Shown here piece after piece: positions 1 to 64,000 of a stretch of 64,000 nt of DNA. Under the pieces are notes generated by a model. It saw nothing but the letters and a program-made list of their open reading frames with translations. It made no database searches and was not told the DNA's origin. The stretch covers positions 606,131 to 670,130 of the forward strand of contig OY969116.1 in assembly GCA_963698075.1 (NCBI GenBank), in the 5' to 3' direction. The position numbers and the translations under genes are program-made. Every line of letters starts with the position of its first letter. Positions within the stretch are counted from its first letter, which is position 1. This stretch comes from an uncultured Candidatus Berkelbacteria bacterium. Its GTDB lineage: Bacteria > Patescibacteriota > UBA1384 > UBA12157 > JAENIV01.

Positions 1-603
1 TTTAATATTGAAGGAAAACGGATGTCCAAATCGCTTGGCACCGGCATTGATCCTTTAGATTTAATCGCCAAATATGGCGCTGATGCCGTCCGTTTTGGTT
101 TAACTTATATCAATACCGGCACACAAGATATTAAGTTTGATGAAAATGCCATTTTGGCGGGTCAAAAATTTGCCAATAAACTTTGGAATATCAGCCGATT
201 TGTAATGATGCAAGTTTCAAATTCCAAATTTCAAATTCCAAACAGAACGCCAAATCCCAAATCAGAAATAGACAAAAAAATCCTAAGTAAACTCGATTCT
301 CTAGTTATCTCAGTTAACTCTGATCTCGATGAATTTAAATTCGGCCAGGCCGCGCATGATTTATATGATTTCCTTTGGCATGATTTTGCCGATCAGTATC
401 TCGAACAAGCCAAAACTCAGATGGAAAATGTTGAATATCGCATCAATACCACGGAAATTTTGCTTTATGTTTTAGCCACCTCTTTAAAACTTCTTCATCC
501 GATGATGCCCTTTATCACCGAAGAAATTTGGCAAATTTTGGCCGCAAATAATTTAGTTAAAGAAAAAAATCTCATCAGTGCTGCTTGGCCGGAGGGAAAA
601 TGA
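1..603 (+). CDS. valS: Valyl-tRNA synthetase, C-terminal part (5' end lies outside the window)
   Basis: Frame 1 is open from nt 1. It contains the class I KMSKS motif (GKRMSKSLGTGIDP), then GADAVRFGL and KLWNISRFVMM, which resemble ValRS (E. coli GTDALRFTL...KLWNASRFVLMN). Confidence 0.7.
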   Translation, partial: FNIEGKRMSKSLGTGIDPLDLIAKYGADAVRFGLTYINTGTQDIKFDENAILAGQKFANKLWNISRFVMMQVSNSKFQIPNRTPNPKSEIDKKILSKLDSLVISVNSDLDEFKFGQAAHDLYDFLWHDFADQYLEQAKTQMENVEYRINTTEILLYVLATSLKLLHPMMPFITEEIWQILAANNLVKEKNLISAAWPEGK

Positions 604-1097
604 AAAATGATTCAGAATACTACCTTGTCCGAGCCATAATTATTATCGCCGCTTTAGTGATCGGTTTTTTGGGTTCGCGTTTGATCGGTGCGCTTTATTA
701 CAACAAACTCATGAGTGAATCCTCGGCTTTAGGCAATTTCCAAAAACAATATCAAGAAAAAATCAATTTGGAAACCGACCCTTATGAGTTGGCCAAAATG
801 GGCATGGTTTTTCTCAGAATCAATGACAATGAAACTGCTTTTTTGTGTTTTGACAAAGCCAGCAAAATGGATCCCAACTGGCGTGATGCTTTTGTTTGGA
901 AAGGATACACCGAACTAAAATTTAACAAACCAAAGGATGCCCTCATCTCGCTCAAGGCCGCCGAAAAAATTGATCCAATTTACCCCTTAACTTATCAACT
1001 TTTGGTTATTGCCTATCAGCAAACCGGAGATTCTCAAAGCGCCCAATTCGCCCAAGAAAAGCTGGTGTATTTGAGTAAAAGTTATCAAAAACAGTAA
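600..1097 (+). CDS. TPR-repeat protein with N-terminal transmembrane helix
   Basis: ATG at 600 follows GGAGGG and overlaps the valS stop (ATGA). There is a hydrophobic N-terminal helix and TPR-like helical repeats (AFLCFDKASKMDPNW..AFVWKGYTELKFNKPKDA..). Confidence 0.55.
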   Translation: MKNDSEYYLVRAIIIIAALVIGFLGSRLIGALYYNKLMSESSALGNFQKQYQEKINLETDPYELAKMGMVFLRINDNETAFLCFDKASKMDPNWRDAFVWKGYTELKFNKPKDALISLKAAEKIDPIYPLTYQLLVIAYQQTGDSQSAQFAQEKLVYLSKSYQKQ

Positions 1098-1159
1098 CTT
1101 TATACGAATTACGATTTTGTGATACAATTAATTCAGATTCCTGCATTGAAGGAGGGTTT

Positions 1160-2428
1160 TTGTTGCGTATTTATCAAAGATTCAAAGAGCTAATTATTTG
1201 GGCTCTTATATTTGTTCTAATTTTTTTGAATTTCAGCCTTTCTTTCCCAATAAAAGCAAACGCGGCAGATTTTAATTTCACCGATAGTCATTTTACCGCC
1301 AAAAGCGACGGAACACTTACTCACACCTACACTGTTAACGGCACTCAAAAAACGCAAACATATAGTGGTCAGGTGGCCGATGATGGACATTCTGTTTATA
1401 AAAATGGCACTAGCTTTTTTGGACATGGTCTTTACATTTATCAAATGGGTGGTTCTCAAACTCATAAGAACTGGGGTAAGAATTGCCGAGAAAACGCCGA
1501 TATAAAACCAAAAACAAGTCCATATTTCATGGTGGTAGAAAAAGTAGACGACAATACTTATCAAACCGTCGGCATCTATTTCAAACAACAATGCACTAAT
1601 GCCGAAGCTTGTGGCGCGGCCGTCACCAACCTGCTAACAGAAGAATATTATTTTCAAAGCCAAAATTTCGGTGGCAACGGAGATGACTGTCAAAATGTCT
1701 ACGACACCAACAGCGAATTTTACAAATATTTAGAATATGTTAATTCAAGAAATTTTTCCGTCGATGGTTTAACTAGCGGAGAAAAATCTAATCCATGTTC
1801 TATCTCGGGTAAAATCAATATTGATTTTACCAAGCAAAATCTCACCGGCGGCGAAACCGGGGTTCAACAATGGTCAGATCTTAAGAAAAAACAATATTTA
1901 GGTAACTTAGAATTTCGCGCTCAACTTTGGTATAAAGGACCAGGCGCCTCAACCTTTATTTCCGCCGATGAAAGCGCGGTCATTCAAGATGACGGGACCT
2001 ATACTTTTGAAGCCAAGCAACGCCCAACGGGTCAATATATTGTCACCGCAACCATTAAAAGAACCAAAAACAGCCCCAGTTTTGAACCCGGTTCTATTGA
2101 TCCGAGTTTTGAAAATCAAAAGTTGAATTTAATCGATCCCTCTTTTTATCCGGCCTTTTCCGATCAGGGCGATATGGAATATTTCTTCGGAAAATCTCCC
2201 TTAATTGAGCTAAAGAAAGACTGCAGCAATTTCACAGGACAAAACATTACCCTTGCTTCAATCGGGATTAAAGAACAGAAAGCCAGCTCCGCCGATACTT
2301 GTGGAGTAAGTTCTATCAATCCAATCACTGTCGCTATTGCCATGGTTTTGTGCTCCTTTATTAATGGCTTGGCTGATCTTGCCGGCTGGCTTACTAATAA
2401 TATTTTTCAAGGGGTTTTTAATGCTTAA
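1160..2428 (+). CDS. Secreted/surface hypothetical protein with signal peptide and hydrophobic C-terminus
   Basis: N-terminal signal-like segment ends in KANA, the body is Cys-containing and Asn/Thr-rich, and the C-terminal hydrophobic stretch is PITVAIAMVLCSFINGLADLAGWL. It lies directly upstream of the VirB6-like gene. Confidence 0.45.
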   Translation: MLRIYQRFKELIIWALIFVLIFLNFSLSFPIKANAADFNFTDSHFTAKSDGTLTHTYTVNGTQKTQTYSGQVADDGHSVYKNGTSFFGHGLYIYQMGGSQTHKNWGKNCRENADIKPKTSPYFMVVEKVDDNTYQTVGIYFKQQCTNAEACGAAVTNLLTEEYYFQSQNFGGNGDDCQNVYDTNSEFYKYLEYVNSRNFSVDGLTSGEKSNPCSISGKINIDFTKQNLTGGETGVQQWSDLKKKQYLGNLEFRAQLWYKGPGASTFISADESAVIQDDGTYTFEAKQRPTGQYIVTATIKRTKNSPSFEPGSIDPSFENQKLNLIDPSFYPAFSDQGDMEYFFGKSPLIELKKDCSNFTGQNITLASIGIKEQKASSADTCGVSSINPITVAIAMVLCSFINGLADLAGWLTNNIFQGVFNA

Positions 2429-5255
2429 AATTTGCAAAAAATTAATTATTTGGACGATATTGGCCGGCCTTACTATCAGTCTGGGTATATTACTTTTCCC
2501 TCAAAAAACCTTCGCCGACGACAAGGGCGCCTACATTACCCTGACAGCCGATACACCAGCTTATTTTTATATTGACGGAAAGGACGTCAGTAAAACCGCT
2601 AATGGCAAGCCCGTGGCTACCGAACAATGGTATGCCTGTATTTATGATTCCACCAAACCAACCCGGGTCATCAAAGCTGTGCCCGTTGATACCGATAAAT
2701 ATGAAGCGCGCGAACAAACTATTACGGTCGGAAAATGGGGCAATGAATTGTCCTGTCTGGAAAATCCGGAAACGGTCGTCAATTTTACTCTTGATAAAAG
2801 CACCCCACCCACGCCTACGCCTACGCCCACTACCTCTATCTCTCCGGCGGCCGGAACTGGCTCCAGCATTCGAGATGCTTTAACTACCACTGGTCAAAAT
2901 CCCTGGGTCATTACGGCTTGGAAGGGGGTGCTGGCCTTAGCCAATATCGGTTTAGTCGTGGTGCTTATTTTTATTGCAGTCGTTAATATTTTACGGATTC
3001 AATACGACACTTATGCAATCAAAAAGGCTCTGCCATATTTGATTATCGGAATAATCTTAGCGAACTTTTCTCTTTTAATAATCAGGATGTTTGTGGATTT
3101 CTCCAACATTCTCACCAGTCTTTTTTTGCATGGCTATAGCACCCCGGGCGATTTTGCTAAAGCTTTAATTGGCGACACCAATGTTCTTACCAATACGAAT
3201 CAAAATCCCATGGGTGGTTCCGTCGGTATTGGCACTCTTCTTCTCTGGTTCATCTTTGCTCTGGGGGTCATGCTTGCTTTTGTAATTTTGGGTTTTCTTT
3301 TCTACATCCGTTTTGCTGTGGTTTTAATTTTAGCCATTGTGGCCCCTTTGGCTTTTATCGCCATGGCCTTTCCGCCTACACAGGGTGTCTTTAAACAATG
3401 GTGGGGCTGGTTGATGAAATTTATCTTTATGAAACCAATTTCTTTCTTCCTTCTTTGGTTAGCGATGGATATTAAAGATGCTGGTACCGCCAATGGCTTA
3501 AATCATCTCACTCTTTGGGCCATCATCGCTTTTTTGGTTTATGCTGCCATTATTATCCCCTTCAAACTGGGCGGTTTTGTCATGGCGGCGTGGGGTGGTG
3601 CCGGCAAAAAAGCCGCCGGTTGGCTGGGGAACAAAGCCGATTATGGTTTGGCCAAATATGCCAAATGGTCGCCAAAATCCGCCTATCAGGCCTACAAAAT
3701 GGGGGCGGAGGAGCAAAGAGAAAGAGCTTATGCCTTAGCCACCGGCAAACAAAGGGATATTTGGACTAAAGGATTAAGTTTAGGCAGAAAGAAAAGCGAC
3801 TATTATAAACAAGCCGAACGCGCTTTGGGTATGAAAACCATCAAGCAAGAAGTTGGTGATTTAGATCTTAAAAGTCGGGAGGGTTTAGCCGAAGCTTTTT
3901 CAAAATTACATAGCCGCGGTGACAAGGCCGCCTTACAAATATTGCTTGAGGAAGCTGCCAACGAATATATGGTGGCAGATATTATGGAAGAATTATCGCC
4001 CGAACTGAAGGTTAAATTAGGCTTTAACAAAGGTGAAGATTTAGCCACCGATTATGATAGCCAGCTCGATTTCATCGGTCGGGTTCTTGGCAAAAACAAT
4101 TTTGAAGGCATGAATCGCATTGAAGAAGCCTATATCAAATCTGGGCTTGCCACCGGAAAAAGACATCCATTAAATGAAGCCAAAACTGGATATGAGGAAG
4201 CCGGTCTTGAAAAACAAACTACAATGGCTGTCAAACGTTTCCAATCACCCGATCCGATTAAAGCGATCCGCAGTTTCCGCATTGATTCTTTAATTGGCAA
4301 AAACGGCGAATTAACCGCTTTGGGCCGGAGATTTTTAGAAAGTGATGGGTTGACCGCCGGCCATATAGATTTAATTCGACAAAAACGTGCCCGCCAAAGC
4401 ACTTATCAAAAGGCAATTGATCCTAAAAATGAGCGGTTCTGGCGAGACCTTGAGAGTTTCGACCAAGGCAAGAAACTTAAGGAGGCCATAACGGCAGCTG
4501 GATTTACCCCCAGACCCCAACTAAATACAGTGACCGCGCCCCGGGTTGAAAATAACCAAGTCGTTCCCGGTCAAACCACCCCTGTTGAGATCAGTCAACT
4601 GACTCCCGAGCAAATTACCCCCGAAATTAAAGGCGAACTGGCGAGCAAGTTGGCCAGTCCTACGCTGACCCTTGACCAATTAAATGTTTTGAGTGCCAAC
4701 ATCAATGCGAACGCAAATTTGGGTGACCTAACCCCATTGGTGACGAGCATCACCAAGCTTCGACAAGCCACGGAAAAAGCCGGCCAGCTTAGTTCATTGA
4801 GCCGCCAAGTAGCAGATTCGAAAATGCAAGAAATTGGTCAGGATATTGCTGATGAATTGGGAACGGCCGTGAAATACAAAATAGACCCTGGAATGTTAGT
4901 AGCGGAAGCTATTAAAAAAGCAAATCTCCTTGATCCTAGCAAACTAAAAAAAATCATCCAAGACAAAATTTCTCAAAGCAATGCCACCATTATTAGCCCC
5001 GGCGGACGTGATGTTCCTGCCAGCCAACTAGTTAATATATTCCGAGATATTACCACCAGGACCGGGAGGGATGAAGTAAAATCTAAAGTAGAATTTAGCG
5101 CCAATTTAGATCGTCTTGGGGCTTCTGAAAAAGAAAAACACGATGCCTGGGGAATAATTAATGCTTATGAAGGAAAAACTCCAACTAAGGAAGAAAAAAC
5201 TCAACGAGATAGCGAGCTCGATTTTGAACAACTCTTTTACGAAGAAGAAACATAG
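2421..5255 (+). CDS. TrbL/VirB6-like polytopic membrane protein (putative T4SS/conjugation channel component)
   Basis: Likely start is ATG 2421 (MLKICKK.., signal peptide) overlapping the upstream gene. There is a secreted N-terminal domain, a PTPTPTPT linker, a block of at least 6 transmembrane helices (aa ~190-430) and a long charged C-terminal domain. This is the usual architecture of VirB6/TrbL proteins in Gram-positive or CPR T4SS loci. Confidence 0.45.
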   Translation: MLKICKKLIIWTILAGLTISLGILLFPQKTFADDKGAYITLTADTPAYFYIDGKDVSKTANGKPVATEQWYACIYDSTKPTRVIKAVPVDTDKYEAREQTITVGKWGNELSCLENPETVVNFTLDKSTPPTPTPTPTTSISPAAGTGSSIRDALTTTGQNPWVITAWKGVLALANIGLVVVLIFIAVVNILRIQYDTYAIKKALPYLIIGIILANFSLLIIRMFVDFSNILTSLFLHGYSTPGDFAKALIGDTNVLTNTNQNPMGGSVGIGTLLLWFIFALGVMLAFVILGFLFYIRFAVVLILAIVAPLAFIAMAFPPTQGVFKQWWGWLMKFIFMKPISFFLLWLAMDIKDAGTANGLNHLTLWAIIAFLVYAAIIIPFKLGGFVMAAWGGAGKKAAGWLGNKADYGLAKYAKWSPKSAYQAYKMGAEEQRERAYALATGKQRDIWTKGLSLGRKKSDYYKQAERALGMKTIKQEVGDLDLKSREGLAEAFSKLHSRGDKAALQILLEEAANEYMVADIMEELSPELKVKLGFNKGEDLATDYDSQLDFIGRVLGKNNFEGMNRIEEAYIKSGLATGKRHPLNEAKTGYEEAGLEKQTTMAVKRFQSPDPIKAIRSFRIDSLIGKNGELTALGRRFLESDGLTAGHIDLIRQKRARQSTYQKAIDPKNERFWRDLESFDQGKKLKEAITAAGFTPRPQLNTVTAPRVENNQVVPGQTTPVEISQLTPEQITPEIKGELASKLASPTLTLDQLNVLSANINANANLGDLTPLVTSITKLRQATEKAGQLSSLSRQVADSKMQEIGQDIADELGTAVKYKIDPGMLVAEAIKKANLLDPSKLKKIIQDKISQSNATIISPGGRDVPASQLVNIFRDITTRTGRDEVKSKVEFSANLDRLGASEKEKHDAWGIINAYEGKTPTKEEKTQRDSELDFEQLFYEEET

Positions 5256-5326
5256 AATCTAACCCGTAAATCATATCGAAAACCCTTAACGAATGTGTTA
5301 TATTATATTGCGCGACAACTTCGGCG

Positions 5327-5354
5327 TTGACATTTAGAATTATTGTGATATGAT
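5327..5354 (+). promoter_or_regulatory. Sigma70-like promoter (TTGACA-16-TATGAT) for GC-rich cassette A
   Basis: TTGACAtttagaattattgtgaTATGAT lies about 30 nt upstream of the GAGGAG RBS of the 5387 ORF. Confidence 0.5.
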
Positions 5355-5386
5355 CTGGTTATCTTGAACACTGAGGAGCGAGAACA

Positions 5387-5641
5387 ATGAGAAAAGTTAG
5401 ACCCAGTTATCGAGGATGGGCAGAAGTCTGGTGGGATGGCCGTGACGCAGGCGTTTGGGCGCTAAGTTATGACTGGAATGGCCACAAGCCATTACTAGGT
5501 TATGTTTGGCTCGAAGCGGAGACCCTCAAGGAAGCGTTGGCCGAGGCATCCGAATATCTGGGCTGCAGTACCGATGAGATATCAGTGAGACCTGGAAGCG
5601 AAGACACAGAGACAGATGCCATTGAATTAGGACTATTGTAA
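5387..5641 (+). CDS. Hypothetical small protein (GC-rich cassette A)
   Basis: GAGGAG RBS 8 nt upstream, codon usage biased to GC at third positions, 84 aa, no recognisable motif. Confidence 0.45.
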   Translation: MRKVRPSYRGWAEVWWDGRDAGVWALSYDWNGHKPLLGYVWLEAETLKEALAEASEYLGCSTDEISVRPGSEDTETDAIELGLL

Positions 5642-5796
5642 AAGCTCGCGAGATTCAGGGATTAGTGATAGATGCTTCCGTGGTGATCTGTCAAGACTTA
5701 CAGGATCGCAAGAACGAAGAACTCAACAGAAGTGCGCCGGATATATATAACGGCTACTAAAGACAAGAGAGAACAAAAACGAACCCGTAAAGGCCC

Positions 5797-5825
5797 TTGA
5801 CATATAGGGCCTTTTGTGGTATACT
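5797..5825 (+). promoter_or_regulatory. Sigma70-like promoter (TTGACA-17-TATACT, TGn-extended) overlapping an inverted repeat
   Basis: AAAGGCCC[TTGACATATA]GGGCCTTTtgtggTATACT: the -35 box sits in the loop of an 8-bp inverted repeat. The roughly 130-nt leader contains the hairpins ACCC-GCAA-GGGT and CAGGTGGC-cta-GCCACCTG (5906-5927). Confidence 0.5.
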
Positions 5826-5961
5826 ACAATGTTTCACGGATAGTATGAAAAGTCCTTTGACAAGTCGCTCAAGGAAATAACCCGCAAGGGTATAGATAAC
5901 CAACCTTTCCCTCAGGTGGCCTAGCCACCTGTTCACTCTAACCTGTATAGGAGGCCCAACA

Positions 5962-6936
5962 GTGGCCACAAGGCTCTTGGTAGTTCTGGTCGTTGCAGTG
6001 ATGTTGTTTTCTGGTCTGGCTTACGGCCAGACCGCCGACCAGCCGAACCAGGGGGTTCCGGCTGGCACGGTCGTGGGACCCGCAAGTCAGGACATGGGAA
6101 GTGCGCCGGAAACGGCACCGCCCCAACCTGGCCAGGTGCAGCCCCAATCGGGGCCGCTGGAGATGCGGATCGCTGGCGGTCTGGATGTCCGGCTCATCGG
6201 ACAGCAGCCACAAGTGGTCTACAGGGATCGCTGGCGGACACGGACCCGCACGGTCACCAAGACCATACGGGTCGCGACCAAGTCGGAACCGAATCCGAAC
6301 ATCCGGGTCGACAAGCTGAACCTTAATGTCTACCCGTCGACCCAGCCGTCTGCCGTAACCCCTCCGCGTAGCGGAGGGCAAACGCTAAGCCCACCGGCAA
6401 CGCCGGTGCAGGGAGGTAGCAGAGTGTCGCTGATCAACGTTCCGTTCGACAATCTTCTCGTCGTCATCGGCGGCGCCATCGCGATCATCGCGATAATCTA
6501 CGCGATGATTCGCAACATGCATCGCGAGGAGCAACAGACGGCCCGCGCCCGGGAGACAACGGCCCAGGCCCAGGCCACCCAGTTCGGAACGGCTCTAGCC
6601 AATCAGGCACCGTTCCAGCCAGCCGCGGGAAGAGATGTGGATATGTCTGTCACTGTCTTCCCCGGTGGTGGTGGCGTGGTCCGCGCTCGCTCGAACGAGC
6701 GGCCGCAGGGAACCGTGGTGCAGCCCATTGCGCCACCACTGGCGGCAATGGTGGTGACGGCCCCCGGCCAACCCGTCAATGTCATCACTTTCGGCAACGC
6801 GCCCGTTGCCCTGCCCGGCCAACTGGTGGCTCTGCCGCCCGTTCCTCCGGCACCGCCCGTTCCTCCGGTACCTCCGGCTCCGCCCGCCCCGCGCCTCAAC
6901 CCCAACCAGCAGCCGCCCGCAGCCGCCGCTGCGTAA
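5962..6936 (+). CDS. Proline-rich membrane-anchored protein (GC-rich cassette A)
   Basis: GTG start 8 nt after TAGGAGG. Signal peptide MATRLLVVLVVAVMLFSGLAYGQ, central transmembrane helix LLVVIGGAIAIIAIIYAMI, C-terminal PPVPPAPPVPPVPPAPPAP repeats. By eye the region is about 65% GC. Confidence 0.55.
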   Translation: MATRLLVVLVVAVMLFSGLAYGQTADQPNQGVPAGTVVGPASQDMGSAPETAPPQPGQVQPQSGPLEMRIAGGLDVRLIGQQPQVVYRDRWRTRTRTVTKTIRVATKSEPNPNIRVDKLNLNVYPSTQPSAVTPPRSGGQTLSPPATPVQGGSRVSLINVPFDNLLVVIGGAIAIIAIIYAMIRNMHREEQQTARARETTAQAQATQFGTALANQAPFQPAAGRDVDMSVTVFPGGGGVVRARSNERPQGTVVQPIAPPLAAMVVTAPGQPVNVITFGNAPVALPGQLVALPPVPPAPPVPPVPPAPPAPRLNPNQQPPAAAAA

Positions 6937-6962
6937 CCCGCTTCAATTCGACCCATCAATCA

Positions 6963-6998
6963 GAAGGCTCGGACATCCGTCCGAGCCTTCTTCATATC
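6963..6998 (+). terminator. Intrinsic terminator of cassette A
   Basis: GAAGGCTCGGAC-atcc-GTCCGAGCCTTC followed by TTCATAT. Confidence 0.5.
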
Positions 6999-7022
6999 TC
7001 AAAAATTTTTATCTCAATTTAT

Positions 7023-8000
7023 TTAAGGATTTCGTCTCTGTTGTCTTTGTCCTTGTGGTCCTCCGCCCCTGCGGCCAATTTTTCGAAAAGCATTTACAAA
7101 TTGATTAATGTCCTCGATCGTTGTCTCAATTGGCTGATTATTGGTAGCGTCTAAAAGATAAATAATATTATCTTCAACATCGGCAATAATCACTCGAGCG
7201 GTCAAACCTTGGAGTTCAGCTGGAAGTTGTACGCCCGGCTTTAAAGCCCAAATTTCATTTTGTTTGGGAGTTTTTGACGGCTTCTTCTCTTTTTCCTTCT
7301 CGATTGGCCTTATCCCAGCAATCGCCAAATCAAAAATATCAACAATTGGCCGGCGCTTGCCTTCGCGAGCCAATTCCGCCTGACCGGGTTTTTTCTCCAC
7401 TCGCTTAAATTTATAATTTCCCGCGTCAATTGGCCGTGCTCTCGGATCCGAGCGGTCAGCAATTGTCTGCTCTGGACCAATTATTAATTCGTCACCGTCC
7501 TTAACGCCAATCAGCCAATCTTCCACCAACTCTCTGCCTTTACTAAGCAGGTTTTCAATCGACATTTGAAATCTGCCAGGCTGTTGCTCGGTTACGGGCT
7601 GGGGTTGAAAAGTTTGATCAAGTTTGTCATACAATACCCGTCCGTTCTGCCAATCTATCTCGATGATCCGCAAATACCCTCTGCCGCCGACATCTTCGTA
7701 AATCCAAATTTGACCAACTGCTGGCAATCCTTTTTCTAACTGACGACCAAGTTCCTGATATCTTTCCTGATTAGTGGCGAATGTCTCCTCGGGCGTCGGT
7801 GTCGGCGCCGGCGCTTCCGGCACTTCGGGAACCCGACCGAGCATTTCTTGTCGTTTAGCTTCTTGCTCCTCAGACAAAATCTCTTCCATTTCACCTCCTT
7901 CTTTCCCCTTCCAAGCCGCCCCTAAAGCCAAACCGCCAAAAACCGCCGCGATTTGAGCGGCCGTTCGACCGATAATTGTTTCTGCGCCTGGGCCAATCAC
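7023..8000 (-). CDS. Hypothetical protein
   Basis: 325-aa ORF. Its GTG start overlaps the stop of the upstream gene (GTGA), which indicates translational coupling. No recognisable motif. Confidence 0.45.
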   Translation of the reverse strand: MIGPGAETIIGRTAAQIAAVFGGLALGAAWKGKEGGEMEEILSEEQEAKRQEMLGRVPEVPEAPAPTPTPEETFATNQERYQELGRQLEKGLPAVGQIWIYEDVGGRGYLRIIEIDWQNGRVLYDKLDQTFQPQPVTEQQPGRFQMSIENLLSKGRELVEDWLIGVKDGDELIIGPEQTIADRSDPRARPIDAGNYKFKRVEKKPGQAELAREGKRRPIVDIFDLAIAGIRPIEKEKEKKPSKTPKQNEIWALKPGVQLPAELQGLTARVIIADVEDNIIYLLDATNNQPIETTIEDINQFVNAFRKIGRRGGGPQGQRQQRRNP

Positions 8001-9055
8001 GTGGTACCCAGTTTCGCCGCCGTGGTGGTCATGGTTTCACCCTGGTTGTAGATAAAATTCCAAACATGATTAATATTTCGTACCGCATGGAAAAAGCCAT
8101 TGCGGTCCAAATCAAAAATTCCCATGCTCGTCAGGCCTTTGAGACCAAGCCAAAGCCCACCAGCGGCGCCGACACCGGCACCAATGGCGGACAAAATTTC
8201 CCGCCGGCGATTCCACATTGCTTTGGTCTGACCCAAACGTTCTTCTGCCGCCAAAACTTGCTCGGATTGAGTATGGAAACTATTAATAATTTCCGTATAA
8301 AGGCGGGTTTTTTCGGCTGGGTCAACGCCTTCCCCCGTGGCCTGAAGGGCCATTTCTCGCATTCGGCACCAATCAGCCACTTGGGCCTCAACGATTTTTT
8401 GTCTTCGGCCGCGTTCGTGACCATAAAGATGTTCTAAGCCCTCAGCAAAGCCCCGGCCAGCCATCGAGCCAAATAAAGCCGCGGCAGCAGGGTAAGCTAG
8501 ACCACCAGTTAGAACGCCAACTACTCCTAATGTGCCGGCCATCAAAAGGGTCTTTTTATTAAAAATAGTGGTTAAAGCCTTTCGGCCGAATTCGTGCCAG
8601 GCAACTCGCCGGGCTTGGCCGTCCGGATTCGCCTCAAAATCGCGTTCTTCCGCCAGCATTCTTCCTAGCCGGCCGAGCCGGCGGCCCCCGTGCTTTTCTT
8701 CTAATTTCAGTTCCCGAAACTGCTCGGCCGATATAATCGTCATCAAATGAACCAAATCTTCGGGATTTGTTGACGCAGAAAGTTCTCTGACTCTTTCAAT
8801 TCCACCCATGGGCTGTCCGGCTTGGCGTTCGGCCTGGCGCCTCTGCGCTTCCATCGCCGCCTGCTCTTGAGCCAGTTCTTCTTGACCTCCTGCTGACGGT
8901 GGCGGTTGGGGTTGTTCTCGCCGACCCCAAGGCCACCAGCGGCGGCGGCGCGGTTCTTCGGCTGGTGTCGGGGCCGGCACTTCGTTCAAACGCGGGGGTG
9001 GTTCCTCGGCACCGGCTTCTTCTGGCCCTGGACCACCAGGGGCTCCTTCTGGCAT
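7997..9055 (-). CDS. Hypothetical membrane protein with Pro/Glu/Arg-rich N-terminus
   Basis: AGGAG RBS upstream of ATG. Low-complexity N-terminus (PEGAPGGPGPEEAGAEEPPP), a coiled-coil and C-terminal hydrophobic helices. Confidence 0.45.
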   Translation of the reverse strand: MPEGAPGGPGPEEAGAEEPPPRLNEVPAPTPAEEPRRRRWWPWGRREQPQPPPSAGGQEELAQEQAAMEAQRRQAERQAGQPMGGIERVRELSASTNPEDLVHLMTIISAEQFRELKLEEKHGGRRLGRLGRMLAEERDFEANPDGQARRVAWHEFGRKALTTIFNKKTLLMAGTLGVVGVLTGGLAYPAAAALFGSMAGRGFAEGLEHLYGHERGRRQKIVEAQVADWCRMREMALQATGEGVDPAEKTRLYTEIINSFHTQSEQVLAAEERLGQTKAMWNRRREILSAIGAGVGAAGGLWLGLKGLTSMGIFDLDRNGFFHAVRNINHVWNFIYNQGETMTTTAAKLGTT

Positions 9056-9066
9056 AATTACTCCTG

Positions 9067-9414
9067 TTATTGGCCGCTTTTAGCGGCGGTATTCGTCTTA
9101 AATAATTCTACCATTTCCGTTTTATAAATTATGGCTTCCTGCGCTAATAAACTGGTAATATCAAGATTTTTACTTTTGAGGAATTCATCAACTTTGCCTT
9201 TATCATCGGCGTCAATTAGCTGATCAATCTCTTTGCCTTCTTCTTCGGAAAGTTGATCATAAATGCGGGCAATAGTCCGATTTTGGACGGTCTCGGCCAT
9301 TTTAGTGTAGAGCTCCTGTTTTTTTTCTGGCGGCAAATCCGCACCACCAATGAGTTCTAAGAGATCTTTTTCTAATAAATCTTTAAGTTCTTCATCACTA
9401 ATCAATTTAGCCAT
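9067..9414 (-). CDS. Hypothetical acidic protein
   Basis: Start taken as MAKLISDEEL (ATG preceded by AAGGAGG). It is the first gene of a three-gene minus-strand operon. Confidence 0.45.
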   Translation of the reverse strand: MAKLISDEELKDLLEKDLLELIGGADLPPEKKQELYTKMAETVQNRTIARIYDQLSEEEGKEIDQLIDADDKGKVDEFLKSKNLDITSLLAQEAIIYKTEMVELFKTNTAAKSGQ

Positions 9415-9441
9415 TTTAGGCCTCCTTGCTTTTATCATAAA

Positions 9442-9472
9442 ATATTCTTGACAAAAGTCAATTTTTATGCTA
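9442..9472 (+). promoter_or_regulatory. Sigma70-like promoter (TTGACA-17-TATATT, TGn-extended) plus roughly 180-nt leader of cassette B
   Basis: cTTGACAaaagtcaatttttatgcTATATT. The leader up to ATG 9656 contains CCCCG-ccaaaga-CGGGG followed by TTGCTGTTTTAG, which looks like an attenuator or terminator. Confidence 0.45.
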
Positions 9473-9655
9473 TATTATTTCAGTTATGATTGGAAGGTAA
9501 CTTTTCTGGACACTTCCTACCTTTCATCGGCAGTTTGACAACTGAATATTGCCAAAAAAGCCGCACCCAACCGATATACCCCCGCCAAAGACGGGGTTGC
9601 TGTTTTAGTCGGGAATCCACCATCGGCCTGCAGAGGCCAAGGAGAGCGAGGTATC

Positions 9656-10411
9656 ATGTCGACGATGTTGAAGCCCCCGCAGTTCACCGAAGAAGAGGAG
9701 GAGCAGCTTGGCCGTGCCTTTGGCACGTCGACACTGCTCGAGAAGTTCATCGTCTCTGTCGCGATCCGGGTGATCGGTCTGTTGGCCGACGCATCCGACT
9801 GGCTCAAGGACCAGATCCGGACCGTGGTCGCCGAGATGTTCGGCGTAGCGGATCCGGCGCAAGCCCGCGGTGCTATCCAGTCTCTCGTCAACGAGGCCGT
9901 GGACAAGGCCATCGAGCCGCTGACCGAGCGCCTCAGGCGCCTTGAGGAAGCGGGACGACTGTCTGACGCCCCCGCCGGGCCACAGCGTGACCCCGAGATG
10001 GTACGCACCGAGATCATTCCCGGGATCGTCGTGGCCGTCATGAACGACCGTGCGTTCTTGGAGTCGCTCAGCTACGAAGAGGTCCAGGCGCTCACGATCA
10101 ACAGGGACTATGTCTCCTCTGAGTTTGTCCAGAGAATCTGGGATCACGAGATCCTCAGAGACCTCTGGGGCTCGGAGGAAGGCATGAGGGAGCGCCGGAT
10201 GGAGGCCGTGGCCAAGTTCATCGACGCCGAGATGGAGGCCATGGTGAGCGCCATGAAGAAGATTCTCAAGCGCTCCAAGGCGGCGCAGGAGAAGGCCAAC
10301 ATCGGCTGGGCGCAGTACCTCCTGGTCCACTTGGGGGTTGACCCCGCGGACACCAAGGCGGTTCGCACCGCCATGGGCAGGCAGCCCGAGTTGAAGGCCT
10401 ACCTCAAGTAG
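9656..10411 (+). CDS. Hypothetical protein (GC-rich cassette B)
   Basis: AAGGAGAG RBS. Acidic N-terminus and helical body; no motif recognised. High GC. Confidence 0.5.
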   Translation: MSTMLKPPQFTEEEEEQLGRAFGTSTLLEKFIVSVAIRVIGLLADASDWLKDQIRTVVAEMFGVADPAQARGAIQSLVNEAVDKAIEPLTERLRRLEEAGRLSDAPAGPQRDPEMVRTEIIPGIVVAVMNDRAFLESLSYEEVQALTINRDYVSSEFVQRIWDHEILRDLWGSEEGMRERRMEAVAKFIDAEMEAMVSAMKKILKRSKAAQEKANIGWAQYLLVHLGVDPADTKAVRTAMGRQPELKAYLK

Positions 10412-10505
10412 GCGCACGCACGGACATTCGGGGGCCCCGCCGCGCATGGCGGGGCCCGATTGTATCGTCTGACACGCTGAACCACACTCTACAACGGAGG
10501 TCATT

Positions 10506-11867
10506 ATGAGCGCAACCGCTGTCGAAAAACCGAATACGACACCGGAGCGTCGGGAGCGCAAGGACTTCACCACGCTCCTGACCACGGAGTTTGGTGGGCC
10601 AGTTAGGCTCACCTACAGGGAGTTCGACACCAGCGAGAGGGGCGTCAAGATGCGCCGCCTCGCTGGCAACCGCAGCCAGATCGCCAAGGCCCTGGACATT
10701 TCCGAGGACGACGTTCCTTGGATCTTCCCGGTGGCTTGCTGGATCCCGGAGTTGGGCGACACGGTCACGTGTTACGTCCGGCTCTCGTGGTCGGGCAAGA
10801 CGATCAATGCGGTCCCAACGCGCTGGTATGAACTTCAGCGCGTGGGTAAGTGGCAACCACAAAACGAGTTCAACGCCAACGAACTCGTCTTCGAGCAGCG
10901 CGGTAGGGGCTGGGCGACAACGACCAGGCCCTACGTCAAGATCTGGCGGGACTTCCAAGTCACGCCAGACGCTGACGGCAAGGTGCGCTTCGCACCCCGC
11001 ACTGTTGCAGTCCGGCGGGCCATGACTGCCACCTTCTGGATTGCTGGGGCACCGGAGCAGATCCGGAACCTCGGAGTCCGCGAGATCGATGTGTTCCTGG
11101 AACGGCCGGAGGAGCAGTACTCCTACGCCATCCAGGTTCCGATCCTCGGAAGATGGTACACCGCTATCGAACTCGTCGGGCTCACCCGGCTCGAGGCGGT
11201 GCTGGTGGACCTCGACAGCATCCAGAGCAATCTGGAGTCCATGATTTCCAGCGCCGAAGGCTGGGTCATGGACATCCTGCTGCCGACCATCCACCCGGCC
11301 AACATCAACAAGATGGGCCTACCTTCTGGTGCTCTGACTCTGGCCGACGAGGCTAGAAGCAACACCAACCGGCTGGTGGACTGGCTCCGGGGCTGGGCGA
11401 CTTGGGCCGTGGAAGACTTCCGCGCCAAGCGCCGCTCAGGTATCCGGGAAGCTGTCATTGCCATCCCTGAGCCCACCGGTCGCACCTCACGCCAGGACGC
11501 CCTCATGGAATGGAAAGCCGAGCAGATCATTACCCGGCTTGAAAGCCTGGCGGCGGGGACCAAGAAGCAGGAGAGGCCGGACGGCAAGACCAAGCGGCGG
11601 GGCAAGAAGGTTCCTGATGGGCCTAAGGATCGACGCGCTCAGCGCGGTAGGTCGGTGGCCGGCGCCGGGGACGACGTCGACAACTCGATCGGCAGCCGCG
11701 TGAACGGCGCTGATCGCGAGAGGCTCGCTAGGATGGCCAAGAAACCGTCCTTCCGCTACGTCGCCTGCGATGGATGCGGGAGCAAGCACAGGATGCCCCT
11801 GTCCTTCAAGGGCAATTCCGTCCCCCTGGCCAACTGCCCCAGACAGAAGAAAAAGGGCCGGAAGTAA
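10506..11867 (+). CDS. Hypothetical protein with C-terminal Cys cluster (GC-rich cassette B)
   Basis: ACGGAGGT RBS. 453 aa. The C-terminus has YVACDGCGSKHRMP...ANCPRQKKKGRK, which looks like a zinc ribbon plus a basic tail. Confidence 0.5.
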   Translation: MSATAVEKPNTTPERRERKDFTTLLTTEFGGPVRLTYREFDTSERGVKMRRLAGNRSQIAKALDISEDDVPWIFPVACWIPELGDTVTCYVRLSWSGKTINAVPTRWYELQRVGKWQPQNEFNANELVFEQRGRGWATTTRPYVKIWRDFQVTPDADGKVRFAPRTVAVRRAMTATFWIAGAPEQIRNLGVREIDVFLERPEEQYSYAIQVPILGRWYTAIELVGLTRLEAVLVDLDSIQSNLESMISSAEGWVMDILLPTIHPANINKMGLPSGALTLADEARSNTNRLVDWLRGWATWAVEDFRAKRRSGIREAVIAIPEPTGRTSRQDALMEWKAEQIITRLESLAAGTKKQERPDGKTKRRGKKVPDGPKDRRAQRGRSVAGAGDDVDNSIGSRVNGADRERLARMAKKPSFRYVACDGCGSKHRMPLSFKGNSVPLANCPRQKKKGRK

Positions 11868-11964
11868 TCCGGCCAAGTGCCGATCCCCAGCGGGCGGCTC
11901 GAAAGCCGCCCGCTGGATTCTGATTCACACGACACTCTGACGTCACAAGGAGAGAGTTACAACC

Positions 11965-13743
11965 ATGTCTAAGGTGATCGGAATTGATCTCGGTACCACC
12001 AACACGGTGGCTGCCGGAATCCAAGACGGAGAACCGGTGATTGTGCCCTCCGCAGCGGGCACATCAACGACACCTTCGATCGTCGCCTACGCTGACGGCA
12101 AGGTGCTTACGGGCTACACCGCCAAGCGCCAAGCCGTCATCAACCCGACTGGCACGGTGACCGGCATCAAGCGAATCATTGGTCGCCGATTCGATGAGGT
12201 GACGAGCGAACGCGAGACCGCGGCCTACCAGATCGTGGAAGGGCCGGACGGATTCGCGGCGGTCAAGATCGGCGAGACCGTCTTCATGCCAGAGGCGGTG
12301 ACCGCGCAGATCCTGACGACTGTCAAGCGTGCCGCCGAAAAGCACTTCGGCCAGGAAGTGAGCGAGGCGGTCATCACCATCCCCGCTTACTTCAACGACA
12401 CCCAGCGCACAGCTACCCGCAACGCGGGCGCGGTCGCCGGGTTGGATGTCAACATGACCTTTCACGAACCCACCGCCGCATGCATCGCCTACGGGTTCGG
12501 TAAGAAGGCCGTGCCCGAGACAATCCTCGTCTGGGATCTGGGTGGCGGAACATTCGACGTCTCCATCCTCGCCACCGGTGCCACCAACCAGGTGCTCGGT
12601 ACTTCCGGTGACTCGCACCTCGGGGGCAACGATTGGGATGATATCCTCGTTGCCTGGCTCATCAGCCAGATCAAAGAGGCCGGCGTCGACCCGACCGAGA
12701 ACCTCCAGTCACTCACGGCCATCCGCGAGCAGGCAGAGGCCGCCAAAATCGCCCTGTCGAGCGCGGAGACGGTCAAGATCAAACTGCCGTTCATCGGCAG
12801 CAGGAAGTCCGGCCGCCGAAGCGTTCCGGTCCACTTTACCGGGACGCTCACCCGAGAGCAACTCGAGGCCATGAGCGCCGAGCTGCTTGTGCGACTTCGG
12901 TCGCCGTTTAAGCAGGCGCTCAAGAACGCTTCCCTCAAGGTTGACGGCCTCGACGCCGTCATTCTGGTGGGAGGCGCCACCAACATGCCCATGGTCCAGC
13001 GCCTGGCGCGGGAACTCTGCGGCAAGGAACCGCGCACCGTTTCGCGCCTCGAAGAGATCGTGGCGCGGGGTGCGGCGATTCAGGCCGGGGCGTCGGCTCG
13101 AGAATTGGTGGCGCCCGCGCTCTTGGACATCACGCCTCTGTCACTGGGAGTACGCCGGGGCAAAGAGGGAATGGATGTTATCATCCCTCTGGGGACGCGC
13201 ATCCCAGCGACTTTCACCAAGCCCTACACCACGACGGCTAACGGCCAGACGGCCGTGGACATCGAGGTGTGGCAGGGCGAAAGCCCGATCGCCGGCAACA
13301 ACCACTTCCTGGGAAAGTTCACCCTCCCTGGCATTCCGCCGGCGCCCAAGGGCCGCACCAAGATTGATGTGACTTTCAGCATCGACTCCTCGGGCATCCT
13401 GTCGGTATCGGCGATCGACGCCGAATCCGGCAGGAAACGGGCGATCACGGTGACAGGCACGAGCCTGCCGCCGGAGACCATCCGCCGGATGCTCGCCGAG
13501 GCCGAGGCCAACGCCGAAGCCGACCGTCAGCGCCTCGAGGCCGAAGAGGCCAAAGAGGCACTCCGGCCCTTAGTGGCCGAGGCTGAGGAAGCTGCTACCA
13601 AGCTCGAGGGCAAAGAGCGCCAGGACTTCGAACTGGTGCTCGAGAATGGTCGCAAGGCCCTCGAGAGTTCCAACTCCGAGCAGGTCAAGTCTGCGACTGG
13701 CCTGCTCAAGACCGCTCTGGAAGGGACAAAGGCAACTGCCTGA
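11965..13743 (+). CDS. Hsp70/DnaK-family chaperone (divergent)
   Basis: IGIDLGTTNTVAA, ITIPAYFNDTQRTATRNAG and DLGGGTFDVSIL are the phosphate-1, connect-1 and phosphate-2 motifs of Hsp70. AAGGAGAG RBS. High GC. Confidence 0.8.
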   Translation: MSKVIGIDLGTTNTVAAGIQDGEPVIVPSAAGTSTTPSIVAYADGKVLTGYTAKRQAVINPTGTVTGIKRIIGRRFDEVTSERETAAYQIVEGPDGFAAVKIGETVFMPEAVTAQILTTVKRAAEKHFGQEVSEAVITIPAYFNDTQRTATRNAGAVAGLDVNMTFHEPTAACIAYGFGKKAVPETILVWDLGGGTFDVSILATGATNQVLGTSGDSHLGGNDWDDILVAWLISQIKEAGVDPTENLQSLTAIREQAEAAKIALSSAETVKIKLPFIGSRKSGRRSVPVHFTGTLTREQLEAMSAELLVRLRSPFKQALKNASLKVDGLDAVILVGGATNMPMVQRLARELCGKEPRTVSRLEEIVARGAAIQAGASARELVAPALLDITPLSLGVRRGKEGMDVIIPLGTRIPATFTKPYTTTANGQTAVDIEVWQGESPIAGNNHFLGKFTLPGIPPAPKGRTKIDVTFSIDSSGILSVSAIDAESGRKRAITVTGTSLPPETIRRMLAEAEANAEADRQRLEAEEAKEALRPLVAEAEEAATKLEGKERQDFELVLENGRKALESSNSEQVKSATGLLKTALEGTKATA

Positions 13744-13913
13744 GTCCCTCATGAGCACGCCTATCAGAACCCCCGGTCACCCGACCGGGGGTTCTTCATA
13801 TCCAAGGCATTGACATTTATCTTGCCTTCTGGTATACTATTTGAGACGCAATTGAGTAACAGCCCGAGCCAAAGAACAAATTGCGCGCACATTCACAAGG
13901 AGCGCCAGTGACC

Positions 13914-15590
13914 ATGTATCGTGATAATCAGCCCCCTGAACTTGTTGCCACTCTTACCTTCAAGCCCGGCGATCCGTCAAAGGATTCACGACTGGTCACG
14001 TATTATGACAGCAAGACCGTCATCCCCTGCACTCGTTGCCGACATTGCGGCTTTGGTGAGTGGGAAGCCACTCTCGAGCCCGGCAAGGAATACCCGGTGA
14101 TTCTGGAGGAACGTCAGAGGCGCCAAGGAACAGCAATCATCGTCTCCTACGTCGCCCATGCCTGGATCCCCAAGCAGGTATCACCATTCTGGCAACAAAT
14201 CGTCGCCCCGATTGAGACGATTGAGATCGGCTCCACTGGTCTTGAGATTGTCTTTTTGGGCGGCATGGCCGAGGCTGGCTCGCGGGCCTGTGCCCTCATT
14301 ATCTACAAGGGTCATGCCCTCCTGGTCGACTGTGGGATTAACGTTGCCTCTCTTTCTAGAGGGGAGACGCTTGCCTCCCACGAGATTGACCTCGAGGACT
14401 ATGAATCCTTGGCCAGGATGAAGGAACTCCCGGATTTTCCCATTCTCACCCACTTCCTGGAGTCAAGAGAGATCCAGCTGGTCGGGATTCTGGTGACCCA
14501 TAGCCACTTAGACCATTACGGTGGACTGGTGGCCCTCAAGTCCATTCTGGGTGAGCTGATGCCTCAGATCTACGGTACCCAGTTTACCCGCTCGATGATC
14601 AGCCATTACTGCTCTGACCGCGGTTTCCCTTATCCAAGGCTTGAACCGATTACTCCGGGAACCGAAACCGCCATCGGACCGTTTCGCATCCTGCCGTTTG
14701 GGGTTCCTCATGCGGTGATGGATGCTCTTGGCTACTCCATTGGGGTTGAAGGCGAACCTTCCCGCGTGGTGTTCTCGGGCGATCTCAAGGCCCACTACCG
14801 AACGCCCCGTGATATCTTTACCTTCACCGAGGCCCTCAAAGGCCTCCCGCCAACCAAAGCCCTGGTACTTGACTCAACCAACGCCAGCGTGCCTGGTCTT
14901 TCCGGGCTCGAGGATGAGGTTGAACAGGGGATGATCGAAATCCTCAGCCGCGCACCGGGCCGAGTGATTGTCACCTTCTTTTCAACCCGCTTCGATCGGC
15001 TCCAGATGCTCGTGGAACTGGGCGCCCTTTTCGGCAAGGAAGTCGGTGTCTGGGGTGCGAGTTTCAAGCCCACGCTTGAAGCCGCCAGAAATCGCGGTCT
15101 GTACTTTTCCAACCTTGCCGAGGATAAGGTATTCGAATGCGACATCATCGCGGTTACCGGCTGTCAGGCCAATGATACTTCTGTCGCCTGGCGCCTGGCC
15201 CTAGGCGAGCGGTGCGGTGGCATCAGCCTTCGGCCTGACGATACCTTCGTCCTTTCGGCGGTGCCAATCCCGGGCCGGATTACTCCGGTCCGGATGATGC
15301 TCGAAAACTGCCTGAACATCACTGGATCCGAGGTCTGGGTAGACCACTACACCAAGAGGGCGCCCGTGGGTTGCCGCAAAACCCGCACTCACGTGTCTGG
15401 TCACGGCTTCCAGGAGGACATCCGGATTATCTTCGAAAGTCTCCAGCCAGAGTACGTCATCCCGTACCACGCCTCTCTGCCGGCGATGGTTGACCTCGCT
15501 GATCTCGTCACTTCCCCCAACACTCGCCACTGTCTTGATCCGAGCCGAGTTATCCTCTTTGAGGACAACGGCGGCACTATCGTTCTCTAG
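13914..15590 (+). CDS. Metallo-beta-lactamase / beta-CASP RNase J-like hydrolase
   Basis: HSHLDH (the HxHxDH motif of MBL enzymes) and THVSGHGFQEDI (an RNase J-like H-x-SGH motif). Start taken at ATG 13914 after CAAGGAGCG. High GC. Confidence 0.65.
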   Translation: MYRDNQPPELVATLTFKPGDPSKDSRLVTYYDSKTVIPCTRCRHCGFGEWEATLEPGKEYPVILEERQRRQGTAIIVSYVAHAWIPKQVSPFWQQIVAPIETIEIGSTGLEIVFLGGMAEAGSRACALIIYKGHALLVDCGINVASLSRGETLASHEIDLEDYESLARMKELPDFPILTHFLESREIQLVGILVTHSHLDHYGGLVALKSILGELMPQIYGTQFTRSMISHYCSDRGFPYPRLEPITPGTETAIGPFRILPFGVPHAVMDALGYSIGVEGEPSRVVFSGDLKAHYRTPRDIFTFTEALKGLPPTKALVLDSTNASVPGLSGLEDEVEQGMIEILSRAPGRVIVTFFSTRFDRLQMLVELGALFGKEVGVWGASFKPTLEAARNRGLYFSNLAEDKVFECDIIAVTGCQANDTSVAWRLALGERCGGISLRPDDTFVLSAVPIPGRITPVRMMLENCLNITGSEVWVDHYTKRAPVGCRKTRTHVSGHGFQEDIRIIFESLQPEYVIPYHASLPAMVDLADLVTSPNTRHCLDPSRVILFEDNGGTIVL

Positions 15591-15613
15591 AGCGATCCCA
15601 AGAACCCTTCCCA

Positions 15614-15646
15614 CCCCCGCGTCCCACGCGGGGGTGTTTCGTATTT
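15614..15646 (+). terminator. Intrinsic terminator of cassette B
   Basis: CCCCCGCG-tccca-CGCGGGGG followed by TGTTTCGTATTT. Confidence 0.55.
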
Positions 15647-15662
15647 ACAAATCTTTCTCGTT

Positions 15663-16631
15663 ATGCTATGCTTTGGTGTCATGACCATTCGTCAAACCTA
15701 TAATTTAGCCATCGCGATGGGCATTGCCGCTGATCCAAGGGGAAAGCGGGGGATTGAAAAGTGGCTCCAGCGCCAGCGCGCCAAATATAATAAACTTTCC
15801 CGCGATGAGCGCGCCTTATATGACCGCGAGCGCTTAACCAATCCTTATGCCGATACTCGCATTTTATTTGGCGATCCCAATGCCCGCGTCAAAACTATTT
15901 TAGCCGGCATTGATATTAATTCTGGCGATATAGCGCTTTCTAAAACCTTAAACCTGAAACCTGATCTCATCATCAACCACCATCCTCAAGGCAAAGCCCT
16001 GGCCGCTTTAGACGAGGTCATGAATTTACAAGCTGATTTGATGGCGGCCCAAGGCGTGCCCATCAATGTTGCCGAGGGCGTCATGAAAGCCCGCATCGAA
16101 CAAGTTTCCCGCACACTTGCCGGCGCCAATCACTACGAAACCGTTGACGCCGCCAAACTCGCTAAAATCCCATTTATGTGCACTCACACCGTTTGCGATA
16201 ATAATGTTTATAATTTTTTGACAAACTGGCTCGCCCACAAGCATTTTGAAACCGTTGGCGAATTAGTTGAGGCCCTCAAAAAGATTCCTGAATACAAAAT
16301 CGCCGCTCAAAACAATGCTGGTCCGCGCATCTTTGCCGGCTCACCCGAAAATCGAACTGGTAAAATTGTCGCTTTAGAAATCACTGGCGGCACCGAAGGG
16401 TCAAAAGAAGTTTATGAAAAATTAGCCCAAGCTGGAGTGGGCACGATTATCGGCATGCATATGAAAGATGAAAACCGCGAAGAAGCCCTCAAATATCACA
16501 TCAATGTCGTCATTGCCGGCCACATCTCTTCCGACTCCATCGGCATGAATTTGTTCTTAGATAAACTCGCTCAAAAAGGAATTAAAATCATCCCAGTTTC
16601 TGGTTTAATAAGAGTTAAGAGAACTAAATAA
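15663..16631 (+). CDS. Nif3-family dinuclear metal centre protein
   Basis: DLIINHHP (Nif3 D-L-I-x-HHP motif) and C-terminal VVIAGHISSDS. An alternative start is ATG 15681 (MTIRQ). Confidence 0.6.
   Translation: MLCFGVMTIRQTYNLAIAMGIAADPRGKRGIEKWLQRQRAKYNKLSRDERALYDRERLTNPYADTRILFGDPNARVKTILAGIDINSGDIALSKTLNLKPDLIINHHPQGKALAALDEVMNLQADLMAAQGVPINVAEGVMKARIEQVSRTLAGANHYETVDAAKLAKIPFMCTHTVCDNNVYNFLTNWLAHKHFETVGELVEALKKIPEYKIAAQNNAGPRIFAGSPENRTGKIVALEITGGTEGSKEVYEKLAQAGVGTIIGMHMKDENREEALKYHINVVIAGHISSDSIGMNLFLDKLAQKGIKIIPVSGLIRVKRTK
16559..16631 (+). repeat. Direct repeat copy 1 (Nif3 3' end); copy 2 is at 17393-17460
   Basis: The roughly 70 nt from ataaactcgctcaaaaagg... to ...ataa recur after the cofE stop at about 85% identity. 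Both copies keep the reading frame KLAQKGIKIIPVSGLIRV(K/R)R. Confidence 0.7.
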
Positions 16632-16730
16632 TTTCCCAAATGAAAGGCGGGCATCTTCAAAGTCAAAGCCCTCAAAACGTGTAAAATCGTCGCCCACGAG
16701 TTAAGCCTCGAACAAATTCTCGATCGCTAT

Positions 16731-17396
16731 TTGCCCAAAATGAAGGAAAATAGCATTTTAGCCGTCACTTCCAAAATTATCGCCATTGCCGAAAATCGGG
16801 TGGTACCCATCGGCAAAATTGATAAAAAAGCCCTCGTCGAAAAAGAAGCTGATTTATTTATTCCTCAAGATAAAAACAAATACGGCTTCACGATTACCAT
16901 AAAAGGTAGTCTGCTCATTCCTTCGGCTGGCATCGATGAATCCAATGGCAACGGTTATTATATTCTCTGGCCGAGTGACCCGCAAAAATGGGCCAATAAA
17001 ATTAGAAATTATCTTAAAAAACGTTTTGGTCTCCAAAATATCGGCGTCATCATCACTGACAGCAAAACTACCCCACTCAGATGGGGCACCACCGGCGTCA
17101 TGCTGGCCCACGCCGGCTTTAAAGCCTTAAAGAATTACATCAATGAGCCGGACATTTTCGGCCGGCCCTTGCAAGTCACCAAGGCCAACGTTGCCGATGC
17201 TTTAGCGGCTGCGGCGGTGCTCTCCATGGGCGAAGGCAATGAACAAACTCCTCTGGCGATTATAAGCGAGGTGCCTTTTGTAAATTTTCAAAAAAACAAT
17301 CCTTCTAAAAGAGAACTTTCAGGCTTAGCCATCTCGCTTGAAGACGACATCTACGGTAGCATTCTCGGCGCCGTAAAATGGAAAAGATCTAAATAA
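16731..17396 (+). CDS. CofE-like F420-0:gamma-glutamyl ligase family protein
   Basis: N-terminal AVTSKIIAIAENRV resembles the CofE SSKVVSKAEGR region. 221 aa. The gene is flanked by duplicated Nif3 3' ends. Confidence 0.5.
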   Translation: MPKMKENSILAVTSKIIAIAENRVVPIGKIDKKALVEKEADLFIPQDKNKYGFTITIKGSLLIPSAGIDESNGNGYYILWPSDPQKWANKIRNYLKKRFGLQNIGVIITDSKTTPLRWGTTGVMLAHAGFKALKNYINEPDIFGRPLQVTKANVADALAAAAVLSMGEGNEQTPLAIISEVPFVNFQKNNPSKRELSGLAISLEDDIYGSILGAVKWKRSK

Positions 17397-17460
17397 ACTC
17401 GCTCAAAAAGGCATCAAAATCATCCCCGTTTCAGGTCTCATTAGAGTTCGCAGAAAATAA
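17393..17460 (+). repeat. Direct repeat copy 2 of the Nif3 3' end
   Basis: See copy 1. The differences are mostly synonymous or conservative. Confidence 0.7.
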
Positions 17461-18219
17461 TTATTTCTTTCGCCATAAAGTCCAAAAATCGAAACGTTCG
17501 ATTTCAGCGAGTTCTTTTGATTCAATCACAATCATATTAGTGGCGTTCTCTCTTATCGTCAAATAACAAATTTGATCTCTCCAAACCCATTTTTCCGCGT
17601 TCGCCCTCCAGGCATTTTTGTATGGTTTATACAAAATATGAGGGCGGCCAACTATTTCTCGATGTTTTTGGGCGGCTTTAGTATCAGGTAAAATCAAATA
17701 AGTTTTAACTCCCGTTTTATCGTTGAATGCCAAATATTTATCGTAGAACTCTTTATCCATCCCGTACCAATATTCCACATTCCCCGTGGACCAAATCAAA
17801 ATCTCATCACCTTTTTTAGCTCCTTTCATATATTGCCTGTACCACTCGCGCATCGCCAGAGGATTCTCATAAACAGTGATTAGAGGAATGGCTCGTTCGG
17901 CGGAGGCTTGAGATTTTAAAACTGGCATAATTTTGAGGACTTTTTCTTTATTTTTTTGGGCAATATCGGCCAAAATGTCTGGTTCAACGGCTTTGTAATA
18001 ATCCTTGTTGCCAAGGGCAATTTTCTTAATCAGACCCTTTCCCATCATCCCAGGCAATAAAAGATAAACCATCTGGCGGGTGTCGTCCATTTTTTGACCT
18101 AATTGGATGGCCGAAGCCGGACCGAGTTTTAGCGCTGTCAAATATAATCGCGCTTCATTTTTATGAAGGCCAATTGCTTCTAATAGATTATAGATTGCGT
18201 CATTGTTCATAGCTTGCAC
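17461..18219 (-). CDS. TrmB-family transcriptional regulator (paralog 1)
   Basis: The N-terminal wHTH contains EARLYLTALKLGPASAIQLGQ (TrmB signature is YLALLELG). The C-terminus ..IIESKELAEIERFDFWTLW is shared with three paralogs in this window. Confidence 0.7.
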   Translation of the reverse strand: MQAMNNDAIYNLLEAIGLHKNEARLYLTALKLGPASAIQLGQKMDDTRQMVYLLLPGMMGKGLIKKIALGNKDYYKAVEPDILADIAQKNKEKVLKIMPVLKSQASAERAIPLITVYENPLAMREWYRQYMKGAKKGDEILIWSTGNVEYWYGMDKEFYDKYLAFNDKTGVKTYLILPDTKAAQKHREIVGRPHILYKPYKNAWRANAEKWVWRDQICYLTIRENATNMIVIESKELAEIERFDFWTLWRKK

Positions 18220-18256
18220 CGAGCTTGTCGAGGTGTAAAATATTTTCTTTACATTA

Positions 18257-18331
18257 TTATATCATATTCTATTTTCAAGGTCAATACTCGTCGTATATAT
18301 ACTTGACATTCGAGCGATAATGTGATATAAT
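18257..18331. promoter_or_regulatory. Divergent consensus promoters between TrmB-1 and cassette C
   Basis: Minus strand: TTGACC-17-TATAAT. Plus strand: TTGACA (18303-18308)-17-TATAAT (18326-18331) with a TG extension. The plus leader contains the hairpin GATGGG..CCTGT-t-ACAGG..CCCATC. Confidence 0.55.
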
Positions 18332-18402
18332 CAGTTGTTCACGATGGGAGATGGCCTGTTACAGGTTAGCCCATCGGAACGAACCTTACAAGGAGCAAAT
18401 CA

Positions 18403-18669
18403 ATGAAACTGGGCTGGATTCTGATGACGCCGGCATTGGTATACATAGCAACGGGGATAATCTATGCCTTCACCCAGAAAAACCCTTTGCTAAATAGCCG
18501 ATTCTACTTCGGTTCCCTCTGGTTCCGCGATCTTCTGGAGAGATTGTTTCCAGGAAAGATCGATCCCAACAAAGATTGGAGGGCTGCTGTCTCTGTTCTG
18601 CTACTGCTAGCCATCTTTATGATGGCCTTTATCGGACTTCGACTACTACTCGATATGCAGGAAGGATAA
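18403..18669 (+). CDS. Small 2-TM membrane protein (GC-rich cassette C)
   Basis: AAGGAG RBS, two hydrophobic helices, 88 aa. Confidence 0.5.
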   Translation: MKLGWILMTPALVYIATGIIYAFTQKNPLLNSRFYFGSLWFRDLLERLFPGKIDPNKDWRAAVSVLLLLAIFMMAFIGLRLLLDMQEG

Positions 18670-18764
18670 TCATCCGCCCCTCGGTTCCCGAGGGGCGCAA
18701 CCTCGAGTTCCATTAGATACAGGGGTATCTAAAGGGATTGGAGAGTTAACAAAGGAGAAGACAC

Positions 18765-19292
18765 ATGTGGACCACAGGAGAACTGGTCGTTCTAGCCGTT
18801 GTAATATGGTTTCTCATCGGCGGCGTGATCATGTTCCGGATTGGCAATGGAACAGCCGCGCCATTCGCTGTATTTCCGTTCCTCTGCCTACTCTGGCCGC
18901 TGGTCCTGATCCTCCGCCGTTACAACAAGAGGTTCCGGAGGCTGTTGGAAGAGAGTACCTGGTTCAGGTGGCCACCTTTGTCTTGCGAATCTTGCCAACT
19001 CATGGGCGACACCGGCCCGAACGATAGGTGTGGAGAGAAGATGAGAAAAGATGAAGCGAAACTGGATCCTCGCAACAGGTGGAATCGCTGGCATCATGAT
19101 CGCCATCCTCGTGCCTCACATCCACAAGGTGGAGATCGCGCGAGCGTTGGCAGATGCCAAGGCGACCATGGCCCCTGTCTGGACGGTCGCCTCTGTAAGC
19201 CGGTTCACCTTCGAAGGCGACAGAAAGTACGAAACTGGCCTAGTCGTTCCGCATGGCTATGTTCGCCTCTGGATCAAGCCGGCCAACGGTGA
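18765..19292 (+). CDS. Small membrane protein; true 3' end uncertain (probably near 19050)
   Basis: AAAGGAG RBS. The first ~95 aa form two transmembrane helices. The rest of the ORF is Arg-rich low-complexity sequence that overlaps the next gene, which is likely a read-through of an open frame in GC-rich DNA. Confidence 0.35.
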   Translation: MWTTGELVVLAVVIWFLIGGVIMFRIGNGTAAPFAVFPFLCLLWPLVLILRRYNKRFRRLLEESTWFRWPPLSCESCQLMGDTGPNDRCGEKMRKDEAKLDPRNRWNRWHHDRHPRASHPQGGDRASVGRCQGDHGPCLDGRLCKPVHLRRRQKVRNWPSRSAWLCSPLDQAGQR

Positions 19293-19539
19293 GAAGTTTG
19301 AGGGGAAGGAAGCGTATCTGATCGTCGCGACCGGGGAAAGCCCCCAGCTCGAACAGTATCTCAAGGTCAAGCCTGGTGACCAGCTGTACTTCGTGCTCGA
19401 CCAAGAGAATCCCGATCATCTGTCAGGATGGGATTCCTTCGAGAAACTACGGCTCTGGATGGTCGTCCCCGAAGAGAAGCAGAAGGACTATCCAGGCGAC
19501 TTTCGCCAGCACCCGGAATACAGATTTCAGCGCTGGTAA
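19051..19539 (+). CDS. Membrane-anchored hypothetical protein (GC-rich cassette C)
   Basis: N-terminal transmembrane helix, then a soluble domain. 162 aa. Confidence 0.5.
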   Translation: MKRNWILATGGIAGIMIAILVPHIHKVEIARALADAKATMAPVWTVASVSRFTFEGDRKYETGLVVPHGYVRLWIKPANGEKFEGKEAYLIVATGESPQLEQYLKVKPGDQLYFVLDQENPDHLSGWDSFEKLRLWMVVPEEKQKDYPGDFRQHPEYRFQRW

Positions 19540-19574
19540 GAACCATGAGCCGACGGGCACACCGCACGAGTTCT

Positions 19575-19612
19575 GGCGGGGGCCAAAAGCCCCCGCCTTT
19601 TTGTTATTTTTT
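19575..19612 (+). terminator. Intrinsic terminator of cassette C
   Basis: GGCGGGGGC-caaaa-GCCCCCGCC followed by TTTTTGTTATTTTTT. Confidence 0.65.
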
Positions 19613-19638
19613 CTTTCCCCGGCGCTCTCTTTACCCCC

Positions 19639-20082
19639 TTATGGCCGCCAGAGTTTTTGCTGAGGGTTGTCTTGAACAATTTTATCCTCGACGACTTTAA
19701 AATACTCTTCAGCCGCATCAACTGCGTTCTTGGCTTCAGTCTTAACAACAGAAATCGGCTCGTAATAAACCTTATTTCTTTTGGTCGACATTCTGTTATA
19801 AATTGCCGTTAATGTATTAAATTTTACCCCTAAAACTGATTTGGCAAACTTTACCATTATTTTGTGGTGTCCTTTTCTAGACCCGGTACGATAACCCTTG
19901 GATAGCATTAAAGCTAAAGTGGTCGTGACTAATGAATCATAAGCTAATTTAAAAGCCGAGTCAGCGTCGCCGTCAATGAGTTTTTTAGCAGTTTGGTAAG
20001 TTTTTGCTGCTTTCTTTAAATAGTCGTTAATTTGTCTGAAGTTAACTGGCTGTCTTCTTAGTTTCGAAAAGTCGAAGCTCAT
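19639..20082 (-). CDS. HEPN-domain protein (toxin partner of MNT)
   Basis: 147 aa, helical, candidate Rx4-6H motif in RTGSRKGHH. It overlaps the upstream MNT gene by 41 nt. Confidence 0.55.
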   Translation of the reverse strand: MSFDFSKLRRQPVNFRQINDYLKKAAKTYQTAKKLIDGDADSAFKLAYDSLVTTTLALMLSKGYRTGSRKGHHKIMVKFAKSVLGVKFNTLTAIYNRMSTKRNKVYYEPISVVKTEAKNAVDAAEEYFKVVEDKIVQDNPQQKLWRP

Positions 20083-20689
20083 TTTCCCCTCCCTTGATAA
20101 AAATTAGTTTTCCATTAATCAGGTCATGAATATAAGTGTCTTCGTTTTTTAATTTTTCTTGAAACTCTTTCTCAAGCAATATATCAACATTAATTTCTCG
20201 CCCAAAGCGTTCGCTGAGTCTATCGATTCGATCGCTAATTTCCTCAAAAACTCTGTTATTCTTCTTGGCAATTACAAAGAGATCAATGTCACTCTCATTA
20301 TCAAGATTCCCCTTTGCGTAAGAGCCATAAATAAATGAAATGAGAATATTTTGATTAGGAATTATACAAGATCCCAGCAATTTAGGTATTCCGACAGTTT
20401 TGACAACAATATCTCGTAAAGAATTGTATATCGGGCTGTCTTTATCTAAAGAATAAAACTTGATATTTCCGACTTTCTCTGATTTGAGTACCCCAGCTTT
20501 TTCAAGATTAATGAGTTCTCGCCTAATATTTCCGATCGACACCTTGAGGATTCTTTCAAGCTCTCGCATATAAAAACGTTCCTTTGAACTAAGCATAAAC
20601 TGGACTAATAATTTAACTCGAGTTCGCGAGCGGAAAAAATTTAGTGGATTGGCTTTTTGTTCGTCTTGTTCCATAGCGTTGTAGTCCAT
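20042..20689 (-). CDS. wHTH-fused minimal nucleotidyltransferase (MNT, antitoxin-like)
   Basis: N-terminal ArsR-like wHTH (FYMRELERILKVSIGNIRRELINLEKAGVL). C-terminal nucleotidyltransferase fold GSYAKGNLDNESDIDLFVI (GS..D.D). Confidence 0.65.
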   Translation of the reverse strand: MDYNAMEQDEQKANPLNFFRSRTRVKLLVQFMLSSKERFYMRELERILKVSIGNIRRELINLEKAGVLKSEKVGNIKFYSLDKDSPIYNSLRDIVVKTVGIPKLLGSCIIPNQNILISFIYGSYAKGNLDNESDIDLFVIAKKNNRVFEEISDRIDRLSERFGREINVDILLEKEFQEKLKNEDTYIHDLINGKLIFIKGGENELRLFETKKTAS

Positions 20690-20727
20690 TCTGACTACAA
20701 TTGTAGTCCATTTTGACTACAAAATGC
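20684..20727. promoter_or_regulatory. Tandem 22-bp palindromic operator overlapping the MNT start codon
   Basis: Minus strand: TTGTAGTCAAAATGGACTACAA | TTGTAGTCAGAATGGACTACAA. Each unit is an inverted repeat TTGTAGTC-N6-GACTACAA, and the second unit contains ATG-GAC-TAC-AAC, the start of the MNT gene. Confidence 0.55.
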
Positions 20728-20789
20728 AATATTTCATTTAACCGCTTTCTTCAACTCCTCCACTTTATCCGTCTTCTCCCACGGCAAGT

Positions 20790-21530
20790 CTAAAAATTAC
20801 TCCATAGCGCCTCAAAAACTCTTCTTTCCGTTTCTGCGATATCTTGGGATTCGATAATGACGGTTGAAAGTTCTCTTTCGGAGGTAAAATAAGCCACTTT
20901 GTCGTGATAAATCAATTTATTTGCACTTACTTTAAAATCTGGGGGGAGAAATTTGATCTCTCTTAGTTCTTCTTTAGCGGTCTCCTTTAGGGTTTCGGAA
21001 AACTCATCTTTTAATACTAACTGGCGAAATTTAATCTTGCGCCTGATTCTGATAGGAATATATTTCTTTAAGATATATTTTTCGGAAATAACCTGATTTA
21101 AGATACTAACATCGCCAAAGTACAATACCTCGTGATTTGTACCCTCCAAACTCTCTTCAACGGCTTTCAGATAGCCCTCTTGACCCTTATAAAATCGCGT
21201 TGATGGCTCAAAAACTGCTTTTTTCTCAATGGCCTTGAGCTCTGGCAAAATATCTTTAATTTTGACGCTGATGTTCTCTAGTCTCGACAATAATTCCTCA
21301 GGTTTCCCGAGAGTATAGTGGGTGCCATATTTGGCCTTATATTGGCCCAAAATGCCCCGAAAAACGAGTTTTTCGGCAATAAGATAGATTGTTGTTCTTT
21401 TAATCCCTGTAGATAAGGAGATTTCCCTAACGGTGGCGCTTTTTGACCTCAAAAGAGCCAAATAGATTTTAATCTCATCATCTGTCAGTCCATAATCCGA
21501 CAGGGCTTTTTTGATGCTTATTTCCGCCAT
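20790..21530 (-). CDS. TrmB-family transcriptional regulator (paralog 2)
   Basis: DEIKIYLALLRSKSATVREISLSTGIKRTTIY wHTH. C-terminus IIESQDIAETERRVFEALW is paralogous to TrmB-1, -3 and -4. Confidence 0.7.
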   Translation of the reverse strand: MAEISIKKALSDYGLTDDEIKIYLALLRSKSATVREISLSTGIKRTTIYLIAEKLVFRGILGQYKAKYGTHYTLGKPEELLSRLENISVKIKDILPELKAIEKKAVFEPSTRFYKGQEGYLKAVEESLEGTNHEVLYFGDVSILNQVISEKYILKKYIPIRIRRKIKFRQLVLKDEFSETLKETAKEELREIKFLPPDFKVSANKLIYHDKVAYFTSERELSTVIIESQDIAETERRVFEALWSNF

Positions 21531-21571
21531 TTTTGGTCCCTTATTTTAGACGATATTTCTGACATCTATTT

Positions 21572-21652
21572 GATTATAAACCAGATTCTTACTTTTGTCA
21601 AGCATAAATTATTGTCATATATATTGACATTATATTCACATTGTGCTATAAT
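21572..21652. promoter_or_regulatory. Divergent consensus promoters between TrmB-2 and cassette D
   Basis: Plus strand: TTGACA (21624-21629)-17-TATAAT (21647-21652) with a TG extension. Minus strand: TTGACA-17-TATAAT upstream of TrmB-2. Confidence 0.55.
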
Positions 21653-21694
21653 CATGAGTTATGCGAAGAGAACCTTGACAAGGAGAAAAAGGCA

Positions 21695-22132
21695 ATGAAA
21701 CTCGTTCGGCTCGTTCGTTCGAAGCAGACTTTTCCGCTTCGGAAGAGCCCCTACTCAATTAGTGATTGGGTAGGGAGAATAGCGTCGCCGTACATGTCTT
21801 GCCCCGATGGTACCAGTATCGACAAGCTTGTGTTGTGTCCAGAGACTGGTCAGGCCGCGATTCTCGTGTCGTACGATGGTGAAAAATGTGAGTTGACCTA
21901 TGCCGGGAATACGCCAGAGAGAGCCGACCCCGGCCTAATAGCTTCGGCAAGAATGCCAGACGGTACACCTGTAAAAGGAGCGGGATTCTGTTTGCGGGCA
22001 CCTTGTATCATCTGTAGCCGGCCCAAATCCCGAAGTTGGACTTGGGTTTACCTCTGCGTCGAAGACAAAGAAAGGCGCAAGATACCTCTTCCTGTCCTAT
22101 CGTTTCTCGACGCGATCGGTCCTGGCGTGTGA
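21695..22132 (+). CDS. Cys-rich small protein, member 1 of a tandem paralog pair (GC-rich cassette D)
   Basis: ATG 21695 after AAGGAG. Shared motifs with its neighbour: CPDG..., TYAGNTPER, C..C SRPKSRSWTWVYLCVEDKERRK. Confidence 0.5.
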   Translation: MKLVRLVRSKQTFPLRKSPYSISDWVGRIASPYMSCPDGTSIDKLVLCPETGQAAILVSYDGEKCELTYAGNTPERADPGLIASARMPDGTPVKGAGFCLRAPCIICSRPKSRSWTWVYLCVEDKERRKIPLPVLSFLDAIGPGV

Positions 22133-22158
22133 AACCACAGGAGAAAAGGAGAAAGACG

Positions 22159-22584
22159 ATGAGAAACGGTACTGTGGTGAAGAAGGATAAGTACACTCTG
22201 AAGAGATGGCTGGACACCATCTACAAGAAAAGCACTTGCCCAGATGGGTCACCAATCACTCAATTTCGTCCCTGTGGTGACCATGGACAGGGATCGCTGG
22301 CCACCATCCTGATCAACGCCTGGTGCACAATCAAAGGGGCGATGGACGACCTTCGAGTAGATGTGACCTACGCCGGTAAGGCGCCTGAAAGAATCACGGA
22401 CGAGACAAGCGAGAGCCTCATCGCTGATTCCGTAATGGGTGTCTTCACGGAATTCAGGATGGACGGTAATAGCATAGTCTGTTCCCGGCAAAGGTTTGGT
22501 AACAACAAACCCATTGCTCATCATGTCTATATGTGTTTGACAAGAGATGAGTGGGAAAGACGCCGGGCGGGCATGAAGAGTTAG
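22159..22584 (+). CDS. Cys-rich small protein, member 2 of the tandem paralog pair
   Basis: ATG 22159 after AAAGGAG. CPDGSPI.., TYAGKAPER, CSRQRFGNNKPIAHHVYMCLTRDEWERRR align with member 1. Confidence 0.5.
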   Translation: MRNGTVVKKDKYTLKRWLDTIYKKSTCPDGSPITQFRPCGDHGQGSLATILINAWCTIKGAMDDLRVDVTYAGKAPERITDETSESLIADSVMGVFTEFRMDGNSIVCSRQRFGNNKPIAHHVYMCLTRDEWERRRAGMKS

Positions 22585-22606
22585 CAACCTTCCGAACGCC
22601 TACCGT

Positions 22607-22636
22607 GGGGCGCGCGAAAGCGCGCCCTTTTGTTTT
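22607..22636 (+). terminator. Intrinsic terminator of cassette D
   Basis: GGGGCGCGC-gaaa-GCGCGCCC followed by TTTTGTTTT. Confidence 0.65.
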
Positions 22637-22727
22637 AGCTTATTTCCCAACCGCCTTTTTGAGTTCTCTAATCTATAAATATAATAAAATTCTTGCGGTC
22701 GAAAAGAAATTATTATATCCTTCCTTA

Positions 22728-23915
22728 TTATTTAACAGCGGACTGAAGCTCTTTGACCTTATTATTTTTTTCCCATGGAAGATTAAGGTCCGGTCTCCCA
22801 AAATGTCCGTATGCCGCCACTTGGCGATATAAAGGACGGCGGAGATTGAGTTCTTTGATGATAATCCCCGGTCTTAAATCAAACACCTTTAATATCGCCT
22901 CTTCGATTTTGGATTCATCAACTTTGCCGGTGCCGAAAGTATCCACGCGGACCGACATCGGTTCCGGCCGGCCGATGGCGTAAGCAATCTGAATTTCAAC
23001 GCGGTCGGCAAGTCCGGCGGCAACAACATTCTTCGCCACCCAACGGGCGGCGTAAGAACCCGAGCGGTCAACTTTTGTCGGATCTTTGCCGGAAAAACAG
23101 CCGCCGCCGTGCCGCGCCGTGCCGCCGTAAGTATCAACAATTATTTTTCGTCCCGTTAAACCGGTATCGCCTTGCGGTCCGCCAATCACAAATCGGCCGG
23201 TGGTATTAACAAAATATTTGGTTTTTGCATCTAGATACTTAGCCGGAATCACTTTTTTAATCACCTGCTCAATAATATCTTTTTTCAGTTTTGCCAATTT
23301 GACTTCTGGCTCATGTTGGGCGGCAATGAGAACATTTTCGATCCTCGCTGGCTTATCATCGATATACTCTACCGTCACTTGCGATTTGCCGTCTGGCCGC
23401 AAGCCCTTGATAATTTTTTTCTTCCGGACTTCGGCTAATCGTTGACACAAGCGATGGGCTAAGACAATTGGCATTGGCATTAATTCTGGCGTTTCGCGGC
23501 AGGCAAAGCCAAACATCAAGCCTTGGTCGCCAGCGCCCAAATTTTCCAAATCTTCAGCCACAATTTCACCGGTTTTACCTTTTTCTTTAAATGAATCCAC
23601 CCCGCGGGCAATATCGGACGACTGTTCTTTAATCGCCACCGTCACGCCCGAGGTTTCCCAAGAAAAACCGCAATCACCATCCAAATATCCGATATCCTTG
23701 ATAACACCACGGGCAATTTTGGGAATATCAACATAAGTTTTGGTGGTAATTTCACCAGCAACAAAACAAATGCCGTTGGTGAGCAATGTTTCGCAAGCCA
23801 CCCGGCCGCGCGGATCGTCTTTTAAAATGGCGTCTAAAATGGCATCGGAAATTTGATCCGCCATTTTGTCCGGATGCCCTTCGGTCACTGACTCGGAAGT
23901 AAAAAGTTTTTTCAT
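22728..23915 (-). CDS. metK: S-adenosylmethionine synthetase
   Basis: [29 protein letters not shown]... is the canonical MetK N-terminus. The conserved glycine-rich loops are present. 395 aa. Confidence 0.9.
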
Positions 23916-24105
23916 AACCTTAGCTTAAATCATTTTTTACATTTTAATTTAACTTGCCCGAAAGTTCGTTGTCAAGGCCGCTTTTTTGCTCCATAGATTT
24001 GGTGCCTAAACTCGCCAACTATGATATAATAAAAATGTGAATTCTTAGGCGCATTACAATCTGAGATTTGCGTTGAATTTTTGAATATGAAGGAGGGTTT
24101 TTTAA

Positions 24106-24142
24106 ATGCAATTTAAAGTTCCCCAAAACATTGATTTGGAAG
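24106..24142 (+). pseudogene. Duplicated 5' fragment of the PrgI-like gene (first 12 codons)
   Basis: atgcaatttaaagttccccaaaacattgatttggaag differs at 6 of 37 nt from the true gene start at 24251. It has its own GAAGGAGG RBS and is out of frame with the real gene. Confidence 0.55.
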
Positions 24143-24250
24143 GCCCCGCAAAATTCCTTTCTGTTTACAGAATTACATTCTGTCACACAGAAGCGTCATC
24201 TGCGGGGCGAGACTCATTAGCATCGAAAACTATTATCAAGGAGGTAGGCG

Positions 24251-24658
24251 ATGCAGTTTAAGGTGCCCCAGAATATAGATTTGGAAGACAAAATTGTTGG
24301 ACCGCTGACTTTAATCCAGTTTTTGTATGTCCTTGGCGGCGGGGTGATTATCTATTTGCTCTATCTTTCTTTAAATATGCGCTTTCTTTTCTGGGTCCTC
24401 GCCATTCCTATTGGCATTATTGCGGCGTCCTTGGCATTTTTAAAAATCCAAGATCAACCTTTGTCGCATTTTATCAAGGCCGGCTTGATTTATTTAAGCC
24501 AGCCCAAGAAACGCCTCTGGCAACGGGCCGGTCTAGTCAAACCCGTGGTTTTTGCTGTCGCCAAAAAAGAAAAGAAAATCATTGCCCCGCCCAAAAGAAA
24601 AATTGAAAAAAGCGAATTAGAACAATTAGCCCAAATGCTGGACACCCGACGGGTGTAA
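24251..24658 (+). CDS. PrgI/VirB3-like small membrane protein of a T4SS
   Basis: 135 aa, two transmembrane helices, basic C-terminus. It lies immediately upstream of the VirB4-like genes, as in Gram-positive and CPR T4SS loci. Confidence 0.5.
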   Translation: MQFKVPQNIDLEDKIVGPLTLIQFLYVLGGGVIIYLLYLSLNMRFLFWVLAIPIGIIAASLAFLKIQDQPLSHFIKAGLIYLSQPKKRLWQRAGLVKPVVFAVAKKEKKIIAPPKRKIEKSELEQLAQMLDTRRV

Positions 24659-24689
24659 TTATTAGAAATTTCCTCCACAGGAGGTATAG

Positions 24690-25430
24690 TTGGCTTTATT
24701 TAGTAAAAATAAAGAAATTGGCTCCACCCAGGATGCTTTACGCTTTGCCGAAATCCGCGATGGCACCGTGGTCTTAAAAGATGGCAATTTGCGCAAAATC
24801 CTGCTTTGTTCTTCGATTAATTTTTCACTCAAAAGCGAACAGGAACAAAATGCCATTATTTTTCAATATCAGAATTTTCTTAATTCCTTAGACTTTCCGA
24901 TTCAGATCCTGATGCAGTCCAAAAAATTGGATCTTTCCAATTATTTAGCCAAACTTGAAGGCCGGGCCGACGAACAAACCAATGAACTCTTAAGATTACA
25001 AACCAACGATTACGTTGAATTTATTAAGCGCCTGATCAATCTGGCCAATATTATGGACAAGCGTTTTTATGTTGTCGTGCCTTACTTGGTGCCGCCAAAA
25101 ATGGCCTCACCCAAGATTTCAATGCCAGGTAGTAATGAAGCGCCACCGCCAATTTTAAGTGAGGAGGAATTTAATCAATATTCTAAGGAAATTGACCAGC
25201 GGATCCAAGTAATCCAATCGGGTCTGGGTTCGATTGGCATCCGTTCGGCCCTTCTTTCGACCCAACAAATTATCGAATTGCTTTACGGTGTTTATAATCC
25301 CGAAGAGGCCAACAAACAAAAAATTGCCTCCGCCGAAGAGCTTCAAGGAGAAGTCGTTGAGTCCGAGGTTTTCCGACCAAAAGAAGCGCCAACTACGAGA
25401 AAGGAGGAAGATGCCAGCGCCCCAGCCTAA
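24690..25430 (+). CDS. VirB4/TraC-like N-terminal domain protein
   Basis: IRDGTVVLKDGNLRKILLCSSINFSLKSEQEQNAII matches the N-terminal motif of Gram-positive VirB4 (PrgJ/TcpF-type). It overlaps the next ORF by 20 nt. Confidence 0.5.
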   Translation: MALFSKNKEIGSTQDALRFAEIRDGTVVLKDGNLRKILLCSSINFSLKSEQEQNAIIFQYQNFLNSLDFPIQILMQSKKLDLSNYLAKLEGRADEQTNELLRLQTNDYVEFIKRLINLANIMDKRFYVVVPYLVPPKMASPKISMPGSNEAPPPILSEEEFNQYSKEIDQRIQVIQSGLGSIGIRSALLSTQQIIELLYGVYNPEEANKQKIASAEELQGEVVESEVFRPKEAPTTRKEEDASAPA

Positions 25431-27303
25431 TCCGGCGCCGCCAGTCAACCAACAACCAGGCAATTTTTGGCAACAACCAGCCAACACCGGCGCTTCAATC
25501 GCCAGTGGGCCGCAAATTCCTGAGTTTTTCCAGGCCGGCATGGCTTCGGTTTTGGACTTAATTGCCCCGGCCGCTTTTAAAATTGAACCCAGTTTTCTCC
25601 AGCTCGGTAACACTTTTGTCCGGAATCTGTTTGTCTTTACCTACCCCCGCTATGTCCAAACCAATTGGCTTTCGCCAATTATCAATTATGATATTACCTT
25701 GGATATTTCGATGTTCATTTATCCCATCGGCACCAAACAGATGATGGGACAGCTCAAGAAAAAGGCCGGACAGTTGGAATCATCTTTAGCTATTGAAAAA
25801 GAAAAGGGCATGGTTCGCAATCCCGAGCTCGAAACCGCGGTCGAAGATATTGAGGGTTTACGTGATGTCTTGCAACGCGGAGAAATGCGCCTTTTCCAAT
25901 ATGCCCTTTATTTTACCATTTATGCCAAATCAATTGACGAGCTTAATACCATCACCGAACAACTCGAATCCACTTTAGGCGGGATGCTCATTTACACCAA
26001 ACAGTCGCTGTTGCAAATGGAGCAGGGATTTAATTCAACTTTGCCTTTGGGCCTTGATGAGTTAAACGTCCGGCGCAATCTCGACACGGCTTCACTTTCG
26101 ACCACCTTTCCCTTCACTTCGGCGACCTTATCTTCCAATGATGGCATTCTTTATGGCCTAAATCGCCACAATAATTCTTTAATTCTTTTCGATCGCTTTG
26201 AGCTGGAAAATGCCAATTCCGTCGTCTTTGCCAAGGCCGGCGCCGGCAAGTCTTACGCCGTCAAACTTGAAGCCTTGCGCTCGCTCATGCTCGGCACTGA
26301 CGTGGTGGTAATTGACCCCGAAAATGAATACCAAGCTCTTTGCGAGGCCGTCGGCGGTTCCTATTTGCGCATGGCTCTGGATTCTGATAAAAGAATCAAT
26401 CCTTTTGATCTGCCGCGACCCGGCCAGCAAGCCACGGCCGGCGCGGCCGGTGAAGATATTTTGCGCTCCAATATCACCATGCTTCATGGTCTTATTTCGC
26501 TGATGCTTAGCGGTCTTTCGCCCGAAGAGGATGCCATTTTAGAAAAGGGTCTTTTTGAAACCTATGCCTTAAAGGATATCACTGCTGACATTGAATCCCA
26601 AAAAAATCAGCCACCGTTACTTAAAGATCTCCAATCTGTCCTACAAAATATGACCGGCGCTGAAACCATGGTTTCCAAACTTTCTAAATATACTGAAGGC
26701 ACTTTTAAGGGGCTTTTTGACCAACCAACGAACTTTGATCTTGGCTCTGGCTTTGTCGTTTTTAGCGTTCGTGATCTTGAGGACCAACTGCGACCAATTG
26801 CGATGTATATGATTTTAAACTATATCTGGCAACGAGTTCGCTTTAACCTCAAGCGCCGAATCATGATCATTGACGAGGCCTGGTGGATGATGCAGCATGA
26901 GGATTCGGCGAAATTTTTATTTTCCCTGGCCAAAAGGGCCCGCAAATACTATTTGGGATTAACAATTATTTCCCAAGACGTCGAGGATTTCCTCGATTCC
27001 AAATATGGCCGGACCGTCGTCAATAACTCTTCCTTGCAGATTCTTTTGAAACAATCAACCTCTTCGATTGATAAAATCGCCCAAACCTTCAATTTGACTG
27101 AGGGTGAAAAATTCTTGCTTTTGGAATGTGAGGTCGGCGAGGGGCTCTTTTTCGCGGGGCTCAATCACGTGGCGATTAAAGTCATTGCTTCCTATACCGA
27201 AGACCAATTAATTACCACTGACCCGCGCGAGCTTCTGGCCAGACAAACTGGTGGCACCACTGAGGCGCCGGGTGCGGAAAATCAACCCGCCGAAGGATTG
27301 TAA
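25411..27303 (+). CDS. VirB4-like T4SS ATPase
   Basis: ATG 25411 after AAAGGAGGAAG. FVRNLFVFTYPRYV motif, Walker A KAGAGKSY, Walker B IMIIDEAWWMM, and a VIDPENEY hexamer-interface-like motif. Confidence 0.75.
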   Translation: MPAPQPNPAPPVNQQPGNFWQQPANTGASIASGPQIPEFFQAGMASVLDLIAPAAFKIEPSFLQLGNTFVRNLFVFTYPRYVQTNWLSPIINYDITLDISMFIYPIGTKQMMGQLKKKAGQLESSLAIEKEKGMVRNPELETAVEDIEGLRDVLQRGEMRLFQYALYFTIYAKSIDELNTITEQLESTLGGMLIYTKQSLLQMEQGFNSTLPLGLDELNVRRNLDTASLSTTFPFTSATLSSNDGILYGLNRHNNSLILFDRFELENANSVVFAKAGAGKSYAVKLEALRSLMLGTDVVVIDPENEYQALCEAVGGSYLRMALDSDKRINPFDLPRPGQQATAGAAGEDILRSNITMLHGLISLMLSGLSPEEDAILEKGLFETYALKDITADIESQKNQPPLLKDLQSVLQNMTGAETMVSKLSKYTEGTFKGLFDQPTNFDLGSGFVVFSVRDLEDQLRPIAMYMILNYIWQRVRFNLKRRIMIIDEAWWMMQHEDSAKFLFSLAKRARKYYLGLTIISQDVEDFLDSKYGRTVVNNSSLQILLKQSTSSIDKIAQTFNLTEGEKFLLLECEVGEGLFFAGLNHVAIKVIASYTEDQLITTDPRELLARQTGGTTEAPGAENQPAEGL

Positions 27304-27314
27304 TTGAGGACTAA

Positions 27315-28559
27315 ATGGCCGAAGAAGAAGATAATGAAGGTTCAACTTTTACCATACCCACCAAAAGCTCGATTTTGAGATTGGGGGCTTTGGTAATTTT
27401 GGCAGTTATCGCCCTTTTTATTATCATCGGTGGCTTCGGAGTAATCGCCTATTTGACTGGTAATATGTTTGGGGGCCAGGGCGGAGGCCAGCTTTCAGGT
27501 TGTACTTCCAGTCAACTATCACAGTCAAGCCTTGATCAAATCCAGGCCAATAAATCTGTTTATCAGGCGGCGGCTGACCGCGCCGATATTCCCTGGGATT
27601 TTTTGGCCGCCATTCACTACCGCGAAACCTCTTTAAGCAGTTCTGATTCTAACCCATTCCAGATTCAAAACAATAAAAATACTGGTTTTTCGGTTGAATC
27701 GGCCACCGAAGCAGCCAATAAAGCTAAGGCTTTAGTTTCCGGCACTTATGATAAGAATCTGACCAAAAATGCTGATGAAGAAACTCTCAAACTGGCTTTC
27801 CTAAGTTACAATCGTGGAGCGATGTATAAACAAAATGGTTGTACCTGGAACCAATCCCCCTACGTCATGAATAATTTTGATGCCTCCCATAAAGACATGA
27901 AGCGGCCCGACAGTGAGTGTGAGCCGCCTGCGACTCGGGGCAAAACTGACGACAAGCTGGGTGCATTTACGGTTTTATCGATTTTGCGCGGCTGTGCCGC
28001 TGGTGGTATCGCTGGTGGTGAGGGCGCTTGCACCTGGTCAAACATTCAAAACGACCCCAAGGGAGCCAATATCGGTTCAGTCGAGGTACCAATTTGGAAA
28101 TACGAAGGCCCCAATCAAAAAACCTCAAGCCAGATGACCCTCAAGGTCAATAACAAATGCGCGACCTCGATCAAGGCGATTTTTACCGACATCTATAACA
28201 GTGCCGATAAACCGCCAATTGACACGGCTAATACCAGTTGTTACCAGCAACGCGACAGCGATTCCCGTCACAATTGGGGAGTTGCCTGTGATATCAGCTT
28301 TAAACAAAACTGGTGTTGGAATTGTTATGCCAAAAAAACTTCTTCGGGCAGCTGCACCGGCGGTAGCCCCATTGGCGACTATTGGAAACCCGGCAATATT
28401 GAGCCTGACCGGACCTATCAAGGTTGGAGCGCGGGCTTAGATAATCGTTCGGCGGCAATCAATGGCTCAATTGCCAATGCCTTCAAAAACCATGGTTGGG
28501 GTCGGGGTATTTACAATTGCTTTAATGACTTTATGCATTTTAGCGTTGATGGTCATTGA
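27315..28559 (+). CDS. Membrane-anchored cell-wall hydrolase with C-terminal M15/LAS-type zinc peptidase motifs
   Basis: N-terminal transmembrane helix. IPWDFLAAIHYRETS (lysozyme/transglycosylase-like). SRHNWGVACDIS (SxHxxGxAxD) and DFMHFSV (DxxH), the zinc ligands of M15 peptidases. Confidence 0.5.
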   Translation: MAEEEDNEGSTFTIPTKSSILRLGALVILAVIALFIIIGGFGVIAYLTGNMFGGQGGGQLSGCTSSQLSQSSLDQIQANKSVYQAAADRADIPWDFLAAIHYRETSLSSSDSNPFQIQNNKNTGFSVESATEAANKAKALVSGTYDKNLTKNADEETLKLAFLSYNRGAMYKQNGCTWNQSPYVMNNFDASHKDMKRPDSECEPPATRGKTDDKLGAFTVLSILRGCAAGGIAGGEGACTWSNIQNDPKGANIGSVEVPIWKYEGPNQKTSSQMTLKVNNKCATSIKAIFTDIYNSADKPPIDTANTSCYQQRDSDSRHNWGVACDISFKQNWCWNCYAKKTSSGSCTGGSPIGDYWKPGNIEPDRTYQGWSAGLDNRSAAINGSIANAFKNHGWGRGIYNCFNDFMHFSVDGH

Positions 28560-28571
28560 GGAAGGAGCGAG

Positions 28572-29162
28572 ATGTTAAATTTCCGCAAAATAGCCTTAAT
28601 TCTAGGGGGGTCACTTTTAGTTGGTGTGGTAATTCTAATCTTAATTAATTATTTTATTTCCGGTACTCTCGAAGTCACCTCCAATCCATCTGGTGCTGCT
28701 ATCACGATCGGCAAGGCAAAATTTAAAGCGCCCGGGAACGCCAAGCTTAAACGCGGCGAATACCAAGTCAGCGCCTTTCTGGAAAACTATCCCCCTCAAA
28801 CAAAAACCGCGACCATCGAAGCCAGGAAAAAAAGTTCCTTATTTTTTGATCTGATTCAGACGGGTTCAACCACGGAAAAGCCCCTAGAATTTTCCGCCGA
28901 TGACCCAGTTTTTGTGACCAAAGAGCATTTTTCAGTCCATTTACCGGCGGCCAGCGACGCGGAAAATTATGACCTCGTGGTCACTCTTTTTGCCACCTTT
29001 AATGCAGGCGTCAATGGCCCACCAATAGAAGAACAGCTCCAGACATACAATGAAGAACTCAAGGCCTACAAAAAAGAAGCCCTGGATTGGCTTAAACAAA
29101 ACAGTGTTGACCCGGCAACTTATCAAGTCAAGTGGATTCCTGAAGAAGCGGCCAGTATTTAA
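28572..29162 (+). CDS. Membrane-anchored PEGA-like domain protein
   Basis: N-terminal transmembrane helix. NPSGAAITIGKAKFKAPG...GEYQV resembles a PEGA beta-sandwich. Confidence 0.4.
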   Translation: MLNFRKIALILGGSLLVGVVILILINYFISGTLEVTSNPSGAAITIGKAKFKAPGNAKLKRGEYQVSAFLENYPPQTKTATIEARKKSSLFFDLIQTGSTTEKPLEFSADDPVFVTKEHFSVHLPAASDAENYDLVVTLFATFNAGVNGPPIEEQLQTYNEELKAYKKEALDWLKQNSVDPATYQVKWIPEEAASI

Positions 29163-29206
29163 TCACAGTAAAATTTTGTATAATATAATTAGCATCAAGG
29201 AGGGGT

Positions 29207-32200
29207 ATGGACGCGCCTGGTGATGTTGGCGTGGAATATGGCGAGAACCCGGAACCTCGACCCGATATCGCCAAACCACGCCAACCCAAAAAGAAAAGCC
29301 CGGCTAAAAAAATAGCTGGAAAACCGGCTAAGGGACTTTTAAATAAAGCCGGTAACTGGGCTAAAAAACAAGCGGCCGCAATGGCAGTTAAAGCCGCTGC
29401 TTTGGCTGGCGGCTGGTGGGCTTGGATTATTGTTGGCATCCTTATCATTATCGCCTTTATCATCGCTTTACTCGCCGCCTATTATATCCGCGGCGGCGCC
29501 GGTAAAACCATCCCTCAACCCGCCGGTAAAAACGATCCCAACATTGCCAAAATTGTTGCCTTTACCAAACAGGAAACTGGCGAAAAGGGCTCCGGCAACA
29601 TGAAACTCAATTTTTTAAACCAGCGCGACCTCGAATATCTCCAATCCGGCCAAATCGACAAGAGACTACTGGCCGCCCTCGTTTATTTGGCTGAGCGCCA
29701 TGACCATATCCGCGTCAGCCATATTGTTTCGGGTTACGAGGACATAAAAACCAATGTCGAGTCGGGCAGTTTTCACGATAAACAATTTTCTAATAATATC
29801 TCCGCCCACAAAGACGGTCTCGCCGCCGACCTCGATGAGATAGATTATGTCAAAGATAAATGCGATTGCGGTTCAAAAATTCCCGTTAAAGTCGAATGGC
29901 AAATAATTGGCCAAAATCCCTTTTCGCAAACCCCAGATGCTTTAAACCAAATTAAAAGTCCTGACGATTTTGCCAAACCGGCGGTCAAAGACGCTCTCGC
30001 GAAAATGGGCGTCACTGGGCTTGATCAAAAAGATCTCATTGAGAAGATGAAAGCGTCTGTGACGCTTGCAAAAATTGATAGCGTTTATGATTTAATTGAT
30101 CCTCGGGTGATTGCCGCTTTTACGGAAATCGGTGTTAATGGTATCGATAACTCCGATTTACAGTCCGGCCTGAAACGCCTCCAAGCTCTCCAACAACTCT
30201 ACGAACTTAACCCCCATGACATTAATGCTTTAAAAAATCCTCAAGTCCAAAGTTTGATGGCCACTATTGGCGTCCCTGTTTCTGATGAATTAATTGCCAA
30301 CATCGATAAATACCAAGCAATCAAAGTAATTGAGTCAATGACTTCTTTGCAAGACCTCCAAAGGCCCGACGTCCAAAGCGCTCTTCAAAAATTAGGCGTC
30401 AATACGGCTGACCCGCTTTTCCAAGATGCAGTCAAAAAAATGGGTGCTGCCACCGCCATCTCCAAATGGCAGGGCAATTTCAATGATCCAACCCTTTTGG
30501 CCGGCCTTTCTGAGTTTGGACTGAACGCTGATGCCGACACTAAATTTGCCCTGCAAATTATAGGTTCTGCCCAGGCAACCTTTGCTGGTCCCAGCGGTCA
30601 ACTCAATACCGATGTCTTTGTTATCCAAACCCTAGAAAAATTGGCCATTTACACCAATAATCCCGATATGCAAGATGCGGTTAAAAAGTACCGGGCCGCT
30701 TATAAGTTGAGCAATAGTCAAGTCAATTTTGCCAGTCCTGATTTTGTCAACGCCTTGACGGATTTAGGTCTCAATCTTTCTCAAGATGAAAAAGAGGCCA
30801 TCGCCAAATATAATCAAGCGCAGTACATTTTAAATTATCACGGCGACTATACTGATCCTCAATTTATTGGCCTCTTGGGACAATTCGGCATCCCGCTCAC
30901 TGACGACACTAAAGAGGGAATTAGCATCTACAAGGCCAGCCAAACCCTTGCCAAGGCGGCTCATGGTGAAATTTCCCTTGATAGTCAAGTCGTCAAGGAC
31001 GCCTTAAACACAATCAAGGCGGCCACTATTGATGATGACAAGGCCAAGTCGGCGATTAAAGTTGGGGAGGCCAAAGATATTAATGATCCATCAATTGCCG
31101 CTGACAAAGATAAAATTGGCCTCAACAAAGCCACTTATAAAGACGCGGTTGAAAAACTACACGCCGTCAAAACCTTAACCTCAATTCATGAATTCTCAGA
31201 TCTTAGTGATCCAACCTTGCAAGCCAACTTAGCCGCCATCGGCTTAAAAGATCCCAAGTATGCGGCCACTTTACAAAAAATCGGCGGCGCTTCGGCGCTT
31301 TTGAGTGTCCACAGCTTGACCGATCTCCAGAAACCTAATGTTCAAGCCGCTTTAAAACAAATTGGACTCAAAAACCCCGCAATTTATGAGAATCTTGGAA
31401 AATTGGGCAGTCTCCAAACACTTTTGCAGGTGCATGATCTCAAGGATCTTCAGTCACCGGCAGTGCAAACGGCGCTAAAAAATCTCGGACTCAAAAATCC
31501 CGCTGTTTATCAAAATATCGCCAAATTAGGTAGCATTAATACTCTTTTAACCATTAATAGTGCTTGGGATTTGGCTCGACCAGATGTCATTGATGCATTG
31601 GGAAATCTTAAATTAGCGGATGCGAACATGCAGTCCCAGCTAAAACAGATCGGTTCGATTCAAACCTTAATGAATATTAAGCAACCCAGCGATCTTTTAA
31701 AATATCAAACTATCAAGGCTCTGGACAATCTTGGGATTATTAAAATGAATGATCAACTCTTCGGCCAAATCGGCGCCATCCAAACTTTGCTGGCGGTTGA
31801 TTCTCTGCAAGATCTGATGAATCCAAGCTCTATTTTGGCCTTAAATACTCTGGGGATAATCAGTCTTTCCAATCCTGTCACTGTCGCCTTAATGGCGGTT
31901 GCGTTTATTGATAACCTTACTGGCGGCAAACTTCTGGGCGGGCTTTTGGGTGATGATTGCAAGGCCAATACCGCTTGCTACAAGCCGGCTGCCCAAGAAA
32001 ATGTTTATAAGGTAACTGAAGAGCTCCTCCAAATGCCTTACGATTTGGGCAACAAGGAAAAATATCGAGTCACTCAACTAATTATCTATTCACTCGATTA
32101 TATTCGTTCAAAAGATCCCAGTCTGGAAACTAAATTAGACAAACTCTATTGGTCGGGGAGGCCGAAAAATGTTGGTCTTTTTACCATGCCCGAGGCCTGG

Positions 32201-32224
32201 CAGAATGTTCATATTGGCTATTGA
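29207..32224 (+). CDS. Large membrane-anchored protein: M15-like peptidase module plus a long array of ~35-aa helical repeats
   Basis: Transmembrane helix (WWAWIIVGILIIIAFIIALLAAYYI). SAHKDGLAADLD (SxHxxGxAxD). Repeats recur more than 15 times: ..DLQ(R/K)P(D/N)VQ(S/A)ALK(Q/N)(L/I)GLKNPA(V/I)Y.N..KLGS(L/I)QTLL... Confidence 0.5.
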   Translation: MDAPGDVGVEYGENPEPRPDIAKPRQPKKKSPAKKIAGKPAKGLLNKAGNWAKKQAAAMAVKAAALAGGWWAWIIVGILIIIAFIIALLAAYYIRGGAGKTIPQPAGKNDPNIAKIVAFTKQETGEKGSGNMKLNFLNQRDLEYLQSGQIDKRLLAALVYLAERHDHIRVSHIVSGYEDIKTNVESGSFHDKQFSNNISAHKDGLAADLDEIDYVKDKCDCGSKIPVKVEWQIIGQNPFSQTPDALNQIKSPDDFAKPAVKDALAKMGVTGLDQKDLIEKMKASVTLAKIDSVYDLIDPRVIAAFTEIGVNGIDNSDLQSGLKRLQALQQLYELNPHDINALKNPQVQSLMATIGVPVSDELIANIDKYQAIKVIESMTSLQDLQRPDVQSALQKLGVNTADPLFQDAVKKMGAATAISKWQGNFNDPTLLAGLSEFGLNADADTKFALQIIGSAQATFAGPSGQLNTDVFVIQTLEKLAIYTNNPDMQDAVKKYRAAYKLSNSQVNFASPDFVNALTDLGLNLSQDEKEAIAKYNQAQYILNYHGDYTDPQFIGLLGQFGIPLTDDTKEGISIYKASQTLAKAAHGEISLDSQVVKDALNTIKAATIDDDKAKSAIKVGEAKDINDPSIAADKDKIGLNKATYKDAVEKLHAVKTLTSIHEFSDLSDPTLQANLAAIGLKDPKYAATLQKIGGASALLSVHSLTDLQKPNVQAALKQIGLKNPAIYENLGKLGSLQTLLQVHDLKDLQSPAVQTALKNLGLKNPAVYQNIAKLGSINTLLTINSAWDLARPDVIDALGNLKLADANMQSQLKQIGSIQTLMNIKQPSDLLKYQTIKALDNLGIIKMNDQLFGQIGAIQTLLAVDSLQDLMNPSSILALNTLGIISLSNPVTVALMAVAFIDNLTGGKLLGGLLGDDCKANTACYKPAAQENVYKVTEELLQMPYDLGNKEKYRVTQLIIYSLDYIRSKDPSLETKLDKLYWSGRPKNVGLFTMPEAWQNVHIGY

Positions 32225-32493
32225 TGGCCAATTTTAAACCGAATTCTTTTGACTTTGTTCTCACCCATCTTTTGATTGATTTTTTCAATGATTTGACCGC
32301 TTTCGGCCTGTAAATTAGCGGCTTGAGCACTGGTTGAGCATGAGACGGTTAACAAACCGCCGGAAAAGGAAACGATGATATATTGCTGTTGGGCTACTCG
32401 GCGGGCGCATTCACAAATTTCCGCCGCCTCCAGGGGTTTTTGAAAGCGTTTAAATCGCGGATCGCTGGTCAATATTTTGTTTATTTTTTTCAT
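32218..32493 (-). CDS. DUF721-type small protein downstream of recF
   Basis: MKKINKILTSDPRFKRFQKPLEAAEICECARRVA in the conserved dnaA-dnaN-recF-DUF721 order. An alternative TTG start is at 32532. Confidence 0.5.
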   Translation of the reverse strand: MKKINKILTSDPRFKRFQKPLEAAEICECARRVAQQQYIIVSFSGGLLTVSCSTSAQAANLQAESGQIIEKINQKMGENKVKRIRFKIGHQ

Positions 32494-32568
32494 AATATCT
32501 AATACAAATCGCCGAGGGGAGCCCCTGAGCAAGGCCGGATGCGAACGGGGCGACCCGAGGCGTTGCTG

Positions 32569-33657
32569 CTATTTTAACTCCACGATCCTCGCCTTTTCTC
32601 TTAAATTCTTTTCAATATGATCCAAGTCAGTCGTCGTAATAATCGTCTGTTGGCCCTCGACGATTTTGGCCAGATGCAGGCGCCGATTTTTATCCAACTC
32701 CGAAAAAATATCATCGAGCATGAACAATGGTCTTTCCTCTTTTTCGAGCGTTAAATATTCCAATTCCGCCATTTTTAACGCCAGCACCGCGCTTCTATAT
32801 TCGCCCCGCGAGCCAAAGGTGGTAATATCTTTTCCCTCCAGCAAAAACACCAAATCATCTCGATGCGGGCCGAACAAGGTGGCGGTGTAATCAATTTCTC
32901 TTTGGCGATGCGCGACGAGGGTCTCGGCAAATTTTTCCGGCACCACAGTGGGGTTATATTTTAACTCAAGGGTTTCCCCTGTCCCTGATATTTCTTGGTA
33001 TTTCTTGGTTAAACCCTGCCTGCCGGCAGGCAGGTCTTCATTAATTTTTGCCACTGTTTTTTGGCGTTTTTTGATAATAAAGCTTCCCAACGCCACCAGT
33101 TTTTCATCCCAAAAGGTGAGTTCCTCAATTTTGGAACGGCCGATCTTCAGAAAATAAAGAAGCTTATTACGGCCCCGAATAATTTTGGCCAAATCCAGAA
33201 GAGCCAGGGTATATTTTTTATCAATTTGGCAAAGAAGAATATCTAAAAAACGGCGCCTAAGCATTGGCGCCCCATCAATTAAATGAATCTCTTCGGGCGA
33301 AAATAGTACCTGCGGCAGTTTACCTAAAATTTCGGTCAATTTTTTCCGAACGCCGTTAATTTTAACTATTTTTGTCATGGGATATTTGGGATTGGGAATT
33401 TTCTGAATTAACATCGCCAGGCTTTCCTCTCTCTCGTTCCTCCTTTGCGCGGCAATCGAAGCCACTTCCGCTCCCCATTTTACTACTTCGTTATCATGAT
33501 TAGTGCGCCAAGAACGGCCGGTAGAAATTAAATAGATGGCCTCAATGATATTAGTTTTGCCAATGCCGTTGGGACCCACAAAAATCGTCGTTTTGCCAAA
33601 ATCAATTGAGTATTTTGAATAGTTACGGAAGTTGGTTAATTCAAGACGCTTTAACAT
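32569..33657 (-). CDS. recF: DNA replication and repair protein RecF
   Basis: MLKRLELTNFRNYSKYSIDFGKTTIFVGPNGIGKTNIIEAIYL (Walker A). Walker B LFMLDDIFSELD. Confidence 0.85.
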   Translation of the reverse strand: MLKRLELTNFRNYSKYSIDFGKTTIFVGPNGIGKTNIIEAIYLISTGRSWRTNHDNEVVKWGAEVASIAAQRRNEREESLAMLIQKIPNPKYPMTKIVKINGVRKKLTEILGKLPQVLFSPEEIHLIDGAPMLRRRFLDILLCQIDKKYTLALLDLAKIIRGRNKLLYFLKIGRSKIEELTFWDEKLVALGSFIIKKRQKTVAKINEDLPAGRQGLTKKYQEISGTGETLELKYNPTVVPEKFAETLVAHRQREIDYTATLFGPHRDDLVFLLEGKDITTFGSRGEYRSAVLALKMAELEYLTLEKEERPLFMLDDIFSELDKNRRLHLAKIVEGQQTIITTTDLDHIEKNLREKARIVELK

Positions 33658-33765
33658 AATTATCAATTTCCAAGCACCAATAACCATTCAATTTTTCAAA
33701 TGCCAAATATCAAATTGTAACATTGGAGCTTGGTTATTGATTGGTCATTGAGATTTGATCATTGG

Positions 33766-34872
33766 TTATTCCTCCATTCGGAGGGGCATGATAATATAGA
33801 GATAATTTTTATCTTTAGCAGGCCGAATCACGCCCGGGGAAAGCGGCCCCGCCAGTTCTAAATCGATTTTTTCCGAACTGATGACTTGAAGCGCGTCAAG
33901 AATAAATTTGGCGTTAAAAGCAATTTCAGTTTCATCGCCGGTAAAATTGCCTTCAAGATCAGAGGTGTTATCGCCGATTTGCGGCGAGACTGCCAAAACC
34001 TGGACCAGTTTGGGTTTTTTAATCACAATTTTTACATTATTAGCTGATTCTCTGGCAAAAAAACTGGCCATTTTAATCGCGTTGGCGAAATTAGCGGTCG
34101 AAATTTCGAGTTTTGTTTTAACGCTTGTGGGAATAATTTGTTCATAATCAGGGAAGCTGCCCTCGATTAATCGTGACATCACTTCTGTTGGTCCCAATTT
34201 AAATTGAACTTGATTTTCGCCGATTTTAATCAATACTTTTTCAATTGACTCGTCTATCAACCGGCCAATTTCCGCCAAAGGCCGGGCCGGAACAATAAAG
34301 TTTGCCGAAGAAGAATCCTTACTAATTAAATTGACTGTCTTTTCCGCTAAGCGGTAACTGTCAGTGGCCACTAATTTTAATTTATTGCCGGCTAAAACGT
34401 GATATATCCCTGCCAAAACCGGCCGGGTCTCATCAAGGGCACAAGCAAAAACCGTTTTTAAAATAGCATCGCGAAATTCCAAGGCCCCAATCTCAATTTC
34501 TTTACCTGCTTTAACCTCAGGAATCAGTGGAAACTCGCTCGCCTCAATTCCTTTGATATTGGCTTTAAAATGCTCGCTTGATAAATGCAAAGTCGCGTCT
34601 TTGAGTTCTAAATTAATCGTTTTATCGGTATTGGTGGTTGTAAACTCGGAAATTAATCTTGCCGGGCAGGTAACAGCACCGTCTTTATCAACTTTGGCGC
34701 CAATCCAGGTTGAAATACCAATTTCTAAATCGGTTGCCGCTAATTTCAACCGACCTTTTTCCGTTTTAATCAGGATATTATTAAGCACTGGTAAAGTCGT
34801 CCGCGTCCCTACCATATGAGAAACAATTCCCAACCCCCTAGCTAAATTCTCCTGGGTACATGAAACCTTCAT
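33766..34872 (-). CDS. dnaN: DNA polymerase III beta sliding clamp
   Basis: MKVSCTQENLARGLGIVSHMVGTRTTLPVLNNILIK..., 368 aa, three-domain clamp architecture. Confidence 0.85.
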   Translation of the reverse strand: MKVSCTQENLARGLGIVSHMVGTRTTLPVLNNILIKTEKGRLKLAATDLEIGISTWIGAKVDKDGAVTCPARLISEFTTTNTDKTINLELKDATLHLSSEHFKANIKGIEASEFPLIPEVKAGKEIEIGALEFRDAILKTVFACALDETRPVLAGIYHVLAGNKLKLVATDSYRLAEKTVNLISKDSSSANFIVPARPLAEIGRLIDESIEKVLIKIGENQVQFKLGPTEVMSRLIEGSFPDYEQIIPTSVKTKLEISTANFANAIKMASFFARESANNVKIVIKKPKLVQVLAVSPQIGDNTSDLEGNFTGDETEIAFNAKFILDALQVISSEKIDLELAGPLSPGVIRPAKDKNYLYIIMPLRMEE

Positions 34873-34896
34873 TTAAATTCCTTTCTCCCTCCACAA

Positions 34897-35146
34897 ATTA
34901 TCCACAGTTAGTCTCTTATTAAATCTTTGTTGATTAGATTTTAGTAATAATAATGTTTGTGGATCATGGGTATTAATAGATTGTTTGGGTTGTGGAAAGA
35001 CTGGGGATTTTCTTGTGGAAAACAGAAGTATTTTCAGTGGTAAAAATTAATAAACTTAATTTTGTCATATTATCTACTATATATATTAATACTCACAATT
35101 TAAGCAATAAATTAAATCCTCAAGTTATCCACAGCTTATCCACATG
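34897..35146. promoter_or_regulatory. oriC-type DnaA-box cluster (dnaA-dnaN intergenic region)
   Basis: TTATCCACA at 34908-34916, 35125-35133 and 35136-35144, plus variants TGTGGATCA and TTGTGGAAA. The region is AT-rich. Confidence 0.7.
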
Positions 35147-36475
35147 TTAGGCAACGTAGAGCTTTTCTTTGATCATTGTCAGTTCTTTTTTTAAATCATC
35201 ATTGATAGCAATTTCCTTTTCAATTTTCCCCACCCCGTGCATGATGGTGGTATGGTCTTTTTTGTTAAGTTCGCGGCCAATCTTGGGATAAGACAAATTC
35301 ATCTCGTGACGCAAAAGATACATCACGATTTGTCTTGGCCAGACCATGGCCTGGCCTCTTTTTGCCGACAAAATATCAGTGGCCTGGATTTGAAAATATT
35401 CACCCACAATTTTAATGATTTTTCCAACCGACAAATTTTTACCGCGTGACTCGACAATATCTTCCAATACTTTACTGACAACGTCCAAAGAGGCGGTCAA
35501 GCGATTTAATTGACAATGAGCCAAAATGCGATTAATCGAGCCCTCAAGTTCGCGAATATTGGATTCAATATTTTCGGCAATATAATGGACACAATCATCA
35601 TCTAATGGCAAGTTCTTTTCAGCTGATTTAGCCCGCAGGATTGCCTCCCGCATCTCTAAATTCGGCGGTTGAATATCAGCCACCATACCGGCGCCGAAAC
35701 GCGAAGAAAGCCGGTCTTGAATTTGAGGAATGGCTCTGGGTACTCGGTCAGACGTGATCACAATTTGACGGTTGCCTTGATGTAGGGCATTAAAGGTGTG
35801 AAAAAATTCCTCCTGCGTACCTTCTTTTCCGGCCAAAAATTGGATATCATCAACCAAAAAAACATCAACCCCGCGATATTTCTTCTTAAATTCATCCGCC
35901 TTGCCGTTGGAGATTGAAGAGACATAATCGTTGGTAAAACTTTCGCAGGAAACGTAAACAATCTTCTTTTTGGGTGATTTGGCTAAGATTTCGTTACCGA
36001 TTGCCTGGACGAGATGAGTTTTGCCCAAACCCACGCCACCATATAAAAACAGGGGATTGTAAACAACCCCGGGCTTGGAGGCAACCGCTTGGGCCGTGGC
36101 AGCGGCCAAACGGTTGGAATTGCCGATGACAAAATTCTCAAAGCGATATTTGTGATTAAGTTGGGGATGAATTATAGCATCAATTTCTTTCGTCGCGCTA
36201 TCAGCTATTTTTGGCGGCCTAGGAAGTCCTTGAGTCGAAATTTTATAATTGATTTTGGTAATTTGGGGTTCGATTTTTTTGATGGCCTCCAAGATCTGGG
36301 GATGAAATTTGTTTTCCAGCCATTCCTTGGCAAAGCCATTGGGTACGGCAATAGTTGTTTCTGGAGGAACGAAGTCCAAAATAAAAGTATCCTTAAACCA
36401 AGTGGTAAAATTGGCCTTGGACAAGGTAACTTCAAGCTCACCTAAGGCGGTCTGCCAGATTTCTTTGGGATCCAT
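35147..36475 (-). CDS. dnaA: Chromosomal replication initiator DnaA
   Basis: Walker A LFLYGGVGLGKTHL, sensor motifs and a C-terminal DNA-binding helix. Start taken at ATG 36475 (MDPKEIWQTALGEL). Confidence 0.9.
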   Translation of the reverse strand: MDPKEIWQTALGELEVTLSKANFTTWFKDTFILDFVPPETTIAVPNGFAKEWLENKFHPQILEAIKKIEPQITKINYKISTQGLPRPPKIADSATKEIDAIIHPQLNHKYRFENFVIGNSNRLAAATAQAVASKPGVVYNPLFLYGGVGLGKTHLVQAIGNEILAKSPKKKIVYVSCESFTNDYVSSISNGKADEFKKKYRGVDVFLVDDIQFLAGKEGTQEEFFHTFNALHQGNRQIVITSDRVPRAIPQIQDRLSSRFGAGMVADIQPPNLEMREAILRAKSAEKNLPLDDDCVHYIAENIESNIRELEGSINRILAHCQLNRLTASLDVVSKVLEDIVESRGKNLSVGKIIKIVGEYFQIQATDILSAKRGQAMVWPRQIVMYLLRHEMNLSYPKIGRELNKKDHTTIMHGVGKIEKEIAINDDLKKELTMIKEKLYVA

Positions 36476-36630
36476 AACCAAACCTTTGGTTTGGAAATTC
36501 GAAATTCTCACTGCGGAAGCAAGGCATTTAATTCGAAATCCCAAACAAATTCTAAATCCTAATATTTAAATTCTTAATAATTCCTTAATTTTCGGATTTC
36601 GACATTCGTGCTTCGGATTTCCACGCAATC

Positions 36631-36758
36631 TTATCCTATAACCCGATTGCGTGGTTGTCCACAGCGAGTTATCCACAATTGAGCCAATCTCATAATATGT
36701 AAGTTATCCACAGCCTGTCAACACCCGCTTAGTGATTGTGGATTGGGTTGTGGAAAAA
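36631..36758. promoter_or_regulatory. Second DnaA-box cluster upstream of dnaA
   Basis: TTGTCCACA 36655-36663, TTATCCACA 36669-36677 and 36704-36712, TGTGGATTG 36738-36746, TGTGGAAAA 36750-36758. Confidence 0.7.
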
Positions 36759-36835
36759 TTTTATAAGAAAAAAGAGCGGTTTTCGTACGCTCTATCCGTC
36801 CCTAAAGGGACAAGACTTACGGTAGGGGTTTCCCC

Positions 36836-37027
36836 CTACATGCACTCAACGATGTACGCGATCTTCTCGTACGCGCTTCCTTGTTCATCTCGCGCCGAGG
36901 TCCATGTGAAGACCCACTTTGTGCTTGTTCGGGGCAGGCGTCGGAGCTCGTCTTTTATGGGCTTCATTCTCTCCTCGGTCTGCCTGACGATCTCTTCGAT
37001 CCGGCGATACTTCTCCTCAATGTCCAT
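36836..37027 (-). CDS. Hypothetical small protein (GC-rich cassette E)
   Basis: AAGGGAGAAGAAG RBS, 63 aa, charged helical. A terminator-like GAGCG-n-CGCTC plus T6 lies downstream at about 36770-36795 on the minus strand. Confidence 0.4.
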   Translation of the reverse strand: MDIEEKYRRIEEIVRQTEERMKPIKDELRRLPRTSTKWVFTWTSARDEQGSAYEKIAYIVECM

Positions 37028-37146
37028 CTTCTTCTCCCTTGCTTAGTTAAAATCCTACTTCTGTTTCCATGAACTCTTTTCAGAGCTGATGGAGACAGAA
37101 GGGGATGCCGCCGATCGTATTGACCCGGCGGCTCGGTTGGATGTCC

Positions 37147-37515
37147 TTATCTTGTTTTGATGTCGTCAGGGGTGATCCCGCTCTCGGGCAGCAGGTTCAA
37201 CACCCTACCGACGTGGTTACCTTCGGGGTCGAGCACATCGATCACGAAGGCCCGCATCCTTGTTACTTCCCCGGCCGTGAGTTGATTAAGCCCACGGACC
37301 AGGCCTTCCAACAGGGGTCCGATGAGCTGTTGGTCCTCCATCGCATCACCGAGGGGGTTCTGGTTGGGGCGAGGATCATGCTGGAGGACATGGCGCGCGA
37401 CTGAGTTCGTCCACCAGACGCTGCCCGCCCCGCCCGGTCCCACATTGGCTGTTTCCTCACTTTCAAGACGTATCTTGTCCGTGCGGAGAGTGATGAAGGC
37501 GACCAGGTTCTTCAT
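37147..37515 (-). CDS. Hypothetical protein (GC-rich cassette E)
   Basis: Start taken at MKNLVAF (ATG 37515 after GGGAGGTGAG). The longer ORF reaching 37593 would include the promoter -10 box. Confidence 0.5.
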   Translation of the reverse strand: MKNLVAFITLRTDKIRLESEETANVGPGGAGSVWWTNSVARHVLQHDPRPNQNPLGDAMEDQQLIGPLLEGLVRGLNQLTAGEVTRMRAFVIDVLDPEGNHVGRVLNLLPESGITPDDIKTR

Positions 37516-37564
37516 TTTCTCACCTCCCTTCATAACGGGTTGTACCTGATTTTCAGAACTTATG

Positions 37565-37638
37565 ATTATAACACAATCTGCCGAATTTGTCAAGTATTTT
37601 CGACTATATTTGACATCTTAGGTAATACCTGATATACT
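37565..37638. promoter_or_regulatory. Divergent consensus promoters between cassette E and TrmB-3
   Basis: Minus strand: TTGACA (37588-37593 rc)-17-TATAAT (37565-37570 rc) with TG extension. Plus strand: TTGACA 37610-37615, 17 nt, TATACT 37633-37638. Confidence 0.55.
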
Positions 37639-37696
37639 ATTATTAGTCGGTCTTTCCCGACTACTATCCGTCCTATGCTAAAGCTACGGAGGACAA

Positions 37697-38461
37697 GTGG
37701 AATATCTAAAATCTTTACAAAAACTTGGCTTTAATCAAAAAGAGCAAGATGTTTATTTTGCTCTCCTACAGTTGGAGAAAGCCACGGCCAATGAGATCGC
37801 TTATAAATCAAAGGTTAAGCGGCCGACAACTTATGATATTCTCTACCGTCTCGTCTCTGAGGGCTTTGCCGCCAAGGTGTTGGAAAACGATAAGATGAAA
37901 TTTGTTGCTCGGCCGCCGGAAAATTTGTTGGAAATCATCGAAAATCGAAAAAGAGAACTTAAGGCAGATTTACCGGAATTATTGAGCATTTATAATACTA
38001 AAGCCAATAAACCGAAAGTCGCCTATTTCGAAGGCTTAGATGGAGTCATTCAGCTTTACGAGGATACCTTGCTGACCTTAAAATCCGGCGATGAGATCGT
38101 CGCTTATTTTTGTGATTACGAAATCCCTGAACATAACAAATATATGCATGACTATGTTTTGCGCCGGGCTGCGAAAGGGATTAGGGCCCGAGGAATCGGT
38201 CAAGATAAACCTAAGATAAGAGAATTCATCAAAGAGAACAAAAAGCAGTTGCGAACATCTAAACTAGTCAGCGAGAAAGAATACCATCTCAAAAACGAGA
38301 TCAACATTTATGCCAACAAAGTCATTATTATCACCTTCAAACCCGAACTTTTCGGGATCCTCATCGAATCCAAAGAAGTCGCTGACACCCAGCGCGCCAT
38401 CTTCGAAATGGCGTGGAGGGGACTCCCGTCCAGTCTGCGTTCTCCAGGGATTTATAGATAA
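37697..38461 (+). CDS. TrmB-family transcriptional regulator (paralog 3)
   Basis: GTG start after GGAGGA. EQDVYFALLQLEKATANEIAYKSKVKRPTTYDILYRL wHTH. C-terminus LIESKEVADTQRAIFEMAW. Confidence 0.7.
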   Translation: MEYLKSLQKLGFNQKEQDVYFALLQLEKATANEIAYKSKVKRPTTYDILYRLVSEGFAAKVLENDKMKFVARPPENLLEIIENRKRELKADLPELLSIYNTKANKPKVAYFEGLDGVIQLYEDTLLTLKSGDEIVAYFCDYEIPEHNKYMHDYVLRRAAKGIRARGIGQDKPKIREFIKENKKQLRTSKLVSEKEYHLKNEINIYANKVIIITFKPELFGILIESKEVADTQRAIFEMAWRGLPSSLRSPGIYR

Positions 38462-38462
38462 G

Positions 38463-38496
38463 AAAAGGGCGCCGGCCGGTTGGCAAGCGCCCCTCG
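38463..38496. terminator. Bidirectional GC-rich hairpin terminator between convergent TrmB-3 and cassette F
   Basis: GGGCGC-cggccggttggca-GCGCCC, with AAAAG on the plus side and TTTTCTTATC on the minus side. Confidence 0.5.
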
Positions 38497-38535
38497 TCGA
38501 GTGGTTACTGATTCGATCTTCTCTCAGGGCCCCTG

Positions 38536-38736
38536 TCAGGCAGCCCACTTGTGGCTGTATTTGGGATTGGTACAGACCTCCCACCACCCAGGGTCGTCGG
38601 GACCGCTGACAGCCACCTTCGAGCCGCACTTGGGGCAAGGTCGGCGGCTGTAGTACGTCTTCGGCTGGCAAGCCTCTTTCTTCTCCTCTTTCTTCGCCCG
38701 GCGGAAAATCTTCTTGAGCAGTTCTCGGACGTTCAT
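38536..38736 (-). CDS. Small zinc-ribbon protein (GC-rich cassette F)
   Basis: 66 aa. CPKCGSKVAV...C, basic N-terminus. GGAGAAAAG RBS. Confidence 0.5.
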   Translation of the reverse strand: MNVRELLKKIFRRAKKEEKKEACQPKTYYSRRPCPKCGSKVAVSGPDDPGWWEVCTNPKYSHKWAA

Positions 38737-38782
38737 TTCTTTTCTCCGTCATCAGGTTAGTCGCTCGGCCACCGGCCGGTTT

Positions 38783-39466
38783 TCAGTGCGCCCTGTCCCA
38801 GTAGCCCTGTGTGTGGCTCCAGTTCTGCCAGTAGTAGTAGGTTTCCATGGGGAAGACGACTTCGGTGTAGGTGTGAGAAAGACAGGCAAAGATGGACCTC
38901 ACCAGACCTGTTACGGCCTCGAACTCATCCCTTTTCGTTGAAATACAGAGGGCGAAGTTGAGTATGGGTGAGATTCCAGTGGTGACCGGTGGTCTCCCGG
39001 ATTGCCACTTCATGGGCATCAGAGAGAAGGCGCAATAGTTACGGTTGATGCTACCTTCCAACTGGCCCAAGTACCACTCCTCAAACGGCTGAGGATTGGT
39101 CTGCCATTCGGGGAAGTCCTCGCTCACGCTCATTTCCCGGATAAAGCCCGAGAAGTAGAACCAGAGGTAGGGGTTCGGATCCCCTTCCTCGCCCTGATTG
39201 GGATAGACCAACCGCGCCTGGAATGGGCCACTAATAGCCGAGACGAGCCATTCGAGCACAGTCACCAAGCCGGGCGCAGGGGCACAGGAATGATGAGCGG
39301 AACCCATGGTAACTACCGGGTCCTCTAGTCGGTAGAGTACCTTTGAGTGGCTCCCCAGCATGGGGCAGGGTTGAGCTACCATGGTTGGCTGGGCCGGACA
39401 CTTGTTCGACCTCAGCAGAGCCACAAGCTGAACGACCAGAACAGCAACAACAAGCACGATTAGCAT
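38783..39466 (-). CDS. Secreted hypothetical protein (GC-rich cassette F)
   Basis: AAAGGAG RBS. Signal peptide MLIVLVVAVLVVQLVALL. Trp/Tyr-rich mature domain. Confidence 0.5.
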   Translation of the reverse strand: MLIVLVVAVLVVQLVALLRSNKCPAQPTMVAQPCPMLGSHSKVLYRLEDPVVTMGSAHHSCAPAPGLVTVLEWLVSAISGPFQARLVYPNQGEEGDPNPYLWFYFSGFIREMSVSEDFPEWQTNPQPFEEWYLGQLEGSINRNYCAFSLMPMKWQSGRPPVTTGISPILNFALCISTKRDEFEAVTGLVRSIFACLSHTYTEVVFPMETYYYWQNWSHTQGYWDRAH

Positions 39467-39481
39467 TTCCTTTCTCCTTTT

Positions 39482-39943
39482 TCAGGGTGACTTCATTACC
39501 CTTGTTAGCGCTCGAACGATCTTCGGGGCCATTCGGCTGCGAAATCTGGCGTAGGCTGAGATTGCGCCTGGCCCAGGTCGAAGGCCCAACAGCTCTGCCT
39601 CATAGGACCCTAACCGCTGCCCACAAGAATCATAGAAACAGACATATATCCTCCAGTTGGCTCGATAGGTTCCATTGACCGGCCGCTCTGACATGGATTG
39701 GTTAACGTCCCCGAGGATCCTATAGTCAGCTTGGACTTCCAGGCACATCTGTCGTGCTTGTTCCCAGTCTTGGTCCGGGAAATGAGACACCACGGCGGCC
39801 CCGCGCTTATTTAATTCTTCGCAGACTAAGTAATGAAGCACGCCGAAGCCGTCTCCTTTGAACGGATATCCTTGAAGGTCCTGCCAGAGACATACAGCGA
39901 CTCTCAGCGATATTTGGGAACATCTAACGAATGGGTTTGCCAT
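39482..39943 (-). CDS. Hypothetical protein (GC-rich cassette F)
   Basis: Start taken at MANPFVRCSQ (ATG at 39943 after AAAGGAGAAG). Several Cys residues. The longer ORF reaching 40054 runs into the promoter. Confidence 0.5.
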   Translation of the reverse strand: MANPFVRCSQISLRVAVCLWQDLQGYPFKGDGFGVLHYLVCEELNKRGAAVVSHFPDQDWEQARQMCLEVQADYRILGDVNQSMSERPVNGTYRANWRIYVCFYDSCGQRLGSYEAELLGLRPGPGAISAYARFRSRMAPKIVRALTRVMKSP

Positions 39944-39971
39944 CCGGTCTTCTCCTTTGTTCAGGTACAAC

Positions 39972-40106
39972 CGATAGAATTGGCTTCTGGCCGATTTTCT
40001 ATCGTTCAAGAGATTATAGTATAAATGGTATAAAATGTCAATAGGTAGAGACATTAATTGTTAAAATAAGGTTAATATTGACTACTATTGATAAATTGTG
40101 TATAAT
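39972..40106. promoter_or_regulatory. Divergent consensus promoters between cassette F and TrmB-4, plus an operator-like palindrome
   Basis: Minus strand: TTGACA (40037-40042 rc)-18-TATAAT (40013-40018 rc). The leader holds the inverted repeat CGATAGAA (39972-39979)-N17-TTCTATCG (39997-40004). Plus strand: TTGACT 40078-40083, 17 nt, TATAAT 40101-40106. Confidence 0.5.
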
Positions 40107-40118
40107 AAATATACAAAT

Positions 40119-40856
40119 ATGGAAAATATTGATTTATCCCCTTTCGGCTTAAATCCAAATCAGGCCAAAATATACCTGGCCTTGCTTGAATTGGGCCAGG
40201 CCAATATTTTAGAGATTGCCAACAAAGCCGGTTTGAGCCGGATCACAGTTTATAACGAGCTCGACGATCTCTTGGCCTTTGGCTATGCCAGTTTTGTTAT
40301 TCAGGGTAAAAGAAAGCTATATTTGCCAGAGCCGCCCCGAAAACTGGAGAAAAGACGGCTTTTCAGGGAGAAAATCGCCCAAGAGACCCTTCCTCAACTG
40401 GAGAAGATGTACGCCTCTGTCACCCACCGGCCATCAGTTAAATTTTATGAGGGGAGAGAAGGTTTAATTACTATGGTTGAAGATGTCCATGCCACGGTTC
40501 CTGATGGCAGTCGTTACGATGTGATGTATAATTCTGAAGCCGAAATCGCCTTGGTGGGTCGTGAAAATTGGAACCGATGGCTTGAGGCGAGGAAAAAGCG
40601 GGGGATTTGGGTCAGGTTAATCTGTGAGAAAACCAGGGAAAGCAAAAAATGGGATAAAGAAGGCGAAAAAACTAACCGAATTGTCAGATTCTTACCCAGG
40701 GGCCAAAAGGTATTTGTCAGCTATCATATTTACGAGAATAAAGTTTCCATTTTTTCTTTAACCGAACCAGTGGTCGGCGTGATTATCGAGAACAAAGAAA
40801 TCGCCGATATGCAAAGAATGCAGTTTGAATATATGTGGCAGGCCTTGAAGGGTTGA
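40119..40856 (+). CDS. TrmB-family transcriptional regulator (paralog 4)
   Basis: NQAKIYLALLELGQANILEIANKAGLSRITVY is a near-consensus TrmB wHTH. ATG 40119 lies about 13 nt after the -10 box, so the mRNA would be leaderless or nearly so. C-terminus IIENKEIADMQRMQFEYMW. Confidence 0.7.
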   Translation: MENIDLSPFGLNPNQAKIYLALLELGQANILEIANKAGLSRITVYNELDDLLAFGYASFVIQGKRKLYLPEPPRKLEKRRLFREKIAQETLPQLEKMYASVTHRPSVKFYEGREGLITMVEDVHATVPDGSRYDVMYNSEAEIALVGRENWNRWLEARKKRGIWVRLICEKTRESKKWDKEGEKTNRIVRFLPRGQKVFVSYHIYENKVSIFSLTEPVVGVIIENKEIADMQRMQFEYMWQALKG

Positions 40857-40903
40857 AAAATTCTTAAGATAAGGTATAATGGAAGAGATCCGAAAGGAGC
40901 TAA

Positions 40904-41038
40904 ATGAAAAGAACATATCAACCCCACAACAAACGAAGAAAAAGAGTCCATGGATTCCGCTCAAAGATGAAGACTATCGGCGGCCGGCGGGTTTTGCAAA
41001 GCCGCCGCGCCAAGGGTAGAAAAAGACTGGCGGTATAA
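40904..41038 (+). CDS. rpmH: 50S ribosomal protein L34
   Basis: [44 protein letters not shown], 44 aa, with AAAGGAG RBS and a TTGAAA-17-TATAAT promoter at 40852-40880. It is absent from the ORF track because it is under 60 aa. Confidence 0.85.
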
Positions 41039-41349
41039 TGTTGGCCAAAAAATTCCGCTTATCCAGAAAACAAATCGGTTTGATTCACAAAAGGGGGAGA
41101 CGGCTGAACGCCGAAGGGATCGGCCTCAAATGCTTACCCAACCATTTAGGATATTCCCGATTTGCCGTCAATGTGCCGATAAGCGTTTCCAAAAAAGCTA
41201 CAGAGCGTAACCGCATCAGACGAATCATCTACGACGAAATCGGCAAAGCCAGCTCCAAAGGCAGCGTTGACTGTCTGATCGGCATCTATCGGAAAGATGA
41301 TGAAGCGGCTATCCGCCAAAAAATCAAAAAAATATGTGTAAGTTTATAG
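41038..41349 (+). CDS. rnpA: RNase P protein component
   Basis: Overlaps the rpmH stop (TAATG). [12 protein letters not shown] and [11 protein letters not shown] match the RnpA RNR motif. Conserved rpmH-rnpA order. Confidence 0.75.
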
Positions 41350-41570
41350 TCAAAAAAGTCATTCGTCTTTATCAGAAAACTTTATCTTTCGACCACGGCC
41401 CCTTATCCGTCTTTTACAGCGAGGGCTTCTGTCGCTTCCAACCCACCTGCAGCCAGTATACTTATGAGGCGATTGACAAATACGGAGTTATAAAGGGCGG
41501 TTGGTTGGGATTCGTGCGGATTTGCCGCTGCACGCCATGGAGCAAAGGAGGATGGGACCCGGTGAAATAA
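41334..41570 (+). CDS. yidD: Membrane protein insertion efficiency factor YidD
   Basis: [43 protein letters not shown] is the YidD signature. Confidence 0.8.
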
Positions 41571-41672
41571 GCTAAAAGCTAAAAACGCAAATGTTAAAAC
41601 TGCAGCAGAAAGCATAAAAGATTAAAATCCTTTAAGTTTTTTCTTGAAGTTTTACGCTTTGCCATTTAAACT

Positions 41673-42506
41673 TTGACATTTATGACCACCATAAAACTTA
41701 TCTTAAAAACAATTTTATACCGGCCGTTGTATAACGCCCTGATCTTTTTGGTTTGGTTAATTCCTGGTCACAATGTTGCCTGGGCGATTATTATTTTGAC
41801 AATTATCATTCGCCTGATTTTATTGCCCTCCTCGCTTAAGGCCGCGCGCGCTCAAATCAAACTCCGCGACCTCCAGCCGGAACTGACTAAAATCCAGGCC
41901 GAATACAAAGATGACAAAACCAAACAATCCCAGGCGGTAATGGCATTTTATAAAAAACACAAAGTCAGCCCCTGGGGTTCCTGTTTACCGCTCTTGATCC
42001 AATTCCCAATTTTAATCGTTCTTTATTATGTTTTTATCAATGGTTTAGGCACCCAGCGTTTTGATCTTTTATATTCATTTATGCCCAGACCCGAATTTAT
42101 CAATACGATTTGGCTGGGGATTGATTTAGCCAAACCCGACCGTTGGGTTTTACCGATTATTACGGGAATCTTGCAGTTTATCCAAGGCCGCCAAATGCAG
42201 CCCAAACCCCAGCCAGGAAAAAGTCAAGACATGCAGACAGCGATGTCGCGGCAAATGCTTTATTTGATGCCGATTTTTACCGTCATTATTGCCATGAGAT
42301 TGCCGGCAGCGCTGCCTTTGTATTGGGGGATTACGACGCTCTTTGGCATTGGCCAGCAATGGTGGGCGGGAAGAAGCATGAAGCATGAAGTACCAAGTAC
42401 GACGGACGAAGAAAAGAAAGAAGAATATCGCTCGCCGGAAAAACACGAAACCGTTGACAAGCAGGTTAAACATGGAGTGGAAGTGACAGTGAGGAGGAAA
42501 AAATGA
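41673..42506 (+). CDS. yidC: YidC/Oxa1-family membrane insertase (short form)
   Basis: Multi-TM, LQPELTKIQAEYKDDKTKQSQAVMAFYKKHKVSPWGSCLPLLIQFPI, C-terminal basic tail. Confidence 0.8.
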   Translation: MTFMTTIKLILKTILYRPLYNALIFLVWLIPGHNVAWAIIILTIIIRLILLPSSLKAARAQIKLRDLQPELTKIQAEYKDDKTKQSQAVMAFYKKHKVSPWGSCLPLLIQFPILIVLYYVFINGLGTQRFDLLYSFMPRPEFINTIWLGIDLAKPDRWVLPIITGILQFIQGRQMQPKPQPGKSQDMQTAMSRQMLYLMPIFTVIIAMRLPAALPLYWGITTLFGIGQQWWAGRSMKHEVPSTTDEEKKEEYRSPEKHETVDKQVKHGVEVTVRRKK

Positions 42507-42958
42507 GTCTAGATAAAATCAAGATTGAAAAAACCGCCCAAAACCTTATTGGTCATTTTGATCCCCAGGCGAGATTAGCGGTCGAGATGGCGGAAGGAGG
42601 CTGTAATATCAATATTGATACCGAGATTTCCGGGCTTTTAATTGGTCGCCACGGCGAAACTTTAGAAGCGCTCCAGCACCTTTTAAGATTATTGATTGCT
42701 AAAGAACAAGAGGAATTCGTGCCTTTGATTTTGGATATTGCCGGCTATCGCGCCGCAAGGCAACAGGAACTGGAAACCCTGGCTCGTGATTTAGCCCAAA
42801 AAGTTAAAAACTTTGGTGGCTCGGAAACTATGCCCTCGATGAGCGCCTACGAAAGGCGATTGGTTCATGTCTTGCTCCAGGATATCGAAGGCATCGAAAG
42901 CGCCTCCGAAGGCGAAGAACCGTACCGGCGGATTGTGATAAGACCGGGAAAGAAATAG
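42503..42958 (+). CDS. jag: Jag/KhpB-like RNA-binding protein (KH + R3H)
   Basis: GLLIGRHGETLEALQHL (KH-like GxxG) and C-terminal R3H-like ERRLVHVLL. Conserved position after yidC. Confidence 0.7.
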   Translation: MSLDKIKIEKTAQNLIGHFDPQARLAVEMAEGGCNINIDTEISGLLIGRHGETLEALQHLLRLLIAKEQEEFVPLILDIAGYRAARQQELETLARDLAQKVKNFGGSETMPSMSAYERRLVHVLLQDIEGIESASEGEEPYRRIVIRPGKK

Positions 42959-43048
42959 GGAGAGGTGCTGGAGTGGTTGATCAGGCCGCTCTCGAAAAGC
43001 GGTAAGTCCGCAAGGGCTTCGTGAGTTCGAATCTCACCCTCTCCGCCA
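42959..43048 (+). tRNA. tRNA-Ser (anticodon CGA), type II with long variable arm
   Basis: Acceptor GGAGAGG/CCTCTCC. D-arm with GG. 5-bp anticodon stem CCGCT/AGCGG with loop CT-CGA-AA. 18-nt variable arm. T-arm GTGAG-TTCGAAT-CTCAC. Discriminator G plus CCA. Confidence 0.85.
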
Positions 43049-43109
43049 GAATTACTTTGGAACTTTTTAAGACAGTGGAAAAGGACATAAGGTTGAGAAG
43101 AAAGCAAGA

Positions 43110-43131
43110 AAGACCGTTTTGGGTCTTTTTT
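43110..43131 (+). terminator. Intrinsic terminator after the tRNA
   Basis: AAGACC-gtttt-GGTCTT followed by TTTTT. Confidence 0.55.
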
Positions 43132-43160
43132 GGTGCCAAATAGGGCTATTTTTAAATGAT

Positions 43161-43184
43161 AGAGGAAGGGATTCGAACCTTTGC
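43161..43184 (-). other. tRNA 3'-half-like fragment (T-arm GGTTCGAATCC + acceptor-like CCTCT) on the opposite strand; possible att-site remnant
   Basis: Minus strand reads caaaGGTTCGAATCCcttcctct. It lies between tRNA-Ser and the 3' end of the serine recombinase gene. Confidence 0.35.
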
Positions 43185-43231
43185 TTTAACCATAAAAGGC
43201 TCCGTAGTTTGGAACCTTTCGCTAATATTGC

Positions 43232-44593
43232 CTATTGTTTGATGATAACTTGCTTATCTTGTAGGTAAATTGTTGTATTCAGGCAGCCGATTAGCTCTCT
43301 TTTTTGTTCCTTGGTGCCTTCTTGAAAGATGTATTTGATAAAATCAGGCGGAATGAGCTCATTTTCTGATTGATCGATGTTTTGTCCTTCTAAAGTACGC
43401 TTAATCAGCATAATTTTATCTAATTCCGGTTTTAAGATTGGTTTAACTTCGACTTCTTGGATTGGTGCCTGTTTTAGGTGTTCGGTTAGCTGTTCTACGA
43501 GCTTTTCTTCTCTGATATACGGTTCGGAACAGTCAAAATCATTAAATTGAGTGCAGTGATAGTAAATATATCTTCTTTTGGTCCCACTACTGAAGTTTCG
43601 AGTAATCTCCTGGGCTGTGATCCCCGAGTTGCACGAGCCACATTTGAATAATCTAGTGAAATCAAATTGTTTGGTACCAGGTTTTGATTTCGGCGGGACA
43701 ACCATTTTCTTCTGTACCGCATCAAATAACTCCTTGGAGATAATTGGTTCGTACGAACCTTTGTACCATTTGCCATCGTATGTAAAAAAGCCGGAATAAT
43801 ATGGATTATTAAGCATTTTATAGATAACACTCAGCGTTAATACCTTACCGTTTCGAGATCTAAAATTAGTTTCGTCTTTTAACCAGTCATATATATCACG
43901 GCCCGAACAACCTTCATATGCAACTTTTTCAAATATCTGTTTAATAATCGGAGCTCTTTCTTTGTCAACAAATACCTTTTTTAACCCTTTACCCGAATAA
44001 TAATCATTTAGATAGCCTAAAGGTGCAAAATTCGGTCTAAATCCCATCTCACACTTGGTTTTCTGACCTCTTTTAACATTAATGCCCCTGTTATCGTTTT
44101 CAAGTTTGGCTTGAGAGCAAAGAATCATTAAAAGGAACTTGTCATTTGGTGAATTGGTGAAAATTTGACCATGAGTTCTGATTTCCTTCAAATAGCCATT
44201 ATCCATCAAATCGATTATCGAGCCCAAATCTCCGGCATTTCGGCTTAATCTGTCCGGTGCCCAGCTCAATATCCCTTGAAACAAACCATTTTTGATATCG
44301 ACTATTAATTGATTCAAGACTGGTCTCATGCCGGTCGCTTTAGCCGAATGACTTTCTCTTCTAATATCAGTTACCAAAAGACCCTCATTTTGTGCCTGAA
44401 CGGCCATTTCTCTTATCTGGGAATCAATTGAAAGGGCCTGCCGTTCATCGTCTTCGCTGCTTTTTCGAGCGTAAAGACAGTAACGAACAGCCGCTTTTTG
44501 GGCTTCTGGGGCTTGAATTGGCTTGCCGTTTTGCTCCTTAGGTAGTAGAAGCGGCGAAGTATTGGTTAAATTTACTCCTTGGGGACTCATCAT
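43232..44593 (-). CDS. Large serine recombinase (integrase)
   Basis: N-terminal resolvase domain with catalytic-Ser region AVRYCLYARKSSEDDERQALSIDSQ. A recombinase domain and a C-terminal zinc ribbon (CGSCNSG...C). 453 aa. Adjacent to tRNA-Ser. Confidence 0.75.
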   Translation of the reverse strand: MMSPQGVNLTNTSPLLLPKEQNGKPIQAPEAQKAAVRYCLYARKSSEDDERQALSIDSQIREMAVQAQNEGLLVTDIRRESHSAKATGMRPVLNQLIVDIKNGLFQGILSWAPDRLSRNAGDLGSIIDLMDNGYLKEIRTHGQIFTNSPNDKFLLMILCSQAKLENDNRGINVKRGQKTKCEMGFRPNFAPLGYLNDYYSGKGLKKVFVDKERAPIIKQIFEKVAYEGCSGRDIYDWLKDETNFRSRNGKVLTLSVIYKMLNNPYYSGFFTYDGKWYKGSYEPIISKELFDAVQKKMVVPPKSKPGTKQFDFTRLFKCGSCNSGITAQEITRNFSSGTKRRYIYYHCTQFNDFDCSEPYIREEKLVEQLTEHLKQAPIQEVEVKPILKPELDKIMLIKRTLEGQNIDQSENELIPPDFIKYIFQEGTKEQKRELIGCLNTTIYLQDKQVIIKQ

Positions 44594-44793
44594 TACTCCT
44601 TAAACCTCTAGGTCAAGGGAGATGATACCGCCCATGTTGGGGAAGTCAAGGCCTAATTTTTAAAATCAACCAAAATGTCCACAAACCAGTAAAAAGCTTC
44701 CCAAATGACTTTAGCTATGCTAAAATCAGAGTAGTTTCAGAAATACCTTAAAAATCGCCTAAATCTCGCTTTTGCGGGACATGGCTCACAAAT

Positions 44794-44900
44794 CACACGC
44801 AAATAAAGACGGTCTTCCGACCGCACCATTTGCGTGTGTCTGTGCCCGAAAGGGTACAGGGTAGTCCCGAAAGGGGCTGCCGCGGTTCGGGAGACCATTT
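44794..44900. ncRNA. Candidate structured RNA or recombination-site region upstream of the recombinase
   Basis: 11-bp stem CACACGCAAAT (44794-44804) / ATTTGCGTGTG (44828-44838) enclosing GACGGTC-ttcc-GACCG. Then two GNRA-type hairpins CCC-GAAA-GGG (44845-44854 and 44866-44876). No ORF is supported there. Confidence 0.25.
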
Positions 44901-44960
44901 TTGTATTTAAAAAGGTTTTTGGTCGATAACCAATAATTAAAAGTTAGAAAGGAAAAAACA

Positions 44961-45416
44961 ATGGAAAACAAGAAAAAAGGGATGTCAACTTTGGCTAAAT
45001 TAGGCATTGGTTGTGGCGGTTTTATCATCCTTATTATCATTATCGCTGTAGCTGTCGGATCAGGTAGTAAGGGTTCCAACACCCAAAAGGTAACCAATCC
45101 CGAAAAATCTTCCGGAGAGACGACTACCAATCAGTCTAAACCTGCAACTGAAAAAATGACCATTACCAACTCAAACGCCAAAGATAAGGGTTATGGCATG
45201 TGGGAAGTGGTCGGCGAAGTCAAAAACAATGACTCGATTAAACATTCAGCTTTTTTAAAAGCCACCTTCTATGGTGATAGTGGTCAAATTTTAGGGACAG
45301 CATCTGGAGCGGTAAATGATGTCACGCCAGGTGAGACAAAAACCTTCAATCTGATCAGCACTGATTCTGTCACTGGCTACAAGGAAATGAAAGTCCAAGT
45401 CGACACCCTAATATAA
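44961..45416 (+). CDS. Membrane-anchored hypothetical protein
   Basis: GGAAAAAACA-ATG. One transmembrane helix (LAKLGIGCGGFIILIIIIAVAV), a Ser/Thr/Asn-rich linker and a beta-rich C-terminal domain. Confidence 0.5.
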   Translation: MENKKKGMSTLAKLGIGCGGFIILIIIIAVAVGSGSKGSNTQKVTNPEKSSGETTTNQSKPATEKMTITNSNAKDKGYGMWEVVGEVKNNDSIKHSAFLKATFYGDSGQILGTASGAVNDVTPGETKTFNLISTDSVTGYKEMKVQVDTLI

Positions 45417-45448
45417 GAGCAGGAGTTAAATTAGCAAAGGAGTTTTTT

Positions 45449-46114
45449 ATGAAAAAGCTGATTTTGGTTTTCTTTCTTTTGATGTTTATAACCATTCCAC
45501 TTACAAATGTCAAAGCGTCAGCACCCTTCGATGGTAAAATGATTGCTTTAGACGCTGGACATGGTGGAAGCGATACTGGGGCAGTCAACGGCGCGTATGG
45601 GCTGCAGGAAAAAGATGTTAATTTAGCGGTTGTTTATGCTTTAAGAGACAAGTTAAAATCGGCAGGTGCGACTGTTGTTTTAACGCGTGAAGAGGATGAG
45701 ACGATTGTTTCGCGCAAAGAACGGATTGATATTGCTAAACAAAAATGCGCCAGTTATGGCCGAGAGTGCGATATTTTAGTTTCCATGCACCACAACGGCT
45801 CATATGACCCTAGAACAGACGGAACAATGGTTATTTATAATGAAAAACAAGACAAACCTTTAGCTTTCGCTTTGCACGATAGTTTAATAAATAGCTTGGG
45901 ATTGCCTGACTTAGGATATGAAAATGGCGGTTATGGCATTACCGTTCATGGTCATTTGGTATCGGTTTTAACGGAGGCCTATTTTATCACAAATGACTAT
46001 GAAGCCCAGCAATATCTTTCCGGTAATCGCAAAGATCAAGAAGTCCAAGCTCTTTATGATGGCATAGGTATATATTTCATAAATAAGCCAGTGAAAAAGG
46101 GCCGAACAAACTAA
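45449..46114 (+). CDS. N-acetylmuramoyl-L-alanine amidase (Amidase_3 family; probable endolysin or cell-wall amidase)
   Basis: Signal peptide. IALDAGHGGSDTGAV...E..NL.....L...L...GA.VVLTRE is the Amidase_3 (CwlC/AmiC-type) motif. Confidence 0.7.
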   Translation: MKKLILVFFLLMFITIPLTNVKASAPFDGKMIALDAGHGGSDTGAVNGAYGLQEKDVNLAVVYALRDKLKSAGATVVLTREEDETIVSRKERIDIAKQKCASYGRECDILVSMHHNGSYDPRTDGTMVIYNEKQDKPLAFALHDSLINSLGLPDLGYENGGYGITVHGHLVSVLTEAYFITNDYEAQQYLSGNRKDQEVQALYDGIGIYFINKPVKKGRTN

Positions 46115-46143
46115 TTATTCAATAGTGAAATTTAATTAAGAAA

Positions 46144-47214
46144 TCAGTCCTTGATAATTTTTTCAATTTCTTTTCTGATGCCGTTACCTCGACAATGTTT
46201 TAGAATGCCAAGATAAGATTGGATACTCATCTCCAATAATTCTGCATCCAGCGAGCCGTCAAGAAACAATTGATAATTATATCGAATATTTTTTAATATC
46301 CGTCGTTTAGTTGTAGCCCGTAAGACTATATGGTGAGGAAATAGAACATATCCCAAGAAATCAATTCCCTGGGTCCATTTCTTTATATGAATTTTATGTG
46401 GATGAAGTTGCAGTAAAAGATGATTTTTTAAAAATCCTTCAAGAATAGGAATTAAACTTTCTAAATGTATTTTATCTCTACTGATAATGATGAAATCGTC
46501 TGCATATCTGACAAAACACTTAACACTTAATCCTCTTTTTACAAATTGGTCCATAGGATTCAAATAGATATTAGAGAAAAGCTGAGAAGTAAGATTGCCA
46601 AGCGGTATTCCCCGAGTCTTAAATGCAGAATTGACGCTTTCATAGCTCGTAATAATTTCTTTAAGGAGCCATAATAATTTTTTCTCCTCAATTTTTTCAG
46701 ATAATAGATCCATTAAAGCTTGATGGTCGACTGAATCAAAGAATTTTGAGATATCACATTTCAAGAACCAAACGGGTTTAGTGTTATTTTTAGATAATCT
46801 CCAAGCAAGCTTTTGGCATTTCCTAATAGCTTTATGAGTGCCTTTGTTTTTCCGGCTGGAGTAAGAATCAAAGATAAAACCTTTATCAAATAATGGTTCG
46901 ATAACCCTCATTATCGCGTGATGGAGGACCCTGTCTTTGACTTGGGCTTTGTGAATATGTCTTAGCTTCGGATCACAAATATAAAAAGAGGCATAACTTG
47001 AATGCCGATAAGACAGATTTAGGAGGTCATAATGTAAAGCAAAGATATTGTTCTCAAGGTTTATTCCGAACTCTCTTACATCTGCTTTTTTCTCTTTTCC
47101 CACCTTAAACTCTTTCCAAGCAGCAAATAAATTATTAAGTGAGATTATTTGGAGGTATAAATTATGAATAACACTTTCGCTATCAACAAATTCTTCGATA
47201 TTTCTATTATCCAT
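46144..47214 (-). CDS. Diversity-generating retroelement reverse transcriptase
   Basis: RT motifs: KPVWFLKCDISKFFDSVDH, IPLGNLTSQLFSNIYL (the DGR-diagnostic [ILV]GxxxSQ in place of QGxxxSP), RYADDFII (YADD), QGIDFLGY. 356 aa with a short thumb. It lies adjacent to Avd, TR and VRs. Confidence 0.85.
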   Translation of the reverse strand: MDNRNIEEFVDSESVIHNLYLQIISLNNLFAAWKEFKVGKEKKADVREFGINLENNIFALHYDLLNLSYRHSSYASFYICDPKLRHIHKAQVKDRVLHHAIMRVIEPLFDKGFIFDSYSSRKNKGTHKAIRKCQKLAWRLSKNNTKPVWFLKCDISKFFDSVDHQALMDLLSEKIEEKKLLWLLKEIITSYESVNSAFKTRGIPLGNLTSQLFSNIYLNPMDQFVKRGLSVKCFVRYADDFIIISRDKIHLESLIPILEGFLKNHLLLQLHPHKIHIKKWTQGIDFLGYVLFPHHIVLRATTKRRILKNIRYNYQLFLDGSLDAELLEMSIQSYLGILKHCRGNGIRKEIEKIIKD

Positions 47215-47532
47215 AAGACCTATAAATTCTATTTACATTTATATTCGGTTAATCAAACCTTGCCCAAAAAAGATCGTTATGGTTTAGGTCTGAAAACGGA
47301 AAATTTAGCGATGCAAATGCTCGAAATGCTTTTTGAAGCCAATGCTAAATCCGGAAGCCAAAGGGTTGAGATGCTAAACAAAATAGATTTGAAACTTAAA
47401 GTTTTACAGACCGTTATCCGACTTTGCTGGGAAGCAAAAGCGCTTGATGAAAATAAGTACATAAAACTACAAGAGCTTTTACAGGAAATCGGAAAAATGC
47501 TCGGTGGTTGGATCAAAGCAACCAAAATGTAA
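47164..47532 (+). CDS. avd: DGR accessory variability determinant (Avd, four-helix-bundle protein)
   Basis: YSVNQTLPKKDRYGLGLKTENLAMQMLEMLFEAN...LQELLQEIGKMLGGWIKA aligns with Bordetella phage bAvd (YPIAQSIPRKHGVAREMFL...IAEVGRILGSWIAR). GGAGG RBS. It is on the opposite strand to the RT and overlaps its 5' end by about 50 nt. Confidence 0.75.
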   Translation: MNNTFAINKFFDISIIHKTYKFYLHLYSVNQTLPKKDRYGLGLKTENLAMQMLEMLFEANAKSGSQRVEMLNKIDLKLKVLQTVIRLCWEAKALDENKYIKLQELLQEIGKMLGGWIKATKM

Positions 47533-47557
47533 TTGACTTGTGGATAAGAACTTTTAA

Positions 47558-47681
47558 GACTTCGGGAGAAGGAAACGCCGAGATTGTCATTCCGATTGTC
47601 AGGTTCATTCGCATTGACATTGACACCATCAGACTTGAAGTTGCCGACATTGACGAGCTTGCCCTCAGAGTTCCGACGTTT
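47558..47681 (-). repeat. DGR template repeat (TR), template sense on the minus strand
   Basis: 124 bp, homologous to VR1 and VR2. In template sense it encodes Asn-rich KRRNSEGKLVNVGNFKSDGVNVNANEPDNRNDNLGVSFSRS (AAY codons). It is not within a gene. Confidence 0.85.
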
Positions 47682-47968
47682 CCTACACTTTTCCATCCAA
47701 GGCAGCAGTAATATGTGGTTTTTACCCAGACATTACTTGTATTAATATGTGGCAGCATCCGCTTAATGAGCGAAACCTGCACCAGAAAAGTGTAGAGCAG
47801 TCTTAATTTAGTAGGCGAAGCGCATCCGTAAACACGCTTTCATTGCCTAATAACATTTTACCAGCAATTTAGTAATTCTAAAAGAAGAGATCTATATAAA
47901 AAATTTTGGATCGGCTGCCAACCCAGAGGGTTGGCAGATCAAAGTTTCAAATATCAACGCTCAAAGTG

Positions 47969-48937
47969 TCAACGACTGCGGGAGAAGGAAACGCCGAGAG
48001 CGCCACCCCGATCGCCAGGTCCATCCGCATCGACACAGACACCATCAGACCCGAAGCCGCCGACACCGACGAGCCCGCCCCCAGAGTTCCGACGACCAGT
48101 CCAAGAATAAATATTTTCTAGTAATCTTTGCTCATTATTTTCACGGTACATTATAAGGTCATAGAGAGCCTCTACCGGTTTTTGTCGTGTTAATTCAGTA
48201 ATTTTAAGCGCCTCTAGTCGTGCAGCTGCCTCTTTCCAATCAGAATCGATTAAACGCTCAATTTCCGAACGTTTGCCATTAAATTCTTCAACGGCTTCCT
48301 GAAATTCTTTTGGCAATGCACCACCCGGAAACGCCTGATTAAGATAGCCTATAATAGTATCTGTCTGTTCGAGATAGTTTTTACTTGTAGAATCGGGAAT
48401 AACTTCTTTGGAAGTAAGCGCCCATTCCATTTGTGGTGTTTCTTCGGTAAAAAATTTCTCGCCTTTATACCAATCAGTATCGTAGAGAACTTTTTCGTCC
48501 CTTCCTTCAAAACGAGCCGAAAGAAGACCCTCCATGCGTTCCATAGTCAGCGGGCTACCGTCAAGGTCACAATTTGCTCTTAAAACTAAGAATTGACCCA
48601 ACCCCTTCGCTTTTTCGAGTTCAGTTGCACTAAAAGGAATACTGGGGACTTCGGCGGAATTTATTTTTATCCCGAATGCCTTTTCGACTTCTTCTGGGCC
48701 CAGGCAATCACTACCTAAAATTTCTTTAGCTTTTTCAACCTGTTTGGCAATCTCACCACCCAATTCCGGTTCGGAAGTTATCCCAAATAGCCCTTTCAAT
48801 TCAAGAGCTTTTTGCAGAATCGCTTCATAGTCGGCGTCGGTCCTAGCACGACTTCGAAGTACAGTGATTTCTTTAGCAATTGTTATGCCTTGTGTCTCTT
48901 TTTCAGCGTCTTCTGGAGTTGGACCAAATTCGCTCAT
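47969..48937 (-). CDS. DGR target protein 1 (C-type-lectin/FGE-like C-terminal domain carrying VR1)
   Basis: C-terminus ..NIYSWTGRRNSGGGLVGVGGFGSDGVCVDADGPGDRGGALGVSFSRSR* matches the CLec VR pattern (..RGGSW...PDNRN..GFR). The body is paralogous to the C-terminal 250 aa of target 2. Confidence 0.75.
   Translation of the reverse strand: MSEFGPTPEDAEKETQGITIAKEITVLRSRARTDADYEAILQKALELKGLFGITSEPELGGEIAKQVEKAKEILGSDCLGPEEVEKAFGIKINSAEVPSIPFSATELEKAKGLGQFLVLRANCDLDGSPLTMERMEGLLSARFEGRDEKVLYDTDWYKGEKFFTEETPQMEWALTSKEVIPDSTSKNYLEQTDTIIGYLNQAFPGGALPKEFQEAVEEFNGKRSEIERLIDSDWKEAAARLEALKITELTRQKPVEALYDLIMYRENNEQRLLENIYSWTGRRNSGGGLVGVGGFGSDGVCVDADGPGDRGGALGVSFSRSR
47974..48097 (-). repeat. DGR variable repeat VR1
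   Basis: 21 mismatches against the TR, all at TR template-sense A positions (plus-strand T in TR becomes C, G or A). The flanking 25 nt including the stop are identical or nearly identical (IMH-like GGGAGAAGGAAACGCCGAG). Confidence 0.85.
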
Positions 48938-49023
48938 ATTTTTATTCCTTTACCTATTAAATAAAATTTGTATCGACCGCCTCCGGCGGATCAAAGCCAC
49001 AAATATCAAATAACAAAGTTACA

Positions 49024-49148
49024 GACTGCGGGAGAAGGAAACGCCGAGATCGCCACCCCGATCGCCAGGCTCAGGCGCACCGACATCGACACCATCAGAC
49101 CCGAAGCCGCCGACACCTGACGAGCCTGCCCCCAGAGCGCCGACGTTT
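49024..49148 (-). repeat. DGR variable repeat VR2 (contains a 1-nt insertion relative to TR and VR1)
   Basis: About 22 mismatches against the TR, all at template-sense A positions. There is one extra nucleotide at about 49116-49118 (plus strand caCCTga against TR caTTga). Confidence 0.8.
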
Positions 49149-51113
49149 TGTCCAGGTATAAACATTGGGAAGCAATCGCTCGCCTGTGGTTTGAAAGTAC
49201 GCCGCAAGATCATAGAGCGCTTCAGCGGGTGTTTGTCGAGTAAGCTCGGTGATTTGTAACCCTTCAAGCATTTCAGCCGCCTTTCGCCAGTCAGAAGAAA
49301 GAGTCTCAGCAATACCACCTCTTGCCTTTTGAAATTCATCAATGGCAGTCCGGTAAGCTTCAGGCAATGGACGATCTTTAAAGACTTGATTTTGTAGATA
49401 ATCGACGACCCTATCAGTTTGATCAAGATAATTTTTGCTTGTTGTCTCGGGGACTACGTCTTTTGAGACTAAAGCCCACTTCACTTCCATTTTTTCTTCG
49501 CGCAAGAATTTCTCGTCTTTATACCAGCAATCGTCTTTAAGTTTACCGGTTTTTTCGTCAAAAGCGTAAAGGAGCTTTTTTCCGTCTTTTACTTTACCGC
49601 TTAACTTTTCGTTAATTTCAGCCATAGTCATCGGCAAGCGCAAAACTAACATTTGCCCGAGCTCTTTTGCCCTCTCTAATTCTTCTTTAGAGAACGGAAT
49701 AGCCGGTGCTTCAACACTACCTTCAATACCAAAAGCATTTTTGGCTTCTTCTGGTCCAACAAAGTCTGCTCCCATGATCGTCTTAGCTTCTAAGATATCC
49801 GGCGAAAGCACCGTTTCACTGCTTCTTAAAGCTTCCTTGACAGAATCTGGAACTTCTGGTCTTGTCAATAAATCCGCAAGTTCCTTTTCGGTACGGGTTT
49901 TAGTAGTGCTTTCTGGACGGCTCGCTTGCTCGTCGAGCGTTCTTCTTCTTGTTTCGGCGGTCGGTACATAACCGACATGACGGATCAATTCCTCTAGTTT
50001 TTGTCTTTCAGTCGGAGATTCTAATTTATTAAGATAGTAATATCTTAAGGCGGTTTGGACGGTATCATTAATATCACCACTATAGAAACGCAGGACGAAA
50101 TCTCTGACCCGTCGGGGTTCCATGCGGTCATCGAAGGTAAAAGGTTGAGGTTGATCAGCACCTACTTTTCGTTCTTTGACCATTTCTTTGGCTGCACGAT
50201 GGAATTCTTGATACTTTTGCAGAACCTCCTGCATTCCTGGTATTTCGGCCAATGCTTCTGGTGAAAGTTTATTCTCTCTTGAAACAAGAAAGGATTTTTC
50301 CGATACTTCTTCGGTGGTTTGAACCAAACCAAAAAGAGCTTCAGTTGAATAATTAAAAGTGTCGGGTGGTAAATCAGTGACTTCTTTTTGATAAACCCAA
50401 CGACGAAGTTGAGCTGGATCGAGTGGCTCTCGACCGAAATAACCCTTGCCAGGCGGGTTCATAAAAGCGACAATTTTAGTTTTTTGTTTGCTGACCTCAA
50501 CTGATTCCGAGGCGTCTTCAGAAAGAACGACCTCGCCGTTTCTTTCTATCGCGTCTAAAACCTCATGCAAACGAATTAAAATGTTAGGGGCAGCGGCATT
50601 GATTTCGTCTAAAACAACTACTTTGGTTTTACCTTCCTCTTGTCTTAAACCGGCGGTGACTCGGCCATCGGCAAAAACATATTCTGGATCGTCTGGTTTG
50701 GTTCGGTGAGGATTAGGAATATAACGACCCATCAGGTCCTCAACATCGGTCGCGCCGTTCAAGTTGGCATAATGGACCTCCCAACCAAGCTCTGAACACA
50801 TTTTCCTGGCGGTGGTTGTTTTACCGACACTTGTGCCGGCCTCTACTAAGATCGGGTCTCCCTCTAACCAACTAACAGCTATCTTTTGTTGCAGTTCTAA
50901 GGCGAAACGATCACTAATATAATCTTGGTATTGCTCACGCTTGGGTGTAAATTCAGAAGTAGTTTTGGCTTTTTCTAAACGCACACCCAAATAAGAGACG
51001 GCAGTTTCGTCTTCTTGGACAGGCCGGCGAGTTTCGGGGTTGACCCGGGTCTGACTAACGGTCTCTTCCGATTCCGAAGCCGGATTAAAGTTAGATTCTG
51101 GTGAATTTGGCAT
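49095..51113 (-). CDS. DGR target protein 2: MoxR-like AAA+ (AAA_5) ATPase fused to a CLec-like domain; C-terminus frameshifted inside VR2
   Basis: Walker A ILVEAGTSVGKTTTARKM, Walker B KVVVLDEINAA, NPPGKGYFGREPLDPAQLRRW (MoxR/AAA_5 signature). The C-terminal 250 aa are paralogous to target 1. The reading frame ends TWTKRRRSGGRLVRCRRLRV*, whereas the alternative frame (ORF 49019-49426) continues ..GVGGFGSDGVDVGAPEPGDRGGDLGVSFSRSL* as in target 1. Confidence 0.7.
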   Translation of the reverse strand: MPNSPESNFNPASESEETVSQTRVNPETRRPVQEDETAVSYLGVRLEKAKTTSEFTPKREQYQDYISDRFALELQQKIAVSWLEGDPILVEAGTSVGKTTTARKMCSELGWEVHYANLNGATDVEDLMGRYIPNPHRTKPDDPEYVFADGRVTAGLRQEEGKTKVVVLDEINAAAPNILIRLHEVLDAIERNGEVVLSEDASESVEVSKQKTKIVAFMNPPGKGYFGREPLDPAQLRRWVYQKEVTDLPPDTFNYSTEALFGLVQTTEEVSEKSFLVSRENKLSPEALAEIPGMQEVLQKYQEFHRAAKEMVKERKVGADQPQPFTFDDRMEPRRVRDFVLRFYSGDINDTVQTALRYYYLNKLESPTERQKLEELIRHVGYVPTAETRRRTLDEQASRPESTTKTRTEKELADLLTRPEVPDSVKEALRSSETVLSPDILEAKTIMGADFVGPEEAKNAFGIEGSVEAPAIPFSKEELERAKELGQMLVLRLPMTMAEINEKLSGKVKDGKKLLYAFDEKTGKLKDDCWYKDEKFLREEKMEVKWALVSKDVVPETTSKNYLDQTDRVVDYLQNQVFKDRPLPEAYRTAIDEFQKARGGIAETLSSDWRKAAEMLEGLQITELTRQTPAEALYDLAAYFQTTGERLLPNVYTWTKRRRSGGRLVRCRRLRV

Positions 51114-51120
51114 CGTAATT

Positions 51121-51525
51121 TTAAATTCGATAAGTTAAACCAACTCGTTCCAAAATATTATAATTGATACTAATGTTTTTAAGTATTTCATCGGTAGTCA
51201 AAAAGATAATACCTGTGTCTTGGTATTCTACTGAGTAAACCGTTGGTTGCATCGTATCGTGGTCAAAAAACTCAATTTGCCCCGTGGGATACTGAACTAT
51301 AAAATCATACTCTGGTTTAATGTCGCTACCCAACACTAAGAAATTTCTCTTATTATTTTTAATATTTTGCGCTAACTGGATAGCAGATTTAGATTCTATA
51401 AAATTTTCTTTTTTAAAGATTTCTTGGAATTCTTTTAATTCAGATTCATTACGAGCAATTGCCAAAGAAATCTCTTTTTGGCCTATTGTTAAATTTAAAA
51501 ATTGCTGAAACTTTTTTGTATCCAT
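51121..51525 (-). CDS. Hypothetical protein co-operonic with the AAA+/vWA genes
   Basis: 134-aa ORF between the vWA gene and the AAA+ target, with an 8-nt gap to the downstream gene. Confidence 0.45.
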   Translation of the reverse strand: MDTKKFQQFLNLTIGQKEISLAIARNESELKEFQEIFKKENFIESKSAIQLAQNIKNNKRNFLVLGSDIKPEYDFIVQYPTGQIEFFDHDTMQPTVYSVEYQDTGIIFLTTDEILKNISINYNILERVGLTYRI

Positions 51526-51538
51526 TGATTATAACTTA

Positions 51539-53605
51539 TCAAAATTTATCATAGTTAGCAATTACTTCGCGAATCAGATCGGCTAACTTTTCAGCCATTT
51601 CTTTAATGTTGACATCGGCTAAGCTATTAGGATAATATCTTTCAACATGTTTAGTACCGGGACCGATTCCTAAACCAATCAATTTTTGATTGGTTTCACT
51701 TAATATCCTTTGGACCATTTTTCCTAAATCGTACGTTGCTCGTGGGTGCATGAGTGACTCTTCGGGTCTGCCGTCTGATAAAACGATTAGGAATTTTTCG
51801 GCAGCCTTTTGTCTATTCAGTCTTTCCGAAGCCCGCTCTAGTGCCCAACCGTCGTCGTTCCATCGAGCCTTGCCCGTATCGCTCGTGTCGCTAACTTCCT
51901 GAAGCATGCCGCCCATATTCTCTCTGATGGAACTGGCCATTGGCTCCCCGAAGCTTTGATATTCATAAATACGATCATTAAAACCGAGTATCTCAGTTTG
52001 TATGGATAGACGGTTTAGAACTTCAGCAAGCACAATCACCGCCTTAAATGTCTCGTCGATTTTTTCACCCTGCATTGAGCCAGAAAGATCAGCTAGAAGT
52101 GTAATCGCATAATCTTTTTCTGCAGGCAACTCACGTCGTTCCCAGGCCTTACTTTCCATTGCTGGTATGCCTTTAGCTTTTTCTTGGATTCTCTTTTTAA
52201 TATCAATTCTTTTACCAGTGCGAAAACCGCCATCCCATTGATGGGCACGCCTGGCAACGAACAACTCTCTTAAATCTTGCTCCAGCTGGTCAATAATCGG
52301 CAAAACTTCTCGGCGATATCGCTCGTAGATATTAGCGTCTTTTTTAAGTTCTTTGGCTACCAATTCTCGATATTTTCTGATTTCTTCAGATTCTTCTGGT
52401 CTCGTAGGAGGAGGTCCTTCAGAGACTTTTGGACGTTCGGAAATTTCTTCGGTTGCTCTATCGGCCTTCTTTTCGGGATCATCCGATAACTTGCCTCCTA
52501 TTTCTTCATTCAGTTCTTTTTCAAAATCTTTAAGTGCCGCTTCGGCTTTTTCCTGCAGTTCTTTTTTCTTTTCTTCTGGCAAAGAATCGATATAATCTTG
52601 TATTTTTTGCTTTAGCTCTTCGGAGAATGAGTCCATATCTATCGGCATAGGTTGACCTTCTGCCTGTTGCTTTTGCGCTTCCTCCAAAGCTTTTTTGATT
52701 GCCTCTTCAAGAGTTTTTTGTTCTTCAGGCGTTAATTTATCCGTTAGCTCTTGTGGTTGACCTTGACCTTCACTCGTGGCTTGTTCCATCTCTTTTAATA
52801 ACTCTTGGGTTTGCTGGTCTTCCATATCTTTTTCAACCAGTTTTTTGAATTCTGGCCAAACCCGATCTCTATTAATTTCATACGATCTTTCTGCATACCG
52901 ACTGATTAATTCTTCGCTTTTATCAGCTTCGGCTCTTGAAGGATACCGCCACCAAGAATCTCTGGCTGATTCCAAAGTAGTCGAGACAACGACTTTGACG
53001 TCTTCTGGCAAATCTTCAGAGATTTTTATTTCTTCACCTCTGATTTCTCCAAACCATTGTCTAATATATTCATATCCCGCCTGCATAAACTTGGGTTTGC
53101 GTCCAAGTTTATCTTGAGCTTCTTCGCTCATTTTACTCTGCGATTCAAAAAATTTTCCCCATGCAATATCAACATTTTCTTGATATTTTGGATAACTTTC
53201 AGCCACAAAATTATCACTCCTTGGATCTTCAATAAAGTTTGACATCGCCGAAAATCCAGGCTGTTGCCATACTTCCAAAGGAATAAATTCCGTTCTACTT
53301 ACCCTGCGATGGCCGCCTTCATGGCAGATTAGATAACGAAGTTCGTCAATCGGTTTTTCCAAAAGATCTTTGGGATCTATCCGGATTTTGTTTTCCTTAA
53401 AATCCCAATGCCAACCCTTTCCTGGTTCGTTCAATTCGACTGGAATTCTAAAATCTTTGCCGATAAAAAAGGCAAGTGATGATAGAATTTGTCTTTTCCT
53501 TTCAATCTCCGCAAGATCAGATTCAGTGAATTCAGGGTTAGATTCTGGCTGTTCAGTTCCTCCTAGATAATCCTCTGTTGAATTGTATGTTTCCGGATTA
53601 GCCAT
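51539..53605 (-). CDS. vWA-domain protein with N-terminal HExxH metallopeptidase-like motif
   Basis: LICHEGGHRRVS (HExxH). Acidic coiled-coil middle. C-terminal vWA with MIDAS DLSGSM (DxSxS) and ..VLSDGRPEE. The usual partner of a MoxR AAA+ ATPase. Confidence 0.65.
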   Translation of the reverse strand: MANPETYNSTEDYLGGTEQPESNPEFTESDLAEIERKRQILSSLAFFIGKDFRIPVELNEPGKGWHWDFKENKIRIDPKDLLEKPIDELRYLICHEGGHRRVSRTEFIPLEVWQQPGFSAMSNFIEDPRSDNFVAESYPKYQENVDIAWGKFFESQSKMSEEAQDKLGRKPKFMQAGYEYIRQWFGEIRGEEIKISEDLPEDVKVVVSTTLESARDSWWRYPSRAEADKSEELISRYAERSYEINRDRVWPEFKKLVEKDMEDQQTQELLKEMEQATSEGQGQPQELTDKLTPEEQKTLEEAIKKALEEAQKQQAEGQPMPIDMDSFSEELKQKIQDYIDSLPEEKKKELQEKAEAALKDFEKELNEEIGGKLSDDPEKKADRATEEISERPKVSEGPPPTRPEESEEIRKYRELVAKELKKDANIYERYRREVLPIIDQLEQDLRELFVARRAHQWDGGFRTGKRIDIKKRIQEKAKGIPAMESKAWERRELPAEKDYAITLLADLSGSMQGEKIDETFKAVIVLAEVLNRLSIQTEILGFNDRIYEYQSFGEPMASSIRENMGGMLQEVSDTSDTGKARWNDDGWALERASERLNRQKAAEKFLIVLSDGRPEESLMHPRATYDLGKMVQRILSETNQKLIGLGIGPGTKHVERYYPNSLADVNIKEMAEKLADLIREVIANYDKF

Positions 53606-53697
53606 ATTTGACTCTAATCTAATATTAACTAATAATCCCTAACTTTTCAATCTGAATTTTAGAGATTATTAAGACGAAAGGAGCCAAATCCTAATTT

Positions 53698-54591
53698 CTA
53701 AAATTCATTGTTAAAACCCAATCCTCGGCCATGATTAGCAAATAATTCTTTGGTTTCCTTGTCAATAAAATCTGCTAAATCCTTGCGAGTTTTCCTACGA
53801 GGAATCATACCTGTGATGCCCCTGTTATTAATGCCTATTCTTTTTACAACCATAAAGGATGTCTGCTGATCATTTTTTTCTATTATCTTTAAGATTAGCA
53901 CCGTAAACGCATCGACCAAATCATTGTGTTTGGTTACGCCAAAATTAAGTAGCTGATCGATAAGTTGGTCAGCGCCCTTTTCCGGAAACAATATCCATTT
54001 ATTGAATATCCAAGTTGCAGCCATCTCAAGTCGCGCTCGCTTATCCATGCCATGAATTTGCAAACCCTCAGCCCGAAAACAGCTTTCGCGGAGAAGCTGG
54101 GTCAAATATCCTTGAAGCATCACCTCCTCGACATAAATCGAGGTTGAATACCGACCGAAACTCTTGGCGATTATTTTAATCTTTTCGATAGTCTGGGGAA
54201 TTTGCATCCGCTCGTTAATCGGATTCGGCAAAATATATATTCTTTTTTCATCGCCTGAGCCGATAATCATACAGGAAACGATGGCAGTGTAATCGGCGCT
54301 GTCTTTTTCGCTTATTGCCAGGTCAACTCCCAAGGCATATTCGTAATGCTGTCCTCTAAGAGGTTGGGGCAAGTCTCGGTAATACCCAATCCAATCTCTT
54401 GAAATAATTGGCTCGCGATTGTCAATGATTTTTAGGAGGTATTCGCGGCTCCAAGTAAACTTATTGCCGATCTTTTTTCTTTTCTTTTTCAACCGCTTCA
54501 AGATTAGGGAATTTTCCGGGCCACATGACGGTCCCGTTATCGGTAACGATCGGATATTCCTTGTATACTCCGCTTCGAATGCCTTCGGCAA
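53698..54591 (-). pseudogene. Large terminase subunit, C-terminal nuclease domain, separated from the ATPase domain by a frameshift
   Basis: RNase-H-like terminase nuclease motifs (..GDEKRIYILPNP.., KHNDLVDAF). It overlaps the ATPase ORF by 131 nt in another frame within an A/T homopolymer-rich stretch (ttttttcttttctttttc, 54470-54490). Confidence 0.5.
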
Positions 54592-55282
54592 TTTCGTTTT
54601 TTAGTCGCATAAGGAGACAATCGCTATGCAAAATATTTCCGGTTATAACAACCTTCGTGTTTTTATCTCCGAGCGGCAGAATTTCGCTCGTAAACCAATC
54701 GTAAGTGGCGTCTCTACCCTCTTGTGTTTTCACGCTCGAAAGGTCGTCTGGATCGTCTACGACCACCAAATCCGGACGGTATGCTCCGTGTTTAATGCCG
54801 CGAATAGCCTGCTCTTTAGAGGCAACGATTATACGGGCCTTGTAATTTTTAATGAAGATTGTTTGAGCATTCCATTCATCACTTTCGTCTCTAAATGGCC
54901 CCAAGTCTTCTTTAAGAAGATCGTTGGTTGCCAATTCGTTTTTGAGATTTTTAAAATGCAAGGCAGCCTGTTCTTTAACCTGGCTAACAATCAAGATGAA
55001 TTTTTTGGATTGAACACCTAAGATTCCCCATATCGGGTAACTCAGTGTATTGATCACGCTCTTGCCTGAATTTCTGAAGGCGCACAAGACGACAAGGGGA
55101 ATTGACTGGTCTTCGGTTAAAGCAAATATCACTTTTTGAAACATTGCAGTTTTGTACTTTAAATAGCGGCTAAAATATACGCTGAAGAATACCTCATGAT
55201 TTTCTCTTGTCAGTGCAATTCTTGTGGCTTTGTCTTTTTTAATGTAATCAAACAAGTTATTTTTTCTTTTTTTGCGTTTCAT
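54461..55282 (-). CDS. Large terminase subunit, N-terminal ATPase domain
   Basis: Walker A CAFRNSGKS, Walker B/coupling LVVVDDPDD and VVITGN. Confidence 0.55.
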   Translation of the reverse strand: MKRKKRKNNLFDYIKKDKATRIALTRENHEVFFSVYFSRYLKYKTAMFQKVIFALTEDQSIPLVVLCAFRNSGKSVINTLSYPIWGILGVQSKKFILIVSQVKEQAALHFKNLKNELATNDLLKEDLGPFRDESDEWNAQTIFIKNYKARIIVASKEQAIRGIKHGAYRPDLVVVDDPDDLSSVKTQEGRDATYDWFTSEILPLGDKNTKVVITGNILHSDCLLMRLKNEIAEGIRSGVYKEYPIVTDNGTVMWPGKFPNLEAVEKEKKKDRQ

Positions 55283-55706
55283 TTTTGCTCCTTTTAGTTT
55301 TAATTAAAGAAGCCAGTTCAAGAGCTTTCTTGATACTTGCTTCTTGTTCTGGTGTTAATTTTTCGTTTTGGGTCGTGATGTTACCACTAACCTCAAGTTT
55401 ATTGGCATAGGCTTTATGCCTATGATTTAACCAATAAAATATTGCACTTATATTCTGATCTTTTATTGCTTGAAGTAGTTGACTTTCGGTTAGGTCGTTT
55501 ACTAAAGCGATGCCTTCTTGAAGTGCAAGATCGGCAGCTCTAGCGAACTTTTTATCGTGGTTGTACCAGCGATAATAAGTTTGGCGAGAAATACTAGATT
55601 TTTCGCAAGAGGCTTGGATAATTGGGATTCTCTTGAGATTTTCAATAAAGATTTCTTTTTGTTTTACTTTTCTAATTTCAATTTTTCTGGATTCACCTTT
55701 AAACAT
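55257..55706 (-). CDS. Small terminase subunit-like HTH protein
   Basis: 149 aa. HTH SISRQTYYRWYNHDKKFARAADLAL. Immediately upstream of the large terminase. Confidence 0.45.
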   Translation of the reverse strand: MFKGESRKIEIRKVKQKEIFIENLKRIPIIQASCEKSSISRQTYYRWYNHDKKFARAADLALQEGIALVNDLTESQLLQAIKDQNISAIFYWLNHRHKAYANKLEVSGNITTQNEKLTPEQEASIKKALELASLIKTKRSKNETQKKKK

Positions 55707-55714
55707 TGATACTC

Positions 55715-56488
55715 CTAACTAATCTTCGTCGCTTTAAGACCGGTCACTTTAGCAACTCGATCAATTGCGGTTCTAACATATTCGGGGTCAAGCTCGATCC
55801 CGTAGCACTTCCTTTTAACTTGTTCGGCAGCCAGAATGCTACTCCCTGATCCCAAAAATCCATCGTAAATGACATCTCCAATCCTAGAACTATTAAGTAT
55901 AAGGTTCCTTAAAAGTCCGATCGGCTTCATTGTTGGATGAAGTTTGGATTTGTTTGGTTTGGGGTAGAAGAGCAGACTCTTATCTTTTGATTTACGAAAC
56001 TCATGCGTTCCAAGCCATCCGAAGGCGACTAATTCATGCTGTGGCAAGTAATTGAGTCTACCAATTACTGGATGGCTTTTTACCCATATAAGCAATTGTG
56101 CGAACTTAAACCCTGCCTGAAGCATTCCTTCTCTTAGCGCAAAAATCATTTTGTCACTATTGAAAATGTACGCACTATTTTTTTGAGCAAGATAAGGCTT
56201 TATTGCCTCTAACCATTCTGTTGTGAATTGTCGATATTCATCGTCAGTCTGTTCTTGATCATTAAGAATCGCCTTATGTTTGTATGACTTTTGGAAGATT
56301 TGCTTGCTTTCGCTTAGAGAAACTCCGTAAGGAGGATCTATAAGCAAGATCTTAACTTTTTCATTTTCGATTAATTTTTTAATTATTTCTGGGTCTCGAG
56401 CATCCCCATTAATAATTTTATGATCACCGATTTTGAACATATCCCTATAATTAATATTATCTTTTTCCATTTGGAACTCCTTTCGCAA
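55715..56488 (-). CDS. DNA N6-adenine/N4-cytosine methyltransferase (beta class)
   Basis: Motif IV LLIDPPYGV (DPPY) precedes motif I VIYDGFLGSGSSILAAEQ. pfam01555-like. Confidence 0.7.
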   Translation of the reverse strand: MRKEFQMEKDNINYRDMFKIGDHKIINGDARDPEIIKKLIENEKVKILLIDPPYGVSLSESKQIFQKSYKHKAILNDQEQTDDEYRQFTTEWLEAIKPYLAQKNSAYIFNSDKMIFALREGMLQAGFKFAQLLIWVKSHPVIGRLNYLPQHELVAFGWLGTHEFRKSKDKSLLFYPKPNKSKLHPTMKPIGLLRNLILNSSRIGDVIYDGFLGSGSSILAAEQVKRKCYGIELDPEYVRTAIDRVAKVTGLKATKIS

Positions 56489-57767
56489 TTAATTTTGGTT
56501 TTTCACCAGTCAAGGTCTCAAAACGTTTCAATATCAGATCAACGAAGATCGGCTCTTTTTCAACCATCGCTACCTTTCTTTTTAGCTGGACCGCTGCGGA
56601 CATCACAGGGCCAGATCCAGCAAACATATCCAGAATTAAATCGCCGGGCCGCGTGCAACGCCTTAAGGGTTTTTCAAAAAGCGTAGCTGGTTTTTCTGTC
56701 GGATGCTCATAGTTTTGCCCTGCAATCCTTTTGACCATCCAGATGTCCAGTTGGTCAAGGATGTCGTCAATCTGCCGATTCCCGGTTGCAATTTGCTTGT
56801 TTAAGATTTCTGTAAGATTTGGACACTTTGGGGAGGTGTATGGCTTGCCACGTGTGCCATACGTAACTGGTTCATATGACTTATTGAATGCCACTTGAGG
56901 CGTAGGGTTAAAAGCTCCCTTTATCCAGAGACAGGTACGGACAGGCTTGATGTTCAATTTTTTATATAGCGTTTGAATCAGCCAGACATAGCTTTGGTCG
57001 GAAAAGTAAAAATAATGTGAATCTTTTTTACTGAACTTAATTGCATTTGTTATGCTCTGTTTTAAAAATTCTTTATATTCTTCGTCGCTTTTGCTATCAT
57101 CAACATGACCGCCATATGAGGATTTACCGCCAATTCCTGAATTGTAATCGAGAGAAATATTAAAAGGTGGATCGCAACACACCATGTCTGCATGCTTACC
57201 AGACATAAGTATTTCAATTGCTTTTTCATTGAGGGAATCCGCACATAAAAGTCTGTTTTCGCCTAACGAATAAAGATCACCTTCTTTTGAGGCAGGACTC
57301 TTAATTCGTTCAAGCTCTTTGTGGGCGTCAAATTCATCTTCTGAAACCTCTAAAGCATCATCAAAAATGTTCGAAATCTCAAAATCTTTAAATCCTGCTT
57401 CCAAAACTACATCGATATCAAAGCTTCTTAATAAATCATAATCCCATGAGCCATTCGAAATGTTCATTTTCAGTAAAATATCTTTTTCTTTTTTTGGATC
57501 GCTAACACAGATTCTAACCACCGGAACTTTCTGAAGTTTAAGTCTTTGTGCAGCCACAAGTCTCAAGTTACCCGAAAGCACTATATTCTCTCGATCTGGA
57601 GCAGAATTGACTATCAGAGGGTTTATAATCCCGTGGTCTTTGAAACTTCCCATTACTTTCTGGATTTCCTGCTCGCCGAATGTTCGGGGATTTCCAGGGT
57701 AGAATTTAAGTGATTTTACATCGACATATTCGATGGAAATTTTCTCTTTCAATTTTTCTTTGTTCAT
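56457..57767 (-). CDS. ParB-like nuclease domain fused to a DNA methyltransferase
   Basis: N-terminal ParB/Srx YPGNPRTFGEQEIQKVMGSFKDHGIINPLIV. MTase motif IV CCDPPFNI and motif I ILDMFAGSGPVMSAAVQ. Confidence 0.7.
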   Translation of the reverse strand: MNKEKLKEKISIEYVDVKSLKFYPGNPRTFGEQEIQKVMGSFKDHGIINPLIVNSAPDRENIVLSGNLRLVAAQRLKLQKVPVVRICVSDPKKEKDILLKMNISNGSWDYDLLRSFDIDVVLEAGFKDFEISNIFDDALEVSEDEFDAHKELERIKSPASKEGDLYSLGENRLLCADSLNEKAIEILMSGKHADMVCCDPPFNISLDYNSGIGGKSSYGGHVDDSKSDEEYKEFLKQSITNAIKFSKKDSHYFYFSDQSYVWLIQTLYKKLNIKPVRTCLWIKGAFNPTPQVAFNKSYEPVTYGTRGKPYTSPKCPNLTEILNKQIATGNRQIDDILDQLDIWMVKRIAGQNYEHPTEKPATLFEKPLRRCTRPGDLILDMFAGSGPVMSAAVQLKRKVAMVEKEPIFVDLILKRFETLTGEKPKLIAKGVPNGKR

Positions 57768-58079
57768 TTTTACTCCTTTCGTTACTTGTCGCGTCTTTTA
57801 ACAAAAAAGGCGCGATTTGCAAACAAAAAATTACCTTTCGGTAAATTTTCATTTGAAACTCGCGCCTTAAAAGCGTCGATCTCAAACGTAGATTATTAAA
57901 TTTTTTAACTGTTTGTTGCTTTACGCAACTACAATCTTATTATAAAGTATCCATCTAATTTGTCAAGCTCCAGTAATCAACCATTCCCTGTTTACCAATG
58001 GCTCTTCAGGTGATATATTTATGATGATAGATTATAAACAACACAGATTTAACTTTTACCACAAATAAAAAAGATCAAT

Positions 58080-58625
58080 ATGAGATTATTTAAGAAAAAA
58101 ATTACAGAGCAAAATGCCGTTGAGGAATTTATTCATTGGACAATGGAGGCAGTTTTGGATTGCTGGCCTGACGTCTATAAGGATTTTCGCAGTTTTACTA
58201 AAGACATTTGCAAAGAAGATATTGTTATAAAAGACGAGAAGATGGCTTCTCATAATTTTTATTTATCCATTATCGCCATAAATCTTATAGTGATTAAGAA
58301 TTTACACCATAAAGATCAAGGGGATAGATTAATAAGTTTGATCACAAAATCGGTTAGCCCTGAAAAAAATGAATATACCCTTAAACTGCTTGAGACTTAT
58401 CAAAATGATTGGAGTAAAGCTATTGATAAAAAAGAGATGCCCTTGCACTCTATTATAGTTCGCCTATTTAGAGAATGGCTGGATGATGAAAATTTTAATA
58501 AAATTTGCGTGGGGGAATTCGTTGATCCATTATTGATAACTGCGATGAATCAAAGGTTGATGCATTTTTATGGAGGATGGAAAAAAATAGTTGATAATTA
58601 TAAGTTAATCCCGAGTAATCATTAA
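58080..58625 (+). CDS. Hypothetical protein flanked by ~50-bp direct repeats
   Basis: 181-aa ORF with no motif. Repeats at 57988-58040 and 58668-58720. Confidence 0.45.
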   Translation: MRLFKKKITEQNAVEEFIHWTMEAVLDCWPDVYKDFRSFTKDICKEDIVIKDEKMASHNFYLSIIAINLIVIKNLHHKDQGDRLISLITKSVSPEKNEYTLKLLETYQNDWSKAIDKKEMPLHSIIVRLFREWLDDENFNKICVGEFVDPLLITAMNQRLMHFYGGWKKIVDNYKLIPSNH

Positions 58626-58659
58626 CTTTTAAAGAAAATAGTCCATCAAAAATAATCAA

Positions 58660-58798
58660 TGTTCTCCTGTTTACCAATCGCTCTTCAGGTGATATATTTA
58701 TGATGATAAATTACGAACACCAAATTGATCAAATGGTCCATAAACTTTATGGCTTAACTCATGAAGAAATCGAAACAATCGAACAAAAATCGCAGTAA
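58660..58798 (+). pseudogene. Remnant C-terminal tail of an N6-adenine MTase or Type IIG/BREX-PglX-like enzyme
   Basis: Encodes ..SSGDIFMMINYEHQIDQMVHKLYGLTHEEIETIEQKSQ*, the typical ..VDKLVYELYGLTEEEIKIVE tail. There are stops upstream. A second decayed copy lies at 57988-58078 and a third, different one at about 59700-59797 (..IDRPVHKLYGYARGNKSL*). Confidence 0.5.
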
Positions 58799-59675
58799 AA
58801 AACATCACTATCTCCCTAAGTATTATTTAAAAGGATTTACAAATAGTAAAAACGGTTTTTTTGTTTATGACAAACAGGCGGACAAAATCTTTAGGACTAG
58901 CCCCGATACTACCTTCTTTGAAAATAATTTAAATACAATAACCTTGTCCGATGGCAATTCTAGTGATTCTTTAGAGAATCTTTACACTGGCATTGAAAAT
59001 AGTTCATGGGATTCATTTGATAGGATTAGAAATTCAGATAGTTTGACTGTCATTGACCTCTTAGACAAGATGAATCTTTACCTTTTTTTACTTGTTCTAC
59101 ATTGGAGATTACCGAGTAATTTCAAGTATGTAGAAAACTTATCGGGGAAGATGTTTACAAATGACAAAAACCTCAATTTTATGTCTTTAAAAAACAAAAA
59201 TGGGGTTGATGCTTCTAAGGAATTTACGGAAATGCTGAAGGATTCTTCTGCTTTCAAAAAATCTTCAAGGTTAATTGTTCCTTTTGCGCCATTTTATGAA
59301 AAGAACTGGAGCGACAGTTTATACGATTGGAGATTTTTATATACTGGTGACATAAAAAATTGGTATGTTGTAGGAGATAATCCTATTATTACTAAAGGAG
59401 ATAATGACCACGATCCAGTAGATTGTCTTAAGGAATTCATTTTTTCTGTTTCTGGAAAGATACTTTTAGTCAACACTAACAAACCCATAAATAAAGGGCT
59501 TCCTTCTGAATTCGTAATACAATATAACATCTCCATGGTTGAAAGAGCCCAAAGGTTTATAGCATGCCCTAATAAAGACTTTTTAGAAGCGTTGATAAAA
59601 CACTATAAGATATATGTTCAATTTGGGAAAACAGACACTATAATTATGGAAATGTTTAAAATGTTAGAAAAGTAG
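58761..59675 (+). CDS. DUF4238-family protein (defence-island associated)
   Basis: N-terminal HHYLPKYYLKGF matches the DUF4238 signature HYVPQFYLKNF. 304 aa. The start codon lies inside the MTase-tail remnant. Confidence 0.6.
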   Translation: MKKSKQSNKNRSKKHHYLPKYYLKGFTNSKNGFFVYDKQADKIFRTSPDTTFFENNLNTITLSDGNSSDSLENLYTGIENSSWDSFDRIRNSDSLTVIDLLDKMNLYLFLLVLHWRLPSNFKYVENLSGKMFTNDKNLNFMSLKNKNGVDASKEFTEMLKDSSAFKKSSRLIVPFAPFYEKNWSDSLYDWRFLYTGDIKNWYVVGDNPIITKGDNDHDPVDCLKEFIFSVSGKILLVNTNKPINKGLPSEFVIQYNISMVERAQRFIACPNKDFLEALIKHYKIYVQFGKTDTIIMEMFKMLEK

Positions 59676-59814
59676 GGTATTCAGGCGGCGTTTCAGATCC
59701 ATTGGCACGCAATCTTGCGGCGGCTTGTCCGCAAATATGAAAAAATCGACCGGCCTGTCCATAAACTTTATGGTTACGCTAGAGGAAATAAAAGCTTGTG
59801 AAAAATTTTGTTAA

Positions 59815-62199
59815 ATGCAAAAAGTAAAAACAACAGATTTAGCTTTAGTATTCTTAAAGCGTTTTTCAAAGCTAATGATTTTATATTTCAATAAAATCGA
59901 AGTTAGGTGGATAATAAGTCTAAAGAAAGCCAACTTCTATATTAATCTTCGCTATTTTAGGTTTAAAAGTCTTACTTATTACTTTTCGAAACTTTTATTA
60001 ACAACGTTTTCTAACTACTTAGCAACTTTTATTTATTTTGTAATTTTAGGTTTTACTATATTTGCGTTGTCAAAAATACCTAACGTCGGCTTAGAGGGTA
60101 GTAATGCGGTCAGTTATTATACTGCAGCCGCAGCGATGTCTGGTGGTATTTTGGCTATTGTCTTTTCCCTAAGTATGCTCCTTATGGGTAATGCTGCCGA
60201 AAGGATTCCGGTTGGATTTTATCGGATTGCTGCAAAAGATTTTTTATGTGATTTTATTTTTTTCCTAATCAGTTTTTGCTCAATTGTGTTGTTCGGATTT
60301 GCCCTTTCCTTTGGAAAAATTCATTTAGGATTGTCCAGGGAATCATTTCTTGTTTCAATTTTTATCATCGGTTTAGTTTTTTATTTATGTTTTGCGCTTT
60401 ATGTTAGAGTTAGAGATCGCCTAAATCCCGAAAAGGTTTTGCAAATTGCCTCTAATCAAGCTTTGAAGTTTCTTTCGCAAATAAACAAAAGAGCTCATGA
60501 AATAGCAAAAATATTGGAGGAAATACCCGACTTAGATAAGGAAGTAAAAAAGGAAACTATTTTAGCTACTGCTTTTCAATATCTTCAGACGGATACGGAG
60601 TATCTTAATCAAAGGATCAATTTTTTATTTGATTATCACGACAAGTTGGTAGCAGAAAACGAAAGAGGTTCGGCTGCCAAAGTTTTAACAAATATAACCT
60701 TTATTTATATTCAGTACTTTCGAATGAGGCAAAACTCATCTTTGCTGCTTCCATCGGGAGGTTTATTTGTAAATATAAGCGATTCCCATTCTTTTATGGC
60801 TTCTGGTCTAGAAAGAGCAATGGCTATCGGAGAAACCTATCTGAGGAATAAAGATGACAGGGGCATAACCAATATTATTAATTTTTATGTTAACCTGTGT
60901 GTTGCTTCTTCTGGTATTAATTACAACACAGTCATTCCAGTAGAAAATCCCATTTTCGCTCAATGCCGGGGCTATTTAGATCAAGTAGTAAAAAGTATAC
61001 TAAAAGAAAAATCATTCGAAGGCTCTTTCCAAAGCGCATCTGCTTATGGAAAAATCGGTATTACGGCAATAGACAAAGGACTGATTTACGAGTATGAACC
61101 AGTTTTAAAAAAGTTAGAAGAAATTTGTGTTAGTGCCTTAGTTAATAGTGAGGATATAGTAGTTCAAACAGCGCTCAATTCTTATAATGATATTTTGACT
61201 AAAACGGTTTTAGCGAAACATAACCAAAACTTTAGAATTAAATCACTTTTTGAGCATTTAAAAAAGGTGATTCTCTTATCTTTCATAGCTGCTAAAGCCG
61301 GCTCCTTAGAAGATAATTATTTTACCCTCGAAACGTTATCATCGCCATTTAATACTACGGCAAATTTATGTACTAAATTGGTGGAAATAATTCAAGAATC
61401 GACTGACCCAAGAGATATTAGTAGCAAAAAAAGTTGTTTTTTTGAACTGGTAGAAACTCTATGGTGGAGTTTGAGGTTTCTATCAGAGAGGATGAAGAAC
61501 GCGGATCATTTATTAATCAATACTTTCGGTGACACAATCGCATCTATTGGTTACCTACTTCTTAAATTAACACAAAATGAAAAATGGGTCGACAAAAAAG
61601 ATGAACTTATTAAATGGGCAGGATTTTTAGTTTTTCAAACAACTTGGTTTGCCAGCGAAGCGGAAAAAATTGAAGCTAATTCGAATTTCGATTCTCTTGT
61701 TGAAGCTGGAGCAAAAATTGGCATAGAATCTTTGCAAGTGGGCGTAGATAAAACAGCTAAGGACTCAATTAAAGTAATCTCTGAGCTTGCAAACGAAATG
61801 CTCAAAAAACAAACTGGTAGTAATTTTGGTTTTACAGAACCCAGAATAATGGTAAGACTTTGCATCGTCGGATTGTTTGCTCTTAAGTTGGACGAGCAGG
61901 AGATAGTCAATGAAGCTGTTCGTCAAATAGGTACCTTTGAAACGGCTTATTATAAAAAATATTTTTCTAATTTACCAAAAGATGCACAATTAACCTCACC
62001 GACACCCGATCAATTACTTCAGGAAATGATAAGCTTAGCGCAAAAAAAATTTAGATATACTCCAGACCAGTTGTTGTCAGCTATCGGTGATACAGAAGAT
62101 AAAATCTTAGAGCTTGTAGATCAAAAAGATATCGAGAATTTTATTACTAAGGTGTGGGGTGTTAAAGAATTCGATTATTCTTATTCTGTTGGTATTTAG
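59815..62199 (+). CDS. Large membrane protein (4-5 N-terminal transmembrane helices + ~600-aa helical cytoplasmic domain), function unknown
   Basis: 794-aa ORF with hydrophobic segments aa ~60-200. No catalytic motif recognised. Confidence 0.5.
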   Translation: MQKVKTTDLALVFLKRFSKLMILYFNKIEVRWIISLKKANFYINLRYFRFKSLTYYFSKLLLTTFSNYLATFIYFVILGFTIFALSKIPNVGLEGSNAVSYYTAAAAMSGGILAIVFSLSMLLMGNAAERIPVGFYRIAAKDFLCDFIFFLISFCSIVLFGFALSFGKIHLGLSRESFLVSIFIIGLVFYLCFALYVRVRDRLNPEKVLQIASNQALKFLSQINKRAHEIAKILEEIPDLDKEVKKETILATAFQYLQTDTEYLNQRINFLFDYHDKLVAENERGSAAKVLTNITFIYIQYFRMRQNSSLLLPSGGLFVNISDSHSFMASGLERAMAIGETYLRNKDDRGITNIINFYVNLCVASSGINYNTVIPVENPIFAQCRGYLDQVVKSILKEKSFEGSFQSASAYGKIGITAIDKGLIYEYEPVLKKLEEICVSALVNSEDIVVQTALNSYNDILTKTVLAKHNQNFRIKSLFEHLKKVILLSFIAAKAGSLEDNYFTLETLSSPFNTTANLCTKLVEIIQESTDPRDISSKKSCFFELVETLWWSLRFLSERMKNADHLLINTFGDTIASIGYLLLKLTQNEKWVDKKDELIKWAGFLVFQTTWFASEAEKIEANSNFDSLVEAGAKIGIESLQVGVDKTAKDSIKVISELANEMLKKQTGSNFGFTEPRIMVRLCIVGLFALKLDEQEIVNEAVRQIGTFETAYYKKYFSNLPKDAQLTSPTPDQLLQEMISLAQKKFRYTPDQLLSAIGDTEDKILELVDQKDIENFITKVWGVKEFDYSYSVGI

Positions 62200-62266
62200 T
62201 TTTTCTAATCCAAACAAAAAGTCTTCGAAATCTTTTAGATAAAGCCAAAAGAGAGGGAACGATAAA

Positions 62267-62650
62267 ATGAAAGATAGAAAAATAATTCTTGAACTTACGC
62301 CCGAAGAAGTTAGACTATTAGCATACGGTGCTATGCCAAATGATTTGAAAGCAAGGTTAAGAGAAATTGCTCATCATATTGATGGGCAGATTAAAGTTGA
62401 AGAAGACTTAGAAAAGGTAGTGCCAAAATTACCAGATCCCAATAATTATATCGATATAGTCCGGAAAAAATATCCCAGGGCTTACCACAAATGGGCTAAG
62501 GAAGAGAGTATCAGATTAAAAATGCTTTTTTCTGAAGGTAGTTCAATTAAGGAAATATCAAGTTTACTGCAAAGGCAACCAGGAGGAGTTCGTTCAAAAT
62601 TAATAAAAATGGGATTATTGGAGGAAATTAAAAATGATTCAAACCGCTGA
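62267..62650 (+). CDS. Hypothetical protein with possible C-terminal HTH
   Basis: 127 aa, SIKEISSLLQRQPGGVRSKL. First of four tightly packed or overlapping genes. Confidence 0.45.
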   Translation: MKDRKIILELTPEEVRLLAYGAMPNDLKARLREIAHHIDGQIKVEEDLEKVVPKLPDPNNYIDIVRKKYPRAYHKWAKEESIRLKMLFSEGSSIKEISSLLQRQPGGVRSKLIKMGLLEEIKNDSNR

Positions 62651-62996
62651 AGAATTCATTCAATACAAGATAGAACAGTTTAAAAGAGGATTGCTGATAA
62701 AAGTCAAGGATATCAGTCGTAATGGTTTCCATTATTGGAAAAGAGAAGCTTGGACTTTTATGCCACAAAGCAATTATGATGGTAAAGTTTTTATTATTGA
62801 AAGGTTGGAGAGGGTTAAATCTGACATAGAATCTGCTAAAATCGGTGATATCGAATATAGAATCGGTTATTATATTGTTGGTAAAATAGGAAGAGCAAAT
62901 GGAAAATGGACTTGGGGACAATTTTGTCCATTAATACCACAGGAAGATTTTGCTAAATTATTTGATAAAGCGAAAAGAGAAGGAACTATAAAATAA
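62634..62996 (+). CDS. Hypothetical protein
   Basis: 120 aa. It overlaps the upstream gene by 17 nt. Its last 11 codons are duplicated upstream at 62238-62270. Confidence 0.45.
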   Translation: MIQTAEEFIQYKIEQFKRGLLIKVKDISRNGFHYWKREAWTFMPQSNYDGKVFIIERLERVKSDIESAKIGDIEYRIGYYIVGKIGRANGKWTWGQFCPLIPQEDFAKLFDKAKREGTIK

Positions 62997-63017
62997 AAGT
63001 TATCGAGGAACCAGTGA

Positions 63018-63428
63018 ATGAAAACCATTCGAATTTTAATTTTAGAAGATGATTTGAAAACTTTAGCTGTGATAATGGATGAGCTTTTTAGATTGGAAGA
63101 AAGCTTGATTGACAAGCAAATTGATTTTGCCGTAACTACCTTTTCTGAATATAACCAAGTCCAAGATTATCTCAATCAAATTCAAGAACCGAATTTTGAT
63201 ATTATTTTACTTGATCGTGATTGCAAACTCGGCGGGTCTTTTCACGTCATCAACATTAAAAAGTTTGGTGCTGATAAATTTATCGCTATCTCTACCCAGC
63301 CGGAATATAACGAAACAGCTATCAAAATGGGTGTTAAGAGAATTATTCGTAAGGACTATAAACGCTTAGAAGAATTTGCTGCCAATCTTTCTGAAGAAAT
63401 AAAAAGTATATTAGATGGAACCAACTAA
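63018..63428 (+). CDS. Stand-alone receiver (REC/CheY-like) domain protein
   Basis: IRILILEDD...FDIILLDRDC..GG...I has the acidic pocket and phospho-acceptor Asp pattern of response-regulator receivers. No output domain. Confidence 0.5.
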   Translation: MKTIRILILEDDLKTLAVIMDELFRLEESLIDKQIDFAVTTFSEYNQVQDYLNQIQEPNFDIILLDRDCKLGGSFHVINIKKFGADKFIAISTQPEYNETAIKMGVKRIIRKDYKRLEEFAANLSEEIKSILDGTN

Positions 63429-64000
63429 ATATCTCAGAGACAAATCATATTACGAAGAACTCTATGATCACGGCACGGTTTTTCAGTGTCGACGGACCGA
63501 AGAAGTATTTCGAAGAATTAGGGATGATAAGCTAAAAGAAAATCCTAAATTTTTTGATGATCCGGAAGCAGCAAAAGCTTATTTGATGATGAAGCATATG
63601 GCCTTCTATTTCCAGACTGGCGAAAGATATTGTGGCAAAGAAGAAGTAGTCCAAAAATGGATGGATAAAGATCGAAAGAAAGACCTGTTTTTGCAGACCG
63701 AGCCTCCGTTAGTTTTTTGTTCGAAATGTAACGACCAAATGAAATTGATTATCAAAGATTTAAAGACGAATTTGGATGATACTGAATTCCGGGTTTTATT
63801 TCTTTTTAGATGCGAAAAATGCAAGGAAAAACGCGGCATTTATGATAATGGTGAAGAATATGTCTTTGAAAGTGATTTCTGCCCTAAGTGTAGAACAAAA
63901 TGGGACTCTTCAAGTAAAAAAGAAAAAGATAAGATTACAACCAAACATCATTGTAAAAACTGTGGTCACAAAGAGGTCGAAGTTTTTGATTTAACTAAGC
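63415..64000 (+). CDS. Zinc-ribbon-rich protein, partial (runs off the window end)
   Basis: Open frame from ATG 63415 to the window end with no stop. It has four CxxC pairs (CSKCND, CEKCKEK, CPKCRTK, CKNCGHK). It overlaps the REC gene by 14 nt. It is absent from the ORF track because no stop is present. Confidence 0.5.
   Translation, partial: MEPTKYLRDKSYYEELYDHGTVFQCRRTEEVFRRIRDDKLKENPKFFDDPEAAKAYLMMKHMAFYFQTGERYCGKEEVVQKWMDKDRKKDLFLQTEPPLVFCSKCNDQMKLIIKDLKTNLDDTEFRVLFLFRCEKCKEKRGIYDNGEEYVFESDFCPKCRTKWDSSSKKEKDKITTKHHCKNCGHKEVEVFDLTK

What the first reader, a model, noticed from the sequence alone, without database searches (positions are those of the whole stretch)
49019..49426. VR2 carries a 1-nt insertion that frameshifts target 2 out of its diversified C-terminus
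Relative to TR (..gacaTTgacgag..) and VR1 (..gacaCCgacgag..), VR2 reads ..gacaCCTgacgag... The AAA+ target ORF therefore terminates early (..RLVRCRRLRV*, stop at 49095). The canonical VR-encoded ending (..GFGSDGV..GVSFSRSL*) is only readable in the +1 frame (the 49019-49426 ORF). Possible explanations are a recently inactivated target, a sequencing or assembly indel, or a minority haplotype from an error-prone retrohoming event.
Basis: seen in the sequence. Interest (0 to 1): 0.6.

Follow-up and report, generated by a model that had tools for sequence, protein, structure and literature searches.

The report
Frameshifted variable repeat in a DGR target
One of the two genes that a diversity-generating retroelement rewrites in this ultra-small groundwater bacterium carries one extra base inside its variable region, which cuts off the variable tip of the protein; this kind of slip is already documented for such elements and is probably a transient by-product of their error-prone copying.

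Summary
The window holds a complete DGR of the layout typical of candidate-phyla-radiation bacteria: RT, reverse-oriented avd, TR and two targets. VR2 is one base longer than TR and VR1. TR reads GTC-AA-TGTC, VR1 GTC-GG-TGTC and VR2 GTC-AGG-TGTC.

The AAA+ target therefore ends early (…RLVRCRRLRV*, stop at 49095). The family-typical ending (GVGGFGSDGV…LGVSFSRSL*) is readable only in the +1 frame. There is no compensating indel.

- A syntenic ortholog and 117 of the 120 best homologs read straight through the VR, so the shift is not programmed.
- The insertion sits on a TR adenine pair.
- Every other TR/VR2 difference is at a TR adenine, and the IMH-like end and downstream hairpin are intact.
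- Relatives show the same type of event: L025 has both VRs shifted at TR adenines, and P0106 has a 1-nt insertion.
- Wu et al. 2018 reported TR/VR length differences in 7% of DGRs and frameshifts in 3%, mostly beside AAC.

The best reading is a recent, real slip made by the DGR itself, which the next retrohoming could erase. An assembly or consensus error cannot be excluded without reads. This is an ordinary new instance of a known phenomenon and of low interest.

The parts
46144..47214 (-). DGR reverse transcriptase gene (356 aa), intact
   Evidence: It matches PF00078 RVT_1 at E = 2e-26. The translation shows the DGR-type LGNLTSQ motif and a YADD catalytic motif.
47164..47532 (+). avd accessory gene (122 aa), on the strand opposite to TR and RT
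   Evidence: It matches PF22296 bAvd at E = 1.4e-19. The order TR-(avd)-RT is the 'B3' architecture that makes up 90% of CPR DGRs in PMC5758913.
47558..47681 (-). Template repeat (TR). It carries about 30 adenines, including the AA pair at 47650-47651 opposite the VR2 insertion.
   Evidence: It is collinear with VR1 without gaps, and all differences from both VRs are at its adenines.
47969..48937 (-). Target 1 (322 aa). It is a short paralog of the C-terminal half of target 2, and its frame is intact through VR1.
   Evidence: The AlphaFold2 model has mean pLDDT 92.3. VR1-encoded residues, from about 280 to 322, form the last beta strands.
47974..48097 (-). VR1, same length as TR
   Evidence: It has 25 differences from TR, all at TR adenines: 21 A>G, 2 A>T and 2 A>C.
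47915..47937 (.). GC-rich hairpin downstream of VR1 (10-bp stem, 3-nt loop), preceded by the CTTTGATC motif
   Evidence: Sequence; fold.
49095..51113 (-). Target 2 as it now reads: 672 aa, with a MoxR/AAA_5 ATPase N-terminal half. It ends early, after 7 out-of-frame residues (RCRRLRV*).
   Evidence: The identical 672-aa protein, P0001, is on record from a 929,420-nt contig.
49024..49148 (-). VR2, one base longer than TR
   Evidence: It has 23 differences from TR, all at TR adenines (19 A>G, 4 A>C), plus one inserted base.
49116..49118 (-). Site of the extra base. The coding sense reads AGG where TR has AA and VR1 has GG. Which of the three bases is the extra one cannot be decided.
49019..49115 (-). 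Orphaned 3' part of VR2. It encodes the canonical ending VGGFGSDGVDVGAPEPGDRGGDLGVSFSRSL* in the +1 frame and includes the IMH-like end CTCGGCGTTTCCTTCTCCCGC.
   Evidence: It has no non-adenine differences from TR.
48977..48989 (.). GC-rich hairpin downstream of VR2 (CCGCC/GGCGG stem, 3-nt loop), preceded by the CTTTGATC motif
   Evidence: Sequence; fold. An equivalent hairpin follows both VRs of L004.
51121..51525 (-). Conserved small gene (134 aa) between the VWA gene and target 2
   Evidence: The same gene position is seen in L004 and L005.
51539..53605 (-). VWA-domain partner gene (688 aa) of the AAA+ target
   Evidence: It matches PF11775 CobT_C at E = 8.5e-14 and PF00092 VWA at E = 2.5e-7. 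It is syntenic in L004 and L005.

Best explanation
VR2 carries a genuine, recent single-base insertion made by the DGR itself.

Inferred origin. During the last mutagenic retrohoming into target 2, the RT copied the TR RNA and misincorporated at the adenine pair in ...GUC AAU GUC.... It then lost register by one base, so that three nucleotides (cDNA CCT, coding sense AGG) were laid down opposite two template adenines. The slip could instead have happened during cDNA integration. The cDNA replaced VR2.

Shown consequence. The MoxR-type AAA+ target is now read out of frame after ...SGGRLV. It gains 7 aberrant residues and loses the 32 VR-encoded residues that build the last beta strands of its variable C-terminal domain. 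The ATPase half is untouched.

Inferred outlook. The IMH-like 3' end and the downstream GC hairpin of VR2 are intact, and RT, avd and TR are intact as well. The next retrohoming event could therefore overwrite VR2 and restore the frame. On this reading the allele is a transient by-product of the mutator and not a decaying pseudogene.
For: 1. The insertion lies exactly opposite a TR AA pair, and the neighbouring position is A>G substituted. Only about 40% of possible insertion points in the TR touch an adenine.
2. The indels in related elements whose TR is available also lie at TR adenines. L025 VR-a has a 1-nt deletion and VR-b a 2-nt deletion at TR GACAAT. Both are frameshifted, and the canonical LGACLSRS* end is in another frame.
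3. P0106/L006 has a 1-nt insertion in a variable codon, in a short-read assembly. A relative more than 90% identical to it (P0123) is intact.
4. The event is recent. There are 0 non-adenine differences between VR2 and TR over about 124 nt. The orphaned tail is still open and canonical, and the rest of the 672-aa ORF aligns end to end with orthologs at 60-65% identity.
5. The shift is not a family feature. 117 of the 120 best homologs, and the syntenic ortholog in L004, read through the VR in frame.
6. The neighbourhood shows no other split genes. Five suspicious overlapping ORF pairs each carry distinct or complete domains, or match no family, so none looks like one gene split in two. This argues against an indel-ridden assembly.
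7. Literature. In PMC5758913, 25 of 372 DGRs have TR/VR length differences and 11 of these shift the frame. 74% of the indels lie next to AAC in the TR, which the authors attribute to RT slippage. PMC12875486 proposes transient template slippage by the DGR RT at adenines, with insertions expected if register is not restored.
8. The machinery looks competent. The RT is intact with SQ and YADD motifs, avd is intact, the IMH-like end is identical in TR, VR1 and VR2, and hairpins follow both VRs.
Against: - No reads are available, and only one assembly covers VR2. Exact-protein look-ups failed. No fragment more than 70% identical to the target 2 C-terminus exists in the protein collection. The one near-identical contig, L003, stops before VR2.
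- AGG can equally be read as duplication of a G in a post-homing AG. The sequence alone therefore cannot separate an RT slip from later replication slippage or from a consensus error in a heterogeneous VR.
- The positional argument is weak for a single case (likelihood ratio about 2.5).
- Current activity of this DGR is not shown.
Confidence: 0.55

Rival explanations
1. Assembly or consensus artefact. The organism's VR2 is in frame, and the extra base was created when a hypervariable, three-copy repeat (TR, VR1, VR2) from a mixed population was assembled or polished. It could also be a residual long-read indel.
For: - VRs are heterogeneous in populations and repeated within 1.6 kb, which is a known weak spot for consensus calling.
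- The source contig is 929 kb, so long reads may have been used.
- The related sample is groundwater from the Hainich site, where Nanopore plus Illumina assemblies have been made.
- No second assembly of VR2 exists to cross-check.
Against: - The extra base is not in a homopolymer run longer than 2.
- The surrounding 64 kb shows long intact ORFs, and no other split genes were found among the suspicious pairs tested.
- Substitution-only variants cannot produce a length change in a k-mer graph.
- Comparable VR frameshifts occur in short-read assemblies of relatives (L006, L025).
- The literature base rate of real VR frameshifts is about 3% of DGRs. That is higher than a plausible per-124-nt error rate for an otherwise clean assembly.
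Confidence: 0.25
2. Ordinary spontaneous indel unrelated to the DGR. Replication slippage duplicated a G in an AG-containing VR2 after the last homing event. Target 2 is then a young pseudogene that may or may not be rescued.
For: - AGG can be read as AG with a duplicated G.
- Target 1 offers an intact paralogous variable domain, so loss of the variable tip of target 2 might be tolerated.
Against: - A 2-nt run is a poor slippage substrate.
- The other roughly 2 kb of the gene has no lesion.
- In relatives the in-VR indels sit at TR adenines, as in the survey of PMC5758913. That points to the RT.
- No decay is seen: there are 0 non-adenine changes.
Confidence: 0.15
3. Programmed +1 ribosomal frameshift, or another recoding event, that still yields a full-length protein from the shifted VR2.
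For: The shift site GUC AGG U superficially recalls +1 sites that pause on an AGG codon (own knowledge of Ty-type sites). The +1 frame is open to the canonical stop.
Against: - The shift is not conserved. 117 of 120 homologs and the ortholog in L004 are in frame.
- AGG is not rare here, at 6.3 per 1000 codons, similar to CGT and CGA.
- The site lies in hypervariable sequence that the DGR rewrites, so no recoding signal could be maintained there.
Confidence: 0.02

Closest known systems
TR/VR indels with frame shift in DGRs (Wu, Gingery et al. 2018, NAR 46:11; PMC5758913, Fig. 4C-E)
   Same: The VR differs from the TR in length by a number of bases that is not a multiple of three. The indel lies opposite an A-rich template codon, all other differences are A-to-N, and the second target of the same DGR is unaffected.
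   Different: The template codon here is AAT, not AAC. The shift removes the whole conserved ending and does not merely recode a few residues before a compensating indel.
CPR-type DGR cassette, architecture B3 TR-(avd)-RT, with AAA-ATPase ('Midasin'/P-loop) targets (UVR4 / category g1 of PMC5758913)
   Same: The order and orientation TR-(avd)-RT are the same. The host lineage is Patescibacteria. The target has an N-terminal AAA_5 domain and a C-terminal VR, and the DGR has multiple targets.
   Different: I could not compare the VR with the UVR4 alignment itself, because that supplementary data was not read. The link to UVR4 therefore rests on the shared AAA/Midasin annotation only.
Bordetella phage BPP-1 DGR (mtd / avd / TR / brt)
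   Same: It shares adenine-specific TR-to-VR differences, an Avd protein, an RT with the SQ and Y-x-DD motifs, an IMH-like conserved 3' end with one discriminating base, and a GC-rich hairpin downstream of the VR.
   Different: The element here is chromosomal and not in a phage. avd is inverted, there are two targets, and the target is a cytoplasmic-type AAA+ ATPase fusion, not a tail-fibre protein. The hairpin lies about 45 nt downstream and has a 3-nt loop. No activity data exist.
MoxR-family AAA+ ATPase with VWA-domain partner (e.g. RavA-ViaA, CbbQ-CbbO; own knowledge)
   Same: An AAA_5 ATPase is encoded next to a VWA-domain protein in a conserved operon.
   Different: The ATPase carries a C-terminal hypervariable, probably C-type-lectin-like domain written by a DGR. 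A short ATPase-less paralog follows it.

Membership tests
Diversity-generating retroelement (DGR) | Reverse transcriptase of the DGR clade (RVT_1 with the SQ dipeptide in motif 4 and a Y-x-DD active site) | tested here: met
   RVT_1 matches at E = 2e-26. LGNLTSQLF and VRYADDF are read directly in the translation. No phylogeny was made.
Diversity-generating retroelement (DGR) | TR/VR repeat pair whose differences are almost all at template adenines | tested here: met
   Inside the repeat, 25 of 25 (VR1) and 23 of 23 (VR2) substitutions are at TR adenines.
Diversity-generating retroelement (DGR) | Accessory protein Avd | tested here: met
   PF22296 bAvd matches at E = 1.4e-19, 71 bits against a cutoff of 40.
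Diversity-generating retroelement (DGR) | IMH at the VR 3' end, a non-identical IMH* at the TR 3' end, and a GC-rich inverted repeat downstream of the VR | tested here: met
   The 20-mer is identical in all three copies. It is followed by C in both VRs and by A in the TR (CCCGC against CCCGA), and the same discriminating base is seen in L025. Hairpins follow both VRs. Their function is inferred by analogy with PMC3240598 and was not tested.
Diversity-generating retroelement (DGR) | VR lies in a C-type-lectin (or Ig) fold that tolerates variation | tested here: inconclusive
Diversity-generating retroelement (DGR) | Ongoing mutagenic retrohoming | not testable with these tools
   This needs reads, a time series or cDNA sequencing. 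Indirect evidence only: VR1 and VR2 differ from each other only at TR-adenine positions, and there are no non-adenine changes.
DGR non-canonical mutagenesis: frame-shifting TR/VR indel (PMC5758913) | VR and TR differ in length by a number of bases that is not a multiple of three | tested here: met
   VR2 has 1 nt more than TR and VR1.
DGR non-canonical mutagenesis: frame-shifting TR/VR indel (PMC5758913) | Indel adjacent to an A-rich template codon (AAC in 74% of published cases) | tested here: met
   The indel lies opposite the AA of an AAT codon. The codon is AAT and not AAC.
DGR non-canonical mutagenesis: frame-shifting TR/VR indel (PMC5758913) | Indel generated by the RT or by retrohoming, and not by sequencing error or later mutation | not testable with these tools
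   No reads or cDNA data are available.
Programmed ribosomal frameshift | Shift site and two-frame arrangement conserved among homologs | tested here: not met
   117 of 120 homologs and the ortholog in L004 are in a single frame.
Programmed ribosomal frameshift | Slippery or hungry-codon site | tested here: not met
   AGG occurs at 6.3 per 1000 codons and is not rare. There is no slippery heptamer at GTC AGG TGT.
MoxR-type AAA+ / VWA pair | AAA_5-type ATPase domain with Walker A, and an adjacent gene for a VWA-domain protein | tested here: met
   AAA_5 matches at E = 9e-14, and GTSVGKTT is read in the translation. CobT_C/VWA matches at E = 8.5e-14 in the gene two positions upstream. Sources name some homologs 'MoxR-like ATPase'.

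The most novel reading that the evidence does not exclude
Frame-shifting slips at template adenines may not be pure noise. They could act as a DGR-driven ON/OFF switch. Retrohoming would occasionally write an out-of-frame VR that silences the variable domain of one target while the paralogous target stays on, and a later event would restore it. That would give phase-variation-like behaviour on top of sequence diversification. Two observations would fit a recurrent hot spot. In the only other sampled copy of this element (L003), the TR differs at one of the same two adenines (47650 A>G). In a relative (L025), both VRs are shifted at one template site.
Probability: 0.06. Interest if true: 0.5.

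Novelty: new member of a known kind. Interest (0 to 1): 0.2.

Why it matters
The finding matters little on its own. It is one more natural example showing that DGR copying makes not only adenine substitutions but also occasional 1-nt register errors at adenine runs, and that these can knock a target out of frame.

It has two practical uses:
- As an annotation caveat. Target 2 should be annotated as a frameshifted DGR target whose true C-terminus ends at 49019. It is not a 672-aa protein plus a spurious 135-aa ORF.
- As a data point, together with L025 and P0106, for estimating how often DGRs damage their own targets. Here that is roughly 2-8% of VRs in this Patescibacteria AAA+/VWA-linked family. 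This is relevant to models of RT slippage and to engineered DGR mutagenesis systems.

Tried and rejected
- Exact-sequence look-ups of target 2, RT, the VWA protein and P0001 all returned 'not on record'. The source contig and its neighbours could not be fetched.
- A unique 29-mer beside VR2 is absent from viral contigs and genome contigs.
- The single metagenome scan, with the conserved 20-mer, gave four contigs. None of them covers VR2 of this strain.
- A second protein search with the C-terminal 178 aa found nothing above 70% identity, so no alternative VR2 haplotype is publicly assembled.
- A sequence search of the PDB with target 1 found nothing, with a best E-value of 0.55.
- A paper on Hainich long-read assemblies gave no information on this contig or on its indel rate.
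- Programmed +1 frameshifting was considered and rejected for lack of conservation and because AGG is not rare.
- A separately translated 49019-49426 ORF was considered and rejected. Its part upstream of the insertion is the off-frame of target 2, and alternative-frame ORFs of 110-130 aa are common in this window.
- P0086/L005 first looked like a third frameshift. It is in fact a VR whose 3' part is replaced by unrelated sequence running into a tRNA-like stretch.
- The gaps in the TR/VR alignments of L017, L020 and L035 lie after the stop codon and are not in-VR indels.
Full report
**What is in the sequence**

The region 46.1-53.6 kb of the window holds a complete diversity-generating retroelement. 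All parts are read on the minus strand except avd.

- The RT gene lies at 46144-47214. It matches RVT_1 at E = 2e-26 and shows the LGNLTSQ and YADD motifs in its translation.
- The avd gene lies at 47164-47532 on the plus strand and matches bAvd at E = 1.4e-19.
- Three copies of a roughly 124-nt repeat follow, at 47558-47681, 47974-48097 and 49024-49148.

The first copy is adenine-rich and is the template repeat (TR). The other two close two genes: target 1 (47969-48937, 322 aa) and target 2 (49095-51113, 672 aa, N-terminal AAA_5 domain, E = 9e-14).

Inside the repeat, all 25 differences between TR and VR1 lie at TR adenines, as do all 23 between TR and VR2. A 20-mer at the 3' end is identical in the three copies, against 0 matches in shuffles. 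It is followed by C in both VRs and by A in the TR, as expected for IMH against IMH*. GC-rich hairpins preceded by CTTTGATC follow both VRs. The order TR-(avd)-RT is the 'B3' architecture, which accounts for 90% of CPR DGRs in the survey of Wu et al. (PMC5758913). AAA/'Midasin' targets are described there for CPR elements.

**The observation**

The alignment of the three copies has a single gap column inside the repeat. In coding sense, TR reads GTC-AA-TGTC, VR1 reads GTC-GG-TGTC and VR2 reads GTC-AGG-TGTC.

Target 2 therefore reads ...SGGRLV RCRRLRV* and stops at 49095. The sequence downstream, in the +1 frame, reads VGGFGSDGVDVGAPEPGDRGGDLGVSFSRSL* and stops at 49019. This is collinear with the end of target 1. 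No second indel restores the frame.

**Which frame is the intended one**

A metagenome contig (L004) carries the syntenic cassette at 66-70% nucleotide identity: VWA gene, small gene, AAA+ target, short target, RT. Its 706-aa AAA+ target runs through the VR in one frame and ends ...LVGVGFFESDGVSVGNDGPDSRYDDLGVSFSRSL*.

A search with the repaired target 2 found 424 homologs, almost all from Patescibacteria. Of the best 120, 117 end with the canonical ...LG(V/A)S(F/L)SR.. motif. The three exceptions are:

- the window's own protein (P0001, a singleton from a 929,420-nt contig);
- P0106, which has a 1-nt insertion in a variable codon of its VR, in a short-read assembly (L006). A relative more than 90% identical to it, P0123, is intact;
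- P0086, whose VR 3' part is replaced by unrelated sequence.

The shift is therefore sporadic and is not a conserved recoding signal. AGG is also not a rare codon here (6.3 per 1000). Programmed frameshifting is rejected.

**What is lost**

An AlphaFold2 model of the intact paralog, target 1, is confident (mean pLDDT 92.3). The VR-encoded residues from the shift point onward are target 1 residues 291-322. They form most of the strand at 289-296 and the whole of the last two strands (299-305, 319-321) of the C-terminal sheet.

Foldseek matches to the PDB are all weak (E >= 0.6). They are dominated by formylglycine-generating enzyme, EgtB, Treponema TvpA and Bordetella Mtd, which share the C-type-lectin-like fold used by classical DGR targets. 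I treat the fold assignment as suggestive only.

The truncated target 2 keeps its MoxR-type ATPase half. It still has its VWA partner gene (51539-53605) and the small conserved gene (51121-51525). It lacks the core of its variable domain.

**How the insertion most likely arose**

Three lines of evidence point to the DGR itself.

1. Position. The extra base lies opposite an AA pair of the TR, next to an A>G substitution. About 40% of possible insertion points in the TR touch an adenine, so this is weak evidence when taken alone.
2. Relatives. I detected 37 TR/VR pairs in 43 related loci from GTDB genomes. The only in-VR indels are in L025. There, both VRs are shortened, by 1 nt and by 2 nt, at the template string GACAAT. 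Both are frameshifted, and the canonical LGACLSRS* end lies in another frame. The gaps in L017, L020 and L035 lie after the stop codon.
3. Literature. Wu et al. found TR/VR length differences in 25 of 372 DGRs, 11 of them frame-shifting. 74% lay beside AAC, and they proposed RT slippage. A 2026 study of the reconstituted BPP-1 element proposes transient loss of register at adenines, with insertions expected if register is not restored (PMC12875486).

The event is recent. VR2 has no non-adenine differences from TR, the orphaned tail is still open and canonical, and the rest of the gene aligns end to end with orthologs. RT, avd, TR, the IMH-like end and the hairpin are all intact. I infer from this that the next retrohoming event into VR2 would erase the lesion.

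**Rivals**

An assembly or consensus artefact cannot be excluded.

- For the artefact: no reads are available, only one assembly covers VR2, and the 929-kb contig may derive from long reads.
- Against it: the extra base is not in a homopolymer, the surrounding 64 kb shows long intact ORFs, and five suspicious ORF pairs are not split genes. Equivalent lesions also occur in short-read assemblies of relatives.

A spontaneous G duplication after homing is also possible, because AGG can be read as AG plus G. The sequence alone cannot separate this from an RT slip.

My estimates are 0.55 for a DGR-made slip, 0.25 for an artefact, 0.15 for an unrelated spontaneous indel and 0.02 for recoding.

**Comparison with what is known, and novelty**

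The cassette passes the tests for a DGR that could be run here: RT motifs, adenine-specific TR/VR differences, Avd, IMH/IMH* and hairpin. The fold of the target domain is inconclusive, and activity is untestable with these tools. The element belongs to the known CPR 'B3' type with AAA-ATPase targets.

The frameshift fits the published class of frame-shifting TR/VR indels. Its template codon is AAT and not AAC. It is a new member of a known kind. It is useful as an annotation correction and as a data point on how often DGRs damage their own targets, but it would not surprise a specialist.

**An unexplained detail**

The only other sampled copy of this element is L003, a low-coverage Hainich groundwater contig. 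It is 99.5% identical to the window over 1158 nt and differs at six positions. One of the six is 47650, one of the two TR adenines opposite the insertion (coding sense A>G). The post-hoc chance of this is about 1%. It may be coincidence, a low-coverage error, or a hint of a hot spot that also affects the TR.

Noticed in passing
window 47650 (TR); L003 whole contig: L003 (ERZ1292629 Hain-H43-01um, coverage 2) is 99.5% identical to window 46691-47848. One of its six differences is an A>G change (coding sense) at one of the two TR adenines opposite the VR2 insertion. The post-hoc chance is about 1%. The first 129 nt of the reverse-complemented contig do not match the window, so the contig end may be chimeric or rearranged.
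   Followed up: partly
L025 1865-1980 and 2933-3049 (VRs), 3314-3431 (TR): In a related element (CAYJWZ010000026.1), both VRs are out of frame. One has a 1-nt deletion and the other a 2-nt deletion, at the same template string GACAAT near the VR 3' end.
   Followed up: partly
window 47164-47214: avd (+) and the RT gene (-) are divergent, and their annotated 5' ends overlap by 51 nt. A TR-RT co-transcript would carry the whole avd gene in antisense. This is typical of the B3 architecture, but the transcription logic is unexplained.
   Followed up: no
window 49095-53605; L004 8301-14056; L005 3332-8061: The operon VWA protein / roughly 135-aa protein / AAA_5-VR target (/ short ATPase-less VR paralog) is conserved across many Patescibacteria, with 424 homologs of the target. 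In L004 the RT module is inverted relative to the window.
   Followed up: partly
window VR1, VR2; loci L007-L042: A>G dominates the adenine substitutions in this DGR family. It makes up 61% of 595 substitutions in 37 related TR/VR pairs and 75-86% in the window. As a result the VRs are rich in Gly codons.
   Followed up: partly
L006 2450-2477: The Logan contig that carries the frameshifted P0106 ends in an Illumina adapter sequence, AGATCGGAAGAGCGTCGTGTAGGGAA.
   Followed up: no
L005 8000-8144: In P0086's contig, the 3' part of the VR is replaced by unrelated GC-rich sequence that runs into a tRNA-like stretch (GGGGTCATAGCTCAGATGGGAGAGCG). This is a deletion, a rearrangement or a misassembly at the VR.
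   Followed up: no
window 57957-58043 / 58636-58722 and 62235-62276 / 62961-63002: Two pairs of direct repeats (79% and 86% identity) lie upstream of consecutive plus-strand genes. They may be duplicated leader or promoter regions.
   Followed up: no
window 19639-20689 and 55715-57767: The window also holds a HEPN / nucleotidyltransferase pair and two adjacent N6_N4 DNA methylase genes, one with a ParB_N domain. With a class I tRNA-synthetase fragment at the window start and a tRNA-Ser at 42959-43048, these indicate a chromosomal Patescibacteria context and not a phage.
   Followed up: no

Follow-up and report, generated by a model that had tools for sequence, protein, structure and literature searches.

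The window, the whole 64-kb stretch of DNA analysed here, carries a DGR, a retroelement that generates mutations, here in the lectin-like tip of an AAA+ ATPase. Four co-oriented genes on the minus strand, separated by intergenic gaps of 13, 7 and 81 nt, encode in order a 688-aa vWA protein, a 134-aa protein, an AAA_5–lectin fusion carrying VR2 (target 2) and a 322-aa lectin protein carrying VR1 (target 1), and are followed by the TR, Avd on the opposite strand and the RT. This operon-like layout agrees with the sequence-only reading, which had placed the ATPase in one operon with the 134-aa and 688-aa proteins. On balance we lean towards regarding the locus as one copy of a DGR cassette widespread in CPR/Patescibacteria that works as a ligand-sensing conflict or defence module. 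The parts of the DGR and the shorter of its two targets are:

46144..47214 (-): DGR reverse transcriptase, 356 aa (Pfam RVT_1, E 2e-26)
47164..47532 (+): Avd accessory protein (Pfam bAvd, E 1.4e-19)
47558..47678 (-): TR, adenine-rich, from alignment to the VRs (A at 32 of 125 compared nt)
47915..47937 (-): perfect 10-bp hairpin CTGCCAACCC-TCT-GGGTTGGCAG from DNA folding, ~37 nt after VR1
47969..48937 (-): target 1, a free-standing 322-aa lectin-fold protein
47974..48094 (-): VR1, 121 nt, 82% identical to the TR
48977..48989 (-): GC hairpin CCGCC-GGA-GGCGG, ~35 nt after VR2 (DNA fold −5.8 kcal/mol, z −1.5)
49024..49145 (-): VR2, 122 nt including one inserted base, from alignment to the TR

The TR differs from VR1 at 25 positions and from VR2 at 25 positions, and in each comparison 24 of the differences fall at TR adenines. 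Three copies of the repeat's 20-nt 3′ core lie in the window, where chance would give 0. The RT sequence includes LGNLTSQ, which we take to be a stretch typical of DGR RTs, and Avd lies on the opposite strand in most related loci too. The hairpin after VR1 folds at −11.6 kcal/mol (z −4.9), a value equalled in 0 of 200 shuffles, and the hairpin after VR2 occupies the same position relative to its VR; DNA folding of the TR flank revealed no comparable hairpin.

Target 2 contains the following features:

49095..51113 (-): target 2 open frame, a 672-aa AAA_5 ATPase plus lectin-fold domain that stops inside VR2 (ORF and Pfam)
50400..50828 (-): AAA_5 core, residues 96–238 (Pfam AAA_5, E 9e-14)
50814-50837 (-): Walker A
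50604-50609 (-): Walker B
49118..49118 (-): extra A in VR2 that shifts the target 2 frame, from alignment to the TR and VR1
49019..49094 (-): out-of-frame rest of target 2, made up of the VR2 3′ portion and the genuine stop codon

The proposed AAA_5/MoxR-type N-terminal half with Walker A and B is confirmed by its Pfam match and by motif conservation, with Walker A (G93-T-S-x-G-K98-T-T), Walker B (D169-E170), sensor-1 N219 and R237-R238 within NPPGKGYFGREPLDPAQLRRW invariant across 24 homologues. Its best solved-structure relatives are midasin AAA domains (E 9e-21), and full-length homologues, whose hosts include Howlett-, Magasanik-, Zambryski-, Doudna-, Sacchari- and Paceibacteria, among others, are 50–66% identical to target 2. 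The VR domain has a C-type-lectin fold. Target 1, which the sequence-only reading had suggested might be a stand-alone module of this kind, is indeed one, and shares 52% identity (E 2e-85) with the C-terminal 262 residues of target 2; judged by this similarity, the two targets are paralogous in the lectin domain.

The earlier claim that the ATPase is fused to a diversified CLec-like domain holds in part: ATPase and lectin regions are joined and VR2 is A-biased, but the frame is broken by the A at 49118, one extra base relative to the TR and VR1 that had been overlooked. At the insertion site the TR reads GTC-AA-TGTC, VR1 GTC-GG-TGTC and VR2 GTC-AGG-TGTC, placing the extra base at two mutagenised adenine positions. 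The 672-aa ORF consequently runs into a stop at 49095, still within VR2 and 25 codons short of its full length, and the fusion as assembled encodes no intact diversified domain. Removal of base 49118 yields a 697-aa protein that ends ...GVSFSRSL at 49019, like its homologues, and all 23 of the 23 aligned homologues read through the frameshift point; the ORF at 49019-49426(-) ends ...GVGGFGSDGVDVGAPEPGDRGGDLGVSFSRSL, the same as the end of target 1.

Either this copy of target 2 is disabled at present, or the VR is heterogeneous and the extra base arose as an error in its consensus. We give a little under even chances to the ATPase target being a genuine pseudogene in a decaying integrated element, which would leave target 1 as the sole working DGR target here. 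The insertion truncates the protein, the adjoining terminase large subunit is likewise split into two ORFs, and the region lies between tRNA-Ser and a serine recombinase on one side and DNA methylase genes on the other, a placement that resembles an integrated element. Against decay, the insertion sits exactly at the two mutagenised adenines, where the consensus of a heterogeneous population is easily wrong, and the terminase frame shift falls within the A run 54467-54490; runs of A are a typical place for assembly indel errors. The rest of the 2-kb gene is also intact, at the homologue identity given above, and so are the VR2 3′ end, the 3′ segment common to the TR and the downstream hairpin, such that retrohoming could restore the target 2 frame. 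If target 2 is currently disabled, a new retrohoming round could thus overwrite the lesion.

Upstream of target 2, the minus strand encodes:

51121..51525 (-): conserved 134-aa orphan protein, between the vWA and AAA genes
51539..53605 (-): 688-aa partner with a zincin-like N-domain, acidic linker and C-terminal vWA (Pfam)
51566..52117 (-): vWA domain, residues 497–680 (Pfam CobT_C and VWA)
52076..52090 (-): MIDAS motif, D506-L-S508-G-S510
52820..53524 (-): zincin-like (gluzincin-type) N-domain, residues ~28–262
53309..53323 (-): HEGGH motif, H95-E96-G-G-H99
53622..53650 (-): promoter-like site (TTGAAA, 17 nt, TAATAT) upstream of the vWA gene, from a consensus scan only; weak evidence, as the count of such sites in the region is not above shuffles

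The 134-aa family has a conserved YDFxxQYPTGQIE motif and no match in Pfam, PHROGs, PADLOC or NCBIfam, nor in a profile search against the PDB. The 688-aa protein has at least 583 homologues, with 59–83% identity among the 120 matches listed, and proves to be the vWA partner bearing both MIDAS DxSxS and HEGGH that had been read from the sequence. Pfam matches are to CobT_C (E 8.5e-14) and VWA (E 2.5e-7), and in 64 homologues D506, S510 and the distal D611 are kept in every sequence and S508 in 62. The zincin residues H95, E96 and H99 are conserved in 62 of these sequences each, and the candidate third ligand E126 in all 64. We assign the N-domain a zincin-like fold with modest confidence; as modelled, it is similar to the N-terminal regions of phage CobT/VWFA proteins. 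The linker (residues 262–460) is 43% charged, with a net charge of −20. Matches of the vWA domain in PHROGs are one family of unknown function and phage CobS/CobT-like families. Some homologues are called 'cobalamin biosynthesis protein CobT' by JGI, and CobT_C is the best Pfam match, yet the idea that the 688-aa protein and the ATPase form a CobS/CobT cobaltochelatase is effectively refuted: NCBIfam TIGR01651 scores 27 bits against a family cut-off of 759 and over the last 110 residues only, no inspected neighbourhood contains CobN or another cobalamin gene, the HExxH N-domain has no significant Pfam match, and the ATPase bears a lectin-fold DGR variable domain.

We surveyed 70 related CPR loci, some with an ATPase whose C-terminal domain is divergent; 61 were assessable for the vWA and small genes, 45 for the RT and 62 for the TR. 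The ATPase has the vWA gene upstream of it in 60/61 loci, the small orphan gene lies between the two in 54/61, and the RT lies downstream in 32/45, demonstrating that the linkage is not chance juxtaposition and that AAA_5–CLec/vWA genes have the synteny with DGR RTs that the sequence-only reading had proposed looking for. A TR-like partner with mismatches at adenines only, or nearly so, is present in 34 of 62. Neither an RT nor a TR lies within 9 kb in about 29% of the loci that have enough sequence, indicating that the module can do without a linked DGR or draw on one elsewhere in the genome. Flanking genes in related loci are often of mobile or defence type, including type I restriction-modification, AbiE, Fic, relaxase and serine recombinases. 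PADLOC assigned no known defence family, its best match being mad8 (E 4e-4, ATPase core only).

We infer that the cassette most likely functions in the cytoplasm, as a hypervariable sensor of ligands linked to an AAA+/vWA/peptidase module, with mechanistic steps drawn from better-studied MoxR–vWA systems. One TR and RT, with the opposite-strand Avd, would rewrite the C-terminal lectin tips of two paralogous cytoplasmic proteins. By analogy, the ATPase ring would display several hypervariable tips and the vWA protein may dock on the ring or the client through its MIDAS site, a midasin-like arrangement split into separate polypeptides. ATP hydrolysis could link ligand capture by a tip either to remodelling of the captured molecule or to activation of the tethered metallopeptidase, which would then cleave it. 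The likeliest role would be in conflict or defence, recognising intracellular molecules, foreign or host-derived, that are prone to change. The earlier suggestion that a variable ligand-binding domain steers an AAA+/vWA machine is a reasonable one and has been put forward elsewhere for DGR-linked ATPases, with the ATPase as transducer (Doré 2024, PMC10907252).

An assembly or maturation chaperone, in which the MoxR-like ATPase and a metallopeptidase–vWA co-chaperone fold, assemble or process a protein complex and the variable lectin domain merely widens the client range, is in our estimate unlikely. The same MoxR plus N-terminal-metallopeptidase–vWA architecture is described as an assembly chaperone of jumbo phages (Iyer et al. 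2021, PMC7824862), with such a role proposed for jumbo-phage virions and the Acidianus two-tailed virus tail. The phage-like N-domain model and PHROG matches favour this role, as does the position of the cassette in this window, directly downstream of terminase genes on the same strand. No other related locus has an adjoining terminase, however, and close relatives of the cassette are nearly absent from viral collections, with two weak matches in isolated phages, both records of one haloarchaeal virus, and three IMG/VR contigs. Identity to phage CobT-like proteins is just 22–30%, over the vWA domain only, and a hypermutable binding tip is of no obvious use to a housekeeping chaperone. More doubtful still is a role in adhesion, with the variable proteins leaving the cell by some unrecognised export route and fixing the episymbiotic CPR cell to host surfaces that change. 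Adhesion has been suggested for CPR/DPANN DGRs in general, PMC10907252, citing Paul 2017, mentions a host-interaction role for some of them, and most DGR targets are binding proteins on cell or virion surfaces; CPR targets, however, are without transmembrane domains according to Roux et al. A hydropathy scan found no signal peptide or transmembrane segment in any of the four cassette proteins (19-residue Kyte–Doolittle means peak at 1.31, whereas a membrane protein encoded nearby reaches 2.88), and the ATPase domain requires cytoplasmic ATP.

Midasin/Rea1, which serves eukaryotic ribosome assembly, has the same set of AAA_5, acidic linker and MIDAS/vWA parts, but combines six AAA modules, linker and MIDAS in one polypeptide of ~4,700–4,900 residues, whereas the cassette distributes them over separate proteins and adds a zincin and a lectin domain. 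TvpA, Mtd and TaqVP are surface or virion DGR variable proteins not known to carry an ATPase; compared with these, the targets here have no Pfam FGE-sulfatase match, and the lectin-domain model places a helical region (residues 188–268) just ahead of the VR strands. DGR-linked MoxR–vWA conflict systems with VMAP (Kaur et al. 2020, PMC7159879; PMC10907252) likewise use DGR-diversified FGS/CLec domains, but there the lectin is fused to the vWA component or is a separate target and the peptidase is on the VMAP protein, whereas in the present cassette the ATPase carries the lectin, the vWA protein carries the zincin and a VMAP protein is absent (best Pfam VMAP match E 0.15). A text search of Kaur et al. 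found no CPR cassette described, and CPR organisms are excluded from its multicellularity statistics; most CPR DGR RTs belong to a clade other than the RTs of VMAP/MoxR–vWA systems (Doré 2024, PMC10907252). Jumbo phages pair the same AAA_5/MoxR-type ATPase with a vWA protein bearing an N-terminal metallopeptidase-like domain, but their ATPases as described have no variable lectin domain or DGR (PMC7824862). Across the literature searched, a set apart from Paul 2017, zincin–vWA and 135-aa partners are not mentioned for CPR. The sequence-only reading did not recognise the fusion as a described DGR target class, and this claim of novelty fails, as the type is already reported for CPR: AAA ATPase–CLec fusion is the commonest DGR target architecture there, according to Doré 2024 citing Paul 2017 (PMC10907252), and midasin-type AAA matches ('UVR4/Midasin') are recorded in CPR DGR target genes (Wu 2018, PMC5758913), alongside the MoxR/metallopeptidase–vWA pairs of PMC7824862 and the DGR-linked MoxR–vWA conflict systems of PMC7159879. 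The CPR fusions (Paul 2017, PMC10907252; PMC5758913) share with target 2 the AAA_5/midasin-like N-part, the diversified C-part, the CPR host and the adjoining Avd and RT, with no essential difference beyond the VR2 frameshift of the present copy.

The region of the window from 46.1 to 53.6 kb holds a complete DGR together with its targets, with nearly all features on the minus strand:

51539-53605, minus strand: 688-aa ORF, vWA partner (Pfam CobT_C and VWA)
51121-51525, minus strand: 134-aa ORF, orphan protein
49095-51113, minus strand: 672-aa ORF, target 2, AAA_5-lectin fusion (Pfam AAA_5, E 9e-14)
47969-48937, minus strand: 322-aa ORF, target 1, free lectin module
47558-47678: template repeat (TR), 121 nt, aligning with the 3' ends of both targets
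47164-47532, plus strand: accessory protein gene Avd (Pfam bAvd, E 1.4e-19)
46144-47214, minus strand: 356-aa reverse transcriptase (RT), adjoining the repeats (Pfam RVT_1, E 2e-26)

The four protein genes from the vWA partner to target 1 are separated by 13, 7 and 81 nt, the last counted from the repaired end of target 2. The variable repeat of target 1 (VR1) differs from TR at 25 positions, 24 of them TR adenines, and the variable repeat of target 2 (VR2) likewise has 24 of 25 differences at adenines, so that diversification is adenine-directed and falls on two paralogous lectin tips. A 20-nt invariant 3' core of the repeat occurs in exactly three copies in the window where none is expected by chance, and the final 25 nt of VR1 and VR2 are identical to each other and one base off from TR. 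A GC-rich hairpin with a 3-nt loop lies ~35-40 nt past each VR, strong after VR1 (47915-47937; -11.6 kcal/mol, z -4.9) and weaker after VR2 (48977-48989; z -1.5), and no comparable hairpin was found when the TR flank was folded likewise. The two hairpins share their relative position and have unrelated stem sequences, which looks like conservation of structure and not of sequence. A conserved VR 3' segment with a downstream hairpin is the established layout of DGR target-recognition elements, and these candidate elements probably act in retrohoming. With an RVT_1-type RT, adenine-biased TR/VR pairs, Avd and 3' recognition elements all present, the DGR in the window is genuine. The predicted 5' ends of Avd (plus strand) and RT (minus strand) overlap by 51 nt (47164-47214); in related locus L002 the two genes diverge across a gap of ~60 nt, and a start codon in the window may therefore be miscalled.

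The sequence-only reading had described an AAA_5-lectin fusion in one operon with a vWA/HExxH partner, a description that is largely correct but that overlooked a frameshift in target 2. VR2 (49024-49145) is one base longer than TR and VR1 through an extra A at 49118, where TR reads GTC-AA-TGTC, VR1 GTC-GG-TGTC and VR2 GTC-AGG-TGTC. The 672-aa frame consequently stops at 49095, inside VR2 and 25 codons early, and the remainder of the variable domain runs in another frame to 49019. Deletion of base 49118 gives a 697-aa protein that ends in ...LGVSFSRSL, as target 1 does, and 23 of 23 aligned homologues continue past the shift and end alike, in a sequence of the ...GV(S/A)FSR type; the public record of target 2 is the truncated 672-aa product. 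The DGR itself may have introduced the insertion, or the base may be a consensus error at a heterogeneous position: it falls exactly on two mutagenised adenines, where a mixed population makes a consensus fragile. If the lesion is real, a fresh round of retrohoming could erase it, since neither the VR 3' end nor the hairpin is damaged.

The ATPase half of target 2 bears out the earlier assignment to the AAA_5/MoxR type. Its AAA_5 core spans residues 96-238 (E 9e-14), with midasin AAA modules as the best solved relatives (E 9e-21) and NorQ as a weak match. Across an alignment of 24 sequences, whose members are 50-65% identical to the window protein, the Walker A motif GTSxGKTT, the Walker B residues DE, the sensor-1 Asn in NPPG and the RR of DPAQLRRW are invariant, and the ATPase is therefore likely to be active. 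The protein has a single AAA+ module of AAA_5/AAA_3 type with its motifs intact, a vWA/MIDAS gene adjoins it, and several sources name its homologues 'MoxR-like ATPase'; the label is fair in the broad sense of the COG0714/AAA_5 clade. Target 1 matches the last 262 residues of target 2 at 52% identity (E 2e-85) and gives a confident AlphaFold2 model (pLDDT 90), on which the lectin/FGE fold of the VR domain is confirmed as a prediction for this paralogue. Target 1 is thus a free-standing copy of the lectin module, a point that the sequence-only reading had put up for testing. Pfam, which recovers the anticipated AAA_5 and VWA domains, leaves target 1 unmatched, as do NCBIfam, PADLOC and PHROGs.

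The vWA partner combines an N-domain with a HExxH motif, an acidic linker and a vWA domain. Among 64 homologues, the MIDAS residues D506, S508, S510 and D611 are kept in 62-64, the HEGGH residues H95, E96 and H99 each in 62, and E126, a candidate third zinc ligand in an NxIEDPR motif, in all 64. In a model of residues 1-270 (pLDDT 81), three short strands precede helix 86-102, which bears HExxH, and the long helix after it (118-137) bears E126. The N-domain has no Pfam match and nothing better than E 0.3 in a profile search of PDB sequences; weak Foldseek matches on viral models include the N-terminal parts of phage CobT/VWFA proteins as well as metallopeptidase-domain and SprT-like proteins. 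HExxH on a helix with a downstream Glu is the gluzincin arrangement, and we call the N-domain zincin-like, with a putative zincin fold, zinc binding and peptidase activity. The linker (residues 262-460) is highly charged, with a net charge of -20. An identity as cobaltochelatase CobS/CobT was rejected, as the match to NCBIfam TIGR01651 reaches 27 bits where the family cut-off is 759.

The small protein encoded between the vWA and ATPase genes carries a conserved YDFxxQYPTGQIE motif and is unmatched in Pfam, NCBIfam, PADLOC and PHROGs, with no PDB profile match better than E 0.3; one may speculate that it acts as an adaptor or as a ligand of the MIDAS site. Export signals are absent by a simple hydropathy test, and the four proteins of the cassette look cytoplasmic. 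PADLOC matched no defence family, and its marginal hits to mad8 (E 4e-4, in the ATPase core) and to ZorA/JetC (in the charged linker) were rejected as core-only or compositional similarity.

In protein searches the fusion has at least 427 homologues and the vWA protein at least 583, and among the matches listed the named homologues come from CPR/Patescibacteria in nearly all cases. One scan of species-representative genomes yielded 70 related loci, mostly in CPR metagenome-assembled genomes, and showed the synteny of AAA_5-lectin and vWA genes with DGR RTs in other CPR that the sequence-only reading had proposed to look for. The vWA gene lies upstream in 60 of the 61 loci with at least 3.2 kb of upstream sequence, and the small gene is detectable in 54 of these; RT and Avd lie downstream in 32 and 30, respectively, of the 45 loci with at least 6 kb of downstream sequence. 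Where Avd is present, it is almost always encoded on the opposite strand. The 3' end of the ATPase gene has a TR-like partner, whose mismatches fall wholly or almost wholly at TR adenines, in 34 of 62 loci. Some of these (L038, L040 and L047 among them) have an ATPase C-terminal domain that tblastn with the window domain does not detect, and an adenine-biased TR in these loci implies that the ATPase scaffold combines with different variable modules: across CPR lineages, one scaffold bears different VR-containing C-terminal domains. Gene tables of three contigs show the same cassette order with varying flanks, which often hold mobile-element or defence genes (relaxase/TrwB, type I restriction-modification, trypsin, AbiE, Fic and large serine recombinases).

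Variants of the cassette were seen in some related loci. Four have, between the vWA and small genes, a further gene for a free lectin domain, and two have a tandem duplicate of the small gene and ATPase fusion, so that the number of targets per cassette varies. Thirteen loci, each with at least 6 kb of sequence past the ATPase gene start, have the vWA gene together with the ATPase gene, and in most cases the small gene as well, with neither RT nor TR in the 7-10 kb available; a DGR may be lacking from these versions of the cassette, or one may act on them from another part of the genome. Ten loci lie in bins labelled Gammaproteobacteria, Pseudomonadales, Geobacteraceae or Micrarchaeota, and these contigs are probably mis-binned or mislabelled rather than from true hosts.

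The setting of the cassette in the window suggests an integrated element from ~43 to 58 kb, because a large serine recombinase gene comes directly after a tRNA-Ser:

42959-43048: tRNA-Ser (CGA), with the recombinase on the opposite strand
43232-44593: large serine recombinase
between the serine recombinase and the DGR cassette: Amidase_3 gene
53698-54591 and 54461-55282: terminase large subunit as two overlapping ORFs, both halves matching phrog_38 end to end
55257-55706: small terminase subunit
past the terminase genes in window order: two DNA methylases

The two ORFs of the terminase large subunit change frame within an A-rich stretch at ~54467-54490, and a break at such a place is a hint that the assembly contains indel errors. 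Of four further pairs of overlapping ORFs on one strand that were searched against Pfam, three were unmatched and the fourth matched in the downstream ORF only. None of the other related loci has a terminase beside the cassette, and isolated phages yielded almost no relatives of it and IMG/VR few. We therefore rejected the cassette as a phage module and regard the phage-like setting as specific to this genome.

Several further features were observed in the window. A full-length Rfam LOOT RNA motif (44756-44881, plus strand; 74 bits against a gathering score of 46.4) lies upstream of a small membrane-protein gene and the Amidase_3 gene. GC content falls from 0.38 to 0.32 at ~58 kb, and a DUF4238 protein is encoded just outside the putative element (58761-59675, plus strand; E 1e-27). 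Positions 6000-16000 have 52-62% GC, against 31-53% and mostly near 40% in the rest of the window; this block, which holds a DnaK/Hsp70 gene (11965-13743) and an RNase J-like gene (13881-15590), could be foreign DNA, a compositional island or a chimeric assembly. A TraG/VirB4-like P-loop ATPase gene (25234-27303) is overlapped by a preceding same-strand ORF, the two lying within 24690-27303, and a further frameshift at a run of A may have separated them. The presence of a DnaA gene (35147-36544) suggests that the window is near the chromosomal origin.

Midasin, CbbQ/O, NorQ/D and the chelatases are established families that serve as analogues for a mechanism. By analogy with them, the ATPase would form a ring, the vWA protein would engage the ring or its client through the MIDAS site, and ATP hydrolysis would remodel the bound molecule; the hypervariable tips may select the ligand, which the tethered zincin may then process. 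Hypermutation, a cytoplasmic location and island-like flanks agree with a role in conflict or defence, but no defence family was matched. The main competing reading is an assembly chaperone, as proposed for jumbo-phage MoxR ATPases that are paired with a vWA protein bearing an N-terminal metallopeptidase (Iyer 2021; PMC7824862). A role in adhesion is unlikely, as the proteins contain an ATPase and are without export signals.

The fullest form of the conflict reading is that the gene set is a distinct, CPR-specific sensor-motor-protease conflict system, undescribed as a unit, with the variable receptor on the motor and a MIDAS-tethered peptidase; we hold this to be possible and rather improbable. 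The members of such a system would be the zincin-vWA protein, the 135-aa orphan, the AAA_5 ATPase with its hypervariable lectin tip and optional free lectin paralogues. If the conflict-system reading were true, genome-reduced episymbionts would gain an anticipatory, antibody-like device for intracellular recognition, wired unlike the VMAP ternary systems. What is added here is two conserved partners of the ATPase target (the vWA/HExxH...E/MIDAS protein and the 135-aa orphan), the cytoplasmic look of the set and the swapped VR domains. These define a compact three- or four-protein system, reconstitution of which could probe DGR-driven, ATP-dependent intracellular recognition in CPR.

As a discovery the cassette matters little: the target class, the pairing of MoxR with a metallopeptidase-vWA protein and the DGR-linked MoxR-vWA systems are already in the literature. 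A programmable-specificity AAA+/vWA machine, as the sequence-only reading had proposed, is reasonable as a mechanism, but its supposed novelty is contradicted by earlier work (Wu 2018, Kaur 2020, Doré 2024, Iyer 2021), and AAA-CLec targets of CPR, which that reading did not recognise as a described DGR target class, had already been published. Doré 2024, citing Paul 2017, names AAA ATPase-CLec fusions as the commonest architecture of DGR targets in CPR bacteria. Midasin-type AAA matches were reported in one class of CPR targets (Wu 2018; PMC5758913), and the ATPase was suggested to transduce signals sensed by the C-terminal region (Doré 2024; PMC10907252). With the CPR AAA ATPase-CLec targets the window shares the N-terminal AAA+ module, the C-terminal lectin-fold domain with a VR, the CPR host and the linked DGR; no explicit account of the conserved CPR partner genes turned up in the searchable literature, outside which Paul 2017 lies. 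DGR-diversified lectin domains also occur in MoxR-vWA "ternary" conflict systems (Kaur 2020, PMC7159879; Doré 2024, PMC10907252), in which the lectin is on the vWA protein and the peptidase on a VMAP protein. Unlike these, the window cassette has no VMAP gene, the only VMAP-domain match being a non-significant one to VMAP-M5 (E 0.15) inside the N-domain of the vWA protein. Whereas VMAP systems place the effector or FGS on the vWA component, the cassette in the window carries its lectin on the ATPase and a zincin-like N-domain on the vWA protein.
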